From: Amphiscolops sp. MND2022
Taxonomy: Eukaryota
Assembly (NCBI GenBank): GCA_964187785.1
Contig: OZ076409.1
Location: forward strand, 21,082,001-21,146,000
Length of the DNA: 64,000 nt
Direction of reading: 5' to 3'
Every line of letters starts with the position of its first letter. Within the stretch, counting starts at the first letter, position 1. The translations under genes and the position numbers were made by a program. Shown in pieces: positions 1-64,000 of this stretch. Under the pieces are notes generated by a model. That model saw nothing but the letters and a program-made list of their open reading frames with translations. It searched no databases and was not told where the DNA came from.

Positions 1-3000
1 CCGCAAAAATTGTAGACGTAAATGCAGTACCTTTGTCAGTAATAAGTGTTGTCGGTCAATATGCATGTTTAGTCATGATGTTGATGAGCGCTTTTGCTAC
101 ATTGATCGCTGATGCATCCGTAAGAGGATAGGCGAAAAAATATCTAGAGAATGCGTTGATTGCTGTTAGGACGTTTTCAAACCCTCCACTCGGGGGAAGA
201 TTCGGCAATAGGTCGATTTGCATGGCGTCTTCATGTCCAAGGTCCCATTCGGGCAAGTTGAGCAGTTCAGGCGTAATTGTTGTATTAGGGACTCACTTTT
301 CTCTTGCGCATTCTTCACACCCTTCTACCCATTTGTTGACGTGTTCAGCCATGCTAGGGTAGTAATACCTCTGTCGAATTTCCTGCAACATTTTTGAGAT
401 GCCAGGGTGTTTATGCGCTGTGCCGTGAAGGGACTGAAGCAATTCCTGGAGTAAGTGTTGCGGGAGCAGAATTTGATGGTATTTAACGTTCCCTGTTTCA
501 TCAAAGTATTGCCTCGTCAGGATTTCGTCTTTAAGTATAATTCGTTCCAGATTGTTTGCATAATGTCTGTATCGGGCATCCTGCTGCAGTAGGTTCTCTG
601 AATATTCTTCATGAAGGAGTTTTGCCTTCAATTGTTGTAGTACTGCATCTTCGGATTGCTCGATAATGATTTGATTCGTCTTCCTTATTCGGACTTGTAT
701 ATCAGGGTGTTGTTTGACCAGATTTGTTGACAGACTTTGTATTGTAACCGTGGGCTCATCAATAGCTGGATGTTTCCTGATTGCTTCTTTCCTTGCCCAG
801 TATTGTTCCTCTGTCTCATCATTGTCATTAGTGTAGAAGATTTGTTCTTCTTGTGTCACTCCTGCGGATTGGACGTTTATTTCAATTGGTAACGTTTGTA
901 CATCTTCGCGTATCTTCATGACTGATTTGTTCTTCGGGTCTGCTTCTAAACGGGACAAATAGTCGGCAGCTGTATTTTGTGCTCCTGGGATGTACGCTAT
1001 GACAAAATTGAACTGAATCACGTAATCACACGCGTTTCACAGGGCTGGGGGTATTATTTTTGTTTGAAAAAATTGTGTGACAGCTTTGTTATCTGTAAGG
1101 ATAATTACCGGTTTCGGCGCACCACAGAAGATATGTCCAAATTCCTTGAATGCAAAGTAAATTGCAAGGAATTTTTTGGCGTAAATTGACATCTTGATCT
1201 GTGCTGGGGTAAAGGTTTTTGATCCGTATGTTACAGGGGCATAGGACTTTCTGAGTGACGTGAATTTCTGGCTTGGATCGTCTTCAATTAGGACAGCGTA
1301 CCCAGCTGCACCAAAACTTGCATCAGTCATTAGTGCAATTTGCTTGTTCGGGATAGGTTGTTGTAGGGCCAAATCGCAACATTTGTCGAGTGTTTTATTG
1401 ATTTCTTCAAATTGCTGGATTAATTCTTTCGATACTTGGACCTTTTAGTCACTTTTCAGCATCTTGTAGAATGGAGCAAGGCGTTCTGAAAGTCTTGGGA
1501 CATAATTTCTGTAGTAGTTCAAGAATCCCAAGTAGCGCTGCAAAGCCTTTTTCGACTTTGGGAATTTGGATTTTTCCAGAAAGTTTTGTACATTCTGTTT
1601 TTAGGTTTGACGCCTTGTGGGGCAATCGTTCGTCCGAGGAAATCAATTTCTTTTGCACCGAAGTGACATTTGTGCATTGTCAACTTAAGGCCTGCTTCCT
1701 GAATGCATTTGAATGTTGCTTTCAGGTTAGCTATGAAGTGATTAGCATCATTAGCTGCAATGCCGATATCGTCCACGTACTGGGCACATTGGTCCGCTTT
1801 GATGACTTTATCAAGGTATTCCCTCATAAAGCTCGAAAATGCGGACAGAGCTCGGCTAAGGCCTTGTGCCAATCGTCTATATGCAAATGTGCGGCTGGCG
1901 AAGTTAAAGGCCAACATTTCAATAGATCGTTGGTCAGCCATCGGCAGGCAGTGGTAAGCCTGTGAACAGTCTAATTAACAGTACAGTTTTTTGCCTGCTA
2001 AGTGTTGGGCGGCGTCGACTAAGGTACTGACAGGGTGATTATTGTTTATATAATCATCCGATATGAGGTTGTTGATTTTTCTCAAATCAACCAAGAGTCT
2101 GAGTTTTCCGTTGGGTTCCTTTTGGGCGAATATTGGACTCGCATATTGCGAGAATGGTACGGTGGTGATTATGCCATATTTGTGTAACATGGCTAATTCG
2201 ACTAGGATCTCCTCCTTCAGGTTGATAGGGGCTGGGAGGCTCTGGCTATAGGCTGGAGAATCGTCCTTAGGTGTTAATTTCACATTGAATTCCTCATTCA
2301 TGCCTATATCAAATCTATGTCGTGCAAATATATCATGGAATTCTACTAGCATTTCTTCAATTTTCTCCTTTTCCTCAGAGGTAAGAGTGGAATCTTTCCA
2401 ATCGAAGTTTTCTAGGAATTTTGCACGCGATTCTTCATCTTTGGTGGGGTCGAGTGTCTCCAGGTCCTGTAAGGCCTGTAATTCACGTAAAATTCGTTTC
2501 TGGATAGGCGTGTGTTCCTCGGGATTTCCAGGGTTTTCTGGAGTTGGGAACCAGTATTTTTCAGAGTTTTGAGGATTTTTATTTGTCTTGATGAGGCTGC
2601 CTACATAATGGGCTGCCTGCTCTTGGTCATTTTGGGAAAGGTGCAGGTTGATGCCGGGTCTACCGGTTTGACATATTTGATCTGTTCTGGCGTCATGACT
2701 GAGAAACTGGCAATGTGAAGTCCTTTTTTGAGCTTGTAAGGTTGGTCTGTGAAATTGTTCACAGGTATTGATATATTGCCATCATTCAGAGTGACCAAAG
2801 CTGGGCAAAATGTGATGTCCTCTTCTTCATGTAAGAGGTCACTTGGTTGTAAAATGCCTGTTACAGCATTCTCAGGATACAGTAGAGAGTTGGTCCTAAT
2901 TAGGATCTCTGTCATTTGGCGGAATTGTTATCTCAGTGGGGTTGAGAATTGGTTCGAAGACATTTGATTATTTATGATCAGCTGTTTTGAGCTGCATTGA

Positions 3001-3989
3001 AAAGAACGGGAAGTTCAGAATTCCTTGTCTCATGTCCAGAACTGTATGGTTTCTTCTTTGCAGCAACATCAGTCCAATAATCGGTCCTGTCAAATGTTCC
3101 AATACTATGAAAATTCCATGGAATTCAATGTCACCAACTTCGAATTTGAGCTCTATGGTACTCTTGGGAGTTTCCAGTTGCCCATTAGCGACCATGATTT
3201 GGAAGTTCGGGGGCGGACCTTCCCGGATGCCTGATTGTGGAGATAGGAGGCGGATTTTCCGGAGGTTCATTTCAGGAATTGCACTGGACAGTGCTCCAGT
3301 GTCAATGAGTCCATCAATGGTCAATTCCCCAAAGTCCATTGGGAGATAAAGCATGCGTTTCTTGCATTTGAGATTAATGTTGGTTGACAGGGGTATACAG
3401 TCTGGTTCACCATCTTTGGTCATGAGTACATTCTGGAATTGTTTCTCGTCTAATAGTGATTGTGGTATGGATTCGGCTGTATTTTCAGGATTCTCGGTCC
3501 CCAGGGGTTTGGGAACACTGGGTGGTTTGTACCATCGTTCATTTGCTAATTTTCAATTTGTGCCCGTGTTTTCTTGTTATTGGTAATTGGAGGGTTCTCG
3601 TGGACTGTTTTGTTGTAGTGTTCAATGTCGTCTAGAACATACTGGAATTGCAATAGGTCCTGGCTATGAATCTCGGTGTCCCAATAGGGATCTCTGCCAT
3701 AGTCTGGGTCGATGTATGTTGGATTGTAATCATCGATCAGGGGAAAGGGCCTGAACCGGGTAGTGAAGGTGGTTGTGTAGTCAGGGTCCCAAACAGGAAT
3801 TGGTTTTTAGAATAAATGGGTATTGTTGTAAGTAATGATGATGGCTTTGTCCATCTGTTGCTGCCAGACAACGGAGGGGTAACCCATCAATTGCTGATTG
3901 TATTGATGAAAGGTTTTCGTTGGAGGGTCCCACCTGATGTATTGGCGGACGGATACCAGTTCGTTGTATTGGAGTCGTGGCGAAGTTAG
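1..3989 (-). pseudogene. pol: pol of element A (protease, RT, RNase H, N-terminal integrase), fragmented
   Basis: Motifs LIDTGA, QYVDD, LMTDAS/ILTDNK and H-H-C-C (HGTAHKH...CEEC) spread over frameshifted ORFs. Confidence 0.93.
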
Positions 3990-5633
3990 TTTTTTGACTC
4001 ATCATTAGAAGATGAGGATTGGGAGCTTGATGATGTCGGTTTGGTCTGAGGTTTCTGAGCCTTTGAATTGGGTTTATTGTCACTTGAGTCCTTGGGCCTA
4101 GTGCATTTGTGTTTAAGATGCGCACCGGCACCTTGCCAACATCTTTCCTCCGGGTGGTTCTTTTTGCCACAAGTGCCGCACTCCGGATATGTTTTCTTCT
4201 GAGTCGATTTGCCTTGTTGGGCATCTTTCTCTTTTTTCTTTTTCAATTTTTCGCAGTCCTTGACCATGTGGCCCTTTTCCTTGCAGTAATTGCAAGTGAT
4301 GTCCGACATTTGCCCAGTGGTTAGAGGGGTTTTGGGCTTAGCAGATGAGGAAGTCATTGTTGCCGTCGGTAGGTCGTCTGACTCCTCAAGGGCGTTAAGC
4401 TCCAGTTCTCTCTCCAAATGAGCAACTATTTCATCATATGAGCCGTTTTCTAGTCTGGCCATATTGACTGACCTTTTCAGTTTTGGTGGTAGTTTTGCGT
4501 ACAAGAGACTGTCAATCATTTTCTGTGCGTGGTCTCCGAACGCCTTTTCTGCGCCTTGATTTAATTCTTCAAGGAAATCAGGCAGCTTCATCGTATTGGG
4601 ATCAAAGACCAGACGGTGCCATTGATGTTTGGCGGTCGCCTGTGACTCAGGTTTGAGGTTTTTTTGTCGGAAATTGACTAGTACGTCTCCAAAGGGTTGG
4701 CGATTTGTCGAATTGATGTTTCTGAACGTCTGGAGAGCATTTTTTCTCAATAGTGAATGAAAATGGTTAATTTTCATCTGTTCGGTCATTTCTGGCTGCA
4801 TATTGATCATTGTGTGGAAAAGATCTTCGAACAGCTCAAATTTCTCACTCTTGGCATCGAAAGTCATAGTGTTGGAGTTGACTGGGCGTATTGTGAGTTG
4901 TTGAGCTGTTGATCTATTCTGCATTGTAGTCAAGACGTCGGCCATTCTGGTAATGGGATCAAGGTCTGCAGCTGTAGCGATTCTCTCATGCGCTGGGATC
5001 GTCGTGTCAAGATCGATGTCCTCAACAATCGTTGTCTCCTGTCACCATGTCATGAACATTTAGATCAGGGTAATCCTTGTTTAACTGGTTCTCATCCTGT
5101 TCATTTCTCAAGTTGTTCTTTGCGTTGAGATTTCGCTGAACTTCGGAAATTAGTTCCAGTCTCTCAGACGGGATGTCCCATCCCTTTCTGGTCCCGTGTC
5201 CTGATCCGGCCATAATAACATTTTGGATTTGAGGAAGCACCTGAGTACTTATCGCATCACTTATGGCTCTCTGTATTTGGACACTCACAGAATTCATCAT
5301 CTCGTCCATTTCTCATGAAATGCGGGAATTTAATTCACTTGACAACCTGTTTATCTCAGCACTAGAGTTGCCTGTAACTGAATTGCGGTCACATTCGGTA
5401 TTTGTCCTAGAGCTAATATTTCTCTGGTTTCTACCTATGTTCCCATCTTCATTTTCGGATTCATTGCTTCCAAAGCTTCTAGATCTCCTGGGCAAATTGC
5501 TATTTAAACTGCCTTCTCTTTCCCTTGTGTTAGAATGGTTCTCACCTAGCATGATATCTAAATTCTCGATATCGGATAACATTTCAAGTCCTCTCGACTT
5601 TCTTGCCTTCTTCTGTTTTCTAGTTGTAGGCAT
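3986..5633 (-). pseudogene. gag: gag of element A (disrupted), with two zinc knuckles
   Basis: ORF pieces 5313-5633, 5022-5309 and 3986-4945 are collinear with gag of element C. Contains CNYCKEKGHMVKDC and CGTCGKKNHPEERC. Ends ESKN* on an AAAAAAC slippery site (3989-3995). Confidence 0.9.
5034..5047 (-). promoter_or_regulatory. Primer-binding site of element A
   Basis: TGGTGACAGGAGAC immediately after the LTR-terminal CA; identical to the element C PBS. Confidence 0.8.
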
Positions 5634-6817
5634 TAAGACAAGACCGGGTTGAATATTTTAATTATTGAAACCGGAAAGCTGACAGAGTAACTATTTTGAG
5701 TATTTTGAGTAACTTTACTAGTGTAAGGTTACCTGGATTAATCCATTCCCTCAACAGGGTGGTAGTGTTTATACTGCTTGGGGAATGACAATCACGTTTT
5801 TTACATGACTAGTTAAGAAAAATTGAATCATATGATCTACAACTTCATAGGGAAAATGTCCCGACACTTACAATTATTGGGGACATATAAGGAATGGCAT
5901 CTAAAAGTCACCCGATAAAATAGCAGCTTCAAACAACTTACCTGCTAAGGCAATTGCTTCAAAGTGTCAACAAATACCTCCGCTTACACATTTTACAACA
6001 GAGTGAAGTGAAGGCACGTGCCGACACAAGGCTACTACTGACTACATCAAGAATGGAATGTATCAATGCATGTAGGAATTTCAATATTATTCAAATATGC
6101 GTGAAAGGTACATTTTCATGTCAAGGCCGGAATGGGTTCAAAAACATGAAATAAACGGCACATTAAGGGGGCATGGTATAGAATGGCCTTAATTGTCCAT
6201 TATATTTTGGTTGAAGTTACTTGTATACCAAAGCCTCACAAATGCTTTTATCTAGTTTAAAATCACGAGTTTATTAGCTCCGCATAAATACCAGTCTAAT
6301 TAGGCAACAAAGTACTATAATGCATGAATTGGCCGGAACCGGCCATTTGACCGAAGTGCTCGTGAAGGCAGGCTACTTTAAGTCAAAAGGCCTTACTCGG
6401 CCATTATAGCATAAAAGCACCTATACAACAAAAGAAACGATTCTGATTGGTTGATAAATGCGCAGCAAGTCATATCACCGAGAAAGGACGTTTTGGCACT
6501 TGAACACGTTTCCTTCTCGCGATTAACTTGCTTATTGTTTGCTATTGCATCAATTCAACTTCGCAATCTACTTTCACTCCTCAGTATACTGCATCAACGA
6601 ATTGATTTGGCTAATCCCAAATCGTAATATTAACAGACCAATATAAACTACAACATATTAAAAATTTAACAGTTCGCAAACAAATATTATTGCTAAGTGT
6701 GAGTTTTAAAGTTCAATATTGGACTTGCTCAAAATGTAGGTAGGGTTCCGGGTATCATTTCTTGGTTTGTTGCCGTTGTCGTTATCAGTGTGCCATCACA
6801 GGCGGCAGCCTGCGACA
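5048..6817 (-). repeat. 5' LTR of element A (~1,770 bp)
   Basis: Same TGTCGCAGGCTGCCGCCTGTGA start and GTTCATGACA end as the element C LTRs, followed directly by TGGTGACAGGAGAC. TATAAA at 5768-5773 (-). Confidence 0.9.
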
Positions 6818-7056
6818 ATGAGACTTTTTTTGAAAAATTTGGATTGCACCAAAGGGTGCCCCCTTCATTTGTTTCGATATTTTGCAGCCGAATGGATGCT
6901 AAATAATTCCAAAGGGTCCCTCTTTTACATTTTTCGGCACTGTGACACTTTTGGGAGTTTCAATGAGCCCAAATAGTCCCCCTTTTAACAAGTTTAAAAA
7001 CTTCCTGCATTTTGAGCCTTAGATATAGCGCCGACTTTGGCCGTTCCCGGCTTGTT
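6818..7056 (-). mobile_element. Partial Helentron-type non-autonomous repeat (HINE/DINE-1-like), interrupted by element A
   Basis: Family terminus GAGCCTTAGATATAGCGCCGACTTTGGCCGTTCCCGGCTTGTT and internal TTTTCGGCACTGTG sub-repeats, shared with many copies in the window. Confidence 0.65.
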
Positions 7057-7441
7057 ATACAATTCTAGCTTGTTCCAAACGTGAATTTTTGCTATTTTGG
7101 ACAATTTATGCAACATTTGTTGTATTTTTTGCCTGGCGTGTTCTAACAGTTGTAGAGACAATCCTCTAAGTTTTTACATTCATATAATATTCGCTTTTTA
7201 GTGAAATATTTTTATTCAAGAACAAAATGTGCTTTCGTGGTGGGGGGAGGGTGGAAATTCCCAACAAGGTGTAACTGGGGGAAATAAATGACATGGTCCG
7301 ATACCTTTTATCCAAAGACGGTATCGGTATGTTCCAGGTCGCAAAAAATGAAAAATACCATTAGTCCGATTCCCACACAAATGTCTTTGGTTGTACGTAA
7401 TTTCAACAGAATGTATCGTCCGTAGCTTAGATTAAACGCAA

Positions 7442-7812
7442 TTTTAGTCGGCGCTTTTCCTGAAAAGAGCCAACTATAGTCATGGCTTTTCTTCAGTGTT
7501 TTTTTTACAATTTTTTCAAGACCACAAGAAGTCACCAAAATAGTTCTACCAAAAGTTCTACAAAATTTTGAGAAGAAGCCAAGATGTCCCTGTTGGCCCA
7601 AGGAACTGAACCAAAAAGGTTTCCCGCGTAACATACAATACCGGACCTCCAAAGGGTCCTCCCTTTAAGTTTTTTTCGGCATTGTAATACTTTTTTTAAA
7701 AACTTTTTTCATAAAAGGTTCCAAATTCACATTCCAAATTCGACATTTTCAAGTCCTTTTGCTATTTTTGAGCCTTAGATATGGCGCCGACTTGGGCCGG
7801 TCCCGGCTTGTT
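7442..7812 (-). mobile_element. HINE/DINE-1-like repeat copy
   Basis: TTTTAGTCGGCGC at one end and GCGCCGACTTGGGCCGGTCCCGGCTTGTT at the other (sub-terminal inverted repeat). Confidence 0.65.
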
Positions 7813-8455
7813 CATCACAGCCCCAGCTCCGCAATGAAAGCTGCGGCAAGAATATCATAGTTTTCGGAAAGCACTGCAAGGGAAAAAACTGTAAGTGGAA
7901 GGAACGCTTAAAGCTCACATTTAGTTGTTATCAGGGACCGCAAAAATAGGTGATATAAAACGCAAAATAGGTAGGTGAAAAAGTGATTTAAAGCTCAAAA
8001 AAGGTGACAAAAAAGGTGAATAAAACCATTTAAATTCACATAAATAAAGTTTCCATTTTCTCAATCAAAATATTCGGTGAATTCAGCTGTTTTGAAAAAA
8101 GAACCAAACTAAAAACAACGAAACAAAAAATGATAAAAGAATGGCTTGTAAACCAAACTTTCTATTAACAAGCCGGGAACGGCCCAAGTCGGCTCCATAT
8201 CTAAGGCTCAAAAATAGCACAATGACTTCAAAGTGTCAAGCATTCTCTTCTACAGTACCCGCATGAGGAAACAATTGAAAAAGAACATTTTTCGATTTTT
8301 TTCTCTTTTTTGGTGCCCGTTGAGTCGCATAGTGCCGAAAAAAGTAAAAGGGGACCTCGAAAAAGCCTAATTAACCTATATCTCAAGTGCCAGTGAAAGT
8401 AGTGTGGCATTTAGTGTTAGTTCAAGTCAGCTTATGAAGCTTATAAAATCTGTCA

Positions 8456-9172
8456 TGTAACGTCCGGCTAGCGGCGCACAACTAGGAAGTGGGACAATGC
8501 CTAGGGTGCTTAAACAGACGATCGTTGTCTTACAACAGCCCTAGACATCAGTTTTTCTCCCAAAATAGTCTCCTAGGGGGACTTTTCATACGTCTAAGAA
8601 GACTCCTCAGATTAGAGCTCCGAGGCGACGCACCGACACTCCCAAAATCTGGACGCGCTCTACAAGCCTGTAAAAACAATACCTAGGTTCCTAACGTACT
8701 CCTGCGACTTCCATATACCTCCGAGGTCCAAAAACGGTGTTCAGCAAAAGTAAATTATATTTGCAGAATTAGATCTAAAATCAGCAAAATTGGGATCTGC
8801 AAGATCCATTTTCATCAAAAACCTGCCAAGCACAATAATAACAATGAAATTAACTACTAAGAGTTCCTGGGACATCTTCAAGAAGGTTCCGGAGTTCTTG
8901 CAAAGATCCACTGACAGGTTGGACCTTGATTCTGGAGGGTCTCTTCCGACAATTTCCTGGATGATATGGCACCACACTTGGTTTCGCTCTCTTTTCAGCC
9001 TCTTCCGGGTGACTTCGGGTGTCGGGGACTACGGGGTGGTCTGTTTGTACGTTTTTTGGTTCTTCTATGATTTTCGTACCTGCCGGGTAGGCCACCTTAT
9101 ATGTGCTTATTTGAAACCGCACATTTCGAATTTTTCATCGAAATTTTGTAACATCGACTGCCTGACGTTACA
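8456..9172 (-). repeat. 3' LTR of element B (717 bp)
   Basis: Direct repeat of 12766-13477, visibly diverged (many substitutions, small indels). Confidence 0.9.
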
Positions 9173-12100
9173 TCTTCCCCAAGGGGTAATTTGTCGTCCT
9201 AGACAAACAAGAGTGGACGTTCACGTCTTGGTTGTCATCATCCAGGGACTGTTTCAGCAGTATGTCATTTCAGGAACCCGAACAAAAAATGTTGCCCAAA
9301 AAGAAATTATTGCCCAAAAACATGTTACTGCCCAAAAACATAAATTTTTGCCTGCCTAGTAGGTTTCCTTGGATTCCACAGCAACAATAGGTTCTTGCAC
9401 TGGAAAAGTATTAGCAACTTTAGACACTTAGCATTATATTCAAAACGTTTTCAAACTTTTAATTTCGCACCAAAATTACTAGCACTTTGTGTTACCGAAA
9501 CTGTATAAATATAAAAAGCACTCATCACAACAAGTTTGGCATTGGCCGGGTGCCCACCTGATAGGTTAGGTTTTACAAAAAGCACAATAGCACTTGAAAA
9601 GCGAAAAATGAAAGTAACAGCTGTGATCTTGCAAAAGTGTCGTACTTCATGGCCAACAGAAAATGCACAATAAATAGCACCAATGGGAAAACAGAGCTCA
9701 AATATTCAAAATATCGTCAAAAGTGAGGACCCAATCAGTGGTTTGTGTTAGCAGTGTACGCTCAGATAAAAGTATCGTCTAGGTAGTATAAGCAGCAGTG
9801 TATATGTAAGAGATGGAAAAAAATTGCTTCTCAAGAGGATGATTATGTCGACAGCCATGATAGAGCAGATCCCATAAAAATCAAAAATCAGGCATGATAG
9901 ATCGTGAAAACAGTCTTTGGCCTAAAAAAAGTCGAAGACAATCATTGGAGTTTTAAAAGCACAGCCGCTGGCTAAGGAGTTCTCAGAGCTTCGAAGCTCC
10001 AGGTGTTGTATCATCTTTGGTGTTGATTTCTCTGGAGAGTACAGGTACTACCCGGGACAATCTCTTGTCCGGTGTTTTCACATTAACATAGTTCACACAA
10101 CTGTGGTACGGAGACCCGAGGTACATCTTAAGCATGAATCGAGCAACGAACACTGATTTTTAAGAGAAGCCTGCTGGGCTACAGATGCTAGATTGTCTGA
10201 AATGTCCGTTTGTCACTCTTGCTGCCATGTTTCTGGGGAGCACAAGTGAAGACGTAAAGGTAATCAGGCACTGGGAATAGACCTTGGAGGTGAGTAAGAG
10301 CAAGGACACTGAGTTTGAAGTGATTTATTGAATTACGATTGTAGTACGATTAGAAAAAGCGTTCTAATCACCAGTTCTAGTCACCAGTGTACTTGTTGTT
10401 CTGTTTTGAGACGCACTGCGTTCAAAGTCTAGACCTCTAAAAGTGCCTATAAACGGGCTCCAGCACCCACAGGGTACACAGGGCACCAAGCATGCGTGTT
10501 CACAACGAATAATTTGCACTTATGTGACTTTGATAGCAGTCAGGAGGCGAAACTCCTATTTTTGATTTTTCACCTTTATGTCTCGTAGACCGTTTCTCAG
10601 AGAACCAAGACGTTAAGCTCGGTTTATCACTAGGCAAAGTAAATCAGCAAGGTATACTAGTGAGGTCGTTTGGGCTCTCACTGGCACGTACACTGACAAA
10701 AAGTGTGCGATTTGTCTCAAAAAATAACAAAATCAACATTTTTTTCGTCAACATGCACCTCCGGGGAAAATGAAAATCACTTCTAGCGCTGCTAGCAACC
10801 TGCAAAATCCACACCGTATACTACAGTAGCCAAATCGTGGGGTATTTACCTCCGATTGCACCAAAACGAGTCTATGTGAAATGCGGTCACTTGACAATGT
10901 TTCTAGAAAAATCCACTAAGTTGTAAAATTTGTAAAAAGTGGTCAAACTCGCCTTCTGGGCTTCCTAGCAACCTGGAATTTGATATGCGAGGGTAACTTA
11001 TGTCCAAGTAACTGAAAAACACGGCAACGAGGTGCCTGGAATCATATCTGGCAATCAGGGGTGACAAAACCTTGATGTACCTGAGGTACCACTTTTTAGG
11101 GTCAAACATCACCAAAATGTCACTTTCTCAGCTTTGGCTAGCCGCCGGCTGCTCAAAATGCACAAATTGTCGGAGTTGAGTACCACGTATGCGAAAATGC
11201 AAGAATTTAGGTGCTGGGATACCCCGGAGTAATCGCACTGTGCTCAACTAAAATTCTGTTTTTTTTCGGAAGTTTTATGCACTTTCAGAGCAAAACTTCG
11301 ACTAAGATTTTTCCAAGAGTTTTGACAGTAACGCCGCTAGAATCACGCTAGTTGCGTAATTTTTGCTATTCACACGATGGTGTAAATGGTTTTCAGCTAC
11401 TTTCGCTAGGAGAGATTTCTACTCGTCCAAAAGACGTGGTTGCCGAATCTCCAAAATGTCGCAAAAATACCACGTTTTTGACAATATCTCGGCAACCACT
11501 GATCGGAATCACTCGCGGTTTTTTGCGTTTGCAACCATACACTCTATATTAACAGAAAATAGGCAAGTGAAACCTGGAAAAATCCAAATTGGGTATCTCA
11601 AAAAGTTTTCAGATTTCACTTTTTACACTCTCGGAACAGTACTGAAACAACGTAATTTCGCCAACAACATTCCGTTTCTCTGTTCTCAGACGTTCCGGAT
11701 GATTTTAATAGTAGTGTGGGAAGGTGTAACAATTTTATTCAGGGACTGGGGTTCTTGTATCTATTAGTTTCGTTTCAATACAGCTCAGGTATATGGTGGT
11801 CCTTCACCCAGGTCTATTTGTATCAAAACAGAAGCACTGATAAAGATTCAATTTATATGGGGAATCGCTAGAAACTGTCTTGGCAGTAATGTTTTGTACT
11901 GCCAAGCTCGACAACAAAACTCTTGGGCTGCTCCAAAAGCTTGGGAACTAACGCCTAAGGCTTCGCCCTCGCCAAAATGACCAAATTTGACGATTTTCAA
12001 ACAAAAAATGCTAAATATTTATCGTTTTTCATATTTTAGCCCAACAAAAGGTTTTGTTCCTCATCTAGTAGGTCTGTTGAAACGGTTTTTTAGGTATTCT

Positions 12101-12765
12101 TGCTGGCCGTATTCTATTCTACAAAGATTCGACTTTCAAAATTGATGAAATTGAGATTTGAGCTATATATGGTGATATTTTCAAGGTTTTTGCGCTCAAA
12201 CTTTCTAACAACCGTTCCGAACACGCACAGGGTATTCTCCCAAATAGCTTGCGTGAGAATAGGCCTGAGAAGACGTTTTTTGGGCTGCTACGAAGGGAAA
12301 ATTGGGGATGTAACCCGATTGCCGTGGGGCTACTGCAATCACAGGGGTGTGGGAGGTGTGGTTGTGTAGTACGTCACGTCTTCGTGTCAGCTAGCGTGAA
12401 CCTTCGCTGCGCGCTCTCTCGGTCCCCAACAATTTCAAATTTGCTAAAATGAGGCTACAGAACCCTTCAAAACCAGTTCCGGATACGCCGGATTAATTTT
12501 TCAACAGGTGAAACAAAGGCTAATGTTGTACACTGTTTGAAACCGTCTATTTCTTGTTCCAGACCTCGGAAACATGCAGGAAACGCACGAAAAACACTAG
12601 TACAAATACCAAAGGGCTACAAAAAAGCCAAATAAAACAATCTGGGACCCTCTTAGAAGAAATTCCCAGATCCGGACCTAGCAGGGTCGGAAAGCAGCAA
12701 AAACCCCTAGTCGGACGCTGAAGTGAAAAATATCCCTCTGTGGTCGCCATAAAAACTATTCCAGA

Positions 12766-13477
12766 TGTAACGTCCGGCTAGCGGCGCACATCTAGGAAGT
12801 TGGACAATGCCTGGGGTACGTAAACAGGAGACAGTTGTCTTACTACAGCCCTAGACATCAGTTTTTCTCCCAAAAGGGTCTCCTAGGGGGACTTCTCATA
12901 CGTCTAAAAAGACTTCTCAGATTAGAACTTCGAGGCGACGCGCCGACACTCTCAAAATCCGGACGCGCCCTACAAGCCTGTAAAAGCGGTTCCTAAGTTC
13001 CTAACGTACTCCTGCGACTTCCACATACCTCCGAGGTCCACAAACGGTGTTCAGCAAAAGTACATTATTTTTGCAGAATTAGATCTAAAATCAGCAAAAT
13101 TGGGATCTGCTAGATCCAATTTCATCACAAACCTGCCAAAAACAATACTAACAATGAAATTGCTATATGTTCCTCCGGCATCTTCAAAAAGTTTCCTGAG
13201 TTCTTGCAAAGATTCACTGACAGGTTGGACTTTGAATCTGGAGGGTCTCTTCCGACATTTTCCTGGATGATATGGCACCACACTGGGGTTCGCTTTATTT
13301 TCAGCCTCTTCCGGGTGCCTTCGGGTGTCGGGGACTACGGGTGGTCTGTTTGTACGTTTTTTGGTTCTTCTATGATTTTCGCAACTGCCGGGTCGGCCAT
13401 CTTGAATGTGCTTATTCGATACCGCACATCTTGATTTTTTCATCGAAATTTTGTAACATCGACTGCATGACGTTACA
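12766..13477 (-). repeat. 5' LTR of element B (712 bp)
   Basis: Direct repeat of 8456-9172; the PBS lies on its inner side. Confidence 0.9.
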
Positions 13478-13549
13478 TCACTTCGTTGGTCTTAAAAAAA
13501 GTCACTACTATAGTCTGCGTTTTTCTACTAAAAGTGCCGATTAAAAAAT

Positions 13550-13977
13550 AATGTAGAATTCTTTGGTCTGGAACTTTTGCTCTAAATGTTGTTTTTTCTT
13601 TGCAACAATTCTGTCCCGATAATGTTTGCGAAGTGAATTTTTCGGAAGGAATTTTATAATCAACAACGGTTTCGAGAAATCTTCGAATTTTCACATCATC
13701 AAGTTTTGAAAATGGAATTCCCGCTTCTTTCAAACCAGTTGCCCATTTAGTGGCCCTGTTGTCTGCCTCAAGATTCTTTGTAGATTGCTGCTTTTTTCAA
13801 AAGGGGTTTCATTTTTTGTATGTTTTCGTTTTTAAAAAAGTTTATTTCCCATTTTTGTGCATTCGATACTTCTACACTGCAAATAGAACAAAAAACTGTG
13901 TCGTTCACCACTTTTAAATACCTGTTTAACGTTGCATCTTCGTGTATATTCGCTGCACTATCTTTCACTGGAGGCAT
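13550..13977 (-). pseudogene. Fragment of a CGGBP-like / hAT-related transposase N-terminus
   Basis: Frameshifted pieces VFCSICSVEVS (zinc-finger CxxC) and AGIPFSKLDDVKIRRFLETVVDYKIPSE resemble the IP.KL...R.FL....IPS block of CGGBP/hAT proteins. Truncated at the HINE end. Confidence 0.5.
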
Positions 13978-15314
13978 TTCTACTTTGAACAGAAAAAAAT
14001 GTGAAAATCATTTCTAAGAAATGTAGCTACTTCTCAGAACATACTTTATTTTTCTCAGAAATTGTCAAAATCGGTTTTAAAACACACATCTGAAAGTTCA
14101 TTTTCGCGTTTTGAAAAGTCAAGTTCAACAAAAACGAAATCATTTTGAAACTGTTTTTTTTTGTGGAAACATTCCATTGTCGAAACGGATGTGAGATTCA
14201 TGCCGAACGTGTACTCATTTTGAATATTTAAAAATCATTTTGAACAACGATTTTTTCACCTTTTGATTGGAATATCTATTCGCGGATCGTACGAATCAGT
14301 TTCTGAAACAGACCGGAAGCGATACTCAGACGCCTACAAAACTGGAAATGACTTTTTGGCTGTATCACTACTTCTGGGAATCAATGCAGGCCCCGCGTGC
14401 AACCTTGTAAAAACGTGACATGAGTTCAAACTGCTAAACTAATCTTCACTCAGCAAGCTTTGTCCAGAGCCAGTATCACCGTGTGCTGCTCTGTATCAAC
14501 ACGAGGAGTCTTCTTCATTATCAAATTTTACAAGGAGGGATGAAAAAACACTTATTTCAAAATTGTTTGCAAGTTTTATGTGGTAATATTGTCCTTTATA
14601 AAGGGAGAAGATGCGACAAGATTTTGGTAGTTTTGACAATGCTCCGGGCTACCGCTGAGTTGAGGATATGAACTGCAATGGAACTTTTGATATCAAGAGG
14701 CGCTCTAAATTCAGCGCCTCTTTCATCGATGGTGGAAAATGCAATTTCGTGCTGGATGAGTGCAAGGAAGCGAAACTTGGCTGAACGAATGGATGCTTTT
14801 CAGAATCCTACTGAGATCGATGTTGGAGGCTGGTCTCTTCAGCAGTACCGATTTTACACTTTGAGAGGTATTATAGAAGCCACAGATTGTTAAATTAACG
14901 AGAACAAATGCATCGGATGGTGCAACCACACTATGTCCTACATTGCCAGATGTCTAGCAAGAGACGATATTGAAGTCCAGATATTCAAGTTGAACTCACC
15001 AAGTTCAGATTGAACTCATTTCTGTTGGTTTTTAGTCACTCTGTTCAAAATGAATGTCCAAAACTCAAATTGATTTTACTTTTCACCTGAATTTCAAATT
15101 GAATGCACTTTTCTTCAATTTCAAAGTTCAAAGTTACAAATTGAGTTTTGAAAGGTGTTGTTGAAAAAGGTGAATTTCGTATTTTTGCTGTAATATGTAA
15201 AAAAGGTAAAAATTAAACACCTACTTTTTCGGTCCGTTGTTATTATTAATTTGTTAAAAGTGTAATATTTGTACATAAGTATTTGACATATATACTTGAA
15301 AGTCATATAAAAAG

Positions 15315-15890
15315 AATAAGCCGGGAACGGCCCAAGTCGGCGCCATATTTAAGGCTCAAAAATAGCAAGAGGACTTCAATGTGTCAAGTATTCTCTTCTA
15401 CAGTACCCGCGTGAGGAAAAAAATTGAAAAAGAATACCAATTTTTTTGAATTTTTTCTCTAAATTTTTCTTTCGATTTTTGTTTTTCGAATTTTTTTCTG
15501 GTCTCCGGTAAATCGCATAGTGCCAAAAAATGTAAAAGGTTGACCCCTTTGGGAGTTTTTGAACATACATTCTTTTGAAAAATAGAAAAAAAATGAAGGG
15601 GGACCTTTTGGAGACATTCAATTTAAAAAATTGCAAAAAAGTCTCACCAAGCCAAAAAAAACCTGCACAAAAAATTTTTGGTCATGGGTGGGACTCGAAC
15701 TCACGTCCTTCTGCTTGGCAGACATCAAAAAAACTATCCAAATTAACCTCTATGCTAAGTAGCAGTAGAAGTTACAAGTTTGGCAATTAGTGGACGCAGC
15801 TTATAAAGCTTATGAAATCTGTCACTTCGTTGGTCTTTGAAAGAGTCACTGCTATAGTCTGCGTTTTCTACGAAAACCGCTGACTAAAAA
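15315..15890 (+). mobile_element. HINE/DINE-1-like repeat copy containing a tRNA-like B-box segment
   Basis: Starts AATAAGCCGGGAACGGCCCAAGTCGGCGCC and ends ...CGCTGACTAAAAA. Internal GAGTTCGAGTCCC on the minus strand at ~15690-15705. Confidence 0.7.
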
Positions 15891-16539
15891 GCATGAGAGG
15901 CAGAAGTGGAAATCAATAATACAAACAAAAGACCACCAAGTCAAAGACGGGGGCTTCCCACTTTGCCGATTATCCTCTCGGCCGAAAAAAAAAAGAGTTT
16001 CACTTGGCCGAAAAATACTTAGCACTGCAATCTGATTGGCTGACGGGGAACGAAGTTCGTTCAAAGATGAAAAAAATGATTTTTTCAATTGTCTTCTAGT
16101 CAGCTATGTTCACATACTCCTAGTGCCCTAAATGCAGGAGCGAAGCGAAGCGGAGCGACGTGTCATATGGCCACGCCTCAATGTTGCTACTTGGCGAATT
16201 GATTGTCTAAATGCAGATGAAAAATCTAATGGAAGAACATAAATTTCGAAAGAATAGTTCCACAGCTGTGAAATTGCTTGCAAGTGTAAAAATGTTGATA
16301 TATTGCATTCTTTGTGACATAAATATAAAACGCTTTGACCAGTTGTCCTCGTACATCGTCCCATGTTACAAATGCTATTTCGTCTCAGCAGATGCACAAA
16401 TCAAAATTAAAATGTAGTACGTTCTGAAGACCTATATTTTTATGTCGCCTCCTGTCCTACGAAGAACCTAATGTAAGTGAATGATATTGTTGTGATGCCA
16501 TATTTGTGCGGGTTATTTTGTGTTATGTACAATCAGTAG

Positions 16540-18270
16540 TGTCGCAGGCTGCCGCCTGTGACGGTACTTTAATAACGACAACAGCGACAAGCCAGGAGAC
16601 ATTGCCCGGCACTTTGCCTACATTTTAAGCAAGTATATTTTGTATTTCAAAACTTACTTTTAGTAACAATATTTGTCCTCAAACCATTACATTTTCCAAT
16701 ACGTTGCAGTTTATATTAGTCTGTTAATTTTACGATTTGGGACAAGCCAAATCAGTTTGATGATGTATTTATTGTAGGATAGAATTAAAGTGCAAGGTTA
16801 ATTTGACGCAATAACAAACAACAAGCAAGTTAATCGCGAGAAGGAAACGTGTTCAAGTGCGGAAACGTCCTTTCTCGGCGACGTAACTTGTTGTACATCG
16901 ATAACCAATCACATCGTTCCTTTTGAAATGTTGGCGCTTTTATTACATAATGGCCGAATAAGGCCTTTTGACTTAACGCAGTGCACGTTTGCTGGTACTC
17001 ATGTCAAATGGCCGGTTCCGGCCAATTCATGCAATATAGTATTTTGTTGCCTAATTAAGCAAGTAATTACTCGGAGCTAACTTTACATGATTTAAACTAA
17101 ATTAAAGCATTTGCAGCGCTTTAATGTCCGTATAACCTTAACCTAAAGATGGACGATTAAGGCCATCTTACCATGTCTCTTTGAAAGCTGTGTATTTTAT
17201 GATTTTGAGCCTGTTCTGGCCCTAACATGAATGTGCATTCTCACATATATTTAGATTGTATTGAAGCAATATACACGCGATGATGCATTCCATTCTCAAT
17301 AACTCGTGTCGGCACGTGCCTTCACTGCACTCCGCTGTAAAGAATGTGAGCGGAGACATTTGTTGACGCTTTGATATGATGCCTTAGTTAATAACTGATT
17401 TGATATTTCTGTCTTGATCAAACGACTTTTGAATGCCATTCCCTAAATGTCCCCTAATAATATGCGGTTGTCGGGACATTCCCTGTGAAGTAATAAATCA
17501 CATGACCCCATTTTCTTGACTAGTAATGTAAAGTATGTGAATGTCATCCCCTCACGAGTATATATATATACCGATACTCAGCCTGAGTGGGACACAATTC
17601 ATTTGAGACGCTACTAGAAAGATTGAATTACAAACGGCTTCGCTGTTATTTTTTCCGTATTGAATAATTCATTGTTAATTCGGAACTGCTTCTATGCCTA
17701 CTACTAGAAAACAGAAAAAGGCAAGAAAGTCAGAAATGCTGTCAGATATCGAGAACATAGACATTATGTTAGGAGAAAATCATTTTAACACAAGAGAGAG
17801 AGAAGGCAGTTTGAACAGTAACTTGCCTAGAAGGTCCAGAAGCTTTGCAAGCAATGAGTCTGAGAATGAAAATGCAAATGTAAGAAGAAATCAGAGAAAT
17901 GATCACTTTAGAACAAATACCGAATATGATCAAAATTCAGTTACAGCCAACTCTAGTGCTGAGGTTAACAGGTTGTCAAGTGAATTGAATTCCCGCATTT
18001 CAGGGGAAATGGACGAGATGATGAATTCTGTAGGTGTTCAGATTCAGAGGGCCATAAATGATGCGATAAGTTCTCAGGTACTTCCTCAAATCCAAAACGT
18101 TATTATGGCCGGATCGGGACACGGGACCAGAAAAGGATGGGACGTTCCGTCCGAGAGACCGGAACTAAATTCTGAAGTTCAGCGAAACTTAAATGCAAAA
18201 AATAACTCAAGGAATGAACAAGATGGGAATCAGTCAGACAATGATTTTCCTGGGTTAAATGTTCATGACA
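16540..18270 (+). repeat. 5' LTR of element C
   Basis: Matches 30086-31816 with about 13 substitutions counted by eye and no indels. Confidence 0.97.
17558..17570 (+). promoter_or_regulatory. Putative TATA box in the LTR
   Basis: TATATATATA ~130 nt upstream of the gag ATG. The homologous position in element A reads TATAAA. Confidence 0.55.
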
Positions 18271-19365
18271 TGGTGACAGGAGACAACGAATTTCCAAATC
18301 CAGTTCCTGAGTTTCTCACAGGACGAATCTCATCCAGAAATCATCTCGACAGGTCCTTTGAGGACATCAACCTCGACACGACGATCCCAGCACAAGAGAG
18401 AATCGCTACGGCTGCTGACTCCGACCCTATCACTCGACTGGCAGACGTCTTGACTACAATGCAGAATAGACCGACAGCCCAACAACTCACCATACGCCCA
18501 GTCAACTCAAATACCATGACATTCGATGGCAAAAGTGAGAAATTCGAGCTGTTCGAAGACCTATTTCACACTATGATCAAGATGCAGCCAGAAATGACTG
18601 AGCAAATGAAGATCAATCACTTCCACTCTTTATTGAGGAAAAATGCTCTTCAGACATTCAGAAACATCAGCTCAAACAACCGGCAAACTCTAGAGGACGT
18701 ATTAGTCATCTTTAGACGAAAATACGTCAAGTCCGAGTCACAGGCGACCGCCAAACATAAATGGCACTGTCTGGTCTTCGATCCCAACACGATGAAACTG
18801 CCTGATTTTCTCGAAGAATTAAACCAAGGAGCCGAGAAGGCGTTTGGTGATCATGCGCAGAAAATGATTGACAGCTTGCTTTACCCAAAACTGCCACCAA
18901 AACTGAAACGGTCCGTCAACATGGCCAGATTAGAAAATGGCTCCTACGATGAGATAGTTGCTTATTTGGAGAGAGAACTAGAGCTTAACGCCCTCGAGGA
19001 GTCAGATGACCTACCGATAGCCACAATGACCTCCTCGACTACAAAACCTAAAACTCCTCTGTCCACAGGGCAACTGTCCGATATCACTTGCAATTACTGC
19101 AAGGAAAAGGGCCACATGGTCAAAGACTGCGAAAAACTGAAAAAGAAAAAAGAGAAAGATGCCCAACAAGGCAAGTCGACGCAGAAGAAAAAATATCCGG
19201 AGTGCGGCACTTGTGGCAAAAAGACCCACCCAGAGGAAAGATGTTGGCAAGGTGCTGGTGCACATCTTAAACACAAACGCACTAAGCCTGAGGACCCAAA
19301 TGACAATAAGCCCAACATCATCGAGCTCCCAATCCTCATGTTCTAATGTTGAGTCAAAAAACTAA
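17694..19365 (+). CDS. gag: Gag polyprotein (starts inside the LTR; 32-nt deletion near 19315 shifts the last codons)
   Basis: 550-aa ORF with a capsid-like region and two zinc knuckles. The true C-terminus SSSSQSS...ESKN* sits in another frame and matches element A. Confidence 0.92.
18271..18284 (+). promoter_or_regulatory. Primer-binding site of element C (lies within gag coding sequence)
   Basis: TGGTGACAGGAG directly after the LTR, complementary to a tRNA ending CUCCUGUCACCA. Leu-like; identity uncertain. Confidence 0.8.
19356..19362 (+). promoter_or_regulatory. -1 ribosomal frameshift heptamer A AAA AAC
   Basis: Correctly phased just before the gag TAA. The -1 frame (CTA ACT TCG...) is open into ORF 19461-20030. 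Conserved in element A. Confidence 0.85.
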
Positions 19366-22300
19366 CTTCGCCACGACTCCAATATAACGAATTAATATCT
19401 GTCCGACAATACATCAGATCGGACCCTCCAACGCAGACTTTCCACCAATACAATCAGCAATTGATGGGCTATCCCTCTGTTGTCTGGCAGCACCAGATAG
19501 AAAAAGCCACCATCATCACCTACAATAACACCCATTTGTTCCAGAAACCGATTCCTGTTTGGGACCCTGATGACACCACCACCTTCACTACACGGTTCAG
19601 GCCCATTCCCCTGATCGACGATTACAATCCAACATACATCGATCCAGACTACGGCAGAGATCCCTACTGGGACACCGAACTTTACAACCAAGATTCACTA
19701 CAAATTCAAAATGTCCTAGACGATATTGACCATTATAATAGAACAGTCCACGAGAACCCTCCAATTACCCATAACAAGAAAACAAGAGCGCTAATTGAAA
19801 ACTGGCAAATGAATGATGGCACAAACCATCCAGTGTTCCCAAATCCATTGGGGACCGAGACCCATGACAACAATGTTGAACCCATACCACAATCATTGCT
19901 AGACGAGAAACAGTTCCAAAATGTCTTAATCACTAGAGACGGTGAACCAGACTGTATACCCCTATCAACCAACATCAACCTCAAATGCAAAAAACGCATG
20001 TGTATTTCCCAATGGACTTTGGGGAATTGACCATTGACGGACTCATTGACACTGGAGCGCTGTCCAGTGCAATTCCTGAAATGGACCTCCGGAAAATTCG
20101 ACTTTTATCTCCACAATCCGTTATCCGGGAAGGTCCGCCTCCGAATTTCCAAATAATGGTCGCTAATGGGCAATTGGAAACTCCTAAGAGTACAATAGAC
20201 CACAAATTTGAAGTTGGTGACATCGAGTTTCATGAGATCTTTATAGTCATGGAACACCTGACAGGTCCGATTATTGGCCTAATGTTCCTTCAACGAAACC
20301 ATACAGTTCTGGACATGAGACAAGGAATACTGAATTTCCCGTTCTTCTCAATGCAGCTCAAAACAGCTGACCACAAATACTCGAATGTATTAGAACCAAT
20401 TCTCAACCCTATTGAGATAACTATTCCACCAAATGATAGAGTCCTAATTAGGACCAATTCCCTACTGTACCCTGAGAATGCTGTCACTGGAATTTTGCAA
20501 CCGAGCGACCTTCTACATGAAGAGGGCGACATCACATTCTGCCCAGCTCTGATCACTCTGAATGACGGCAATATATTGATACCAGTGAACAATTTTACAG
20601 ACCACCCATATAAACTCAAAAGGGGACTTCATATTGCCATATTCTCTGTAATGACGCCAGAACAGATGAAGTATGTCAAACCGGTAGACCCGGCATCAAC
20701 CTGGCACCTTTTGCAGAATGACCAGGAGCAGGCAGCCCACTATGTCAGCAGTCTCATCAAGACAAACAGAAATCCACAAAACTCCGAAAATTATTGGTTC
20801 CCGACTCCAGAAAATCTTGGAAATCCTGAGGAACACACACCTATACAAAAACGAATCCTTAGAGAATTACAGGCCTTACAGGACTTCGAGACACTCGACC
20901 CCACTACAGATGCAGAATCGCGTGCAAAATTTTTAGAAAACTTTGACTGGAAAGATTCCACCTTTAATCCTGAAGAGAAGAAGAAAATCGAGGAATTGTT
21001 AGTGGAATTCCATGACATCTTTGCACGACACCGATTTGATATAGGCATGAATGAGGAATTCAAGGTGAAACTGACGCCTAAGGACGATTCCCCAGCCTAT
21101 TGTCAAAGCCTTCCAGCTCCTATCAACTTGAAGGAGGACATCCTAGTTGAATTAGCCATGTTACACAAATATGGCATAATAACTACACTGCCATTTTCGA
21201 AATATGCAAGTCCAATATTCGCACAATAGAAGCCGAATGGGAAACTCCGACTCTTGGTTGACTTGAGAAAAATCAACAACCTCATCTCGGATGATTACAT
21301 CAACAATAATCACCCCGTCAGTACACTAGTTGATGCTGCCCAACACTTGGCAGGCAAAAAACTGTTCTGTAAATTAGACTGTTCGCAGGCATACCACTGC
21401 CTACCAATGGCCGACCAACGTTCAATCGAAATGTTGGCCTTCAATTTTGCCAGCCGCACATTCGCCTACAGACGTTTGGCACAAGGCCTTAGCCGATCAC
21501 TATCCGCATTCTCGAGTTTCATGAGGGAATACCTCGACAAAGTCATTAAAGCGGATCAGTGTGCCCAGTATGTGGACGATATCGGCATCGCAGCCAACGA
21601 TGTTGACCACCTCATGACCAACCTGAGAGCTACTTTCAAATGCATTCAGGAAGCAGGCCTTAAGTTAACAATGCACAAATGTCACTTCGGTGCAAAAGAA
21701 ATTGATTTTCTCGGACGGTATATTACCCCACAAGGCGTCAAACCCCAGAAACAGAACGTGCAAAACTTTCTGGAGAAAACCAAATTCCCGAAGTCGAAAA
21801 AGGCTTTACAACGATATTTGGGATTCCTAAACTACTACAGGAATTATGTCCCAAGACTCTCCGAACGCCTTGCTCCATTCTACAAGATGCTCAAAAATGA
21901 CGAAAAGGTCCTAATATCGAAAGAATTAGTCCAACAATTCGAAGAAATCAACAGAGCACTAGACAAATGTTGCGACTTGGCCCTACAGCAACCCATTCCA
22001 AACAAGCAAATAGCACTAATGACTGATGCAAGTTTTGGTGCAGCCGGGTACGCGGTCCTAATCGAAGACGACCCAAGCCAGAAATTTACGTCGCTCAGAA
22101 AATCGTATGCACCAGTCGCATATGGATCAAAAACTTTCACCCCAGCACAGATCAAAATGTCAATTTATGCCAAGGAATTCCTTGCAATCTATTTTGCATT
22201 CAAAGAATTTGGACATAACTTCTGGGGTGCGCCGAAACCGGTCATCATCCTTACGGACAACAAAGCTGTCACGAGATTTTTCCAAACAAAAATCATACCC

Positions 22301-24561
22301 CCAGCCCTGTGGATCGCGTGTGATTATGTCATTCAGTTCAATTTTGTCATAGCACACATCCCAGGGGCACAAAATACAGCTGCCGACTATTTGTCCCGAT
22401 TGGAAGCAGATCCGAAGGACAAATTGGTGATGAAAATTCGTGAAGATGTACAAACACTACCAATCGAAATCAATGTCCAATCCGCAGGGGTGTCACAAGA
22501 AGAACAAATCTTCTACACCAATGACGACGATGAGACAGAAGAACAGTATTGGGCAAGAAAAGAAGCAATCAGGAAAAATCCAGCAACTGATGAGCCCACT
22601 GTTACTATACAAACTTTGTCAACAAATCTGGTCAAGCAACACCCCGATATACAAATCCGATTGAAGAAAACGAACCAGATCATTATTGAGCAATCCAAGG
22701 ATGCAGTACTACAACAATTGAAGGCAAAACTCCTTCATGAAGATTATTCAGAAAACATGCTGCAACAGGATGCCCGATACAGACACTATGCAAATAATCT
22801 GGAACGAATTGTACTAAAGGACGAAATCCTGACAAGGCAATACTTTGATAAAACAGGGAACGTTAAATACCATCAAATTCTGCTCCCGCAACATTTGCTT
22901 CAGGAACTGCTTAAGTCTCTCCACGGGACAGCACATAAACATCCTGGGATTTCAAAAATGTTGCAGGAAATTAGACAGAGGTATTACTACGCTAGCATGG
23001 CTAAACACGTCAAAAAGTGGGTAGAAGGGTGCGAACAATGTGCCAGAGACAAAAGAGTCCCTAACGCAACGATAACACCTGAACTACTCAACTTGCCCGA
23101 ATGGGACCTTGGACCCGAAGACGCCATGCAAATCGACCTATTGCCGAATCCTCCCCCAAGTGGAGGATATGAAAATGTCCTAACGGCAATTGATGTATTC
23201 TCCAGATATTTGTTCGCCTATCCCCTCACGGACGCATCAGCGATCAATGTAGCAAAAGCGGTCATTGACATTATGACTAAACACTCATATCTACCAACGA
23301 CTCTTATCACTGATAAAGGTACTGCATTTACTTCTACAATTATTGCGGAGGTTACGCACATTTTGGGCATCACACTCAAATGTGCAACGACGAAACACCC
23401 GCAGACAATTGGGAAATTAGAGCGAACTCATGCCTCATTGAAAACAAATCTCAAAATGGCATGTGGAGAATATCGCCGACAATGGCACAAATACTTGCCA
23501 TTAGCAGTACTGAATCATAATACTAGTTATCACGCCAGCATCGGTTGTGAGCCTACGAGGGTATTCCACGGAAGAATTCCATTTAATATTTTGGATCACA
23601 AGCTTGGAAATAATCCAACGAGCAGATTAACCCCACAACCGAATTTGCTGAAGAAATCCAAAACCGGACAAAAATCCTGATTGACAAAACGAAACAGAGC
23701 ATTATGCAGTCGTATATCAAGTACAAAGAATATTACGACCGCAAAGCAAAAGCCGCTCCACTAAAGGAGAACGAATATTGTTTTGTCTTACAGCCGAAAG
23801 CGGACAATCAAGGATCAAAAATTCCATTCCGCGATTACCGTTGGGTGGGACCATTTGTAGTCCAAAAGGTTTTGCCAAATGAAAACTATATAGTACGACG
23901 GATCAATACGAACAAAACTCAAATTTTGCATCGCATTCGCCTTAAGAAGTTTGTCCCCAATCAACCGATTGAGGATAATTTCCGACAACAACAGTTGCAG
24001 CCAGATGAAGAATTTGTCATTCCGCAAGATGGTTTATACGTCATAACGTGGGAAACCGACTTTGGCGAGCAGCTAGTTACACGAGGCCGCGAGACTATTC
24101 CGACCAGCATGCCGAATGGCGAACGGCCGAACGCGCCAGAAGCGAATACAAAAGACGTAGCCGAGAATGAAGCGGATTACATAATCACGACTGACGAAAC
24201 AAGTTACGCTGACCACGCGGCGCGGAACCGGAATGAAAGATTAAATCATGACGTCACAAAAAAGAATGAAGCTAGTGAAGCGGCTAGCAATGACAAATCT
24301 GATTGGCCGAATCCGGCCGTTTCCCCAAAAAACCAAGAAAATTCATTGCCGAATACGGCAAATAGACCGGAAAACAATGAAAATTTTTCAGAAAGAAACT
24401 TGACGAATGAAAACGATACACAAGATTCTCCAAATAGGGGGGATGATATTATCGTGCCCGAAATATCCGAAAACGATGCTTGAAATGAGAGTCTGAGCCC
24501 TAGAGGAGGGAAATATAATCTCAGGCCTAACCCAAACTACTCAGAGGATTTTAGATACTAG
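19362..24561 (+). pseudogene. pol: Pol polyprotein: protease, dUTPase-like insert, RT, RNase H, integrase with GPF motif and acidic tail; mildly disrupted
   Basis: Motifs LIDTGA; YVDD; TDAS, KEFLA, TDNK; HHCC and D-D-E (QIDL, TDKG, LERT); WVGPF; ends YNLRPNPNYSEDFRY*. Lesions: 1-nt deletions at ~20001 and ~23617, stops at 21227 and 24481. Confidence 0.95.
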
Positions 24562-24779
24562 GAAAGATTGAATTCGGCTCTAGAAACGAGCCATGAACTT
24601 TTTCCTTCTATCTTTTTTTTTCCAGAGACCCAAACATCATTTTTTGAACAAATAATGGGACACACGAACGACCCCAGCAAAGATAATAAATACGGGGTAC
24701 AGAAACAAAATGGAAACAAATGAAATAACAAAATGAACAAATTTACAGTCTGAAGGTGTACAAATATACAAATGTACAC

Positions 24780-27700
24780 TTAAGGTTTAGAAGTTCCTGG
24801 GGCAGACTCCCCAACCACGGACGAAGCAGAGGATCGGGATCCACTTTTCTCCAGTCTTCTGCGTTTGGTACTACTAGGGAGCTTCAATGCACTCTCATCC
24901 GCAACAGAATCATCCATCCCGCCGCGGGCAGGAATTTTCTCCGGAGCAGCTAGCACAGTGCGGTAGGAGGACGACAAAGACTTGTAAATCTTGGATCTCC
25001 CAAAATTGTCAACATAAGTCCAAGGGTCATAACTGGGAGAGAAGGCTGACTGACCAAAGGATGCACTGAGCAAGGAAAACCTCGCCAAACTTGAGTCGTC
25101 ACTGCACAGAGTTGAAGAACCGGACACACCAGCCATGTAACTCTGGCAAGGGAGTATAACATCAGTAAATCTGCTATGCCTCCCAACAGTCGAAATCTTT
25201 CCAGCAATGACGTCTGGATAGTCAGGACTAGGTGTTGTAACGCACAGACAGCACAACTTAAAGAGGTATAACAAATAGCCTCGGGCCTGGAGAAATTCCA
25301 AATTGAGCAGGAAATCAATCAGATCAGAAGATGAATTTGACAGATCATAATCTGGACCTTAGCTGATCTGCAGGTGGTCGAGCAACTCAGTATATTGGTC
25401 CCGACAAGCTGACTCGTTAGCTTCGGCAACCCAGGAACGGAGACAGAAGGTACTATATAAGAGGTCAAAATGGCGGAGAGCCACCTCAGTTGGTCTCTTG
25501 AACAAGATGTACGGATCAAAAGTAGCGAGGCCTTTAATAATATCTGAACTCAGACCAGTCTGGCAAAGCACCGAGTTAATCAGATACTGGATGTAATGAA
25601 GTGCATCATTGACGAACCCAGTTTTCACGGTAGTAGCAGTCTTCTGGATAGCTGCCCGCTCCGACTTCTTTCCAAAGTGAAGCCCTTCGGCCCTAGCCTT
25701 ACTGGAAGTGGTCACTTTGTTGGTGAGCTTGAGCCGTAGTAGGAACTCATCTTCAGCCATGAAGGTAGCTTCACTCGTATGGAACTTCAGCAGCAGGAAC
25801 CAGGCATTTTCTAATGGGGCAGTGTCAGAGGTGTAACAACGGGAACACAGTTTGTATAAAAACCGGCTAGTTTTCCCGCATAGGAAGAAGGAGGCGTCTC
25901 GTCTGTATAAGAGATTCACTTTGAAACTGGATACATCTACAAACACAAACCAATGATGGCCTCATAAGGCCTACTAACGAGGATCAACTCACTATTTGCG
26001 AATACTAACAATCTCCAACGAGCTTGCAGAAGAACTCCAACTTCACTACGAAGAACTCATCGCAGATGAGGGACCATTCGAAACTTTGCACCTAAAAAAC
26101 AAAGTGGAGGAATGAATCCCTAAACTACCCCCTTCGTATGGTCCTAAGGTGAAAACCTGACTAATTAGCCCGAATCACAAAGCACACATGAAAACAACTA
26201 ACTCTATTGTGTGATCCCTGTCCTTCTTGTCTGGGTGCATGGACGGCTAGGTACCGAGCGATCGCCTTCCACTCAGCTATAAGTTCCCTGCACAGTGTAG
26301 GAACCATCAGTAGTTCCAGCTTATGGGAAGCGATAGCCTAAACATGGGAAGGCACGTGAACCAATGAAAAGGTTTGCTACCACGCCAACCCATTCCCTTT
26401 AGTATGATGCAGTTCACTGTGAAAATAAAGATGAGAAGGCTATCTACCTTGGAGAGTTCCGGACTGCGTAGAGCCCATTCCTCGTTGAGGGATCCACCCA
26501 GAGACACTAGCAGGGCTTGAAGCACGGAAAAGAAATCCAAGTGTCCAAAGACACTACAGCTAGACTTGTGCATCAGATACTGCAAGGATAGGCTCTCGAA
26601 CCGGAAACAACTTTGAACTCCACAGGTGAAAAATTCGGAGCAATCGACGACTCGGATCAGGTCAGCCGGACATCCAGAACAGGCCACGATCTCACAACGG
26701 GTAGACGTCACAGAAAGGAGCCGGGACAAAGACCCTAGCTCTCCAGCCAAATCAGTTGAGGGTAAGGAGCTTCGACAAATGTATACGCGACATAGTTCTG
26801 TGCCTCTCCAAAATCGAGCAGACATGTAGCAGTAGACCCCCTTGCTCTCGAATTCGATGCCAAAACACTGTTGGGTCATTATCTGGTCTGTGACATCTCC
26901 CATCACGGAGTTGAAGATGTGTTGGAAAATCGCCTGAGAGGGACAGATCAGACTTATCTTAAATAGATTAAGACTCAAGGAAGTGCCCTAAATGATAGTA
27001 CTTACAGATAGACACTCTTCGCTCAATCGAAATCGCAGAAAGCAGCCTGATGATTAGTATAGGAGCCGACTCTGGCCCACAAATTGCGCAAGACTGAGAG
27101 GTTACCATGCGTGTGGATGAAGTCTCCAATCAGACACAACTGCGTTCGGGAACGGGATTCTGGAGTAACCACAGCAGTTGTCGTACCCTTTATGAAATCT
27201 TCATAAAATGGAAATCGTTCTCCAACGTCAACGAGCTCTACATGGATGAACTTGGGAAGTTCTTTCGCTAACTCTATCTTTGTCAAGATTTTTCCATTCC
27301 ATCCTCGGACGCGGTGCTGGATTCTTCCGCTGACTGGGTCGGTGCTCTTTAAGTGCTCGTATCTCCACCGCTCATCGCGTCGGAGATGCCTTTCTGAGCG
27401 GTGGTGACGAAGTATCTCAAATGCTCCTTTTGTTTTGATGGAAAAGTTTTTCTTGCACATATGACACCAGACCATGAGGGGATTGTGCAAAGGATCTGCT
27501 GGGCCTGATATAAAGGAGCGTGTCTAGCCAATTTTCGCAAAAAATTCTTCTCTCATTGGAATTCCACGTTGGGGCGCTCGTCTCTCCCTTTTCTGCATTT
27601 TAGATTTGACAGATTTTTGGTCCCTGGTCTCTTTGGTTTTCTCCTGTATTTCCAACAAGGTAGCGTCCTGACTGCTGACCCCACTATTCTCGGTTTCAAC

Positions 27701-28917
27701 GGTCCGTTGTTCGGACGGGTGGACCACCGTGGAAGAAGAGGCTTGGGGTAGTGTAGGTGTCTGCTCGAAGGTCTCCGAAATTAGAGCCATCTCCGTGGCA
27801 CTATCGCTCTCACCAAGGAAAGAAGACTCTCCTGTGCCCCCTGAGCTTTCAACCCCAGTCTGGGTATTTGGATCACTATCCGTCTCACTCATGCTCGATT
27901 CATCTCCATATCCCGAGCGGGTGTTTGGGCTCGTCCTCTACTCTGAAAATGGGCTGTTTTTGATGGGGCAACAGCGGGGGTTCCTCTGACGGCATCCAGG
28001 ACCATCCGTTCCATTGTTGAATATGACATCCGCAAAGTCGCGTCAGTGAGCACTCTGAGGAGGTTATACACTTGTGTTTCCGTAAAAGCTACCGCTGGAT
28101 GTCCAACGGGTAACCTGAAAGACTTGTTCTCTTCAAAATATTGTTTGAGCAAGGCCCTGCTCCGTCCTTATAATTGGGGAAGTCCATCAATCTCCACGGG
28201 CACACCAGGTATCCTTGCCCCACTCGGTCCTTGATGTTGTGTACAGAAACCGAGTTCGTCTCCTCCATCGGTTCCTGATTCCATGTCCACCGGGTTGCGT
28301 CCATAAAACTCAAAGACGTCGAAATGGGACGTGTCCTCAGCAGAGCTGTCTTGTCCACTATGACTGGGCGGGAAGTAAGTTTTGGGTCGCCCACTGGGCA
28401 AAGCAGGGGCATCTTGAACTGACGAAGTAGTATCCTCGCCTGCTGGATCAGGAGCTTGTTCTTGCGTTGATAATGTCAAATCTGATGTCAAACGCAGTTC
28501 CGGCAGTTGAGAGCCAAGAGTAGTGGCAACGTGTAGAACGGATTCAAGTCCAGATAGATTGGCAACGGGATCTCTATGTTTGGGAGATGATATTGGGGTA
28601 CTGGACCGTTCAATTCCCTGATTAAGACTGGCATCTAAAGAATCCAAAAGTCCAAGGTCCTGACCGGGAATAGCACTCGACGTCGATACAGCAGTGAGTT
28701 GGCTAGTCCGCTCTGCCCGTTCAATCTTCTCAACAACGGACTCAGCATAAGCAGTGACATCCTGCTCACTATCCTGGCTAAGTGGGGAAAAGTCTGGGAG
28801 GGGTAGTGGTGCAGGAGCGTTACTAGAAACTGCCTTCCCAGATCCGTCATCGGCAATTACCGTCTTCACAGACTCGATAGCTTGAGATGAGGTTGGTGCT
28901 TCAAGGTTTTCTGCCAT
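24780..28917 (-). CDS. Antisense spliced cargo gene: disordered N-terminus, BED-type zinc finger, degenerate hAT-transposase-like body, C-terminal NLS (this copy is disrupted)
   Basis: Exons 28917-27006, 26933-26448, 26337-26203, 26091-26010 and 25936-24780, joined by four GT-AG introns that keep the frame. Contains WCHMCKKNFSIKTKGAFEILRHHRSERH and KRRRLEK. In-frame stops at 28168, 27524 and 25359; frameshifts at ~27915 and ~27023. Confidence 0.8.
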
Positions 28918-28989
28918 CTGATTCTCTAAACAGAAGGGAATAAAATGTAGCGGTATGCTTCCTTGATAGTAATCCATTTACCGCGTTAG

Positions 28990-29045
28990 AAATCTTCCGG
29001 AAGTTCTCTCAAATGCAAATGGAACACGTGATCACGTGTTCAACA
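28990..29045. promoter_or_regulatory. Motif cluster in the divergent spacer (putative internal bidirectional promoter)
   Basis: CTTCCGGAAG palindrome (28994-29003), octamer ATGCAAAT (29013-29020) and perfect 20-bp palindrome GAACACGTGATCACGTGTTC (29022-29041). Confidence 0.55.
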
Positions 29046-29388
29046 AAAGAAACAGGAAGCAATTGTGAACAAATTTCAGTCCTGATCAAACTGAGTTTGT
29101 CTGAAAATATTATAGAAAACCAAACCAACCTGAGGCTGACATTCTGAGTCAAGAAGGCAAATCCGGGTAAACATCAGGTTATCAAAGGGAGCTGACTAAT
29201 TATGAAATTCCATTCAAGGATGTTTGTGACGAATCGGGGCAATTGACCAAAGTTTTAACCGCCAAACTGAAACTTCGGGAAAAAGCCTAACTCGGCTAGT
29301 TTCTTGGTTCAGACGAATTCATTCTACCTAAAACTTCATCTCAACTCAGTTGCCTCTACTAGCTTCAAAAATAGCAAAGAAAGTCATC

Positions 29389-30174
29389 ATGAACAAATAT
29401 AACCTCGCAAGGAAACTATTCGGTCTGGAAGAATCTGACTCTGATGATTCTGAGAGATCAGTTATATATATATCGAGCAGCGAGGGAGAGTCATCAGATT
29501 GGGAGACCGACTGTTCTACAGACACGGAGCAGCTTGTTGCAAGAATCGAAAGAGAAGTCACCTCCAGCCCCGTGCTAATTGGGGGCCGCATAATGACTAT
29601 GGAGGAATCTTCAGAAGACGAACCAGAAGCTGGCCCCAGTTCTTCCCAGATACGAACAGACATGACTCCGAAGTTTGACCACAAGTACTTTGACGAGGAG
29701 ATGTGTTACGCTCCCCCAAAGAAAGCAGGCAAATCTCGGATTGAAATTTGCAAAACCCTAATGCCCGTGCCAGAGTCGCCTATGTCACCGCCTGATCACG
29801 AAAGAGGGCCGAGTATGGACACCCCCCTGATGCAGCCTGGTATGGGAGGTTTTCACGCCTCCTACCACGTGCAAAACACCAGGCCCTACGAAAATATTAG
29901 CACGAAGTTATATTCAGGATGCATGGTCTGTGGCAGATCCTCAGAGGCTATCAAGAAAGAGAATGTGGAATGGTACGTCGCAAGGTCCAAGCCTAGAGGG
30001 GAACCCGAATACATAACGAAGATCAGAAGGGAAGCGTACGAAAAAGGACTAAACCCAGGCGCTTTTCTCTTCATAACACCCGCAGTGTCGCAGGCTGCCG
30101 CCTGTGACGGTACTTTAATAACGACAACAGCGACAAGCCAGGAGACATTGCCCGGAACTTTGCCTACATTTTAA
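29389..30174 (+). CDS. ORF3: acidic, Ser/Pro-rich 261-aa accessory protein ending inside the 3' LTR
   Basis: Intact ORF from ATG 29389. The last 89 nt lie in the LTR and are conserved, mostly with synonymous changes, in the element A LTR. Confidence 0.82.
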   Translation: MNKYNLARKLFGLEESDSDDSERSVIYISSSEGESSDWETDCSTDTEQLVARIEREVTSSPVLIGGRIMTMEESSEDEPEAGPSSSQIRTDMTPKFDHKYFDEEMCYAPPKKAGKSRIEICKTLMPVPESPMSPPDHERGPSMDTPLMQPGMGGFHASYHVQNTRPYENISTKLYSGCMVCGRSSEAIKKENVEWYVARSKPRGEPEYITKIRREAYEKGLNPGAFLFITPAVSQAAACDGTLITTTATSQETLPGTLPTF

Positions 30175-31816
30175 GCAAGTATATTTTGTATTTCAAAACT
30201 TACTTTTAGTAACAATATTTGTCCTCAAACCATTACATTTTCCAATACGTTGCAGTTTTTATTAGTCTGTTAATTTTACGATTTGGGACAAGCCAAATCA
30301 GTTTGATGATGTATTTATTGTAGGATAGAATTAAAGTGCAAGGTTAATTTGATGCAATAACAAACAACAAGCAAGTTAATCGCGAGAAGGAAACGTGTTC
30401 AAGTGCGGAAACGTCCTTTCTCGGCGACGTAACTTGTTGTACATCGATAACCAATCACATCCTTCCTTTTGAAATGTTGGCGCTTTTATTACATAATGGC
30501 CGAATAAGGCCTTTTGACTTAACGCAGTGCAAGTTTGCTGGTACTCATGTCAAATGGCCGGTTCCGGCCAATTCATGCAATATAGTATTTTGTTGCCTAA
30601 TTAAGCAAGTAATTACTCGGAGCTAACTTTACATGATTTAAACTAAATTAAAGCATTTGTAGCGCTTTAATGTCCGTATAACCTTAACCTAAAGATGGAC
30701 GATTAAGGCCATCTTACCATGTCTCTTTGAAAGCTGTGTATTTTATGATTTTGAGCCTATTCTGGCCCTAACATGAATGTGCATTCTCACATATATTTAG
30801 ATTGTATTGAAGCAATATACACGCGATGATGCATTCCATTCTCAATAACTCGTGTCGGCACGTGCCTTCACTGCACTCCGCTGTAAAGAATGTGAGCGGA
30901 GACATTTGTTGACGCTTTGATATGATGCCTTAGTTAATAACTGATTTGATATTTCTGTCTTGATCAAACGACTTTTGAATGCCATTCCCTAAATGTCCCC
31001 TAATAATATGCGGTTGTCGGGACATTCCCTGTGAAGTAATAAATCACATGACCCCATTTTCTTGACTAGTAATGTAAAGTATGTGAATGTCATCCCCTCA
31101 CGAGTATATATATATACCGATACTCAGCCTGAGTGGGACACAATTCATTTGAGACGCTACTAGAAAGATTGAATTACAAACGGCTTCGCTGTTATTTTTT
31201 CCGTATTGAATAATTCATTGTTAATTCGAAACTGCTTCTATGCCTACTACTAGAAAACAGAAAAAGGCAAGAAAGTCAGAAATGCTGTCAGATATCGAGA
31301 ACATAGACATTATGTTAGGAGAAAATCATTTTAACACAAGAGAGAGAGAAGGCAGTTTGAACAGTAACTTGCCTAGAAGGTCCAGAAGCTTTGCAAGCAA
31401 TGAGTCTGAGAATGAAAATGCAAATGTAAGAAGAAATCAGAGAAATGATCACTTTAGAACAAATACCGAATATGATCAAAATTCAGTTACAGCCAACTCT
31501 AGTGCTGAGATTAACAGGTTGTCAAGTGAATTGAATTCCCGCATTTCACGGGAAATGGACGAGATGATGAATTCTGTAGGTGTTCAGATTCAGAGGGCCA
31601 TAAATGATGCGATAAGTACTCAGGTACTTCCTCAAATCCAAAACGTTATTATGGCCGGATCGGGACACGGGACCAGAAAAGGATGGGACGTTCCGTCCGA
31701 GAGACCGGAACTAAATTCCGAAGTTCAGCGAAACTTAAATGCAAAAAATAACTCAAGGAATGAACAAGATGGGAATCAGTCAGACAATGATTTTCCTGGG
31801 TTATATGTTCATGACA
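30086..31816 (+). repeat. 3' LTR of element C (carries the ORF3 C-terminus and a second copy of the gag N-terminus, 31240-31816)
   Basis: Direct repeat of 16540-18270, followed by the TSD AGTAG. Confidence 0.97.
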
Positions 31817-33826
31817 AGTAGCATCCTTACAGTTCTGGGGACGTGGTCTAGATCTAGATTATATTGTTATTTCTTGCATTGGTGGCCATTTAGAGCTTCA
31901 TAACAAATTGCTGGCGTGTAAAATTTTTTAAATAAACAATTTTAAACGTGCAGTATGGTGATATTATTATTTTCTTCTATTGACTGTATTGTTGACTTCT
32001 CTTTCCCAAATTGTACATTTTTTTCCGCGTCTGTTAGTAAGATTGAAGTATTTTAGTGCCAACCTTGGTTTCAGGGACCCCAAAAGCTCAAAAGGTCTGG
32101 CATTGAAGATGAGGAGATCCGGAAGCGAAACTGAGGCAGGAAGTTTGAGTTAACTTCCTTCATGTAGTGTGATCATACTGCCAACTTGAGTCGAATAATA
32201 GTGTATGAATTGAGAGTCCCGTCTTGCAGAGACGCCGGGTTCAACGAGGTGTGAATTCAGAAGCGTGATCTTCATCGCGCGACTAGCGCAAAGTATTTAT
32301 ACCTGACCCATGATCTGATAGGTGGAGTTTGTTTGGATAAACGTTCCGAAAAAATTGCCCAACTTACAGTTATAGTGAAACCAACTCCAAAGAAACGTTC
32401 CAAGTCTTATTGAAAACCTTCGAAAACTCTTTTTCGTATTTAAAGATGTCTGAGAAGACTCAGAAACATAAATTGCGACGAAACTTTTCCGATATGTATC
32501 AATTATTGTATCAATTAGAAAAAATGTAAAATATACAATTGTAAAATTGATACAATTAATTGTAAAGGAAAATTGTTTCTAGGAAATCTTAATATAGGAC
32601 ACGGATTGTTCTTGAAAAATCTTTTTATCCACCAGCTTCTGCCTCAAACAATTCTATATCATCAAACCATATGCTATTTTCATGCTTGCAAAGATACGGG
32701 AAAGACTGAACGACTCTTTTTTGGGTTTTTTGGCACAATCCGGTTTTCTTTCTAACTTTTGAAGTGGAGGCATCCCATGAAAGTTCAGCAGAAACAAATC
32801 GCATTACAAACGCAGAGGACCCTCTCAGTGACTTTCTACACTGTAAGCTTACCGAAGTATAATGATCCGAAGCTACTTTTGTTTTTTAAGGTTTTCGGTT
32901 AAACAAAAAGTTTTTCAAGTTTCAAGGGCGACTTCTTAGGATAGTTTTTGGTTCTGTGGGACTAATGAGTGTTTTTTCAACGGATATGAAAACACATGCG
33001 CTTTTTCCGGCTCTATGCAAGAGCGAGCGACTTTTTCACTGGAGTTTCACTGCTCCAATTAAATTCAGAAGTTTAAACCTCTTCTGACATGGAGCGGCTT
33101 CATTACGGAAGAACGACATTATTTTCTTAATACTGTATGCCCGTTTGCTTCTTATATACGTTATTAATATTGTTCATTTTGAATATATACGACACTTCTG
33201 ACAATGCGTGAAATAGTTCGAAAGAAAAACCATTTTTACGCACGGAGCGCGTTTTTGTATTTTTTATCGTTTTAATTAATAAAACACTGTTAGTATGGTG
33301 TTTTTCGATTTCAGTCTTAATTTTTTCCAGACCACAGAGCTCAAACTGAAGGTCCACTTTCAATACAGACTTTGTTCACGTCGTTTGCTTTGGTTTACCG
33401 GCGTGGCCAGAGCTGCTTCCTTAAGCCGAACGACAAATTCGAACGGCCTCATTTTATTTATAATCAAGAAAAATGTGCTTCGTAACTTACAGGAACTTTC
33501 ATATAGTTCAAGCAGCTCCAACAGAGACGAAAATGAAAATACAATAATGGTAGTTTTTACTCACATGAAACTGATAAATCGATAAAATTACGTTTGGTCA
33601 AGGAGAAGACTCCAATTCCATCTGGTTAGTTTGCGTTTTTGTTACAAAATGCGTCCGAGTCTTACAGAGACAAATTTTCGAAGACGCCTCCTCTTTTAAT
33701 AAAGCGCAATATAGTTCGGATATAACGTCAAAAGTTCGGATATAGCGTTTCAAATCGAATATGAAATTGGGACCCTTTAGTCTCCGGTTTTGTAGATAAC
33801 ATTAAAAAAGTAAAAAATTGAAACGG

Positions 33827-36800
33827 TGTCATATTCGGTTCATTCCGGTTTGACCTCTACCGAGTTTCGGTACACAAAACTGTATGTCTAGATGTCTAGC
33901 CTACCTGTTTATTGATAAACAAAAATTTGCTGCGCATTCAATTAGATACTGCAGTATATACATTTGGTATCTACAGTATAGTCAGTGAACTATAGAAATT
34001 ATCTTAACACTTCTTTTAACCTAGAGCTTAGTTGTTGAGAATAGAACATGGAGCAGTCAGCCCATTTTTAAACAAATTGTAAACTTCATAACAAAAGAAA
34101 GCCATGACAGAAAAAAACACAGTACCGAACCTAGACGCAAGGGCTTTGGACGGAAATGCAATATTCACACAGAGACAGTGGTTGGAACGATTCCGGCAGT
34201 TCACTAAACGGGAACATAAAAAGTCCCACCACTAATGAAAGGAAAAGACATCACAGTAAACGAGTGGATCGTTAAAGAACAGCTTATCCTGGAAGATTTC
34301 ATCTGGGGTGTGGGACCCGAAGCACTGTACCGAATAACCCGTGCCAAGTATAAAACGGAAGCGGACATTATCAAAATAAAGGATTTAATCCGGTTATTCA
34401 CCGAATACTACTTACCGAAACGCAATACCCATCACCGTCGCGGCAATTTTTCTGGGCAAATCAAACGGAGGAAGAAACACCCGAAGACTTTTGGAGAAGG
34501 TTAATTGAAATCGAAAAATAATGCAATTTCAGTACATAATCAGCTGGAGAGCTACTGATTTCCAAACATATGACAGCTATCACCGACAAAAAATTTACAG
34601 GACAAAATGATGAAAAAAAACACTGGAACTGAGGAAGACGATCGAACTAATCAACTGAACAAATATGAAAAGTAGAACAAGAAAAATACGATACCAGAGG
34701 CACTAATTTCGGCAAAAGAAAGACACATGATAAAAAAGAACCGATACAGAGAATGGAAATAAATGTTCGGTGCGAAATCAAAAATTAGACCGACCGGAAA
34801 TATACCATGCAGATTTTGTGGAGCTCCGAACTCAACATCATTACATAAATGCCCAGCAATAGACATAAATTGCAACAAATGCGGAAAAAAGGACAGTACG
34901 CAAAGGTATGCAGACAAACATATACCAACAACCGAACAGTGAAAAGACTAACCGCAGAAGAAACTGGTGACCGAGACGAAACATCAAGTGAATCATAAGA
35001 GAGCATACACCACATCAAAGCGACAAAGAAAAATTAAGAAAAGAACAAACAATTCATGGCAACAGTGAAAATAAACGGAAGAAAGAAAGACTTCATATTC
35101 GATACCGGATCATCGATATCAATAATGCCAGCGGCCGAAAACGTATTAGAGCTAACCGGGATACAAAAAGTCACAAACAGATACCAAGACGAGAACAAGA
35201 ACGAAGTAAAGTTCCGAGGAAAAGTCCCCGTAGACATGGAATACGAAAATAACAAACAAAAAATATGTTTCCTGATAATCGAAGGAACAGACATAACACC
35301 ATTACTAGGGATGGACTGGATGAGAAATAGCAAGCTAACAATCGGTAAAATACAATGGGCCGAAAATAACCAGTCAGAACGCAAGAAAGTCTTCAACAAT
35401 TTTCCGAACCTGTTTGAAAATATCGAAACAATAAAAGACACCGAAATAAAACCCAACAAAAAGCCAGACCGGTACCGTTTCACCTACAAGACGACGTAGG
35501 ACGAGAACTAGAAAAATTAAAAAAGACCGGATGTTTGGAATAGATCAATGACGTCGATGAAGATTGCTTTGTATCACCGTAGTAATAACTGTAAAAAGTG
35601 GTAAACCGGTAAAAATAGCATTAGACTCACGGAAACTAAACGACAGTTGTACCAAAATGAGACCACATATGCCGAACATGGAGGAGTTATTAAACCAAAT
35701 TTCGGAAGAAATCACACGCGACCGAACAGTACAACTATTTATAACAAAAACAGATTTAGATTACGCATACGGACAGATGAAATTGTCCGAAAAAACAAGC
35801 CGACAATGCGTATTTGCGATAACCGAGCGTTAATTTAACGGATACTACCTATTCAAAAAAAAGTTCTACGGTCTCTCCGATATACCAACGATATTTCAAG
35901 ATACAATTGACCGAACACTCGGATACAGTACACCAGCTTGGTTAGACGACATCATTGCAGTAACCCGGGGGATCAAACAAAAACACGAGAAAAAACTATT
36001 TGATAATCTGATCAAACTAGAAAAAGCCGGAAACCGAGCGAGTAAAAGAAAATCTGAATTTTTTATGAATCAGACGAAGTGGTTGGGCCACGAGATTGAC
36101 GAAAATGGAATAAAACCTTTTGAAGAAAACGCAGAAGCCAATTCAAAACTGAACCCACCGCAAGATACAAAAGAACTGAAATCACTTCTCGGAGCAACAC
36201 AATACATGACAAAACTTTTGCCGAAACTTTCGGAACGAACAAATAGACTCCAAAAACTACTGAAGAAAAATGGAACGTGGAATTTGGGAACCGAACAAGA
36301 AGAATTTGGAAAAAAAAACAAATGTTGACCGAAGGCCCATGTCTAGCACACTACGCAAACGAAAAAGAAAAAATAGTAACGACCGACGCAAGTTCAACCT
36401 GACTGGGAATTACACTATGGCAAAAACAAGAGGACGGAATCACGAAACCGATAGCATACGGGAGTCGATATTTGAATGAAACCGAACAGAAATATTCCAT
36501 CGGTGTACTAGAATTAGTGGCAATGGTATGGGGATCAGAAAAATTCCAACTTTATTTATATGGAAAAAAGTTCTTTACACTTTACATCTTTACACCGACC
36601 ACCAAGCACGCACTAGAATCATTGATAAAGAGAAACCGAAGCAATAATCAATACAATGCGAGATTAGCGAGATGGTTGGACCGCCTAACTCATTTCCATA
36701 TAGCAATACAGCATATCGCAGGCAGCATTTTGAAATTTACCGACCATCTCAGCAGAAATCCGGTAAGGGGAGCATCGCCGGAAGAAAATACGATGAGAAG

Positions 36801-39616
36801 AATACGTAATTAATATACTCGTCGAAAAGTCATACTTAAACTTGAAATACGGACGACTCTTCACGGACCAATCAAAATGTAGGCAAACCATATCCGAAAG
36901 AAAGAAAATTGAGCACAAATAGAACCAATCACAAGCGAATGGAACATTCGAGAACAAGAACCACGTGAACGAAACCAAACAGAACAAAATAACAACATCC
37001 GGGCAATTCGATATTAGCACTCTGACATTCAGTAAACTGAGCAAAGAAAACGAAAGTGAGAAAATGGATCGTGAAAACTTTTACCATTGGGGGGGGCTAC
37101 CAGAGAAATCATGAACAATATTAGAAGAAGGAACTACAGACCCGAAGCAAAAAGATTGGTGGAGCAGCGAAACGCATTATCACGGTCGGGAACATTGAGA
37201 CGCCGGTACGACCATCAAACACAAAGAACCATCTTTGCACCATCCTGACCAAACAGACGGAGTAGAGAAGAAATTGCCGAGATAGATGCGTATCTTATCC
37301 GGAGAGCGAACAGAATTGGAGGCGGTTATCAACCGATAGAGATCGAGGAACAGCAAGAAGAACCAAAAGAAATACGGGAAGAAGGAGAGATTTCACAAGC
37401 AGCCGAGACCGAGGAAGACAGCGCGATTATGCTGGGCGACAATTAACAATCGTGAATTTGCCAAAATATAATTATTACCGACGGTAAAGAAGCGAAATAC
37501 ATACAAAAAAACATCGTCGGAAAACTCACCACGAAGAAAAATCAACTGAAGACTTCATCAAAAAAGCGGAATTCGAGTTCATGATTGATCTAAAATTTTT
37601 GATCTCCAAAACAGCGATTGACCTCGAGCTAGCCCGAGTCAGAACCAGTATGCGCCGAGGGGACATGAAGACGATTCCAGATGGCTTTCTAGCAGTGTTC
37701 GACAAACTCTTAATCAGATGGGGGCCTCATATTTGTCGACGACCAAATCGTTATCCCGATAGACTTCTGAAAACGACTACTGGTATCTTGAATTTCGGTC
37801 ACTCCAGCATCACCAAAATGACGTCAGAAGCAAAAAGTACTTTGGTGGTCGGGCATGAAACAAGATATCGAGAACAAGGCCAAGGACTGCACCGCATGCC
37901 TAGCATCAGGTAAAGGCCCTAAAAACAAATTATCGAAAACTAGAAAAATTATCCAAACCGTCAAGAAATACGAATAGATTTCACCGGAAAGTTACAAAAC
38001 AAAATGTTACACGGCGAAGTGCAAATATTAATAGAGGTAAATAGATTCAGCAAATGGCCTACCGTAAAAACTTGCAAAACCTCGAAGGGGTAATCAATTT
38101 TCTTACGAGTAACTTTGATTTATACGGAATACCCGAAAAAAACAGACCGACAAAGGAGGAGCATTTATCTCGAAGAAATATAAACAATTCTGTAAAAAAA
38201 CCCGAAACATTGAAATATACTATTGTACACCCAGAATGCACACCGGAAACGGAGTAGTAGAGAGATCGAAACGAACACTGAAAAATTTGATAATGGCGAA
38301 TCTAGAAGACGGACAAAATTTAACCGAAAGTGTAAACCGAGCATTACGGGTAATGCACTTCACAATACATACCTGATTGAAAATAACACCGTTTGAATTA
38401 CATCACGGAAGAAAACCGAGAACCGAATTAACGAATATCGTTAGAAACGGAAACCTTTCTTGTCTAATTGGTCTTGGTAGAAAATTTCAGCACCGAGCAG
38501 ACCGAAAACACCAGTTTATGTGGGCAAAGATGCGGATGGAAAAGTAAAAAACCACATAATCATGGCAAAAACCAAGACCGAGGAGAGACAGAAGAATGAT
38601 GGTCAGATGTCACCAAAAAAGAAAAAATTGGTTAGATATCCCTTCTATTTTGTTGAAACGATTTACCAGAAAAAATCAGTAGAAGGATATTTTCAAAATA
38701 AAATATTAACCGCAGTAAGGGGGACTGAAAGTACCGTGAAAACGGACACCAGAAAAATAATCAACCAAAAATTTTTTCGGACCCATTATTTCAGACCGAA
38801 CGAAGAACGAAAAGGGAGCCGGCAATCAACGCAAGCGCCTAAATCAACCCGAAGAATAGACATTGTCTACGGGGCTTGGACGGCAAGTACGGACGCTGGG
38901 ACGAAATACTCTGTGATATACTAAACGGAAAATTGAAGATCGTCTATAACCGGAAAGCAACCGACACCGAGGCAGACGATGACGATGAGGATGACGGAAA
39001 ATTTCCGGAACGGAACGGAACACCGATTATCTATGATATTTCCAAACGCGACGGAAGGTACGCACCCATATGGACAAATCCGGAAGAGGATGCACTACAA
39101 ATTCACACAGATATCTGGTAAGAATTTAGAAACAAGTACAAGGCGATCAAATCGAAATAGCAAAAAACCGAATAGATACGACAGCATACCATATACTGGA
39201 ACTTTCTGGAGCTAGAAAATATAGGGATAAACATGTATTGTTTATAATACTGGAAACCCGTGGACCAGAGCGAAAGGGACACCATAACCGGAAGAGATCC
39301 AAAAGCCATCAGATTTTCTATCCGGAGACGAAACGCCAAATGGGCCCTCCAACCGAGTTTGGGAAGGAGAAGAGAGATGAGGAAATGTCATATTCGGTTC
39401 ATTCCGGTTGGACCTCTACCGAGTTTCGTTACACAAAACTGTATGTCTAGATGTCTAGCCTACCTGTATATTCTGTTTATTGATAAACAAAATTTTGCTG
39501 TGCATTTAATTAGATACCGCATTATATACATTTGGTATCTACAGTATAGTCAGTGAACTATAGAAATTATCTCAACACTTCTTTTATTCTAGAGCTTAGT
39601 TGTTGAGAATAGAACA
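33827..39616 (+). mobile_element. Decayed Ty3/Gypsy LTR retrotransposon, element D (5.8 kb)
   Basis: LTRs 33827-34048 and 39386-39616 (TGTCATA...AGAACA). PBS TGGAGCAGTCAG. Purine tract 39361-39385. Imperfect 4-bp TSD (ACGG/AGGG). Confidence 0.92.
34104..39215 (+). pseudogene. gag-pol relics of element D
   Basis: Fragments FIFDTGSSISI (protease), ALDSRKLN/DLDYAYGQ/WLDD (RT), TDAS and YSIGVLEL (RNase H), and integrase remnants. Numerous stops and frameshifts. Confidence 0.88.
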
Positions 39617-39723
39617 AGGGGGACGCTTTGCACTAAGTTTCCACCGGCCGGACTTGGCCTCAGTAGTTTTAGTAGTTTCTGTAAAAAGTGGACCGATCAG
39701 TGTGAGGTCTGTGATCTGGAGAA

Positions 39724-40174
39724 AACAAGACGAGAACGTCTAAAGTCGGCGCTATATCTAAGGCTCAAAAAGCGCAAATCTTTTTTTGTTAAAAAAATTG
39801 AAATTTTCTTTTTCGAAAAATGTCGCATAGTGCCGAAAAATGTAAAAGGGGGACCGTTTTTGATTTACGAATAACATTTTGTTGCAAAATAACAAAAAAA
39901 CTCAAAGGGGGACGCTTTAGTCTCGTCCGTTTTTGTAGGTTACCTTGAAAAAGTAAAAAATGAAAGGGTGGTCCCTTTGCACTAAGTTTGCCTTGGCCGG
40001 ATTTGGCCTTATATGGTTTCAGCGATGTTCCTAAAAAATGGACCAATAAGTGTGAGTGATGTGGTCTGAAGAAAAAAAAAACGTCACTGCTATAATCTGG
40101 CATTTTTCCTTAAGAGGACTGTCACTGTAAGAGTCGGGAATTTTTCCTTTAAAGGAAAATGCGCCGACTAAAAA
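39724..40174 (+). mobile_element. Complete HINE/DINE-1-like copy (~450 bp)
   Basis: Starts AACAAGACGAGAACG. Sub-terminal inverted repeat AGTCGGCGC (39744-39752) / GCGCCGACT (40161-40169), with a local hairpin at the right end. Confidence 0.75.
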
Positions 40175-41280
40175 CAGCTCTCTTGGATAACAATAGAACA
40201 CGCTATATCCAAGTTCATGATGGCGTTGTCGAATTGAAACAGGTCTGGATAAAATAGAAAGAAACGCTTGTTTTTGAGTCACCCTTTCGAATCTCTATAT
40301 GCATTTTTACATAAACTAGTTTTCAGATCTGCAAAGGCTGTTCTGTTCTCTTCTGTGCTCTTTGGAAAATTGCCTGCACATTTCTGACGAAGGCGAGCTT
40401 TTTTCTTTTTGGATGTCAATTCTGACTGGAAAATCTTTTTACTAAAATGGCGAAAAAAACTAGATCCCTTCATAGTTTCGAGGATATGGCAAAACTGTCA
40501 ATTGAGAGCACCCTTTGGCCTCTTTGGGTAGGTCCTAGGTCTTAGGCGTAAAGTCTGTAGCCCTTTCAGTGTGAGCCCTGTGGTGTGGAGAATAGAGCTA
40601 CTCACAATGGGATATCAACCTCGGAAGATTTTCAACTGACATGAAAAACAACATTTGTGAATGATACAATGTTAATCGTCAACAAGAAAAATTGACTAAA
40701 TATGATGAGCATCCTTTTAAAGTTCACTCTAAAGGTCTGCCAGACAGTGTCAAATTTACATTAGGGTACCCGTCAGACTTTGTGTCAATGAATGTAACAT
40801 TGTAAACTTCATTTTAGCTCAATTTTGTACCAATTTCAAATATAAACACGAATGAAATCTCAGGAAACTTTGGTTCCCAACATTTCCCAAAAATTTAGTG
40901 CTTTTTGAGTTTTCAAGTGGAATATTTTTGTCTGAAAATTTTTCCTCAATCGAAACTACCAAACAAGTTTCATGCTCTTACCAAAAAATAAGCTTTCTAT
41001 TTCCAAAGGTGTTTTAGCTGTAGCTAAATTGGAGGTATGCTTCTTTTTCTAAACCTAGTTTTTCTGTTGATACATTTCATAGAACTTGAAATAATTTAAA
41101 ATGTGATTTCGATTCAAATGAAAACCTGAAAACATTACTCTGGGAACTTATGTGTGAAATGCGTTTCAAAAACTAGACTTTGAAATTTTTACTCGAGAAA
41201 TTTCACACGAGTTTTTTTGGTATCTAGTGTAGTTTTTATTGAAGAACAGTCATTCTGGTAAAAAATTACATTTTCCTACT

Positions 41281-41707
41281 TTTTTAGTCGGCGCTTTTTC
41301 CTTTTAAGGAAAAATGTCCGACTCTTACAGAGTTACCAAAACTACTTAGACTACTAAAGCTACTTGCCGGCCAATGCAAACTTAGTGCAAAGGGCCCCTT
41401 TTCATTTTTGACTTTTTTAACGTAACCTACAAAACCGGACAAGTCTATAGAGTCCCCCCTTTTGCATTTTTCGGCACTATGCGACATTCTCCTAAAGAAA
41501 AAATCCGAAATATTTTTCAAAAAATGTTTTTTCGTTCCCAGTTGGCGAAAAAGTGGTTTCCGAGTCTTATCGAGCATGAAAGGCACCCTTTGGGTGTCTC
41601 GAAACTGTTTTCTGAGCTTCTCATAAATAAATGCTGGGAATGTCGTAAAAACTTTGCGCTTATTGTGCATTAGATATAGCGCCAACTTTAGACGTTCTCG
41701 TCTTATT
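41281..41707 (-). mobile_element. HINE/DINE-1-like copy
   Basis: Reverse-orientation homologue of 39724-40174 with both termini. Confidence 0.72.
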
Positions 41708-44477
41708 AATTGTGAAGTTTCGTGTAGATTAATGACTGAAGCCCTCAAAATTACTCACAGAGAAAGAAACAATATTTTGTTGCAACCATTCATTGTGGTC
41801 GATTTGAAAGAAGGGCGCAAAAATCCAAATACATTCAAACACAACATACCTTTATTCGGCACATAGAAACCACCTTAAGTTTTTTAATTTCCAATTAAAC
41901 CACGGTGTGACTTGAAACTACCAATAACTGTTTCAAAACTTTGAAAAAGAGCTCAAAACACTTTTTTGAGAAATATTGAATAAATATTGCGAGGTTGCAG
42001 TTGAGTTATTGCAGCATAGGGCAACAGTGGGTGAATAAAACAGGCGATATGAATAGTAGATAAGGGGCGAGAAATGAAGCGCGAAAGACAGTAGTCCCAT
42101 CTGTTTGTGAGAAAGTGGTAAGAGGTACAGTACGCTTGTCTGATAGCTCTCAACTCCATGCCTGGTTTATTACAGCTGACTTCCTCCTTACAATGCCAGC
42201 AACCCCCCCCCCCATTAAGTGTTGTCTGGAGTGCGGGCTAGCTTGATTTTGGGATACGCATAGCATATACCACCATAGATAGGTACATCCACCATAAGTA
42301 GAAACGCATATGATGTGAACGCAATTGAAGCATGCCAAATAAAGACTTCGAATAATGATGTGAAAATGAACTAATAATAACCATAATGACCATAACCATC
42401 CTTAACTAGTTTCTTTCTCCACCAGAAAGAAGCTGGAGCTTGCGTTTATGACTCTTGTATATCTCCAAGAATTCAGTTCCTGACCTTATAAACATTGTTA
42501 TTATCACGAATAATAATATTAGTATTGTTGACTCGGGTAATACTTACTTGTAACCCAACATTTATTGTAGTCTCTCCTCGGTCAAGCCTTCCGTCCTCTT
42601 CTTCTGTAGTAGCACCCACGGCGGATAAAAACAAGGTTTTTCGTCAGTTGTTCTTTGGGATAATCAAGACGTAGTAGGATTACGTAATATGTTGGTACGT
42701 TAACAATGTCAGATAGTTGGAGCCGCTTTTAGTTGTGCGCAATTCAACAGTTAGACTACTTTGCTAATCATTTGACGCACTTTCTTATCTCCCCCCACCT
42801 TCCATCTCCTCGCCTTATCTCAGCTTGCCTCTCCTCGCGACGGGCGTACTGGCGTCTCGTGGTTCAAATGGGATGCCCGGTGCTGTATAAGGCGTCCCTC
42901 CCTCCATCGAACAGCATCCAGTCGTTAAATCACCTCAAAGTCATTCATTAAAAAACTGTACGTCCATTAAAGCCAAGCATTTTCCTCGAGAATTATTTTT
43001 CACTTAAGCCGAGGGAAAATTCAGGATAGCATTTCATTTCGATGCATCATTATGAACCAGTTAAACAGCTTTTCCTAGTTGAAAATCCAATCTGAATAAG
43101 GTCAAAAAGGGAGACTATTCTTGAATGAAAAATGTAAATCCAGCTATGCCCTTTCGGTAGGAGCAGAAATTCGCTTTTCGAAGAAAAGAACCGACTGTAG
43201 CAGTCGCTTTTTAGGACCTGTGAACTGACAGATTCTATTGCAATTGCATAAGTTAGTATTCAAGTATACTCTCACTGTCACTTGGCCCAACCGTTGACGC
43301 GGATTACCAAGCCTGATGACAAGGCCAGAGAACCAGCAGTACATGGGTTCGAGTCTTGCCTAAACCAAGAAATATTTATGCTTGCAAACGTAGAGGAGAG
43401 ACCAAACGTTCCCTTTGCACCGTTTTATCGGCGTCCCTGAAAGAAGCGTTTTGCGAGCTTAAAGCTCCTTTTTCGGCTCTAAATATTGGAAGAAAATATT
43501 GAATTTTTGAAAAAAATATCTGTTTTTTATAATTGCAGTTGAAAAAAGCGGTTTTTGAGTCTTATGGGTGTTTCTTTGGGTATTTTCCGGCACTGTGAAT
43601 TTGATAACATTCTCACAATAGTGTCTCTGCAATTGTGCAAAACTTTGTTTTTGTGAACCTTGAACGGGGTTTCCCCGCCGACTTAGGCTTTTCCTGGCTT
43701 GTTATGAATAGCGTAGCGGTCAGAGCGCTTAAGTTTTGCCCTTGATCAACGCAATGTATTTCCCTTATTAGTACAATTACGATATATATTCAGATCCTTA
43801 TACATTTTAAGCTTTACTCGAGGCGGCGACTTATGTCATTTTTGGGTTGTCCTGATTGGTGTTGCTCCAGTTCTTTGCCCTGTGTATTTGTGAGTGTTTT
43901 TCAAACTCTTCTTCGAAAATCTAACAATTTTTAGGTTTGAGAAACGAACGCAGATGCGAAATGTGTGCGAGAGCGAATCGCAAATCGAATCGAAATGTTG
44001 GAGAAGCCACGTGAATTCCTTTTTGTGGGGCATCTGTAGTTTTGACTCCTCAAATTTTTTGAAAGCCTCAATCTATCATAATGAAAGTTCCATTTCAAAT
44101 GATACCACAAAAAATTTGTATAATGTATGTTTTTGGTCAACTAGTTTCTAAATTTACTTTAGTTTCGAAGGCACTCTCATCCGACACTTGAGCTAAAATT
44201 ATTTAAAACATAACCCTTTTTCATGGAATCAGTTTTGTTGTTTCAAAATGATTGTTCTATTGTAAGGTCAAGATTAGGGAAAAAAACTTTTTTGTAAAAT
44301 AGGTTTCTTTACTGAACAACTGTAGTACAAATCTATGGCAACAAATAAATTTACTATATGTAAGTTCTTTTGAGTTCATCAAGTTTGTTTTATCTGAAAT
44401 AACTTTAGTTTGAAGAAAAAATCGGTGACAAAATTTAACGGGGTAAAATTGTGCCAACACTTTCAGGTGTCTTTTCA

Positions 44478-44806
44478 ATGACGTCATCGGCCAACAGGGA
44501 AAGGTCACGTGATTGTTCTGCTGGAAGGAAAAAGTTGGGCGTCTCCGAGATCTTTCTGCGGCTATGCACTCCTTTTCTGGGACGCCAAATGGAGCTAGAT
44601 GAGTTCAAGATCACCATGGATCTCATTTTGCAACAATTTCTTGACCAGCTGCCAAAACTGGAAAGGGGCCAACTTTACGCAGACCTAAGAAGCTTCGCAG
44701 AATCTTTGATGCGCGATTTGGATATCTGGAATCAAGGCACCAACCATGCTTCTCGAAACGTTTTGATCAAAGAGAAACTCAAGAAAGTCCATTTCAAATT
44801 GATAAG
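44478..44806 (+). CDS. Possible coding exon of an unidentified host gene
   Basis: GC-richer open frame in AT-rich DNA, ending AAG|GTGATT. No recognisable domain. Confidence 0.35.
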
Positions 44807-45311
44807 GTGATTTTAACGCAAAATGATCACTTCTAATTTTTAGGTTTTTGTGATTAAGTTTTAGTGAATGCTCTCTATTAAACTGATTTGGACTGAGTTT
44901 TCGATGGGTATGCCGCTAACTAAAATGATCCGTGAGCAAATTTATTCGAATCTCAAGTATTTCGGTTAGCATGTTAAGCAGCATTCGGTTTGCATCGGCA
45001 CATCTTAATTTGGCTCAAGAGAACTGAAAACATGTTTTTGCTCAAGTGTTGGTAGATAATTTTATAACTTTAATATCAGAACAAAATTTAATTAATAATA
45101 ATTAAAATAATAAATAATAAAATGAATTAAAATAATTACCTTTTACCTCTTGCCGAGAAAAGGTTAAAATTATGCTCGAAAAATTTCAACTGAGACTCGA
45201 TATTTTCGCAGTTTCATGGACACAAAAAATACGATTTTTCATATCTAAGATGTTTAAAAGTTAGGTTTTTGAAGTGTCATTATCAAAATCCCTTCTTGTA
45301 TATTTTGGCAG

Positions 45312-45626
45312 AACAAAATAAAAACGTTGCACTTCGGAACACTGAGAAGCATGGTGCGAATCAAGTTATTGTTAAAACAAAACTGGGAATCTTGAAGTCT
45401 AAAATCAAAAAAGCAGATTTTGTGTATCACGATCTATTACCAGATGGTCGACTTGATCCGGGTAACGACACTTCCAAGACTCCGACTGAGAACCATGACG
45501 TCATTTCTGCGTCTTCTCAAAAAACGGAAGAAAACAAGAAACCAGCTTCCGTCAAGTTTCTCAGTCTACCCAAAATGAAACGAAACAAACCTCACGACAT
45601 TATGGTGACAATGAGCCTAGACAAAG
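45312..45626 (+). CDS. Possible coding exon of an unidentified host gene
   Basis: Open frame bounded by TTTTGGCAG| and AAAG|GTACGT. Its phase does not join directly to the previous candidate exon. Confidence 0.4.
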
Positions 45627-45712
45627 GTACGTATTTATAATTTATAAACTTTATTAAATAACTGGTTTAGTTCGAGCAAGATATTCGTTCAAAATCTCGA
45701 ACGAAATTATTT

Positions 45713-46354
45713 CTAGTCGGCGCTTTTATTAATAAAAGAGCCCGACTACTACAGTCACTCGTTTTTTTTTCTTTTTTTAAGACATACCCGAGAAACGCAT
45801 GTAAGTTATTCCAACGGGCCCCTTTGGTTTTTTACTTTTTAAACGTAACCTACAAAAGCGGACAAAAATGAACGGTCCCCGCTTTCGATTTTTTTTCGGC
45901 ACTGTGCGACTTTTTTCGAAATTTTTTTTGTCTCCAAAGAGTCCCACCCTTTGGTTTTTCTACTTTTTAAACGTAGCCTACAAAGCCGGATGAGTGTAAA
46001 GGGTCCCGCCTTTTGGTTTTTTCGGCACTGTGTGGCTTTTTCTCGTTTATTATTTCAAGAAAACATACAAAACCAGACGTGCCTGAAGGGTCCCCCCTCT
46101 GGATTTTTTTCGGCACTGTGCGACTTTTTTTCGTGAATTTTTTTATGTCCCCAAAGGGTCCCTTCAAGTTTTTTGATATTTTGCAACAGAATGTATGTTA
46201 ATGAATCCAGAAGGGTCCCCTTTTTACAATTTTCGGCACTATGCGACATTTTTCGAAAGAAAAAAATCAAAAATTTCAAGTTTTTTTCCAAAAAAATGTT
46301 TTGCGCCTTTTGAGCCTTAGATATAGCGCCGACTTTAGACGTTCTCGCCTTGTT
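45713..46354 (-). mobile_element. HINE/DINE-1-like copy with expanded internal sub-repeats
   Basis: Both termini present; four TTTTCGGCACT(G/A)TG units, each preceded by GGTCCC. Confidence 0.72.
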
Positions 46355-47035
46355 CTGCAATTACTTTGCAAAAGCTATCAAATGAAAAAAATTCTTCGAA
46401 AATTTTGCAGCACAAAACAAAAATCAACACAATTTAACTTCAATCAACGTATTCGTACCAGTTAGTTTCTGCAAACTTTTGAAGGCACCAGCTGGCCGTA
46501 TGGTAAAGGAAACTCTTGAATAATATTTTCAGACGATATTGCATAGCATTGCACGCCTTTTGACGGAGTATTGACTCGATGTCTCCGAAATCAAGAAACG
46601 GGACCAAAAAAAAGTGAACGTAGAATTTTGGTTTTTCCAGTTTCCGTTTGTGGCCAATTTGTCCCACTGGTAAGAAGATTGGGTCAAAGCAGCCCTAGCA
46701 TGTTTTGAAACATGCTGAATGCCGTCAGAGACACGAGGCGTGCAAGGTTTTGGCGGAACCTCCGGAGCCAGTGAGCGCAAGCGGGCCCCCAGCCCAGTAG
46801 TTCAAAAATTAAAATGAAAGCCCTGATTGTCTTCTTTTGAACGCGCTATAAATCTGTTGTCGGAGTCGAATAGTTTAGAAGATATTGCGGTTTAAAGTTT
46901 AAACACAAGATTTTTGGATGGATCCGGAAATTTCCTCCTCCATGTAGGGTTAATAAAGTCTTAGTTTCAATGGGGTTAAAAAGCTTTTCCCAACAATTCT
47001 TGCCAGAAGTTAGATTTGAGCTTTCAAGCGTGGTC

Positions 47036-47250
47036 TCATAGTGCCGAAAAAAGTGGAAACCTTCTGCTCAGGTTGCTTGTAAAAACGTTAGCTCATACGC
47101 ACCGGTTCGAACACGAACCCTCTGAATTGAAAAGCAAGCATCTTACCACTTGAACACGAACGCCTGAACTGTGCGAGTTGCGCGCTGTGTGAGTTGTCGC
47201 ACGGAAAAGCACTCGCACTTTCCCATAACACTTCCTTATCACAAGTATAA
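47036..47250 (-). repeat. Repeat with a tRNA-derived cassette (47090-47163), copy 1
   Basis: Homologous to 52724-52945, with degenerate A and B boxes. Confidence 0.6.
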
Positions 47251-50200
47251 TAAATTATAAAGAGGACAATCTCAGTGAAAATTATTGGAAAATCGAAAAA
47301 TCCCCAATGCTCAGAAATGATCATTAAAATTGCAAAGAAATGAAAAATTTTGCAAGTTAAAATTGTCAACCTTATTACATGGGAATTGTAATTGGACAAA
47401 GATATTGAGTGTTATAATTTCTCCGATCCAAAAATTAGGATTATTCATTATTGATTGTCATTATAAGGACACAAGATCCGGAATTGCCACAATGCCTGAA
47501 AAACTTTGTTCCTGGACTTTTGTTGAAAAAGGACATTATAAGCGATGAAAGTAGTTTAGAAAGATGTGAACCATGGCTAACATTTTTGTACGGATTACCA
47601 TGAAACTCAAAGTCTCATAGTGTTTAAAAATTTTTTTTAAAAAAAACTGTTTGGCCATAAAGTAGCTCATAAATATCACTAGAGTGATGAAATTCACCGA
47701 AAAGTCTTTCAGGGACAAAATTTCAGGGACGATCGTAATTTCAGGGACTACAAAAAATTTGGAAGAACACGTTTGTCATTGTTTCAAAAAACCGATACTC
47801 CTTATAACCGATCTTCGATTGTACCAAACAAATTTATCAAAACTTAAACGTGATTAATAAATGACTGTCAACGCATTCGTTTGAACCAAGGCTTCCAACT
47901 GTATTGGACTAGTTGAAACTGAAACTCAGCAGACTTCAATAGAGAATTGTAATTTACTTGGGAGCGCATTCAGCAATCAGATTCAAAACTGCGTGTTTGG
48001 TCTCTGTCAGTTTTAGATGTTTGCTATATCGCTGTTTCTAACTAATCGGATACAAAAAAGGTACTGAACCTATTATTCTTATGCTTTAACGAACGTTTTT
48101 GTAATACTTGTTCCAAAAACTGTTCGATGTATCTAATTTTTGGTTTGTTTGACAGTAGATTTTGGTTTTCTACCGATTCAATAATTTTTGAACGAATTTT
48201 TCTAAATAATTTCGAGAAGTCAACTATTTTTATTTTGAGTGTTATCAAATTCTTAGTTGGAATAAATCTGAATAGTTTCTGAGTATTGCCTCATTTATGT
48301 TCACTCTTTCTAACTGTCAGATTCCTTCGAGTTTCAGAAAAGTCTGAACTATGCATGATAATTTACTGAGAAAATTTTCCGAAATCTGAAGAGTATTCTG
48401 TCAAATTATGAACTTGTCAGAGTGACACATGAGAATGGAGGAACATAAGAACATTGAATTATTTTGCGAAAAGTAGGTAAGACTACGAATAGTTGCAGCA
48501 TGAATTAGGAGAAACTATTTTGTGGAATTACTAAACGGGGCTTATTGTTGATTCCCTGTTAATGATTTTGACGAAGTCAACGTTTATTTACACTAAAGGG
48601 GGGCGGACAACTGGGTTATGGCGCGGAGTTAATTTTTTCCTTATGAATCTTGCTGAACAGATTTGATGGCTTTAAGATTTCACGTGTATTTAAATGCTAA
48701 TTACTGGAACACTTTTGCAGGCAACTTATCAAAGGAGGAGAGGAGACACAAATATACATCTGGGCCCCATTTCACTCTGCACGCAACATGAATAAGCATA
48801 TTGCGCTTATTGCGCAAACTTCCTTCTTGAAACTCTCTCTGCAGACACATTTGCTCTCTTCCCAGTCGCCTCACTCCCAAGTAGACAAGTTTGTAGCTCT
48901 CCTCCAGAAGTGGGATAAGTCTGTGCAGATATTTGCACGGCCAGGAGACCTCCTCAAATTATAAATAATTTGAATTGTTTATCTCTTTGCAGTAAACCTT
49001 TTCAATCACTGCTTCTACTAATTCAATCTCAAGTAACATACATTAGTTTCATTAGTGAAGTTTCAACTTGGCCAACTTTTCAACTTTCATTCCAAGCTTT
49101 GAAGTTGTACCAATTCTGCGGAATTTTTCGAATTTTCTAAAATTACAACGTCAGTTTGCAAAAAGTCACAGTAACTTTCAGCCGAAAAAATCAAGAGCTT
49201 AGAAAATTATCAGGAAAAGGTTCAGGTCTTTGTTGTAAAGTTCCCTCTCGAAGAGGCTCCTAGAGAAATGTCCAAAGTTGAAATTCTGTTGAAAAACACC
49301 GTGCAGAGCATGTCAACTTTAAAAGAGACATTATTTTGTTCTATAAATTTTGCTTTGAAAACTACCACAGTTAAAAAATGCCAGGGTTTTCACCGATCAA
49401 TTTTTTGACTTCTTGTTGTCAACAAGAGCCAGGAGAAAACCTTGAATTAATTCTAAACCAAACAATGGGCAAAATTCTCCGAAGTATTTGTGTGTACTTA
49501 TCGATTTATCGTGAGAAAGCAACACTTTTAGTATAATGACGATAGCAAAATGTGTCGGGTTAATCTTATTGAAGTTAAAGATCCAGGCCCTGGTGGCAAT
49601 TATGATAGATATTATTAAGAAGTAGATAATATAATTTTTTTTAGTTTAGTAATTTTTGTAGAATGAAATTTGCTTGAGCAAGAAAATTTCCTTCGTAGAT
49701 TTTATCAAAAACAAGAGATGTATTGTTTTGTATGAAAAACAATCCGCAAACTCCCCAAGTCGGCGCTGCCTTTAAAGCTTGAAAAGCTCGTTGTCCTTCG
49801 AATCTTCTTAGGGATTCTTCTACAGAAAATGCTGAAAATTTGAGAGTTCCGGGACATATTCAGCGAGCAAAGGGTTGTGCTGACATACGCTTCCGTTGGA
49901 AATATCGAAAACATAATTAAAATCGATGAAATGAACAAATTTCAAAAAGCGCACAGAGCCGAAAATATTTTTTACAAACAGTAGTGTAGTGATCTTAGAA
50001 GCAACAAAAAGCAAATATCAAAATATCTCAAAAACATCATTGAATTTCGAGAGCGAAGCTTCTTAAGATTTTTACATAATTTTCAAATGTTTGTTGGAAA
50101 ATCATGCGGAGTTGGAACCGGGCCGGGCCTATGTTTCAATAGGTTTTGAACAAAAAGAGTCCGAATTAAATTCATTTTCTGTCTATTAGTAGGATTTTCA

Positions 50201-50737
50201 AAAGTTTTGACCGGGCCTGGTCCAACTCTGATTCATGCGATAAAATTTTTAAAAGCTAATTAAGGACCTTTTTCGCTAAATTTAATTCACAACAGAACTT
50301 CGCCTACTTTTTTTGCACGAACTTTCGAACTTTTTGAGAACGTTCATGTTCAATCGACCCGTGAGATCACCGAAGCCCCTAATGTTTCGATTCTGAAATC
50401 ATTTTGATTCTGAAATATGAAAAAAAATTGGCTGACAAAAATTCACGATCAAGATACCAATTTTGAAATTCAACGAATTGAAGCAACTCCATGCCAATAC
50501 AATTTACGAGGAAAATTCGTACTGTCAGATTCAAAAAAGGTTTGGGAGAAATTTCATGTCAAAACCATTTTGGAATCAAATAAATGTAAGTTGGTCAAAA
50601 CTACAAAATGAGCGCACGAGGCCCTTATTTCTTTCCGCATGCAGTTTTTCTTAATGCTACTATAGGAAAAAAATTACAAGAGGATGTGTAATATGCAGAC
50701 ATACCAAAAAGCATACGAGAATTGAACAGACTATGAT

Positions 50738-51079
50738 TTACAAGTCATTGTTTGAAACATTTCTCGTATTGCTGATCGATATTAAAACATGTGCTTCCGG
50801 CACATCCACGTCGTATGTTCCGTCCTCATTGCGGACACCATAGACGCCCTCGCTGCACTCAGGGATATTTACCTGGTGCCAACAATCACATCTGAAACCT
50901 ACACTCACTACGTTATCTTTGTGCTTTCCTATTGTGCTTTCATTCCAATGCATTTTTTTACACAGACACAATTTCGACCAATTGCATTGTTCGAGTCCGC
51001 ATAAAGGTAGATATATTTTTCTGCTTTTTGGACGGTCTGCTCTGTTTTGGCACCTCATATTATTACAGATTCGTTTCAT
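50738..51079 (-). CDS. Possible small Cys-rich protein (113 aa)
   Basis: ORF with 9 Cys, preceded by an acceptor (TTCCCTGTAG) and an upstream CAG|GTAAGT donor at ~51191, suggesting a spliced 5' UTR. No family recognised. Confidence 0.3.
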   Translation of the reverse strand: MKRICNNMRCQNRADRPKSRKIYLPLCGLEQCNWSKLCLCKKMHWNESTIGKHKDNVVSVGFRCDCWHQVNIPECSEGVYGVRNEDGTYDVDVPEAHVLISISNTRNVSNNDL

Positions 51080-52569
51080 ATTTTCAGATTTGCTACAGGG
51101 AAAGAAACAAAATCAAACAAAATAGTATACAATTCATAATAGGAAAAAGCCCCGTCACTGTCAAAGTCCAGTTTTTTTGAAATAAACTTACCTGAAATTT
51201 GGAGAGAGTGGAGTTTTGATGTTCTATTATTTTGCAAAAGAGCAAGTTACGGATTCAGGTTTGTCCGATTGAAAGAATCTAGAGTTGATGTTCGAAACTA
51301 TACATCATGCTGGAAAAGAAATGTACCGTAGTTTACAGTTCAATCAAAATTTGTTGATTGAGAACACTGTCATCTAGTTTTTTACGGATAGGTGACCTCC
51401 CTTGAACAAAACCGGTTTGGTTTATCGTGTGGTTAATGTACCATACATTTCAACAGTCTTCTTGTTCAGTCTTGCTTTTCCATGTTCAGTGTGAAGGTAG
51501 TGTGGGTTCTCGGCCCTCGAAGCGTAAACTTTTTGCTGTATCAGTTTTGCGTTCAAACAGAGCGCGGGATGTTAAGTTTGAAACGTGAAAAACTGGACTT
51601 TTACACGCGAAAGACTTTCTGAAGAGTTGGTTAGCATGAAGTTTTCTGTCAAACAACAACCATTCGTTTTATTGAAATTTGGCTCAGCTCAACTGCTACT
51701 TAAAGATAAATTGATGTAAAAGGTTCTCGAGAAAAGCGCTTTGGTTTTTTCTAATTTTCAACTGATTTCTATTCTAGCTGTTATGTTCAGATTCTCGAGG
51801 AAATTCTCGATGACTGCTGATATCTAGTCTGGCATAGTTTTTGGTATACTTTGCCACAATATTGAACTCCTTACAAAACTGTCTTTCATTAGAGATCCTA
51901 CAACCCACTTGCAACTGGTTATCAGATAAAACCGATTAGCAAAAAGAACCAAAGATTATCGAAAAAAACGGAAACTTTCAAACAATTAGACAAGAATTCT
52001 GTAAAAATGCTTGGCAATTTTGATCACATTGGCTATAAGACTCCAAGGCAGTAAAATGTGTATAAGTCTATATGGCACACATTATTTGCTGTTTGCATAA
52101 TGAACTCATTTCGTCAATAACATCTTTTTCACACAGAGGCGGAGGCGTGCTTCGCAAACACTTACGAACTTTTGAAGAAAACCACATAAGCAATATCATA
52201 CGGAGAACCAAGGGTAAAAAGACATCAAACTTTCATCAATTTTACAGCGCCAAAAAATACCAAAGGGATACGCATAGATCTCGAAAACCATTCTTCAAAC
52301 TGGAAACAGCAAAAAACCCATCTTTCTCATCGGAAAATCTTTTAAAAAACAGAAAATTGAGGAAAAAAATGTTTCGAAGTCGCATAGTGCCGAAAACATT
52401 GAGGAGTCCTTAACGCTCGTAAAACGTTTCGTTTTTTGTAAAAATTGAGGAGGGGCTTCGTTGAAAACAAATTTTAAAAAAGTCGCATAGAAAAAACAGT
52501 CTTTAAAGCAAAAATCGGATATAGCGTGCTGGACCTGAGAAAACCCAATTTCAATTATTCCTTTTGAAA

Positions 52570-52945
52570 AATCTCACAATGCCGAAAACTGTCAAAGGGG
52601 ACCTTTGAGATTCTTTAACAACCATTCTGTCGCAAAATTTCAAAAAAAATTGAAGGGAGAACCCTTTGGGGACATTAAAAAACTTTCGATAAAAAGTCTC
52701 ACAAAGACGAAAAGGGGGAAGTCTCATAGTGCCGAAAAAAGTGAGAACCTTCAGCTTTGGAATACTTGTAAAAAAATTAGCACATAGGCACGGGTTCGAA
52801 CACGAACCCTGTGGGTTGAAAAGCAAGCATCTTACCACTACACCACGAACGCCTGAACTATGCGACTTGCGGGCTGAAACGAGAGATGTCGCCCGGAAAA
52901 AAAGCAACCGCACTTTCCAATAACACTTGCTTATGGCAAGTGTAA
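52570..52945 (-). repeat. Repeat with HINE-type sub-repeats, a tRNA-Gly-like cassette (52780-52852) and a terminal hairpin, copy 2
   Basis: GCGTTCGTGGTGTAGTGGTAAG...GTTCGAACCC on the minus strand; ACACTTGC-N5-GCAAGTGT hairpin at 52923-52943. Confidence 0.62.
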
Positions 52946-54783
52946 CAAGACGCCCGCTGAGGAGCGGGATATTTTCCGCCCCGAACTGTTCTACAACTAC
53001 ATAAATTTGAGGCTCAAGAATAACTAATGCACTATAAAAACGCTGAGAAGTTCGAAAAAAAGAAAGCTTCGATTCATCTTGTCCATTTTTCTAATTCGCG
53101 GTGTCTCTCAAAAAAATGGCAAAAATTGCATAAAAACGTTTAAAAATGAGAAATTTGGGAATTTTTGTCATTAAGGGGTCATTTTGTCATTAAGGGGTCA
53201 TTTTCGTCATTTTTTAAAAAAAACTTCAAAAATCTCTACAAATACATATCGCACGAAGCTAAATTTATGTGGGTTGAATTCTATGGGTAACACCCTTAAA
53301 TTTAAATATAAATAAAATCTTGGCAAATTTTGTAAAAAAAAAAAAAAACCCGTTTGATTTAAATATTTTCCTTTCCCATATGAAATATGGGCGGAAAATA
53401 ACAAGTCGCTATTTAGTGTTAGATATGTAAACACAAAACTTAAGAATTAGCGCATCTGCTACTGGAAGTTTGCTTTCCACTTGGAATTTCTGAACGAACC
53501 TAATTTTACGAACCTAAAAAATGATGCGTTATGGTAATAATCCAAGACGTAAAAACCAAAAAAAAATTGACCATCAAATTTGATTAAAACAAGTCGGGAA
53601 GGGCTCATATCGACTGCCTGCTGGAGCCTCAAAAGGCGTTTAGAGTTCAAAATAGACCCACGGTTGATTTCTCCAGGAAGATGAACTTTCATTTGGGATC
53701 TTTATGCTTCCACGGGTGTAAAAATATCCATTTAAAAGCATTTAAGGGGGACTTTTTTGTCATATTTTTTCGTTTCGAAACTGAAAAAGTAACAGAAAAT
53801 TGAACGCAATAGCCGCGCATTTTTTGCTCAAAAAGCACCAACTAAAAAGAGAAAAATAAGAATAAAACAAACCGATCAAGTGGTTCATGTCAGACGTCTC
53901 GACTGTAAAACGTTGCCACTTCATGTTAAAGAAGAATGTTTTCCCGGAAAACTTGGAATTATGTCATCACATCAAAGCTTTATTATCGTGAGAAGTTCTG
54001 GAACCATCCACTCAGAAATACAAGACTTGCTACGACGACCACTTTTTGAATTTGTTCATCACATTTTGTCTTAGCAACTCAATATTTAGGGAACTTACGG
54101 ATACTGGATAGAAGCAAATCATAGTTGTGAATAAGTCAATTAGCAAATTAATTACTACTTCAGTGAATCTACTAATGCATTATATAGATTTATTACAAAC
54201 TTTACTTACAGTTGAGAAAACAAAGATAAAACAGCTAGTAAAGAAAGCTCCAAAATTGATTTTACCCACTCTTGGAAAACCGTCTTCGAAGTTCTCCAGG
54301 TTAAGGTCACTTCCAAGGTGATATATCTATTACTCTTCGTAGAACAAAAGAATATTCGAAAAGACTACAAATAAGCACAAAACCCAACAAACATCAGGAA
54401 AAAAATTAGGAAATATTAGGTTCACATAAAATATTGAGGCATCAAAATTTAAATGAAAAATCTACAAAAATATAGAAAAGAGAGAGGGAGTTGAAACTAT
54501 CAAAAATCCGAATTTGTAGTTCTGCAGCTAATCTACTAAAGTATAATAGAACGCGTCAAAAGGCTATAAGATAATCACAGCTTACTATCGTTTCAAGTGA
54601 AATACCATTTCTGCATCAACAAGTATGTGCGATACACCTGATTTGAAGTGAGACGAACATTGCCATGAACTATGCATGCTTCTCGCATTTCAGAGGTTTT
54701 TTCAATATTCGGAAATTCTAAAAATGAGCAACTTTTGACGCGTGCTAATATTTTGAGTTGAGCACAGACAGTTATGTGGTAAG

Positions 54784-55133
54784 CAGAGTTTTGACATCGC
54801 TAATTTTTTCGCTAATCGCTAAATCGCTTATTTCAAAATCACTATTTCGCTGAAAACTTTTTTCTTCCCACTGTGGATTGTTTGAATTCAAGAATGTTTT
54901 GAATATAAACGATAACTTAATTCAATTTTTGCAAGAAAAAAACTACTGTGGATTTTTAAACTGTGTGGATTTTACATATGAAGTTAGAATTTTCGAGATT
55001 CATTTTGAAACTCAGTGTATTTTCCGAGGAAATTTTGAATTTTAACAATCTATTAAATGCCGCCAATTTGAATAGCTGAAAAAATTCTGCGCGGCCGCTC
55101 GCTAATTGGCTGATAAGCGGTGTCAAAACTCTG
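54784..55133. mobile_element. hAT-type MITE (350 bp) at the 3' end of the LRIG gene
   Basis: TIRs CAGAGTTTTGACATCGCT / AGCGGTGTCAAAACTCTG and a perfect 8-bp TSD GTGGTAAG (54776-54783, 55134-55141). Confidence 0.88.
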
Positions 55134-55172
55134 GTGGTAAGATGTCTGCTGGCCCAACTGTGTGTGGTTTCA

Positions 55173-58100
55173 TCACGCGTTCGAATTGTGCTGACTGGGG
55201 GAGCTGGAGGATGTGTGGGGGTCGCTGTCCCAGTGACTGTCTTCCGTGTGCGAGGACTGCGAAGGGGGCAGACTGTTCTCGGGGTTCACTGTGAAACTCA
55301 TCGAACATGTCATCTCCAGAGGAGGTGGTGTCCTGAAAAATTACACTACTAGACTACATTATCCATTACAACGAAAACAAACCAATAGGACACAAGCCGG
55401 GAAAACTCAAAAATAGCAAAAGGATTTCAAAGTGTCTTTGGGATTTTTCAACATCCATTCTGTTGCAAAATATCAAAAAAATTGAAGGGGAACCTTTGGA
55501 GACATTAAAAATTTTCAAAAAAGTCTCATTGCTGAAAAAAAAATCGAAAAGGTGACCCTTTAGTCTCGTCCGGCATTGTGTTACGCTAAAAAAGGAAAAA
55601 CTATTCTAGTTCAGTTCCCTGGGCGAAATGGTACAATTTGGCCCCTTAAAATTTTGTAGCACTTTTGGTAGAACTATTTTGGTCAGTTCATGCGGATTCA
55701 AAAAAGTCAGTAGTATAGTGGCTTTCTATTTCATAAAGCGCCGACTAAAAAACATGTACGCAACTTCCCAACGATTGTAAAGTACGATTTTAAAATTTTG
55801 AAGGACAAAAGATATCAAGACATCATGAAAGAAGTTCACTTTTCCAGAACTATTTTCTTCCGGCCATTCAATATTGAGAAACTCAGTTTTAGGATATTTT
55901 GACTTCCCTAGCTTTACAGATAACGGATAACGAGCATTTCATTGATGTAGCGCTAATATATCAGAAAACACAGTCATCAAAATATACTGTTTTTCTTGCT
56001 AAACTTTTCAGAGCTTATAATTGACCAATATACACAACAGTGGCATAACCGCTAAGCATAATTCAGCTATCGCTACCGTTAATTATCAAAAGCAATAGGT
56101 ATCTATAGCTGCCTTTTAATTTGAAGAACTAAACTTTTCATCACTTTCTCTTCTGAAAATTTTTCAATCTGCAAGAAGAGAAATCTGCGGCAGAGGTCAA
56201 AAAATAAACCAACCATTTTCGCTTTTGGTGTCTAAATCCCCCCAGGTGCTTTTTGTATACATACTGAATTCAAAAAGTTATCAAGGCTAATTTTTTTTCG
56301 AACAAAAAGAACGATTTCGCGGAAATACGAATATTTCAGATAACAACGGTGACTAGCAGCGGTACGAATAATCTCAAAAACCTCTAGCTAGCGATAGCGT
56401 TAAATTTGAGTAGCGATCAAACCACTGTGGCACAACATGTATATATGCTACCTGTTGGAACAGGGAGGTCTAGGTGGATCTCTTCGAGGAGGTGTCGAAG
56501 CGTCTCGTTGAACTGCGAGCGATCTCAGATCGTGTTCGGACCTGTGAGACGGAACCGGCGTCTGCTTCTTGTTAGCTGAAGGGGGCTGACACGCGGATGT
56601 TTGTCGAGCGTAGTTTGGCTTCCAACAGCCTGGTACATTTTGTGACGAAGATGAGGAGGACTGCTGTTGCAGATGATACAAAGAAGTAGAAGGAGTCAAG
56701 TCTGAAGTGTAGTCCCTGCCTTGGGCGAAGCTACTCGAAGATTGCAATCCTGCAACAACAGTTGCCCATTTTACAACTTCTATATGCAGCTAGCCTAGTA
56801 AACTATCTGCTAAATGCATTTTGAACTTGCGACCCAATGGTATGAAACAAGTAACGAAGTTGAATTGAACAAAAAAGTGAAAAAAATGAACAAATTCAGT
56901 GAGAGACTGGAGAAAATGGGAAAAAAACTAGTCACTGAAATAACTATGCTTTTCTTGAAAACGTTCCGGCTAAAGACGAATTGACTAAAGTTCATCATCC
57001 GTAGAAAAACGATTTGTTGTAATCGATTTTTAAAACTAATTAAATTTTGACATTACTCCAAAAGTCTGATATTCTCTCCATCGTGTCGAATATTTTTGTC
57101 TCATTGGTTGTCAACCGAGAAACCCATATTTACCCCACTTCCTTTTTTAAACAATGTCATGCACATTGAGCATAAATGAATCCCATCCCAGACGGACAAC
57201 TTCCTTAACCTGTCTGCTTCGTTTAGGACGTGCTTACTGTTGGTGACAGACTTACTCTGAGATCGCGATCCGTGGTCTGTGTTTGTTCTGCGCCCTGGGA
57301 TTCTGCCCGTGGTGACGAAGCCCAGTCTGTTTTCCGTGATTTGAGGTAGTGTGCTTGAAATGAACGTAGAGCTGTCACAACTAGACTCACCTCCCGACAC
57401 TGACGCCTCGTTCGACGCCTTTACTGTTCTCCCATTGGCTGAAAAATATATTACAGTCTCAAAGGTTTTAGTGACGTTCTGCATTTGCAGTGCAGAATCG
57501 AATTATGTAAGATCGAAGGTAGCAAAATTATCAATAATCGAATTGTGACTTAATTTTGTCCAGGATCGAAAGAGGTGAAAATTTCATTACTATTACACTA
57601 TACATATAGTGCCCAAATGCAGAAGCGAAGCGACGAGCCACTACTTGACCTGTGCAGGTTTTGACGAAGGCCGGAAGGAAAAAGGCCGAATCATACAACC
57701 AATTTTGGTGTCGAAATTTAAAATGAAATTATCATTTTCAATCAATGTTTAATTCGATTCTAAATAATTTGACTCTAAATAAATTGTTGCAATTTTCGAT
57801 TCCAAATAATTCAACTTTGGAGAGGCAACTCAACGTTCTCACTGTGCAAAATTCATGAATATACATACATACAAGCCATAAACTGCAATTCGAAACGGGT
57901 AACATTTCAAAGATACTTTTGCACGGGAAAAGCTATCATGTTCTCAGAGAAAAAAAATGTATTGTTACGGAAAAATTATGGACGCTATCAAAACCTAAAG
58001 TTCAACATAAAAATCACAAGGAGCGACTGTTTTTAAAGATAATGCATGAATTTTAATTAAGCTTACTTTGGATTGGATGATTGAACGAGTGTGAATTAAT

Positions 58101-61100
58101 TGCATTGGAACAAATTCTGTCTGTCTCATTATTCGAGCAAGAAGGTCCCGATGCGGCCGTTCCTCCGGAAAGAGACACTCGTGTGCCATTGTTGTTGTCG
58201 CCGAGTGAAGGGCCTCCCTGGATGTTAGAGCCGAAGCGAGGTAGGGTAGGGGTGATTGCTGTGGAGGGTATCCCAGGTGTGAAGTTACCCCCCAGGTTGC
58301 TAGTGGAAGACAGGGGCGCCGGGCTGTTGGCCACACTGATTGCGTCATCCTCCAGGTCCATAATGTTGACATTTGGCTGGTAATTGTGGTCATGGAATCT
58401 GGCGTAGTGTCTGAGATACGAGGGTGTGTCACAAGAGCCCACCTTTGGAAGTCTAGTTGCCCTGCTGAAAAAAAAACGAACCAATATCAAACCAGTATAG
58501 TAGAATCGGCCCCTTCAATGCTAACTATGATCACCTTGGTACCTCAAGGTAGTTCGCATCTAAGTTCGTTTTCAGTCTACCTTCGGTTAAGGCCGAGCTA
58601 CTAAGTAGCTGATCTAACCTATTTTCTGCAACTGGAAGAAACTAACTTATAACTTTGTTTCCGAATAAATTATGACTTTGCGGCTCCCAGTTTATAATGT
58701 GTCCTTGAACTTGAATGTAACTGTGAACGCCATTCAAAAGTAGTTACCTTGAAGGATGTTGTTGGCACATGTTATTGTCAGTGTCTCTGCCACTGCTACC
58801 AGGTTCACTACTGGCCCCAGTGCTGTGTTCACTGTGCTCTGCAGTGGGTCTAGCAGCCGCAGATAAATTGGCACCCGTACGGTAGCCCCCGGTGTCGGAG
58901 AAATAGCTCTGGTTGCCCGCAGCAGGATACTGGTCAGAAGAGTTCTGAGACGATTCTACTATTGGCAGGTTAGCCGGACCTGCTATGAAGGCGTCGCTCA
59001 GCTCTAAACTAGCGAAGCTCGCACCTGTAATGAACATTCAGAACTTGAAAGTGCAAGAGCTGAAAAAAGCGCCACAAAACTCTAATTTTGTAGTAAATTC
59101 GAGAACCAATCGTCGTAGATTTTTCTTGTAAAAAGTGTCATCATTTTTGTGACCTACAACAAATTTTATAAACTCAGTTCTTTTTCCATGAAGGAAATCC
59201 CTTACCTGAATGTTCGATGGCCCCATCAGTGACGCTGTGATGCCTGTTAGAAGACAGGAAGTGTTCGTACGAAGTAGTCGACGTGATAAGAGGTCCGGAG
59301 AGAAAATGTCTGTCAGCTTCAGTTCTATCAGCCGAGGAAGAAGTGAACATGTTGGCAGGTCTACCAGTGAAGCCTCCACCCGCGGGATACCGACTATTAT
59401 CGAAAGCACAGTTCTGTAAATGGTGGAACTCTGGGACTATGGAGTTAGTGGAGACGTTGACTGTGCCTGCACCCGCCATGAACTGCAGGTTGTTGGGTCC
59501 CCCATAGGGGTAAGCGGCCGCTGTGTCCTTCACTGAGTTGGAGGCACATGAGATGCTGGCGTTGTCTAGCTTGTTAACGGCAGTGCCCAGGGCAAGGTTC
59601 GAGGAAGGACTACCGCCTGTCCGGAGGATGAAACTTCCACCGTCCACTGATCGGTCTGAAACAACATGACTTGCAAAATCGAAAACATGTAGGAAATGAG
59701 ACCCTTCTGGATGACAATTCATCGACGCCAAATAGAACATTTTTAAACAGCAAATTGACACTGATATTCCGCAGAAATATTCGCTGGAAGTTTATTCCTT
59801 CAAAATGACAGGCATATTCAGAGAAAATCATATGTTCAGTTAACTTTGGACCAAGAACTTAAGTATCATAATAAATAATAATGAAGAGAAACTTCAAGAA
59901 TGACATATTAAACACATGACTAACCATAACTATATGTCTGATTTCTTTTGCGCTTGGAACAATACAAACAGCTGACCCAAATTAGGGACGTCAAGACAAC
60001 GCAGAAAACCACTATTATGATGGTGACTCCAATGAAGACACTGAGGGGGGAACTGTTTTTGAATGGATTGAAGTCTCCTGATCCTCCTTTACCACCAGAG
60101 CCACTCCCATCTGTCCTCTTTCCATTTACGGGCAGGACTCTTAGTCTAGCAGAGTCCCTGGCAGTTCCTATCTTGTTGCGAATGATGCAAGTGTACAAAC
60201 CAGCATCTTGAAACTGGATGTTGCGAATGACCAACAACTCGTTGACCAGCATCAGGTAAGATTGATTAGGGTCTCCATTTCGGCTTTTGTTCAGAGCTGC
60301 CTGGTCAATCACTTTTCCGTCTTTCTGCCACACGAGAGTCGGTTTAGGGATGCCTCTGCTCACACAAGGGAGCACCAAGTTGTCTCCAACCTCTCGTTCT
60401 ACATCTGACAGTTTCTGCTCGAATGTGGGAATTTCTGCAAACAAAATGTCACAATGAATCAAAGTTCCTGGAACAAACTAGAATGCCAAGAAAACCAAAC
60501 TGAGTTGGTAGGAAAGGCTAAAAAATAGGAACATGTCCGAAACCCTTAAAATTGTATCTGAATTATTTTCCGCTGAATCAGATGCTACACGTACGTCTCA
60601 TTTTCAACAGATGAAAAGTTTGGGATCAATAAACATTAAAACTCCCATCTTCGGTTTGGAGAAACGTAAAAAGGAAAATGCGCTTCAACTTAAAAAGATT
60701 TTAAAAATTGCCTTGAGTCAGATTCGAATACATTGCTTATCTAGGAAACGCGCGGGATTTACCGCAATCTAAAAGGTTTCTATCTGAAAACGAGGCTTTA
60801 AAAAACTTTCCCCCATTTTTTATGACATTTCGCAGGGATTCAAGAGATGATTCACAAATGAACCAAAATTGTGTTAAAATGGTTCACTTGATTCAATCCA
60901 CATATCAAAAGCTTCGGTTAAGATTCATTCGAAAGGAATCCAGTAGAAAACTTAGAAGAAAAACAATCTGACTTCGCACAGAAGTGACTCCTTTCTTCGA
61001 ACCTACACATCCATAACTTTGAATTAAGCTCTATTGGAGAGAAATTGTGTTGTCTTTCGATTCGAATCAAGACACGACAAGAAAACATCGAGAAAAATTT

Positions 61101-64000
61101 TTGAAAATTGTTATAATGTGAGACTCATTTATTGCCACTTTTGGGCCATCATTTCACGACAATGAAAGTAAAACGCGAAAGTGGACTTGACTTGGATGAT
61201 TTTTTCAACCACATGTTTTGTCAACTAGTAAAATTGAGTGTTTTGATAACTTTACAACTTGAACACATTGAAAAGACCAGGAAACGCTTCTTTGATGACG
61301 ATTTGGACCAAGAACTTTGCTAGTCTTGTGATTTTAATTGAATTAAGAGTTTAAAATGTCCGCCATTTTGATGTTACATTCACGATGAAAACCTTCCAAA
61401 AATTCCTGTCTCTAAAATTTCTGTGAGCATTCTAAAAATGCACTTCTGGAAGGGAAAACACAGTAGCTACTGACCTAAGACATTGATGAAAAAGTCTCGA
61501 GATATATTGCCAGCGCTGTTAACAGCCACACACGTGTATACCCCGGCGTCTCTTGGTTTCACACTCAAGATGTAATACTTCACATCCACGTATTGCAGCC
61601 GCTTCTCCAGAGCAGCAGGAAACTCTCCGTTATGTGCCTTGTTGAACTTGATTTCGGGCATAGGGTCTCCGGCGGCTTCGCAGAATAACTCGACAGTGGA
61701 GTTCACCCTAGAGGTGACGTTTTTGGGAGGCAGTGTGAAGTAAGGTTTCACATGTACGTTCAAGTCTGCGATGTGTGAGTAGTCTGACCCGAACTCATTG
61801 TGTGCTGCACATTGATAGGGACCTTCGTTCGAGTTCGTTACCTGAATGTTCAATTTATACCTTTTTAATTTCAATAGAAACCCAAATACAGTCAACTCCG
61901 GTTAATTCGTATCCGGATATTTCAGATCTTCGTTTAATTCGTTCGTCTTTGAGACCCCCATTTCAGGACGACCAAAGTAAAATCATCCTGTTAATTCGTA
62001 TTTCTCGTTATTCGTAGTATTTTATTCGGTCCCTAGTGATACGAATTAGGCGGATTCCACTGTAGCATTAAAATTCTTGTAAATTAAAGTCAATCACATT
62101 CGGATATAAGTAGGTTTGAACAGGGCCGCAATTTTGCGGTTCGGTTGGACAAGACTGATTAGATACCAAGCGGATACAACAGTATCCCTCGACTATGAGA
62201 AATGGATTACTTATTCAAGAATTGGGTACCATGTAAGACGAAAAATGAAATAGACTTTTGCTCCAAAACGATTAACTATTATTCTTGTTGATATTTGACT
62301 CCATCATAAATTTAGGTTTTAATAACTTCAAATAGTTATAGTCTCAGATGGACAAATCGTACGAGATATTCCGGCAGAATCTTATCAAAAGTCCGTCCGG
62401 ATAAACAAGACCGGACCTGAAATCCGGGACATCTTTAGTATAACGAAAGTTTTACGGCAGAAAATGCGGTATAAAAAATTGTTTACACTGAAAAAAACCT
62501 AGTAACCTGAAAAACAAATTCAAGTTTTCAACATGCTAAGTTCTCAAAATAGTGACACTCACCTTGGTGAGTGTCAAGGTGGAAGACATGATGACCACAG
62601 TTCCTTCACTAGACCCTGTTGCTCCTGCCACGTGATCTTCAGTAGTTCTGATGACCGCGTGTTCCGTTGAATTAGGTTCAATCACTTTGGACTTGAACGT
62701 CCACTCTATGCGAGGCATCTGAATCAAGGCTCCAGATTTGACCACACACATGAAAGATACATCTTCATTTAGGAGCACAGACTGTGTTTGAGGCTGCGAT
62801 ACTACGTTGGGTCGAGCTGATGTCTCGGAACACTGCAATTCTGGGACCCTCAAGTCGAAGAGTTTCTGACTCCGAAATACTTCCGGGTAAGCACACCTGA
62901 AACGAAACATTTGGTTAAAACAAGCTTCAAAAATTTTCAAAGTCGAGTTACAAAAACATCGATATATAGACTAAAAGTGGTATGATAAAATCATGAAATA
63001 ACATTGAACAAAAATTTCAATGTATTCAACTCAGCTAGCGAATAATTCTTAGAAAACAGCTAAAAACATTCAATTCGTATGAGGCATTTCTTTTGACCAC
63101 AAATGTATTGAATATCGGAAGACGTAAGAAACGTATGTAAAGGATACATAGTTTTTTGGAAAACAGTGAATTTCAAATCCAATGTATGAAATAAAGATGT
63201 ATTGCGAATGTAGCATAAAGACAACATGAAACGTGAAAGTATGCTTTCTAACCTGATATCTAAAGTTGCTTCAAACGATGCCGATAGCAACCACTTGGGA
63301 AGCCAGGCGACGTTGCAGTCACAATACATGTTTCTGGTCGACAGCTGCAAGAGTTGCAAACTGGGGAATAAATGGGAGAGAGGCTCTTCTGATAGCGTAG
63401 AAATAGATGTGTCCATCAACGAGAGATATTGCAATTTGGGCGAAATTTCCATCAAGATTCCATCTAAATACAACAATGATGGAACAAAATTTGTTCCTAA
63501 ACAATTATTTAATGTCGTCAGATTTATGTTCGATCCCAGTGTTCAAGTTGATATTCGAAGAAATGGGCGGTGTCCGTTAAAATCTGCTGAACTATAGAAA
63601 CGTCATTAGCCCTTAGAAACATTCGAAATGCCCATGGTGTTTTAAATGCAGGAAGGCTAGTTTTGACAAAGGATAATTTGAAGGGTAGCAAATCACTGCG
63701 AAAGGAGGGCAGCCGAGTACAACCGTTTTTGAATCCGTTCACATTAGATTAGCATTAGCACAACTTTTGACCTATGATACAACTTTGGAACAACTTTTTG
63801 AGTATAAAAATTTTTGGCATGTTGCCAAATGGACATTACCCATTTCTAGCACTAACCAGGAAGGTTTTTGATGGGGTTGCTGGACATGTTTAGATGGAGC
63901 AAATTGGGCATGCTCGCAAAGATATTGGCACTTTTTTCGAAGGAACTCAACAGGTTGTGAGCCAGGTCGAGCTTCTCCAGAGACACTAGATTAGCGAAGG
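55173..64000 (-). CDS. LRIG: LRIG-family receptor (leucine-rich repeats, three Ig domains, transmembrane helix, long cytoplasmic tail); 5' part beyond the window
   Basis: Phase-compatible GT-AG exons 64000-63857, 63463-63253, 62896-62563, 61841-61475, 60434-59925, 59655-59206, 59024-58748, 58461-58067, 57438-57256, 56749-56452 and 55332-55173. LRRs (LEKLDLAHNLL), LRRCT (MYCDCNVAWLPKWL...CAYP), Ig motifs (GPYQC, DAGVYTC, DAGLYTC) and TM IIIVVFCVVLTSLIWV, typical of LRIG/lambik/SMA-10. The last exons are less certain. Confidence 0.88.
55391..55752 (+). mobile_element. HINE/DINE-1-like copy in the last LRIG intron
   Basis: Starts CAAGCCGGGAA (internally deleted) and ends AAGCGCCGACTAAAAA. Confidence 0.65.
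56038..56427. mobile_element. Probable hAT-type MITE
   Basis: Imperfect TIRs CAGTGGCATAACCGCTA / TAGCGATCAAACCACTG; flanks share CACAA (degenerate TSD). Confidence 0.55.
61889..62062. mobile_element. Tc1/mariner (pogo/Tigger-like) MITE, 174 bp
   Basis: TA on both sides; TIRs CAGTCAACTCCGGTTAATTCGTATC / GATACGAATTAGGCGGATTCCACTG. Confidence 0.8.

What the first reader, a model, noticed from the sequence alone, without database searches (positions are those of the whole stretch)
30086..30174. The first 89 nt of the LTR are protein-coding and under purifying selection
Seen: ORF3 enters the 3' LTR as VSQAAACDGTLITTTATSQETLPGTLPTF*. The diverged LTR of element A (6817-6729, -) reads SQAAACDGTLITTTATNQEMIPGTLPTF*. 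By manual count, 11 codons differ synonymously (including TAA/TGA) and 3 differ in amino acid, while the neighbouring LTR sequence is much more diverged. This is internal evidence that ORF3 is a real gene shared by both families. The integrase attachment site therefore doubles as coding sequence, reminiscent of HIV nef overlapping U3.
Basis: seen in the sequence. Interest (0 to 1): 0.8.

Follow-up and report, generated by a model that had tools for sequence, protein, structure and literature searches.

The report
Gene overlapping LTR, polypurine tract lost
A large family of animal jumping genes (gypsy-type LTR retrotransposons) carries an extra gene, conserved as protein, whose last 28 codons lie inside the terminal repeat, and its most numerous branch has lost the purine-rich primer site such elements normally need yet still inserts with precise ends, likely helped by a fixed hairpin at the start of the repeat.

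Summary
Confirmed and extended. ORF3 (29389-30174, 261 aa) ends 89 nt inside the 3' LTR. The codon count is right (11 synonymous, 3 non-synonymous), but the neighbouring LTR is not more diverged in that pair (79% vs 76-87%). Element A has its own intact ORF3. Across 20 subfamilies omega is 0.117 for the LTR codons (0.073 past the hairpin), and only the sense frame is stop-free. The overlap persists (86-92 nt) in relatives at about 30% identity. Correction: the first 23 nt are frozen as nucleotides (att end plus a 9-bp predicted hairpin), so SQAAACD is not evidence of protein selection. New: the distant groups have a G-rich polypurine tract (PPT) that is itself read as codons. The window's branch has a C-rich octamer there (1,366 junctions vs 668) yet shows recent insertions with exact 5-bp duplications. 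ORF3 has a conserved Inr/DPE-like internal promoter and no membrane segment, so it is not Env. It is most likely a soluble accessory regulator (SUMO-interaction-like motif, inferred). No expression data were available.

The parts
16540..18270 (+). 5' LTR of element B (1731 nt, TG...CA)
   Evidence: target duplication at 16535-16539 and 31817-31821
17694..18270 (+). N-terminal 577 nt of gag lying inside the LTR; the frame continues through the LTR end and the PBS
   Evidence: 568-589 nt in 8 elements, omega 0.171
18271..18282 (+). Primer binding site, 12 nt complementary to the 3' end of a host tRNA-Leu(CAG)
17694..24562 (+). gag-pol region in Ty3/gypsy order (protease, RT, RNase H, integrase), interrupted by stops and frameshifts in this copy
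24502..24513 (+). Purine run at the end of pol, candidate central PPT (inferred)
   Evidence: the four codons use purines only in 26 of 26 elements where the motif was found (28 examined)
24780..28977 (-). Antisense gene in three or more pieces (BED-like zinc finger, hAT-transposase-like C-terminal part), broken in this copy
29319..29352 (+). Predicted internal core promoter of ORF3: Inr-like motif (A+1 at 29321) with DPE-like motif at +28..+32
   Evidence: +28 in 16 of 20 subfamilies, +29 in 3; background 3 of 272
29389..30174 (+). ORF3, 261 aa accessory protein: acidic SIM-like N-terminus, Ser-Pro-rich middle, His/CxxC and two helices, C-terminal tail
30063..30072 (+). T-rich box upstream of the primer position (U-box-like), also coding
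   Evidence: sequence; present in both junction types
30078..30085 (+). C-rich octamer at the PPT position, where related groups have a G-tract
30087..30108 (+). 9-bp inverted repeat with a 4-nt loop at LTR nt 2-23 (predicted hairpin), frozen at synonymous sites
30086..30174 (+). Coding part of U3: last 28 codons and stop of ORF3
30086..31816 (+). 3' LTR of element B
6729..6817 (-). Same 89 nt at the start of element A's 5' LTR; A's ORF3 and 3' LTR lie left of the window

Best explanation
The 89 nt are the tail of a conserved accessory gene (ORF3) of a gypsy-type LTR retrotransposon, read across the plus-strand primer position and the U3 end, likely from its own internal promoter; the first 23 nt are also a fixed nucleotide signal predicted to form a hairpin, which likely helps set the left end of the cDNA now that this branch has no polypurine tract. 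Shown: the overlap, purifying selection on the protein, the synonymous freeze at the junction, the absence of a purine tract, and precise recent insertions. Inferred: an Inr/DPE promoter about 68 nt upstream makes a subgenomic ORF3 mRNA ending in the 3' LTR. Because U3 of the 3' LTR templates both LTRs, every LTR and solo LTR starts with these codons. Inferred mechanism of priming (about 50%): RNase H leaves the C-rich fragment behind the T-rich box as the plus-strand primer, the cut being positioned by the T-rich box, the hairpin and a co-adapted RT/RNase H. Inferred function of ORF3 (about 35%): a soluble nuclear regulator that docks on SUMO through a phospho-SIM and helps the element escape silencing or be transcribed.
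For: Stop ends 89 nt into the LTR in 94 of 95 intact copies (95 of 112 ORF3 loci passed the intactness filter). The LTR start is at this point in 17 of 17 elements with both LTRs and in 12 of 12 distant ones, overlap 86-92 nt at about 30% identity. Omega 0.117/0.073, and 0.055 and 0.143 in the two distant groups. The sense frame has stops in 0 of 20 subfamilies, the other five frames in 6-17 of 20. Of 34 fourfold-degenerate columns only the 4 at the junction are invariant. Stem pairs are broken in 2 of 846 cells and 7 of 405. Hairpin probability is above 0.5 in 18-19 of 20 and 9-10 of 10 subfamilies. A derivative family that lost most of ORF3 keeps the pairing while changing and shortening the tail (5 copies). 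No purine run longer than 2 nt in the last 25 nt in 20 of 20 subfamilies, against a G-tract in 23 of 23 distant loci picked by protein homology. Exact junction counts 1,366 versus 418+250. 5-bp duplications in 10 of 10 elements whose right end was fetched, LTR pairs 98-100% identical. The branch is one side of a 100/99 split, with 18 diagnostic RT/RNase H positions. Inr+DPE spacing. SIM-like motif in 31 of 31 close and 8 of 12 distant homologues, against 3.9 and 1.3 expected from shuffles.
Against: No RNA or protein evidence of expression. No two-sided compensatory change in the stem, so it could be a DNA palindrome. In the window's own copy a longer competing stem wins once 100 nt downstream are included, as in 1-2 other subfamilies. 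Four decayed G-tract copies break one pair. The RT tree has no outgroup, so loss of the PPT rests on parsimony and on the PPT being general. A conserved purine run at the end of pol offers another primer. SIM, Inr and DPE are short loose motifs, close homologues are not independent, and 4 of 12 distant proteins lack the SIM pattern. No known family or fold supports any function.
Confidence: 0.62

Rival explanations
1. Plus-strand synthesis in this branch starts only at the purine run at the end of pol (central PPT), and the exact U3 end is made afterwards by a cut at the palindrome, possibly by the element's own hAT-like antisense protein or integrase, perhaps through a circular intermediate.
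For: The pol-end run uses purines only in 26 of 26 elements and resembles the G-tract of the distant groups. HIV G-tract mutants switch to central-PPT priming and 1-LTR circles (PMC13332604, section 7 part 1 read). The antisense protein scores 0.93 to hAT-dimerisation clusters. U3 is frozen over 23 nt while the U5 ends vary.
Against: The purine run, the hairpin and the antisense gene are also present in groups that keep a normal G-tract. In HIV this route gives no detectable integration, whereas here ends and 5-bp duplications are exact. The octamer is itself biased at synonymous sites, as expected of a primer.
Confidence: 0.15
2. The inverted repeat is a double-stranded DNA site (integrase or a BED-finger protein) unrelated to priming, and the C-rich octamer works as an atypical primer purely through RT adaptation.
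For: No two-sided covariation. Loop bases 13-14 are nearly invariant. The element encodes a BED-like finger. PPT sequences are known to be matched to their own RT (PMC5371799 and PMC3185511, passages).
Against: Subfamily-level variants are C/T changes opposite G, which keep G-U pairs on the RNA-sense strand, and the sense strand folds better than its complement as DNA (-8.8 vs -6.7 kcal/mol).
Confidence: 0.2
3. The codon pattern comes from an antisense frame or from nucleotide-level LTR signals, and ORF3's tail is not translated.
For: The antisense frame sharing third positions also gives a low ratio (0.19), and the near-palindrome reads the same heptapeptide on both strands.
Against: That frame has stops in 17 of 20 subfamilies. 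The sense stop sits at a fixed place with TAA, TGA and TAG all used. The tail motif is kept at 30% identity.
Confidence: 0.02
4. ORF3 is an envelope-like protein, as in errantiviruses or Tor elements.
For: It sits between pol and the 3' LTR and has a predicted internal promoter, as shown for Tor3b/4b env (PMC4402516, passages).
Against: 261 aa, no hydrophobic N-terminus, best 19-residue hydropathy 0.8-1.6 in 16 proteins, mostly low-confidence or disordered model, no Pfam family.
Confidence: 0.03

Closest known systems
HIV-1 nef overlapping the 3' PPT and U3 (overlap recalled; only a reference title naming 'nef 3'PPT' was seen in PMC13332604)
   Same: An accessory gene is read through the plus-strand primer site and the U3 attachment end.
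   Different: This is a Ty3/gypsy retrotransposon with no env. ORF3 has a predicted internal promoter rather than splicing and no similarity to Nef. HIV G-tract mutants lose integration, while this branch integrates with exact ends.
Foamy virus bel/bet genes (PMC6950176, passages)
   Same: [quoted passage not shown]
   Different: Retrovirus with env; no sequence similarity found; no antisense hAT-like gene.
Oikopleura Tor3b/Tor4b elements (PMC4402516, passages)
   Same: Animal Ty3/gypsy elements whose third gene is transcribed from an internal promoter.
   Different: Tor ORF3 is a transmembrane glycoprotein. The words 'overlap', 'PPT' and 'polypurine' do not occur in that paper.
Plant elements with additional ORFs: Grande, RIRE2, Retand (PMC7264820, first third read; PMC11963269, term search only) and bdelloid rotifer ORF3 elements (PMC5408684, abstract start and term search)
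   Same: Conserved extra sense or antisense ORFs between pol and the 3' LTR, function largely unknown.
   Different: Here both a sense gene and a split antisense gene are present. No LTR overlap or PPT loss was mentioned in the parts seen.
Yeast Ty1 (gag starting inside the 5' LTR, recalled) and Ty3 (PMC5371799, passages)
   Same: Coding sequence crosses the LTR end and PBS; PPT recognition is matched to the element's own RT.
   Different: Their primers are purine runs. Here about 580 nt of gag and 89 nt of ORF3 make both LTR ends coding.

Membership tests
Ty3/gypsy LTR retrotransposons | Protease-RT-RNase H-integrase order after gag | tested here: met
Ty3/gypsy LTR retrotransposons | Direct LTRs with TG...CA ends and a short target duplication | tested here: met
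Ty3/gypsy LTR retrotransposons | tRNA primer binding site after the 5' LTR | tested here: met
   12-nt match to host tRNA-Leu(CAG)
Ty3/gypsy LTR retrotransposons | Polypurine tract next to the 3' LTR | tested here: not met
   Absent in 20 of 20 subfamilies of the window's branch; present in the two sister groups and in an unrelated gypsy element in the window. An atypical member, not a non-member.
Named gypsy clade (Tor, errantivirus, Mag and others) | RT phylogeny with reference elements | not tested
   No named reference RTs were held; the tree holds only this family
Env-bearing errantivirus/Tor-type elements | ORF3 with signal peptide and transmembrane anchor | tested here: not met
   hydropathy scan; no Pfam family
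Nef/Bet-type accessory genes | Frame crosses the primer site and U3 end under purifying selection | tested here: met
Nef/Bet-type accessory genes | Sequence or structural homology to Nef, Bet or Tas | tested here: not met
   the models are low-confidence, so remote fold similarity is not excluded
Nef/Bet-type accessory genes | Expressed from a subgenomic mRNA | not testable with these tools
   promoter motifs only
Phospho-SIM proteins | Hydrophobic core followed by Ser/acidic residues (PMC12751080, passages) | tested here: met
   31 of 31 close, 8 of 12 distant
Phospho-SIM proteins | Binds SUMO | not tested
   the genome search returned ubiquitin-type genes in the 6 loci translated, so no complex was modelled

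The most novel reading that the evidence does not exclude
A thriving animal LTR retrotransposon lineage has abandoned polypurine-tract priming at the 3' LTR: the left cDNA end is specified by a structured signal (hairpin) embedded in the coding tail of an accessory anti-silencing gene, making this a natural, integration-competent PPT-less retroelement.
Probability: 0.35. Interest if true: 0.85.

Novelty: new variant of a known kind. Interest (0 to 1): 0.66.

Why it matters
A purine-rich primer next to the 3' LTR is treated as a general requirement of LTR elements and is used by annotation tools. In HIV, two or three G-tract changes cut infectivity sharply and abolish detectable integration (PMC13332604). 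Here sister groups with 83-85% identical RT-RNase H differ by a G-tract versus a C-rich octamer, and the C-rich branch is the more numerous. That is a ready-made natural pair for asking what RT actually recognises at the primer/U3 junction. The family also shows complex-retrovirus organisation in a retrotransposon: an internal-promoter accessory gene, an antisense gene and coding sequence at both LTR ends. ORF3 is an unannotated protein family with thousands of candidate loci in this genome.

Tried and rejected
Expression: no RNA holder was listed. Splice acceptor at the LTR junction: set aside because several subfamilies lack the AG. A displaced PPT 51-61 nt upstream: rejected, it is broken by synonymous changes in several subfamilies. 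The 20-bp palindrome at 29023-29042 as a promoter: found only in the window's copy, 0 of 20 representatives. Cyclin-docking RxLF motif (recalled): 29 of 31 close but 0 of 12 distant homologues, so not general. Pairing partner for the octamer elsewhere in the element: none. Pseudoknot between loop and octamer: considered by eye, no covariation. Homology and fold: Pfam, Atlas best 0.79, PDB profile search 0 hits, AlphaFold full length pLDDT 50.8, C-terminal part 68.1 with two confident helices, Foldseek viral and PDB nothing at E<=0.001; the wide VIA search had not finished when I stopped. Host SUMO was not recovered, so no complex job was sent. Earlier scan notes: none. Literature searches found no description of this family, of a PPT-less LTR retrotransposon, or of an ORF3 entering the LTR. 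The library lacks most subscription journals and repeat databases, and no supplements were read, so this is weak evidence of novelty. Rows dropped: 17 of 112 ORF3 loci not intact and 1 with a 95-nt tail; 3 of 20 upstream stretches not paired; 7 of 17 right ends not captured; 1 of 24 distant loci; 4 of 30 RT rows; 2 of 28 pol ends.

Full report
Observation. Element B spans 16540-31816 with 1731-nt LTRs (1718/1731 identical), a 5-bp target duplication and gypsy domain order. The frame with ATG at 29389 stops at 30174, 89 nt inside the 3' LTR. The claim that neighbouring LTR sequence is much more diverged is wrong for this pair: 79% here, 76-87% in the next eight windows.

ORF3 is a real gene. 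A genome search scored 146 of 8,199 candidates, most of them full-length and open. One is the 3' end of element A just left of the window, intact and in frame, with its own target duplication. Of 112 fetched ORF3 loci 95 were intact, and 94 of these end exactly 89 nt into the LTR, using all three stop codons. In 17 of 17 elements with both LTRs the repeat begins there (two alignments ran 1 and 4 nt further through matching flank bases). On 20 representatives clustered at 90% identity, ML omega was 0.079 for the body, 0.117 for the 28 LTR codons and 0.073 for codons 8-28, with omega=1 rejected. Only the sense frame is free of stops; the antisense frame that shares third positions has stops in 17 of 20. 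A profile search found full-length relatives at 26-36% identity, none named among the ten clusters looked up. Some are in this genome; one has no match above 40% here. In the distant groups the overlap is 86-92 nt, the LTR starts at the same point in 12 of 12 pairs, and the tail has omega 0.055 and 0.143.

The first 23 nt are a nucleotide signal. Of 34 fourfold-degenerate columns in ORF3 only the four at the junction are invariant. LTR nt 2-23 form a 9-bp inverted repeat, the most stable 25-nt fold along the ORF3 tested (-16.9 kcal/mol; best elsewhere -11.5). Variants are almost all C/T opposite G; 2 of 846 and 7 of 405 pair cells are broken. Loop changes can alter the amino acid, and a five-copy derivative that lost most of ORF3 keeps the pairing while its tail is shortened and changed. 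Against: no two-sided compensation, four decayed copies break one pair, and in the window's own copy a longer stem competes. The invariant heptapeptide is therefore dictated by the nucleic acid; protein selection is shown by codons 8-28.

The polypurine tract. In 20 of 20 subfamilies of the window's branch the last 25 nt before the LTR hold no purine run longer than 2. An unrelated gypsy element in the window has a normal tract. The distant groups, picked by protein homology, have a 6-8 nt G-rich tract in 23 of 23 loci, read as Pro-Gly-Gly or Pro-Arg-Gly; the window's branch has a C-rich octamer read as Pro-Ala. Exact genome-wide counts are 1,366 C-rich junctions against 418 and 250 G-rich ones, among 5,344 LTR starts, controls 0. 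The C-rich branch has LTR pairs 98-100% identical, 5-bp duplications in 10 of 10 captured right ends, and long open pol frames in two of three internal regions read. It is one side of a 100/99 split in an unrooted RT-RNase H tree of 26 rows and differs from both G-tract groups at 18 positions, clustered in the thumb/connection region and next to the last RNase H motif (region names recalled). Loss is the parsimonious reading but no outgroup was used. The PBS is ordinary, 12 nt of tRNA-Leu(CAG). A purine-only stretch at the end of pol is kept in all groups and could be a central PPT.

How it most likely works. ORF3 is likely expressed from its own promoter: an Inr-like motif 67-69 nt before the ATG has a DPE-like motif at +28 in 16 of 20 subfamilies and at +29 in 3, against 3 of 272 background sites (motif definitions recalled), and the pair recurs in 14 of 23 distant loci, 8 of them near-identical. 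Tor3b/4b elements give a tested precedent for an internal promoter (PMC4402516, passages). Because the 3' U3 is copied into both LTRs, selection on the tail shows in every LTR, which is why the comparison with A's 5' LTR worked. For priming I favour the C-rich fragment serving as an atypical primer, positioned by the T-rich box upstream (such boxes matter in other elements: bioRxiv 10.1101/2022.12.06.519325, passages), the hairpin and an adapted RT (primer-RT matching in Ty3: PMC5371799, passages; lack of a PPT consensus: PMC3185511, passages). Central-PPT priming with a later cut is the main rival; in HIV that route yields circles without detectable integration (PMC13332604, passages and section 7 part 1). 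ORF3 has no membrane segment, is largely disordered in the model, and has a His/CxxC/two-helix core and a conserved tail. Its N-terminal motif fits a phospho-SIM (PMC12751080, passages; census), so a SUMO-linked nuclear regulator is my best guess, untested.

Comparison and verdict. The layout works like HIV nef (overlap recalled) or foamy virus bet/bel2 (PMC6950176, passages), but ORF3 is not a member of those families and is not Env. Extra ORFs between pol and the LTR are well known (PMC7264820, first third; PMC5408684 and PMC11963269, term searches). Nine literature searches found no PPT-less LTR retrotransposon or ORF3-LTR overlap, in a library that misses most subscription journals and repeat databases; supplements were not read. 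The overlap alone would rate about 0.45. The sister-group contrast in the primer site, with the frozen hairpin, makes a basic question about reverse transcription directly testable: new variant of a known kind, interest 0.66.

Noticed in passing
window 24780-28977 (-); L155-L157, L216-L219: All three groups carry an antisense gene in about three long frames with a BED-like zinc finger; the last frame scores 0.93 to hAT-dimerisation clusters in the Atlas (no Pfam hit). It may be a captured, intron-containing hAT-derived gene inside an LTR element.
   Followed up: partly
window 17694-18270 and 31240-31816: Gag starts about 580 nt inside the LTR and reads through the LTR end and PBS, omega 0.17; with the ORF3 tail about 38% of the LTR is coding.
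   Followed up: yes
window about 29090-29165: Element B lacks some 520-670 nt between the antisense start and ORF3 (414 nt apart versus 931-1082 in six others). The missing part holds repeated CGCCATTTT and CCAAT-like motifs (YY1/CCAAT labels recalled), a likely antisense promoter.
   Followed up: partly
window 24502-24513: Purine-only codons at the end of pol in 26 of 26 elements: candidate central PPT or relic of the original 3' PPT.
   Followed up: partly
window 33827-39617 (+): An unrelated decayed gypsy element with LTRs of about 225 nt and a textbook 25-nt purine tract (39361-39385) before its 3' LTR.
   Followed up: partly
L220, L223, L228, L234, L241: A multi-copy derivative that lost most of ORF3 but keeps the G-tract and the stem.
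   Followed up: partly
L050 (G000:C1:47788500-47798400): Five tandem copies of a 1545-nt unit, each with an intact ORF3.
   Followed up: no
G000:C8 from about 35.59 Mb: Dense tandem array of tRNA-Leu-like 3' ends; 855 pattern matches genome-wide, many here at 180-700 nt spacing.
   Followed up: no
window 59920-62970 (-): Exons of a host gene with immunoglobulin I-set domains and a weak LRRCT hit.
   Followed up: no
window 6900-8350, 15300-15620, 39600-46400, 55400-55600: Several copies of a dispersed repeat with inverted arms, probably non-autonomous DNA transposons; both LTR elements sit next to or within such copies.
   Followed up: no

Follow-up and report, generated by a model that had tools for sequence, protein, structure and literature searches.

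The window (the whole 64-kb stretch of DNA analyzed here) contains, at positions 16540-31816, a 15.3-kb Ty3/Gypsy LTR retrotransposon that carries the gene of interest, ORF3. The LTRs occupy 16540..18270 (5′) and 30086..31816 (3′), both on the forward strand; the 5′ copy is 1731 nt long with ends TGTC...GACA, and the pair shows 13 mismatches over 1731 nt. A 5-nt target-site duplication, AGTAG, is present on either side (16535-16539 and 31817-31821), and a TGG-starting sequence resembling a primer-binding site lies directly 3′ of the 5′ LTR (18271..18288, forward strand); no tRNA genes were found within the 64-kb window. Immediately before the 3′ LTR (30056-30085) the DNA is pyrimidine-rich and codes for ORF3: there is no polypurine tract in the window's clade; a short G run is present in the other two clades. 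The LTR ends, the target-site duplication and the order of the Pfam matches (protease-RT-RNase H-integrase) all fit the Ty3/Gypsy group, to which the element belongs.

On the forward strand gag (17694..19346) begins within the LTR; its frame stays open for 550 codons, with the last ∼10 shifted, and stops short of the gag-pol junction. In a sister copy its product gives a weak zf-CCHC match (E 0.003, below the cut-off) and a match to DUF1759 (Pfam). The pol gene (19353..24483, forward strand) is broken by two frame changes and one stop. An intron-containing gene on the opposite strand (24780..28977), also broken in this copy, encodes a C2H2/BED-like finger; a short intergenic region (28978..29370) separates it from ORF3, with which it is arranged head-to-head. 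ORF3 itself (29389..30174, forward strand, from the first ATG) is open for 261 codons, or 267 amino acids if read from a likely ATA start further upstream, and extends 89 nt into the 3′ LTR, the first 89 nt of which are its C-terminal codons. Each LTR overlaps genes at both ends, with the ORF3 tail at its 5′ end and the gag head at its 3′ end: the 5′ LTR includes the start codon of gag and, from ORF3, the final 89 nt of the frame, ∼190 gag codons lie inside the LTR, and the gag start at 17694 recurs at 31240. This overlap is identical across all three clades of the family. The gag N-terminus (17694-17735) is basic and ends in ARKS, partly kept in other clades as ARKS or SRKS; this resembles the histone H3 tail around K9, and it could be just a nuclear localization signal.

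The same layout, with the antisense gene between pol and ORF3 and head-to-head with the latter, was found in 21 elements belonging to three clades. A second, inverted member of the family occupies window positions 1-6820 on the reverse strand (86% identity over gag-pol, 76% over the LTR), its own ORF3 falling outside the window (locus L075). At 33827-39619 lies a smaller LTR element with LTRs of ∼230 nt (91% identical) and decayed pol frames. Two arrangements elsewhere in the genome depart from the common plan. One element at 47.79 Mb (L073 4118-10000 plus L074 1-1844; G000:C1) has ORF3 repeated five times in tandem as part of a 1545-nt unit, the units being 99.8-99.9% identical: either a genuine amplification or an assembly artefact. 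At L069/L070 (G000:C10:10.22-10.24 Mb) ORF3 and LTR-like DNA are repeated at a distance of 14.4 kb around a different pol (25% identity); here the antisense gene finds no match and the LTR starts with CG instead of TG.

An earlier note on this DNA had picked out four short motifs in ORF3, and all four occur, at the positions it gave, in the open 261-codon frame: ARKLFG (29407-29424), RSVIYISSSEGESSD (29455-29499), PESPMSPP (29770-29793) and CMVC (29920-29931). In the acidic tract to which the second belongs, residues 12-60 have a net charge of -12. The same note described ORF3 as the only undisrupted gene of the copy. This is nearly right, given the shifted end of gag and the broken pol and antisense genes, but it is uninformative: by our count the remaining ∼10.7 kb of coding DNA contains ∼9 breaks, which predicts ∼0.7 per 0.8 kb, so that the chance of none in ORF3 is about even and its intactness here says little. 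We therefore rejected the idea that selection kept the window copy of ORF3 intact, since chance suffices. That ORF3 is not env, as also claimed, holds: its maximum 19-residue hydropathy is 1.31, its N-terminus is not hydrophobic and it matches no Pfam family. Among near homologues the hydropathy maximum has a median of 1.31 and a highest value of 1.52, and among distant ones it ranges from 0.82 to 1.61, on a hydropathy scale rather than by a dedicated predictor. With a hydrophilic N-terminus and no membrane-length hydrophobic stretch, an env identity was rejected.

ORF3 is abundant. Five subfamily queries returned at least 146, 143, 139, 148 and 59 scored matches in the genome (G000), that is, more than 600 genome-wide if the five sets are taken as non-overlapping, as their identity ranges suggest. 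By our own count 121 of the 146 matches to the first query contain no stop, a figure biased by the fact that these are the best-scoring copies. Protein searches returned 191 and 245 homologues. We refer to 72 full-length proteins with at least 50% identity, among 120 listed of the 191, as near homologues, and to 10 near-full-length proteins with 26-37% identity, hand-picked among 150 listed of the 245, as distant homologues. Some distant homologues lie on contigs of 1-4 kb and two loci come from metagenomes, so that the family likely occurs in further species.

Purifying selection is evident from comparisons between copies: by the Nei-Gojobori method, 11 pairs from different subfamilies have dN/dS values of 0.024-0.13, and two close pairs have 0.19 and 0.25, with five of 18 pairs saturated and values at dS above 2 being rough. 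Trees of ORF3 and of RT (the latter a quick one) return the same three clades among the 21 elements, with between-clade identities of 30-39% for ORF3 against 82-86% for RT. ORF3, which lies between the 3′ LTR and the antisense gene, is thus co-inherited with RT and under purifying selection.

Attempts to assign the protein to a known family gave nothing. Pfam returned no family for ORF3 at E values up to 1, and for the 10 distant homologues just sub-cut-off matches (E 0.004-0.04) in two. The AlphaFold2 model is poor (mean pLDDT 54.8); Foldseek at E 0.001 found no match to it, and the best hit of a wide structure search reached Z 3.3, for which reasons we give ORF3 no fold. An Atlas search with residues 112-261 led to one unnamed cluster at 0.75, searches of PDB sequences with three queries (A1, A2, A3) gave nothing below E 0.2, and query P0159 found nothing in G000 at E 1e-60. 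Neither ORF3 nor the antisense exons match the Pfam family Transposase_28 (TRP28). As far as sequence comparison reaches, ORF3 matches no named family, and is not env, a CIP/KIP protein or TRP28.

Chance levels for the short motifs were estimated from 20,000 shuffles of the ORF3 protein. As the phospho-SIM pattern we took a hydrophobic core, [VI][VI]x[VIL], with serines and acidic residues after it. The SIM core with serine and acid arises in 5.5% of shuffles and the bare core in 41%; RxLFG arises in 0.14%, [RK]xLF in 3.5%, a loose ELM-type cyclin pattern in 55% and CxxC in 11%. At such frequencies a lone motif is weak evidence, and conservation decides.

On this measure the SIM-like motif of the acidic tract stands up. 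It reads VIYISSSE (29461..29484, forward strand; residues 25-32), a hydrophobic core followed by serines and an acidic tail, in a stretch predicted to be disordered (pLDDT below 50 at residues 15-38). The core with the Ser-Ser pair is found in 68/72 near and 6/10 distant homologues, and the string SS[DSE] in all 10 of the latter; three of the four distant proteins that have no hydrophobic core at this position carry DxDI[EQ][VE][IF] further on, a second SIM-like stretch. Both metagenome loci have PIYLSSD. S29 and S30 are invariant in all 23 aligned ORF3 proteins. The codons for this pair are drawn from both the TCN and AGY boxes, which places the constraint on the protein. Columns 24-30, spanning the SIM core, are 95-100% identical, against ∼50% at residues 12-23. 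The proposal of the earlier note that this is a SUMO-interacting motif thus came through the comparison of homologues, and we consider it likely that ORF3 binds host SUMO by means of it.

Conservation does not begin at the first ATG. In every clade the codons that precede or span this ATG specify (K)IAKK, a hydrophobic pair and, after it, one basic and one aromatic residue; in the window this peptide lies in frame at 29368..29388 (forward strand), in the context AAA-ATA-G, with the ATA at 29371. The pattern was found at 73 of 87 loci, the 14 missed including copies with a changed SIM, copies with a frameshift and six others; the peptide is present also in metagenome locus L160. In the 46 distinct contexts compared, the first Met lies mostly 6, 10 or 13 codons from the Ile codon, a spacing that differs by clade, and amino-acid conservation starts at the Ile codon. 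This codon is ATA in 25 contexts, ATT in 19, ATC in one and ACG in one (a metagenome locus). There is an A at -3 in 46/46 and a G at +4 in 44/46. The Lys codon that precedes it is AAA in 43/46 and never AAG, whereas the next two Lys codons are AAG in 34/89 (Fisher p 2e-7, with contexts treated as independent of kinship). An in-frame stop is found within five codons upstream in 13/46 contexts, and there is no upstream ATG. A splice acceptor was considered as the origin of the peptide and is not preferred, because YAG is not constant: it occurs within 15 nt in just 28/46 contexts and is absent from whole subfamilies. With neither an upstream ATG nor a constant acceptor, near-cognate initiation at 29371 is the simplest account, and on this sequence evidence translation of ORF3 probably starts at the ATA, upstream of the ATG. 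An alternative explanation for the upstream conservation is an element acting at the level of DNA or RNA, for example an initiator or a splice acceptor of the antisense strand.

The remainder of ORF3 contains two further conserved regions. A cluster of proline-directed phosphosites, [ST]PxSPP (29776..29793, forward strand), is kept in its relaxed form in 62/72 near and 10/10 distant homologues, and P131 and S133 are invariant. The C-terminal domain (29920..30111, forward strand) comprises CxxCG (62/72 near, 10/10 distant), a predicted helical hairpin at residues 185-220, which is the sole confident portion of the model, and SQAAACDG. C121, H160, C178, C181 and C239 are kept by every one of the 23 aligned proteins, with C121 and H160 appearing, by eye, to be lost in locus L161; C178, C181 and C239, together with C121 and H160, are likely candidates for zinc ligands. 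The codons of SQAAA are nearly fixed at the DNA level and those of C-D-G vary synonymously; being nearly fixed as the LTR end, the SQAAA codons were rejected as evidence of constraint on the protein. Inspection of the alignment by eye revealed no LxCxE motif. The label of accessory protein given earlier to ORF3 is supported: the LTR element carries in ORF3 a conserved gene other than env, whose product combines short motifs in disordered sequence with a small Cys-containing C-terminal domain.

The intergenic region of the window copy lacks ∼610-690 nt present in sister copies (junction 29164/29165). The missing DNA includes two AAnATGGCG motifs, which we take to be YY1-like, and because of its absence the window copy of ORF3 may not be expressed. 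At 29020-29044, just upstream of the antisense gene, is a palindrome, GAACACGTGATCACGTGTTC, with two E-boxes; it is common to the e39-type cassette. The antisense gene of this copy is of a different subfamily type from the adjacent ORF3. Its exon 2 is 95% identical to that of element e39, and 59-66% identical to that of elements whose ORF3 is 85-95% identical to the window's: judged from these identities, elements of the near clade exchange the antisense cassette irrespective of their ORF3, which argues against a tightly matched ORF3/antisense pair.

As to what the antisense gene encodes, the protein has a finger-like C/H pattern, and an Atlas search matched it at 0.91 to Dimer_Tnp_hAT clusters, with recognition 1881 and fewer than 170 common features, values that are weak by the tool's measures. 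A poor model shows strand-strand-strand-helix-strand-helix-strand, an RNase H-like order. Inspection by eye for a DDE catalytic triad showed no Asp in the expected strands and no ERxFS motif. Profiles of the exons against 10 hAT loci and nine long hAT frames of G000 gave no match (best E 0.004, to an unrelated stretch), and a structure search with the exon-2 model (pLDDT 52.5) returned no transposase, its best hit reaching Z 5.2. The suggestion that the protein is a catalytically dead relative of hAT transposases is weakly supported.

As to the function of ORF3, we put forward a reading tentatively and at somewhat short of an even chance: ORF3 may be a small nuclear adaptor that binds SUMO via a CK2-type phospho-SIM and helps the element to escape SUMO-dependent silencing. 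ORF3 would be transcribed from an internal divergent promoter and translated from the near-cognate AUH codon, and ribosomes that pass this codon by leaky scanning would start at the downstream AUG and produce a shorter form. Its phospho-SIM would bind SUMO and bring the protein to SUMO-marked chromatin; the SS[DE]EE and SPxSP sites would provide phospho-control and the zinc-bound C-terminal domain a binding surface. Brought to the chromatin of its own element, perhaps jointly with the finger-carrying product of the antisense gene, ORF3 would there compete with SIM-bearing silencers, for example of the SetDB1/Wde type.

The host has components on which such a mechanism would draw. A SUMO gene is present, as are two zf-MIZ loci, Piwi-domain genes and a weak SETDB1-type Tudor match. 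The closest named relatives of the SUMO are from Convolutriloba (83%) and Symsagittifera (80%), which makes the host a likely acoel. Apart from these genes, host frames at L099 955-2487 and L101 949-2466 fuse several ubiquitin-like repeats to a C-terminal domain with an HGT...Y-like motif, reminiscent of ADP-ribosyltransferases. SUMO-dependent recruitment of SetDB1/Wde is reported to silence piRNA targets in Drosophila (10.1101/533091), and the phospho-SIMs of PML, Daxx and PIAS1 are described as tuned by CK2 or phosphorylation (PMC4276917). A complex prediction for a host-type SUMO (P0316, 12-94) with ORF3 residues 10-60 scored 0.00, run without alignments and with the fold of the partner uncertain, and so speaks neither for nor against binding. 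Several points weigh against our reading. A SIM indicates affinity for SUMO and not the direction of the effect, so that ORF3 could recruit repressors or be parked in SUMO bodies; an acidic, Ser-rich tract with hydrophobic residues also fits an activation domain; and L069/L070, with ORF3 and no antisense match, speaks against a paired function.

The second of these leads to the best of the alternatives, that ORF3 is a transactivator of the Tas/Tax kind, in which the acidic N-terminal half, with its scattered Trp residues, would activate, the Cys-containing helical C-terminal domain would bind the LTR or a host factor, and the SIM would tune activity or be incidental. W38 is conserved within the acidic N-terminal tract, among other hydrophobic residues, and the position between pol and the 3′ LTR, with overlap of U3, is like that of the transactivators of complex retroviruses. 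ORF3 identity also tracks LTR identity among near elements, as physical linkage alone would predict too. However, the folded part has no conserved basic tract for binding DNA or RNA, and the strongest N-terminal constraint falls on the SIM core and Ser-Ser rather than on acidity overall. We regard a transactivator as unlikely, while recognizing that it overlaps with the SUMO adaptor and that both may hold.

The earlier note had read ARKLFG as a cyclin-docking site, which could couple transposition to the cell cycle. RKLF (29410..29421, forward strand) fits the strict RxL consensus (PMC12356897), as do 66/72 near homologues, which also fit [RK]xLF; L10 and F11 are conserved at 93-95%, and the SP/TP sites are conserved as well. 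It is confined to one clade, however, with 0/10 distant homologues having it after the ATG, so that as a family-wide feature the motif fails. The full RxLFG is present in 26/72 near and 0/10 distant proteins, the Gly being kept in just those 26, and 18/72 have Lys, Gly, Thr or Ile where the Arg would stand. An N-terminal LxF, described as an atypical cyclin B motif (PMC12356897), does occur in 4/10 distant proteins, KKLF occurs in several of the upstream peptides, and viral precedent exists in HCMV pUL21a (PMC4231158); but a full [ST]Px[KR] CDK site is present in 0/72 near homologues, the motif region is predicted to be helical (H3-10, low confidence), and in a large screen under 15% of the strict RxL matches proved to bind a cyclin (PMC12356897). 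ARKLF or LARKLF moreover resembles a second copy of the IAKK(L/I)(F/I/L) helix that precedes it in all clades. Thus, despite the RxLFG string that the window copy has in common with p21 and p27 of the CIP/KIP family, ORF3 differs from these in having no CDK-inhibitor Pfam domain after it (E up to 1), in the inconstant Gly and in the absence of the motif from two of the three clades. The cyclin link is weak, and cyclin-CDK docking as the function of ORF3 decidedly improbable.

A Rev-like factor governing export or fate of the genomic RNA through phosphorylation and a Cys cluster has a potential model in CERV of the C. elegans element Cer1. Like ORF3, CERV is a non-env accessory protein of an animal Gypsy element and has conserved cysteines; it is described as nuclear and phospho-regulated, with a possible C4 finger (PMC10309623), and ORF3 has invariant Cys residues, SP sites and a basic N-terminal helix. 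CERV nonetheless differs in position, size, origin and its formation of rings, differences that are drawn from its description: it has 517 amino acids, comes from an mRNA spliced with gag exons and is mostly structured, and the main text of its description has no mention of SUMO (PMC10309623). ORF3 is about half as long, lies 3′ of pol and is mostly predicted to be disordered, and the introns seen in its element lie on the opposite strand. Such a role appears very unlikely. Just as doubtful is a self-limiting repressor in which SUMO would bring silencing onto the element's own family, alone or with the antisense protein: such SIMs are typical of the repressors Daxx, PIAS1 and PML (PMC4276917) and we infer that a family of more than 600 copies would gain from restraint, but very young subfamilies with intact ORF3 are widespread, with many near-identical matches and LTR pairs 99.8-99.9% identical, and the fast divergence of ORF3 between clades relative to RT fits host conflict, disorder explaining part of it.

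Returning to the SUMO adaptor, a bolder version would make ORF3 an ancient counter-silencing gene: a non-AUG, two-isoform, CK2-tuned SUMO-binding adaptor encoded head-to-head with a disarmed DNA-transposase relative that provides DNA targeting. In this full form we think the proposal rather unlikely. Viral immediate-early SUMO antagonists and plant anti-silencing proteins of the VANC type are its proposed counterparts. Adenovirus E1A and HPV E7 are likewise small, motif-rich regulators that pair their motifs with a Cys/Zn domain. With PML, Daxx, PIAS1 and HCMV pUL21a, ORF3 has in common an acidic, disordered build of short motifs and CK2-type serines (PMC4276917, PMC4231158); the likeness to phospho-SIM proteins and viral regulators is one of motif design only, no homology having been found.

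Extra reading frames after pol and before the 3′ LTR are themselves known: they are common in plant and fungal Ty3/Gypsy elements, where their function is described as open and a regulatory role has been proposed (PMC7264820, PMC11963269). Grande, RIRE2, Retand TRP28 and the env-like ORFs resemble the present family in having a long region between pol and the LTR with conserved extra genes, one of them antisense, in most copies. In contrast to these, the ORF3 element is from an animal and carries a divergent gene pair; ORF3 is on the sense strand, has no TM helix and no match to TRP28 or other Pfam families, extends into the LTR, and has both a motif of phospho-SIM type and what is likely a non-AUG start. 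In the portion of the literature that our search covered there was neither a SIM protein encoded by a retrotransposon nor a paper on this acoel element family. What is new is the graded conservation of the SIM and cyclin motifs and the likely non-AUG start upstream.

Two consequences follow. If, as seems likely, ORF3 starts at a non-AUG codon, then annotation based on ATG drops an N-terminal segment common to all three clades. The other concerns the host. LTR elements are reported to make up about half of the genomes concerned (PMC9911081), and SUMO is described as one of the core components of the transcriptional silencing that piRNAs guide (10.1101/533091). Should ORF3 bind SUMO and relieve silencing, it would represent a transposon counter-measure aimed at the SUMO step.
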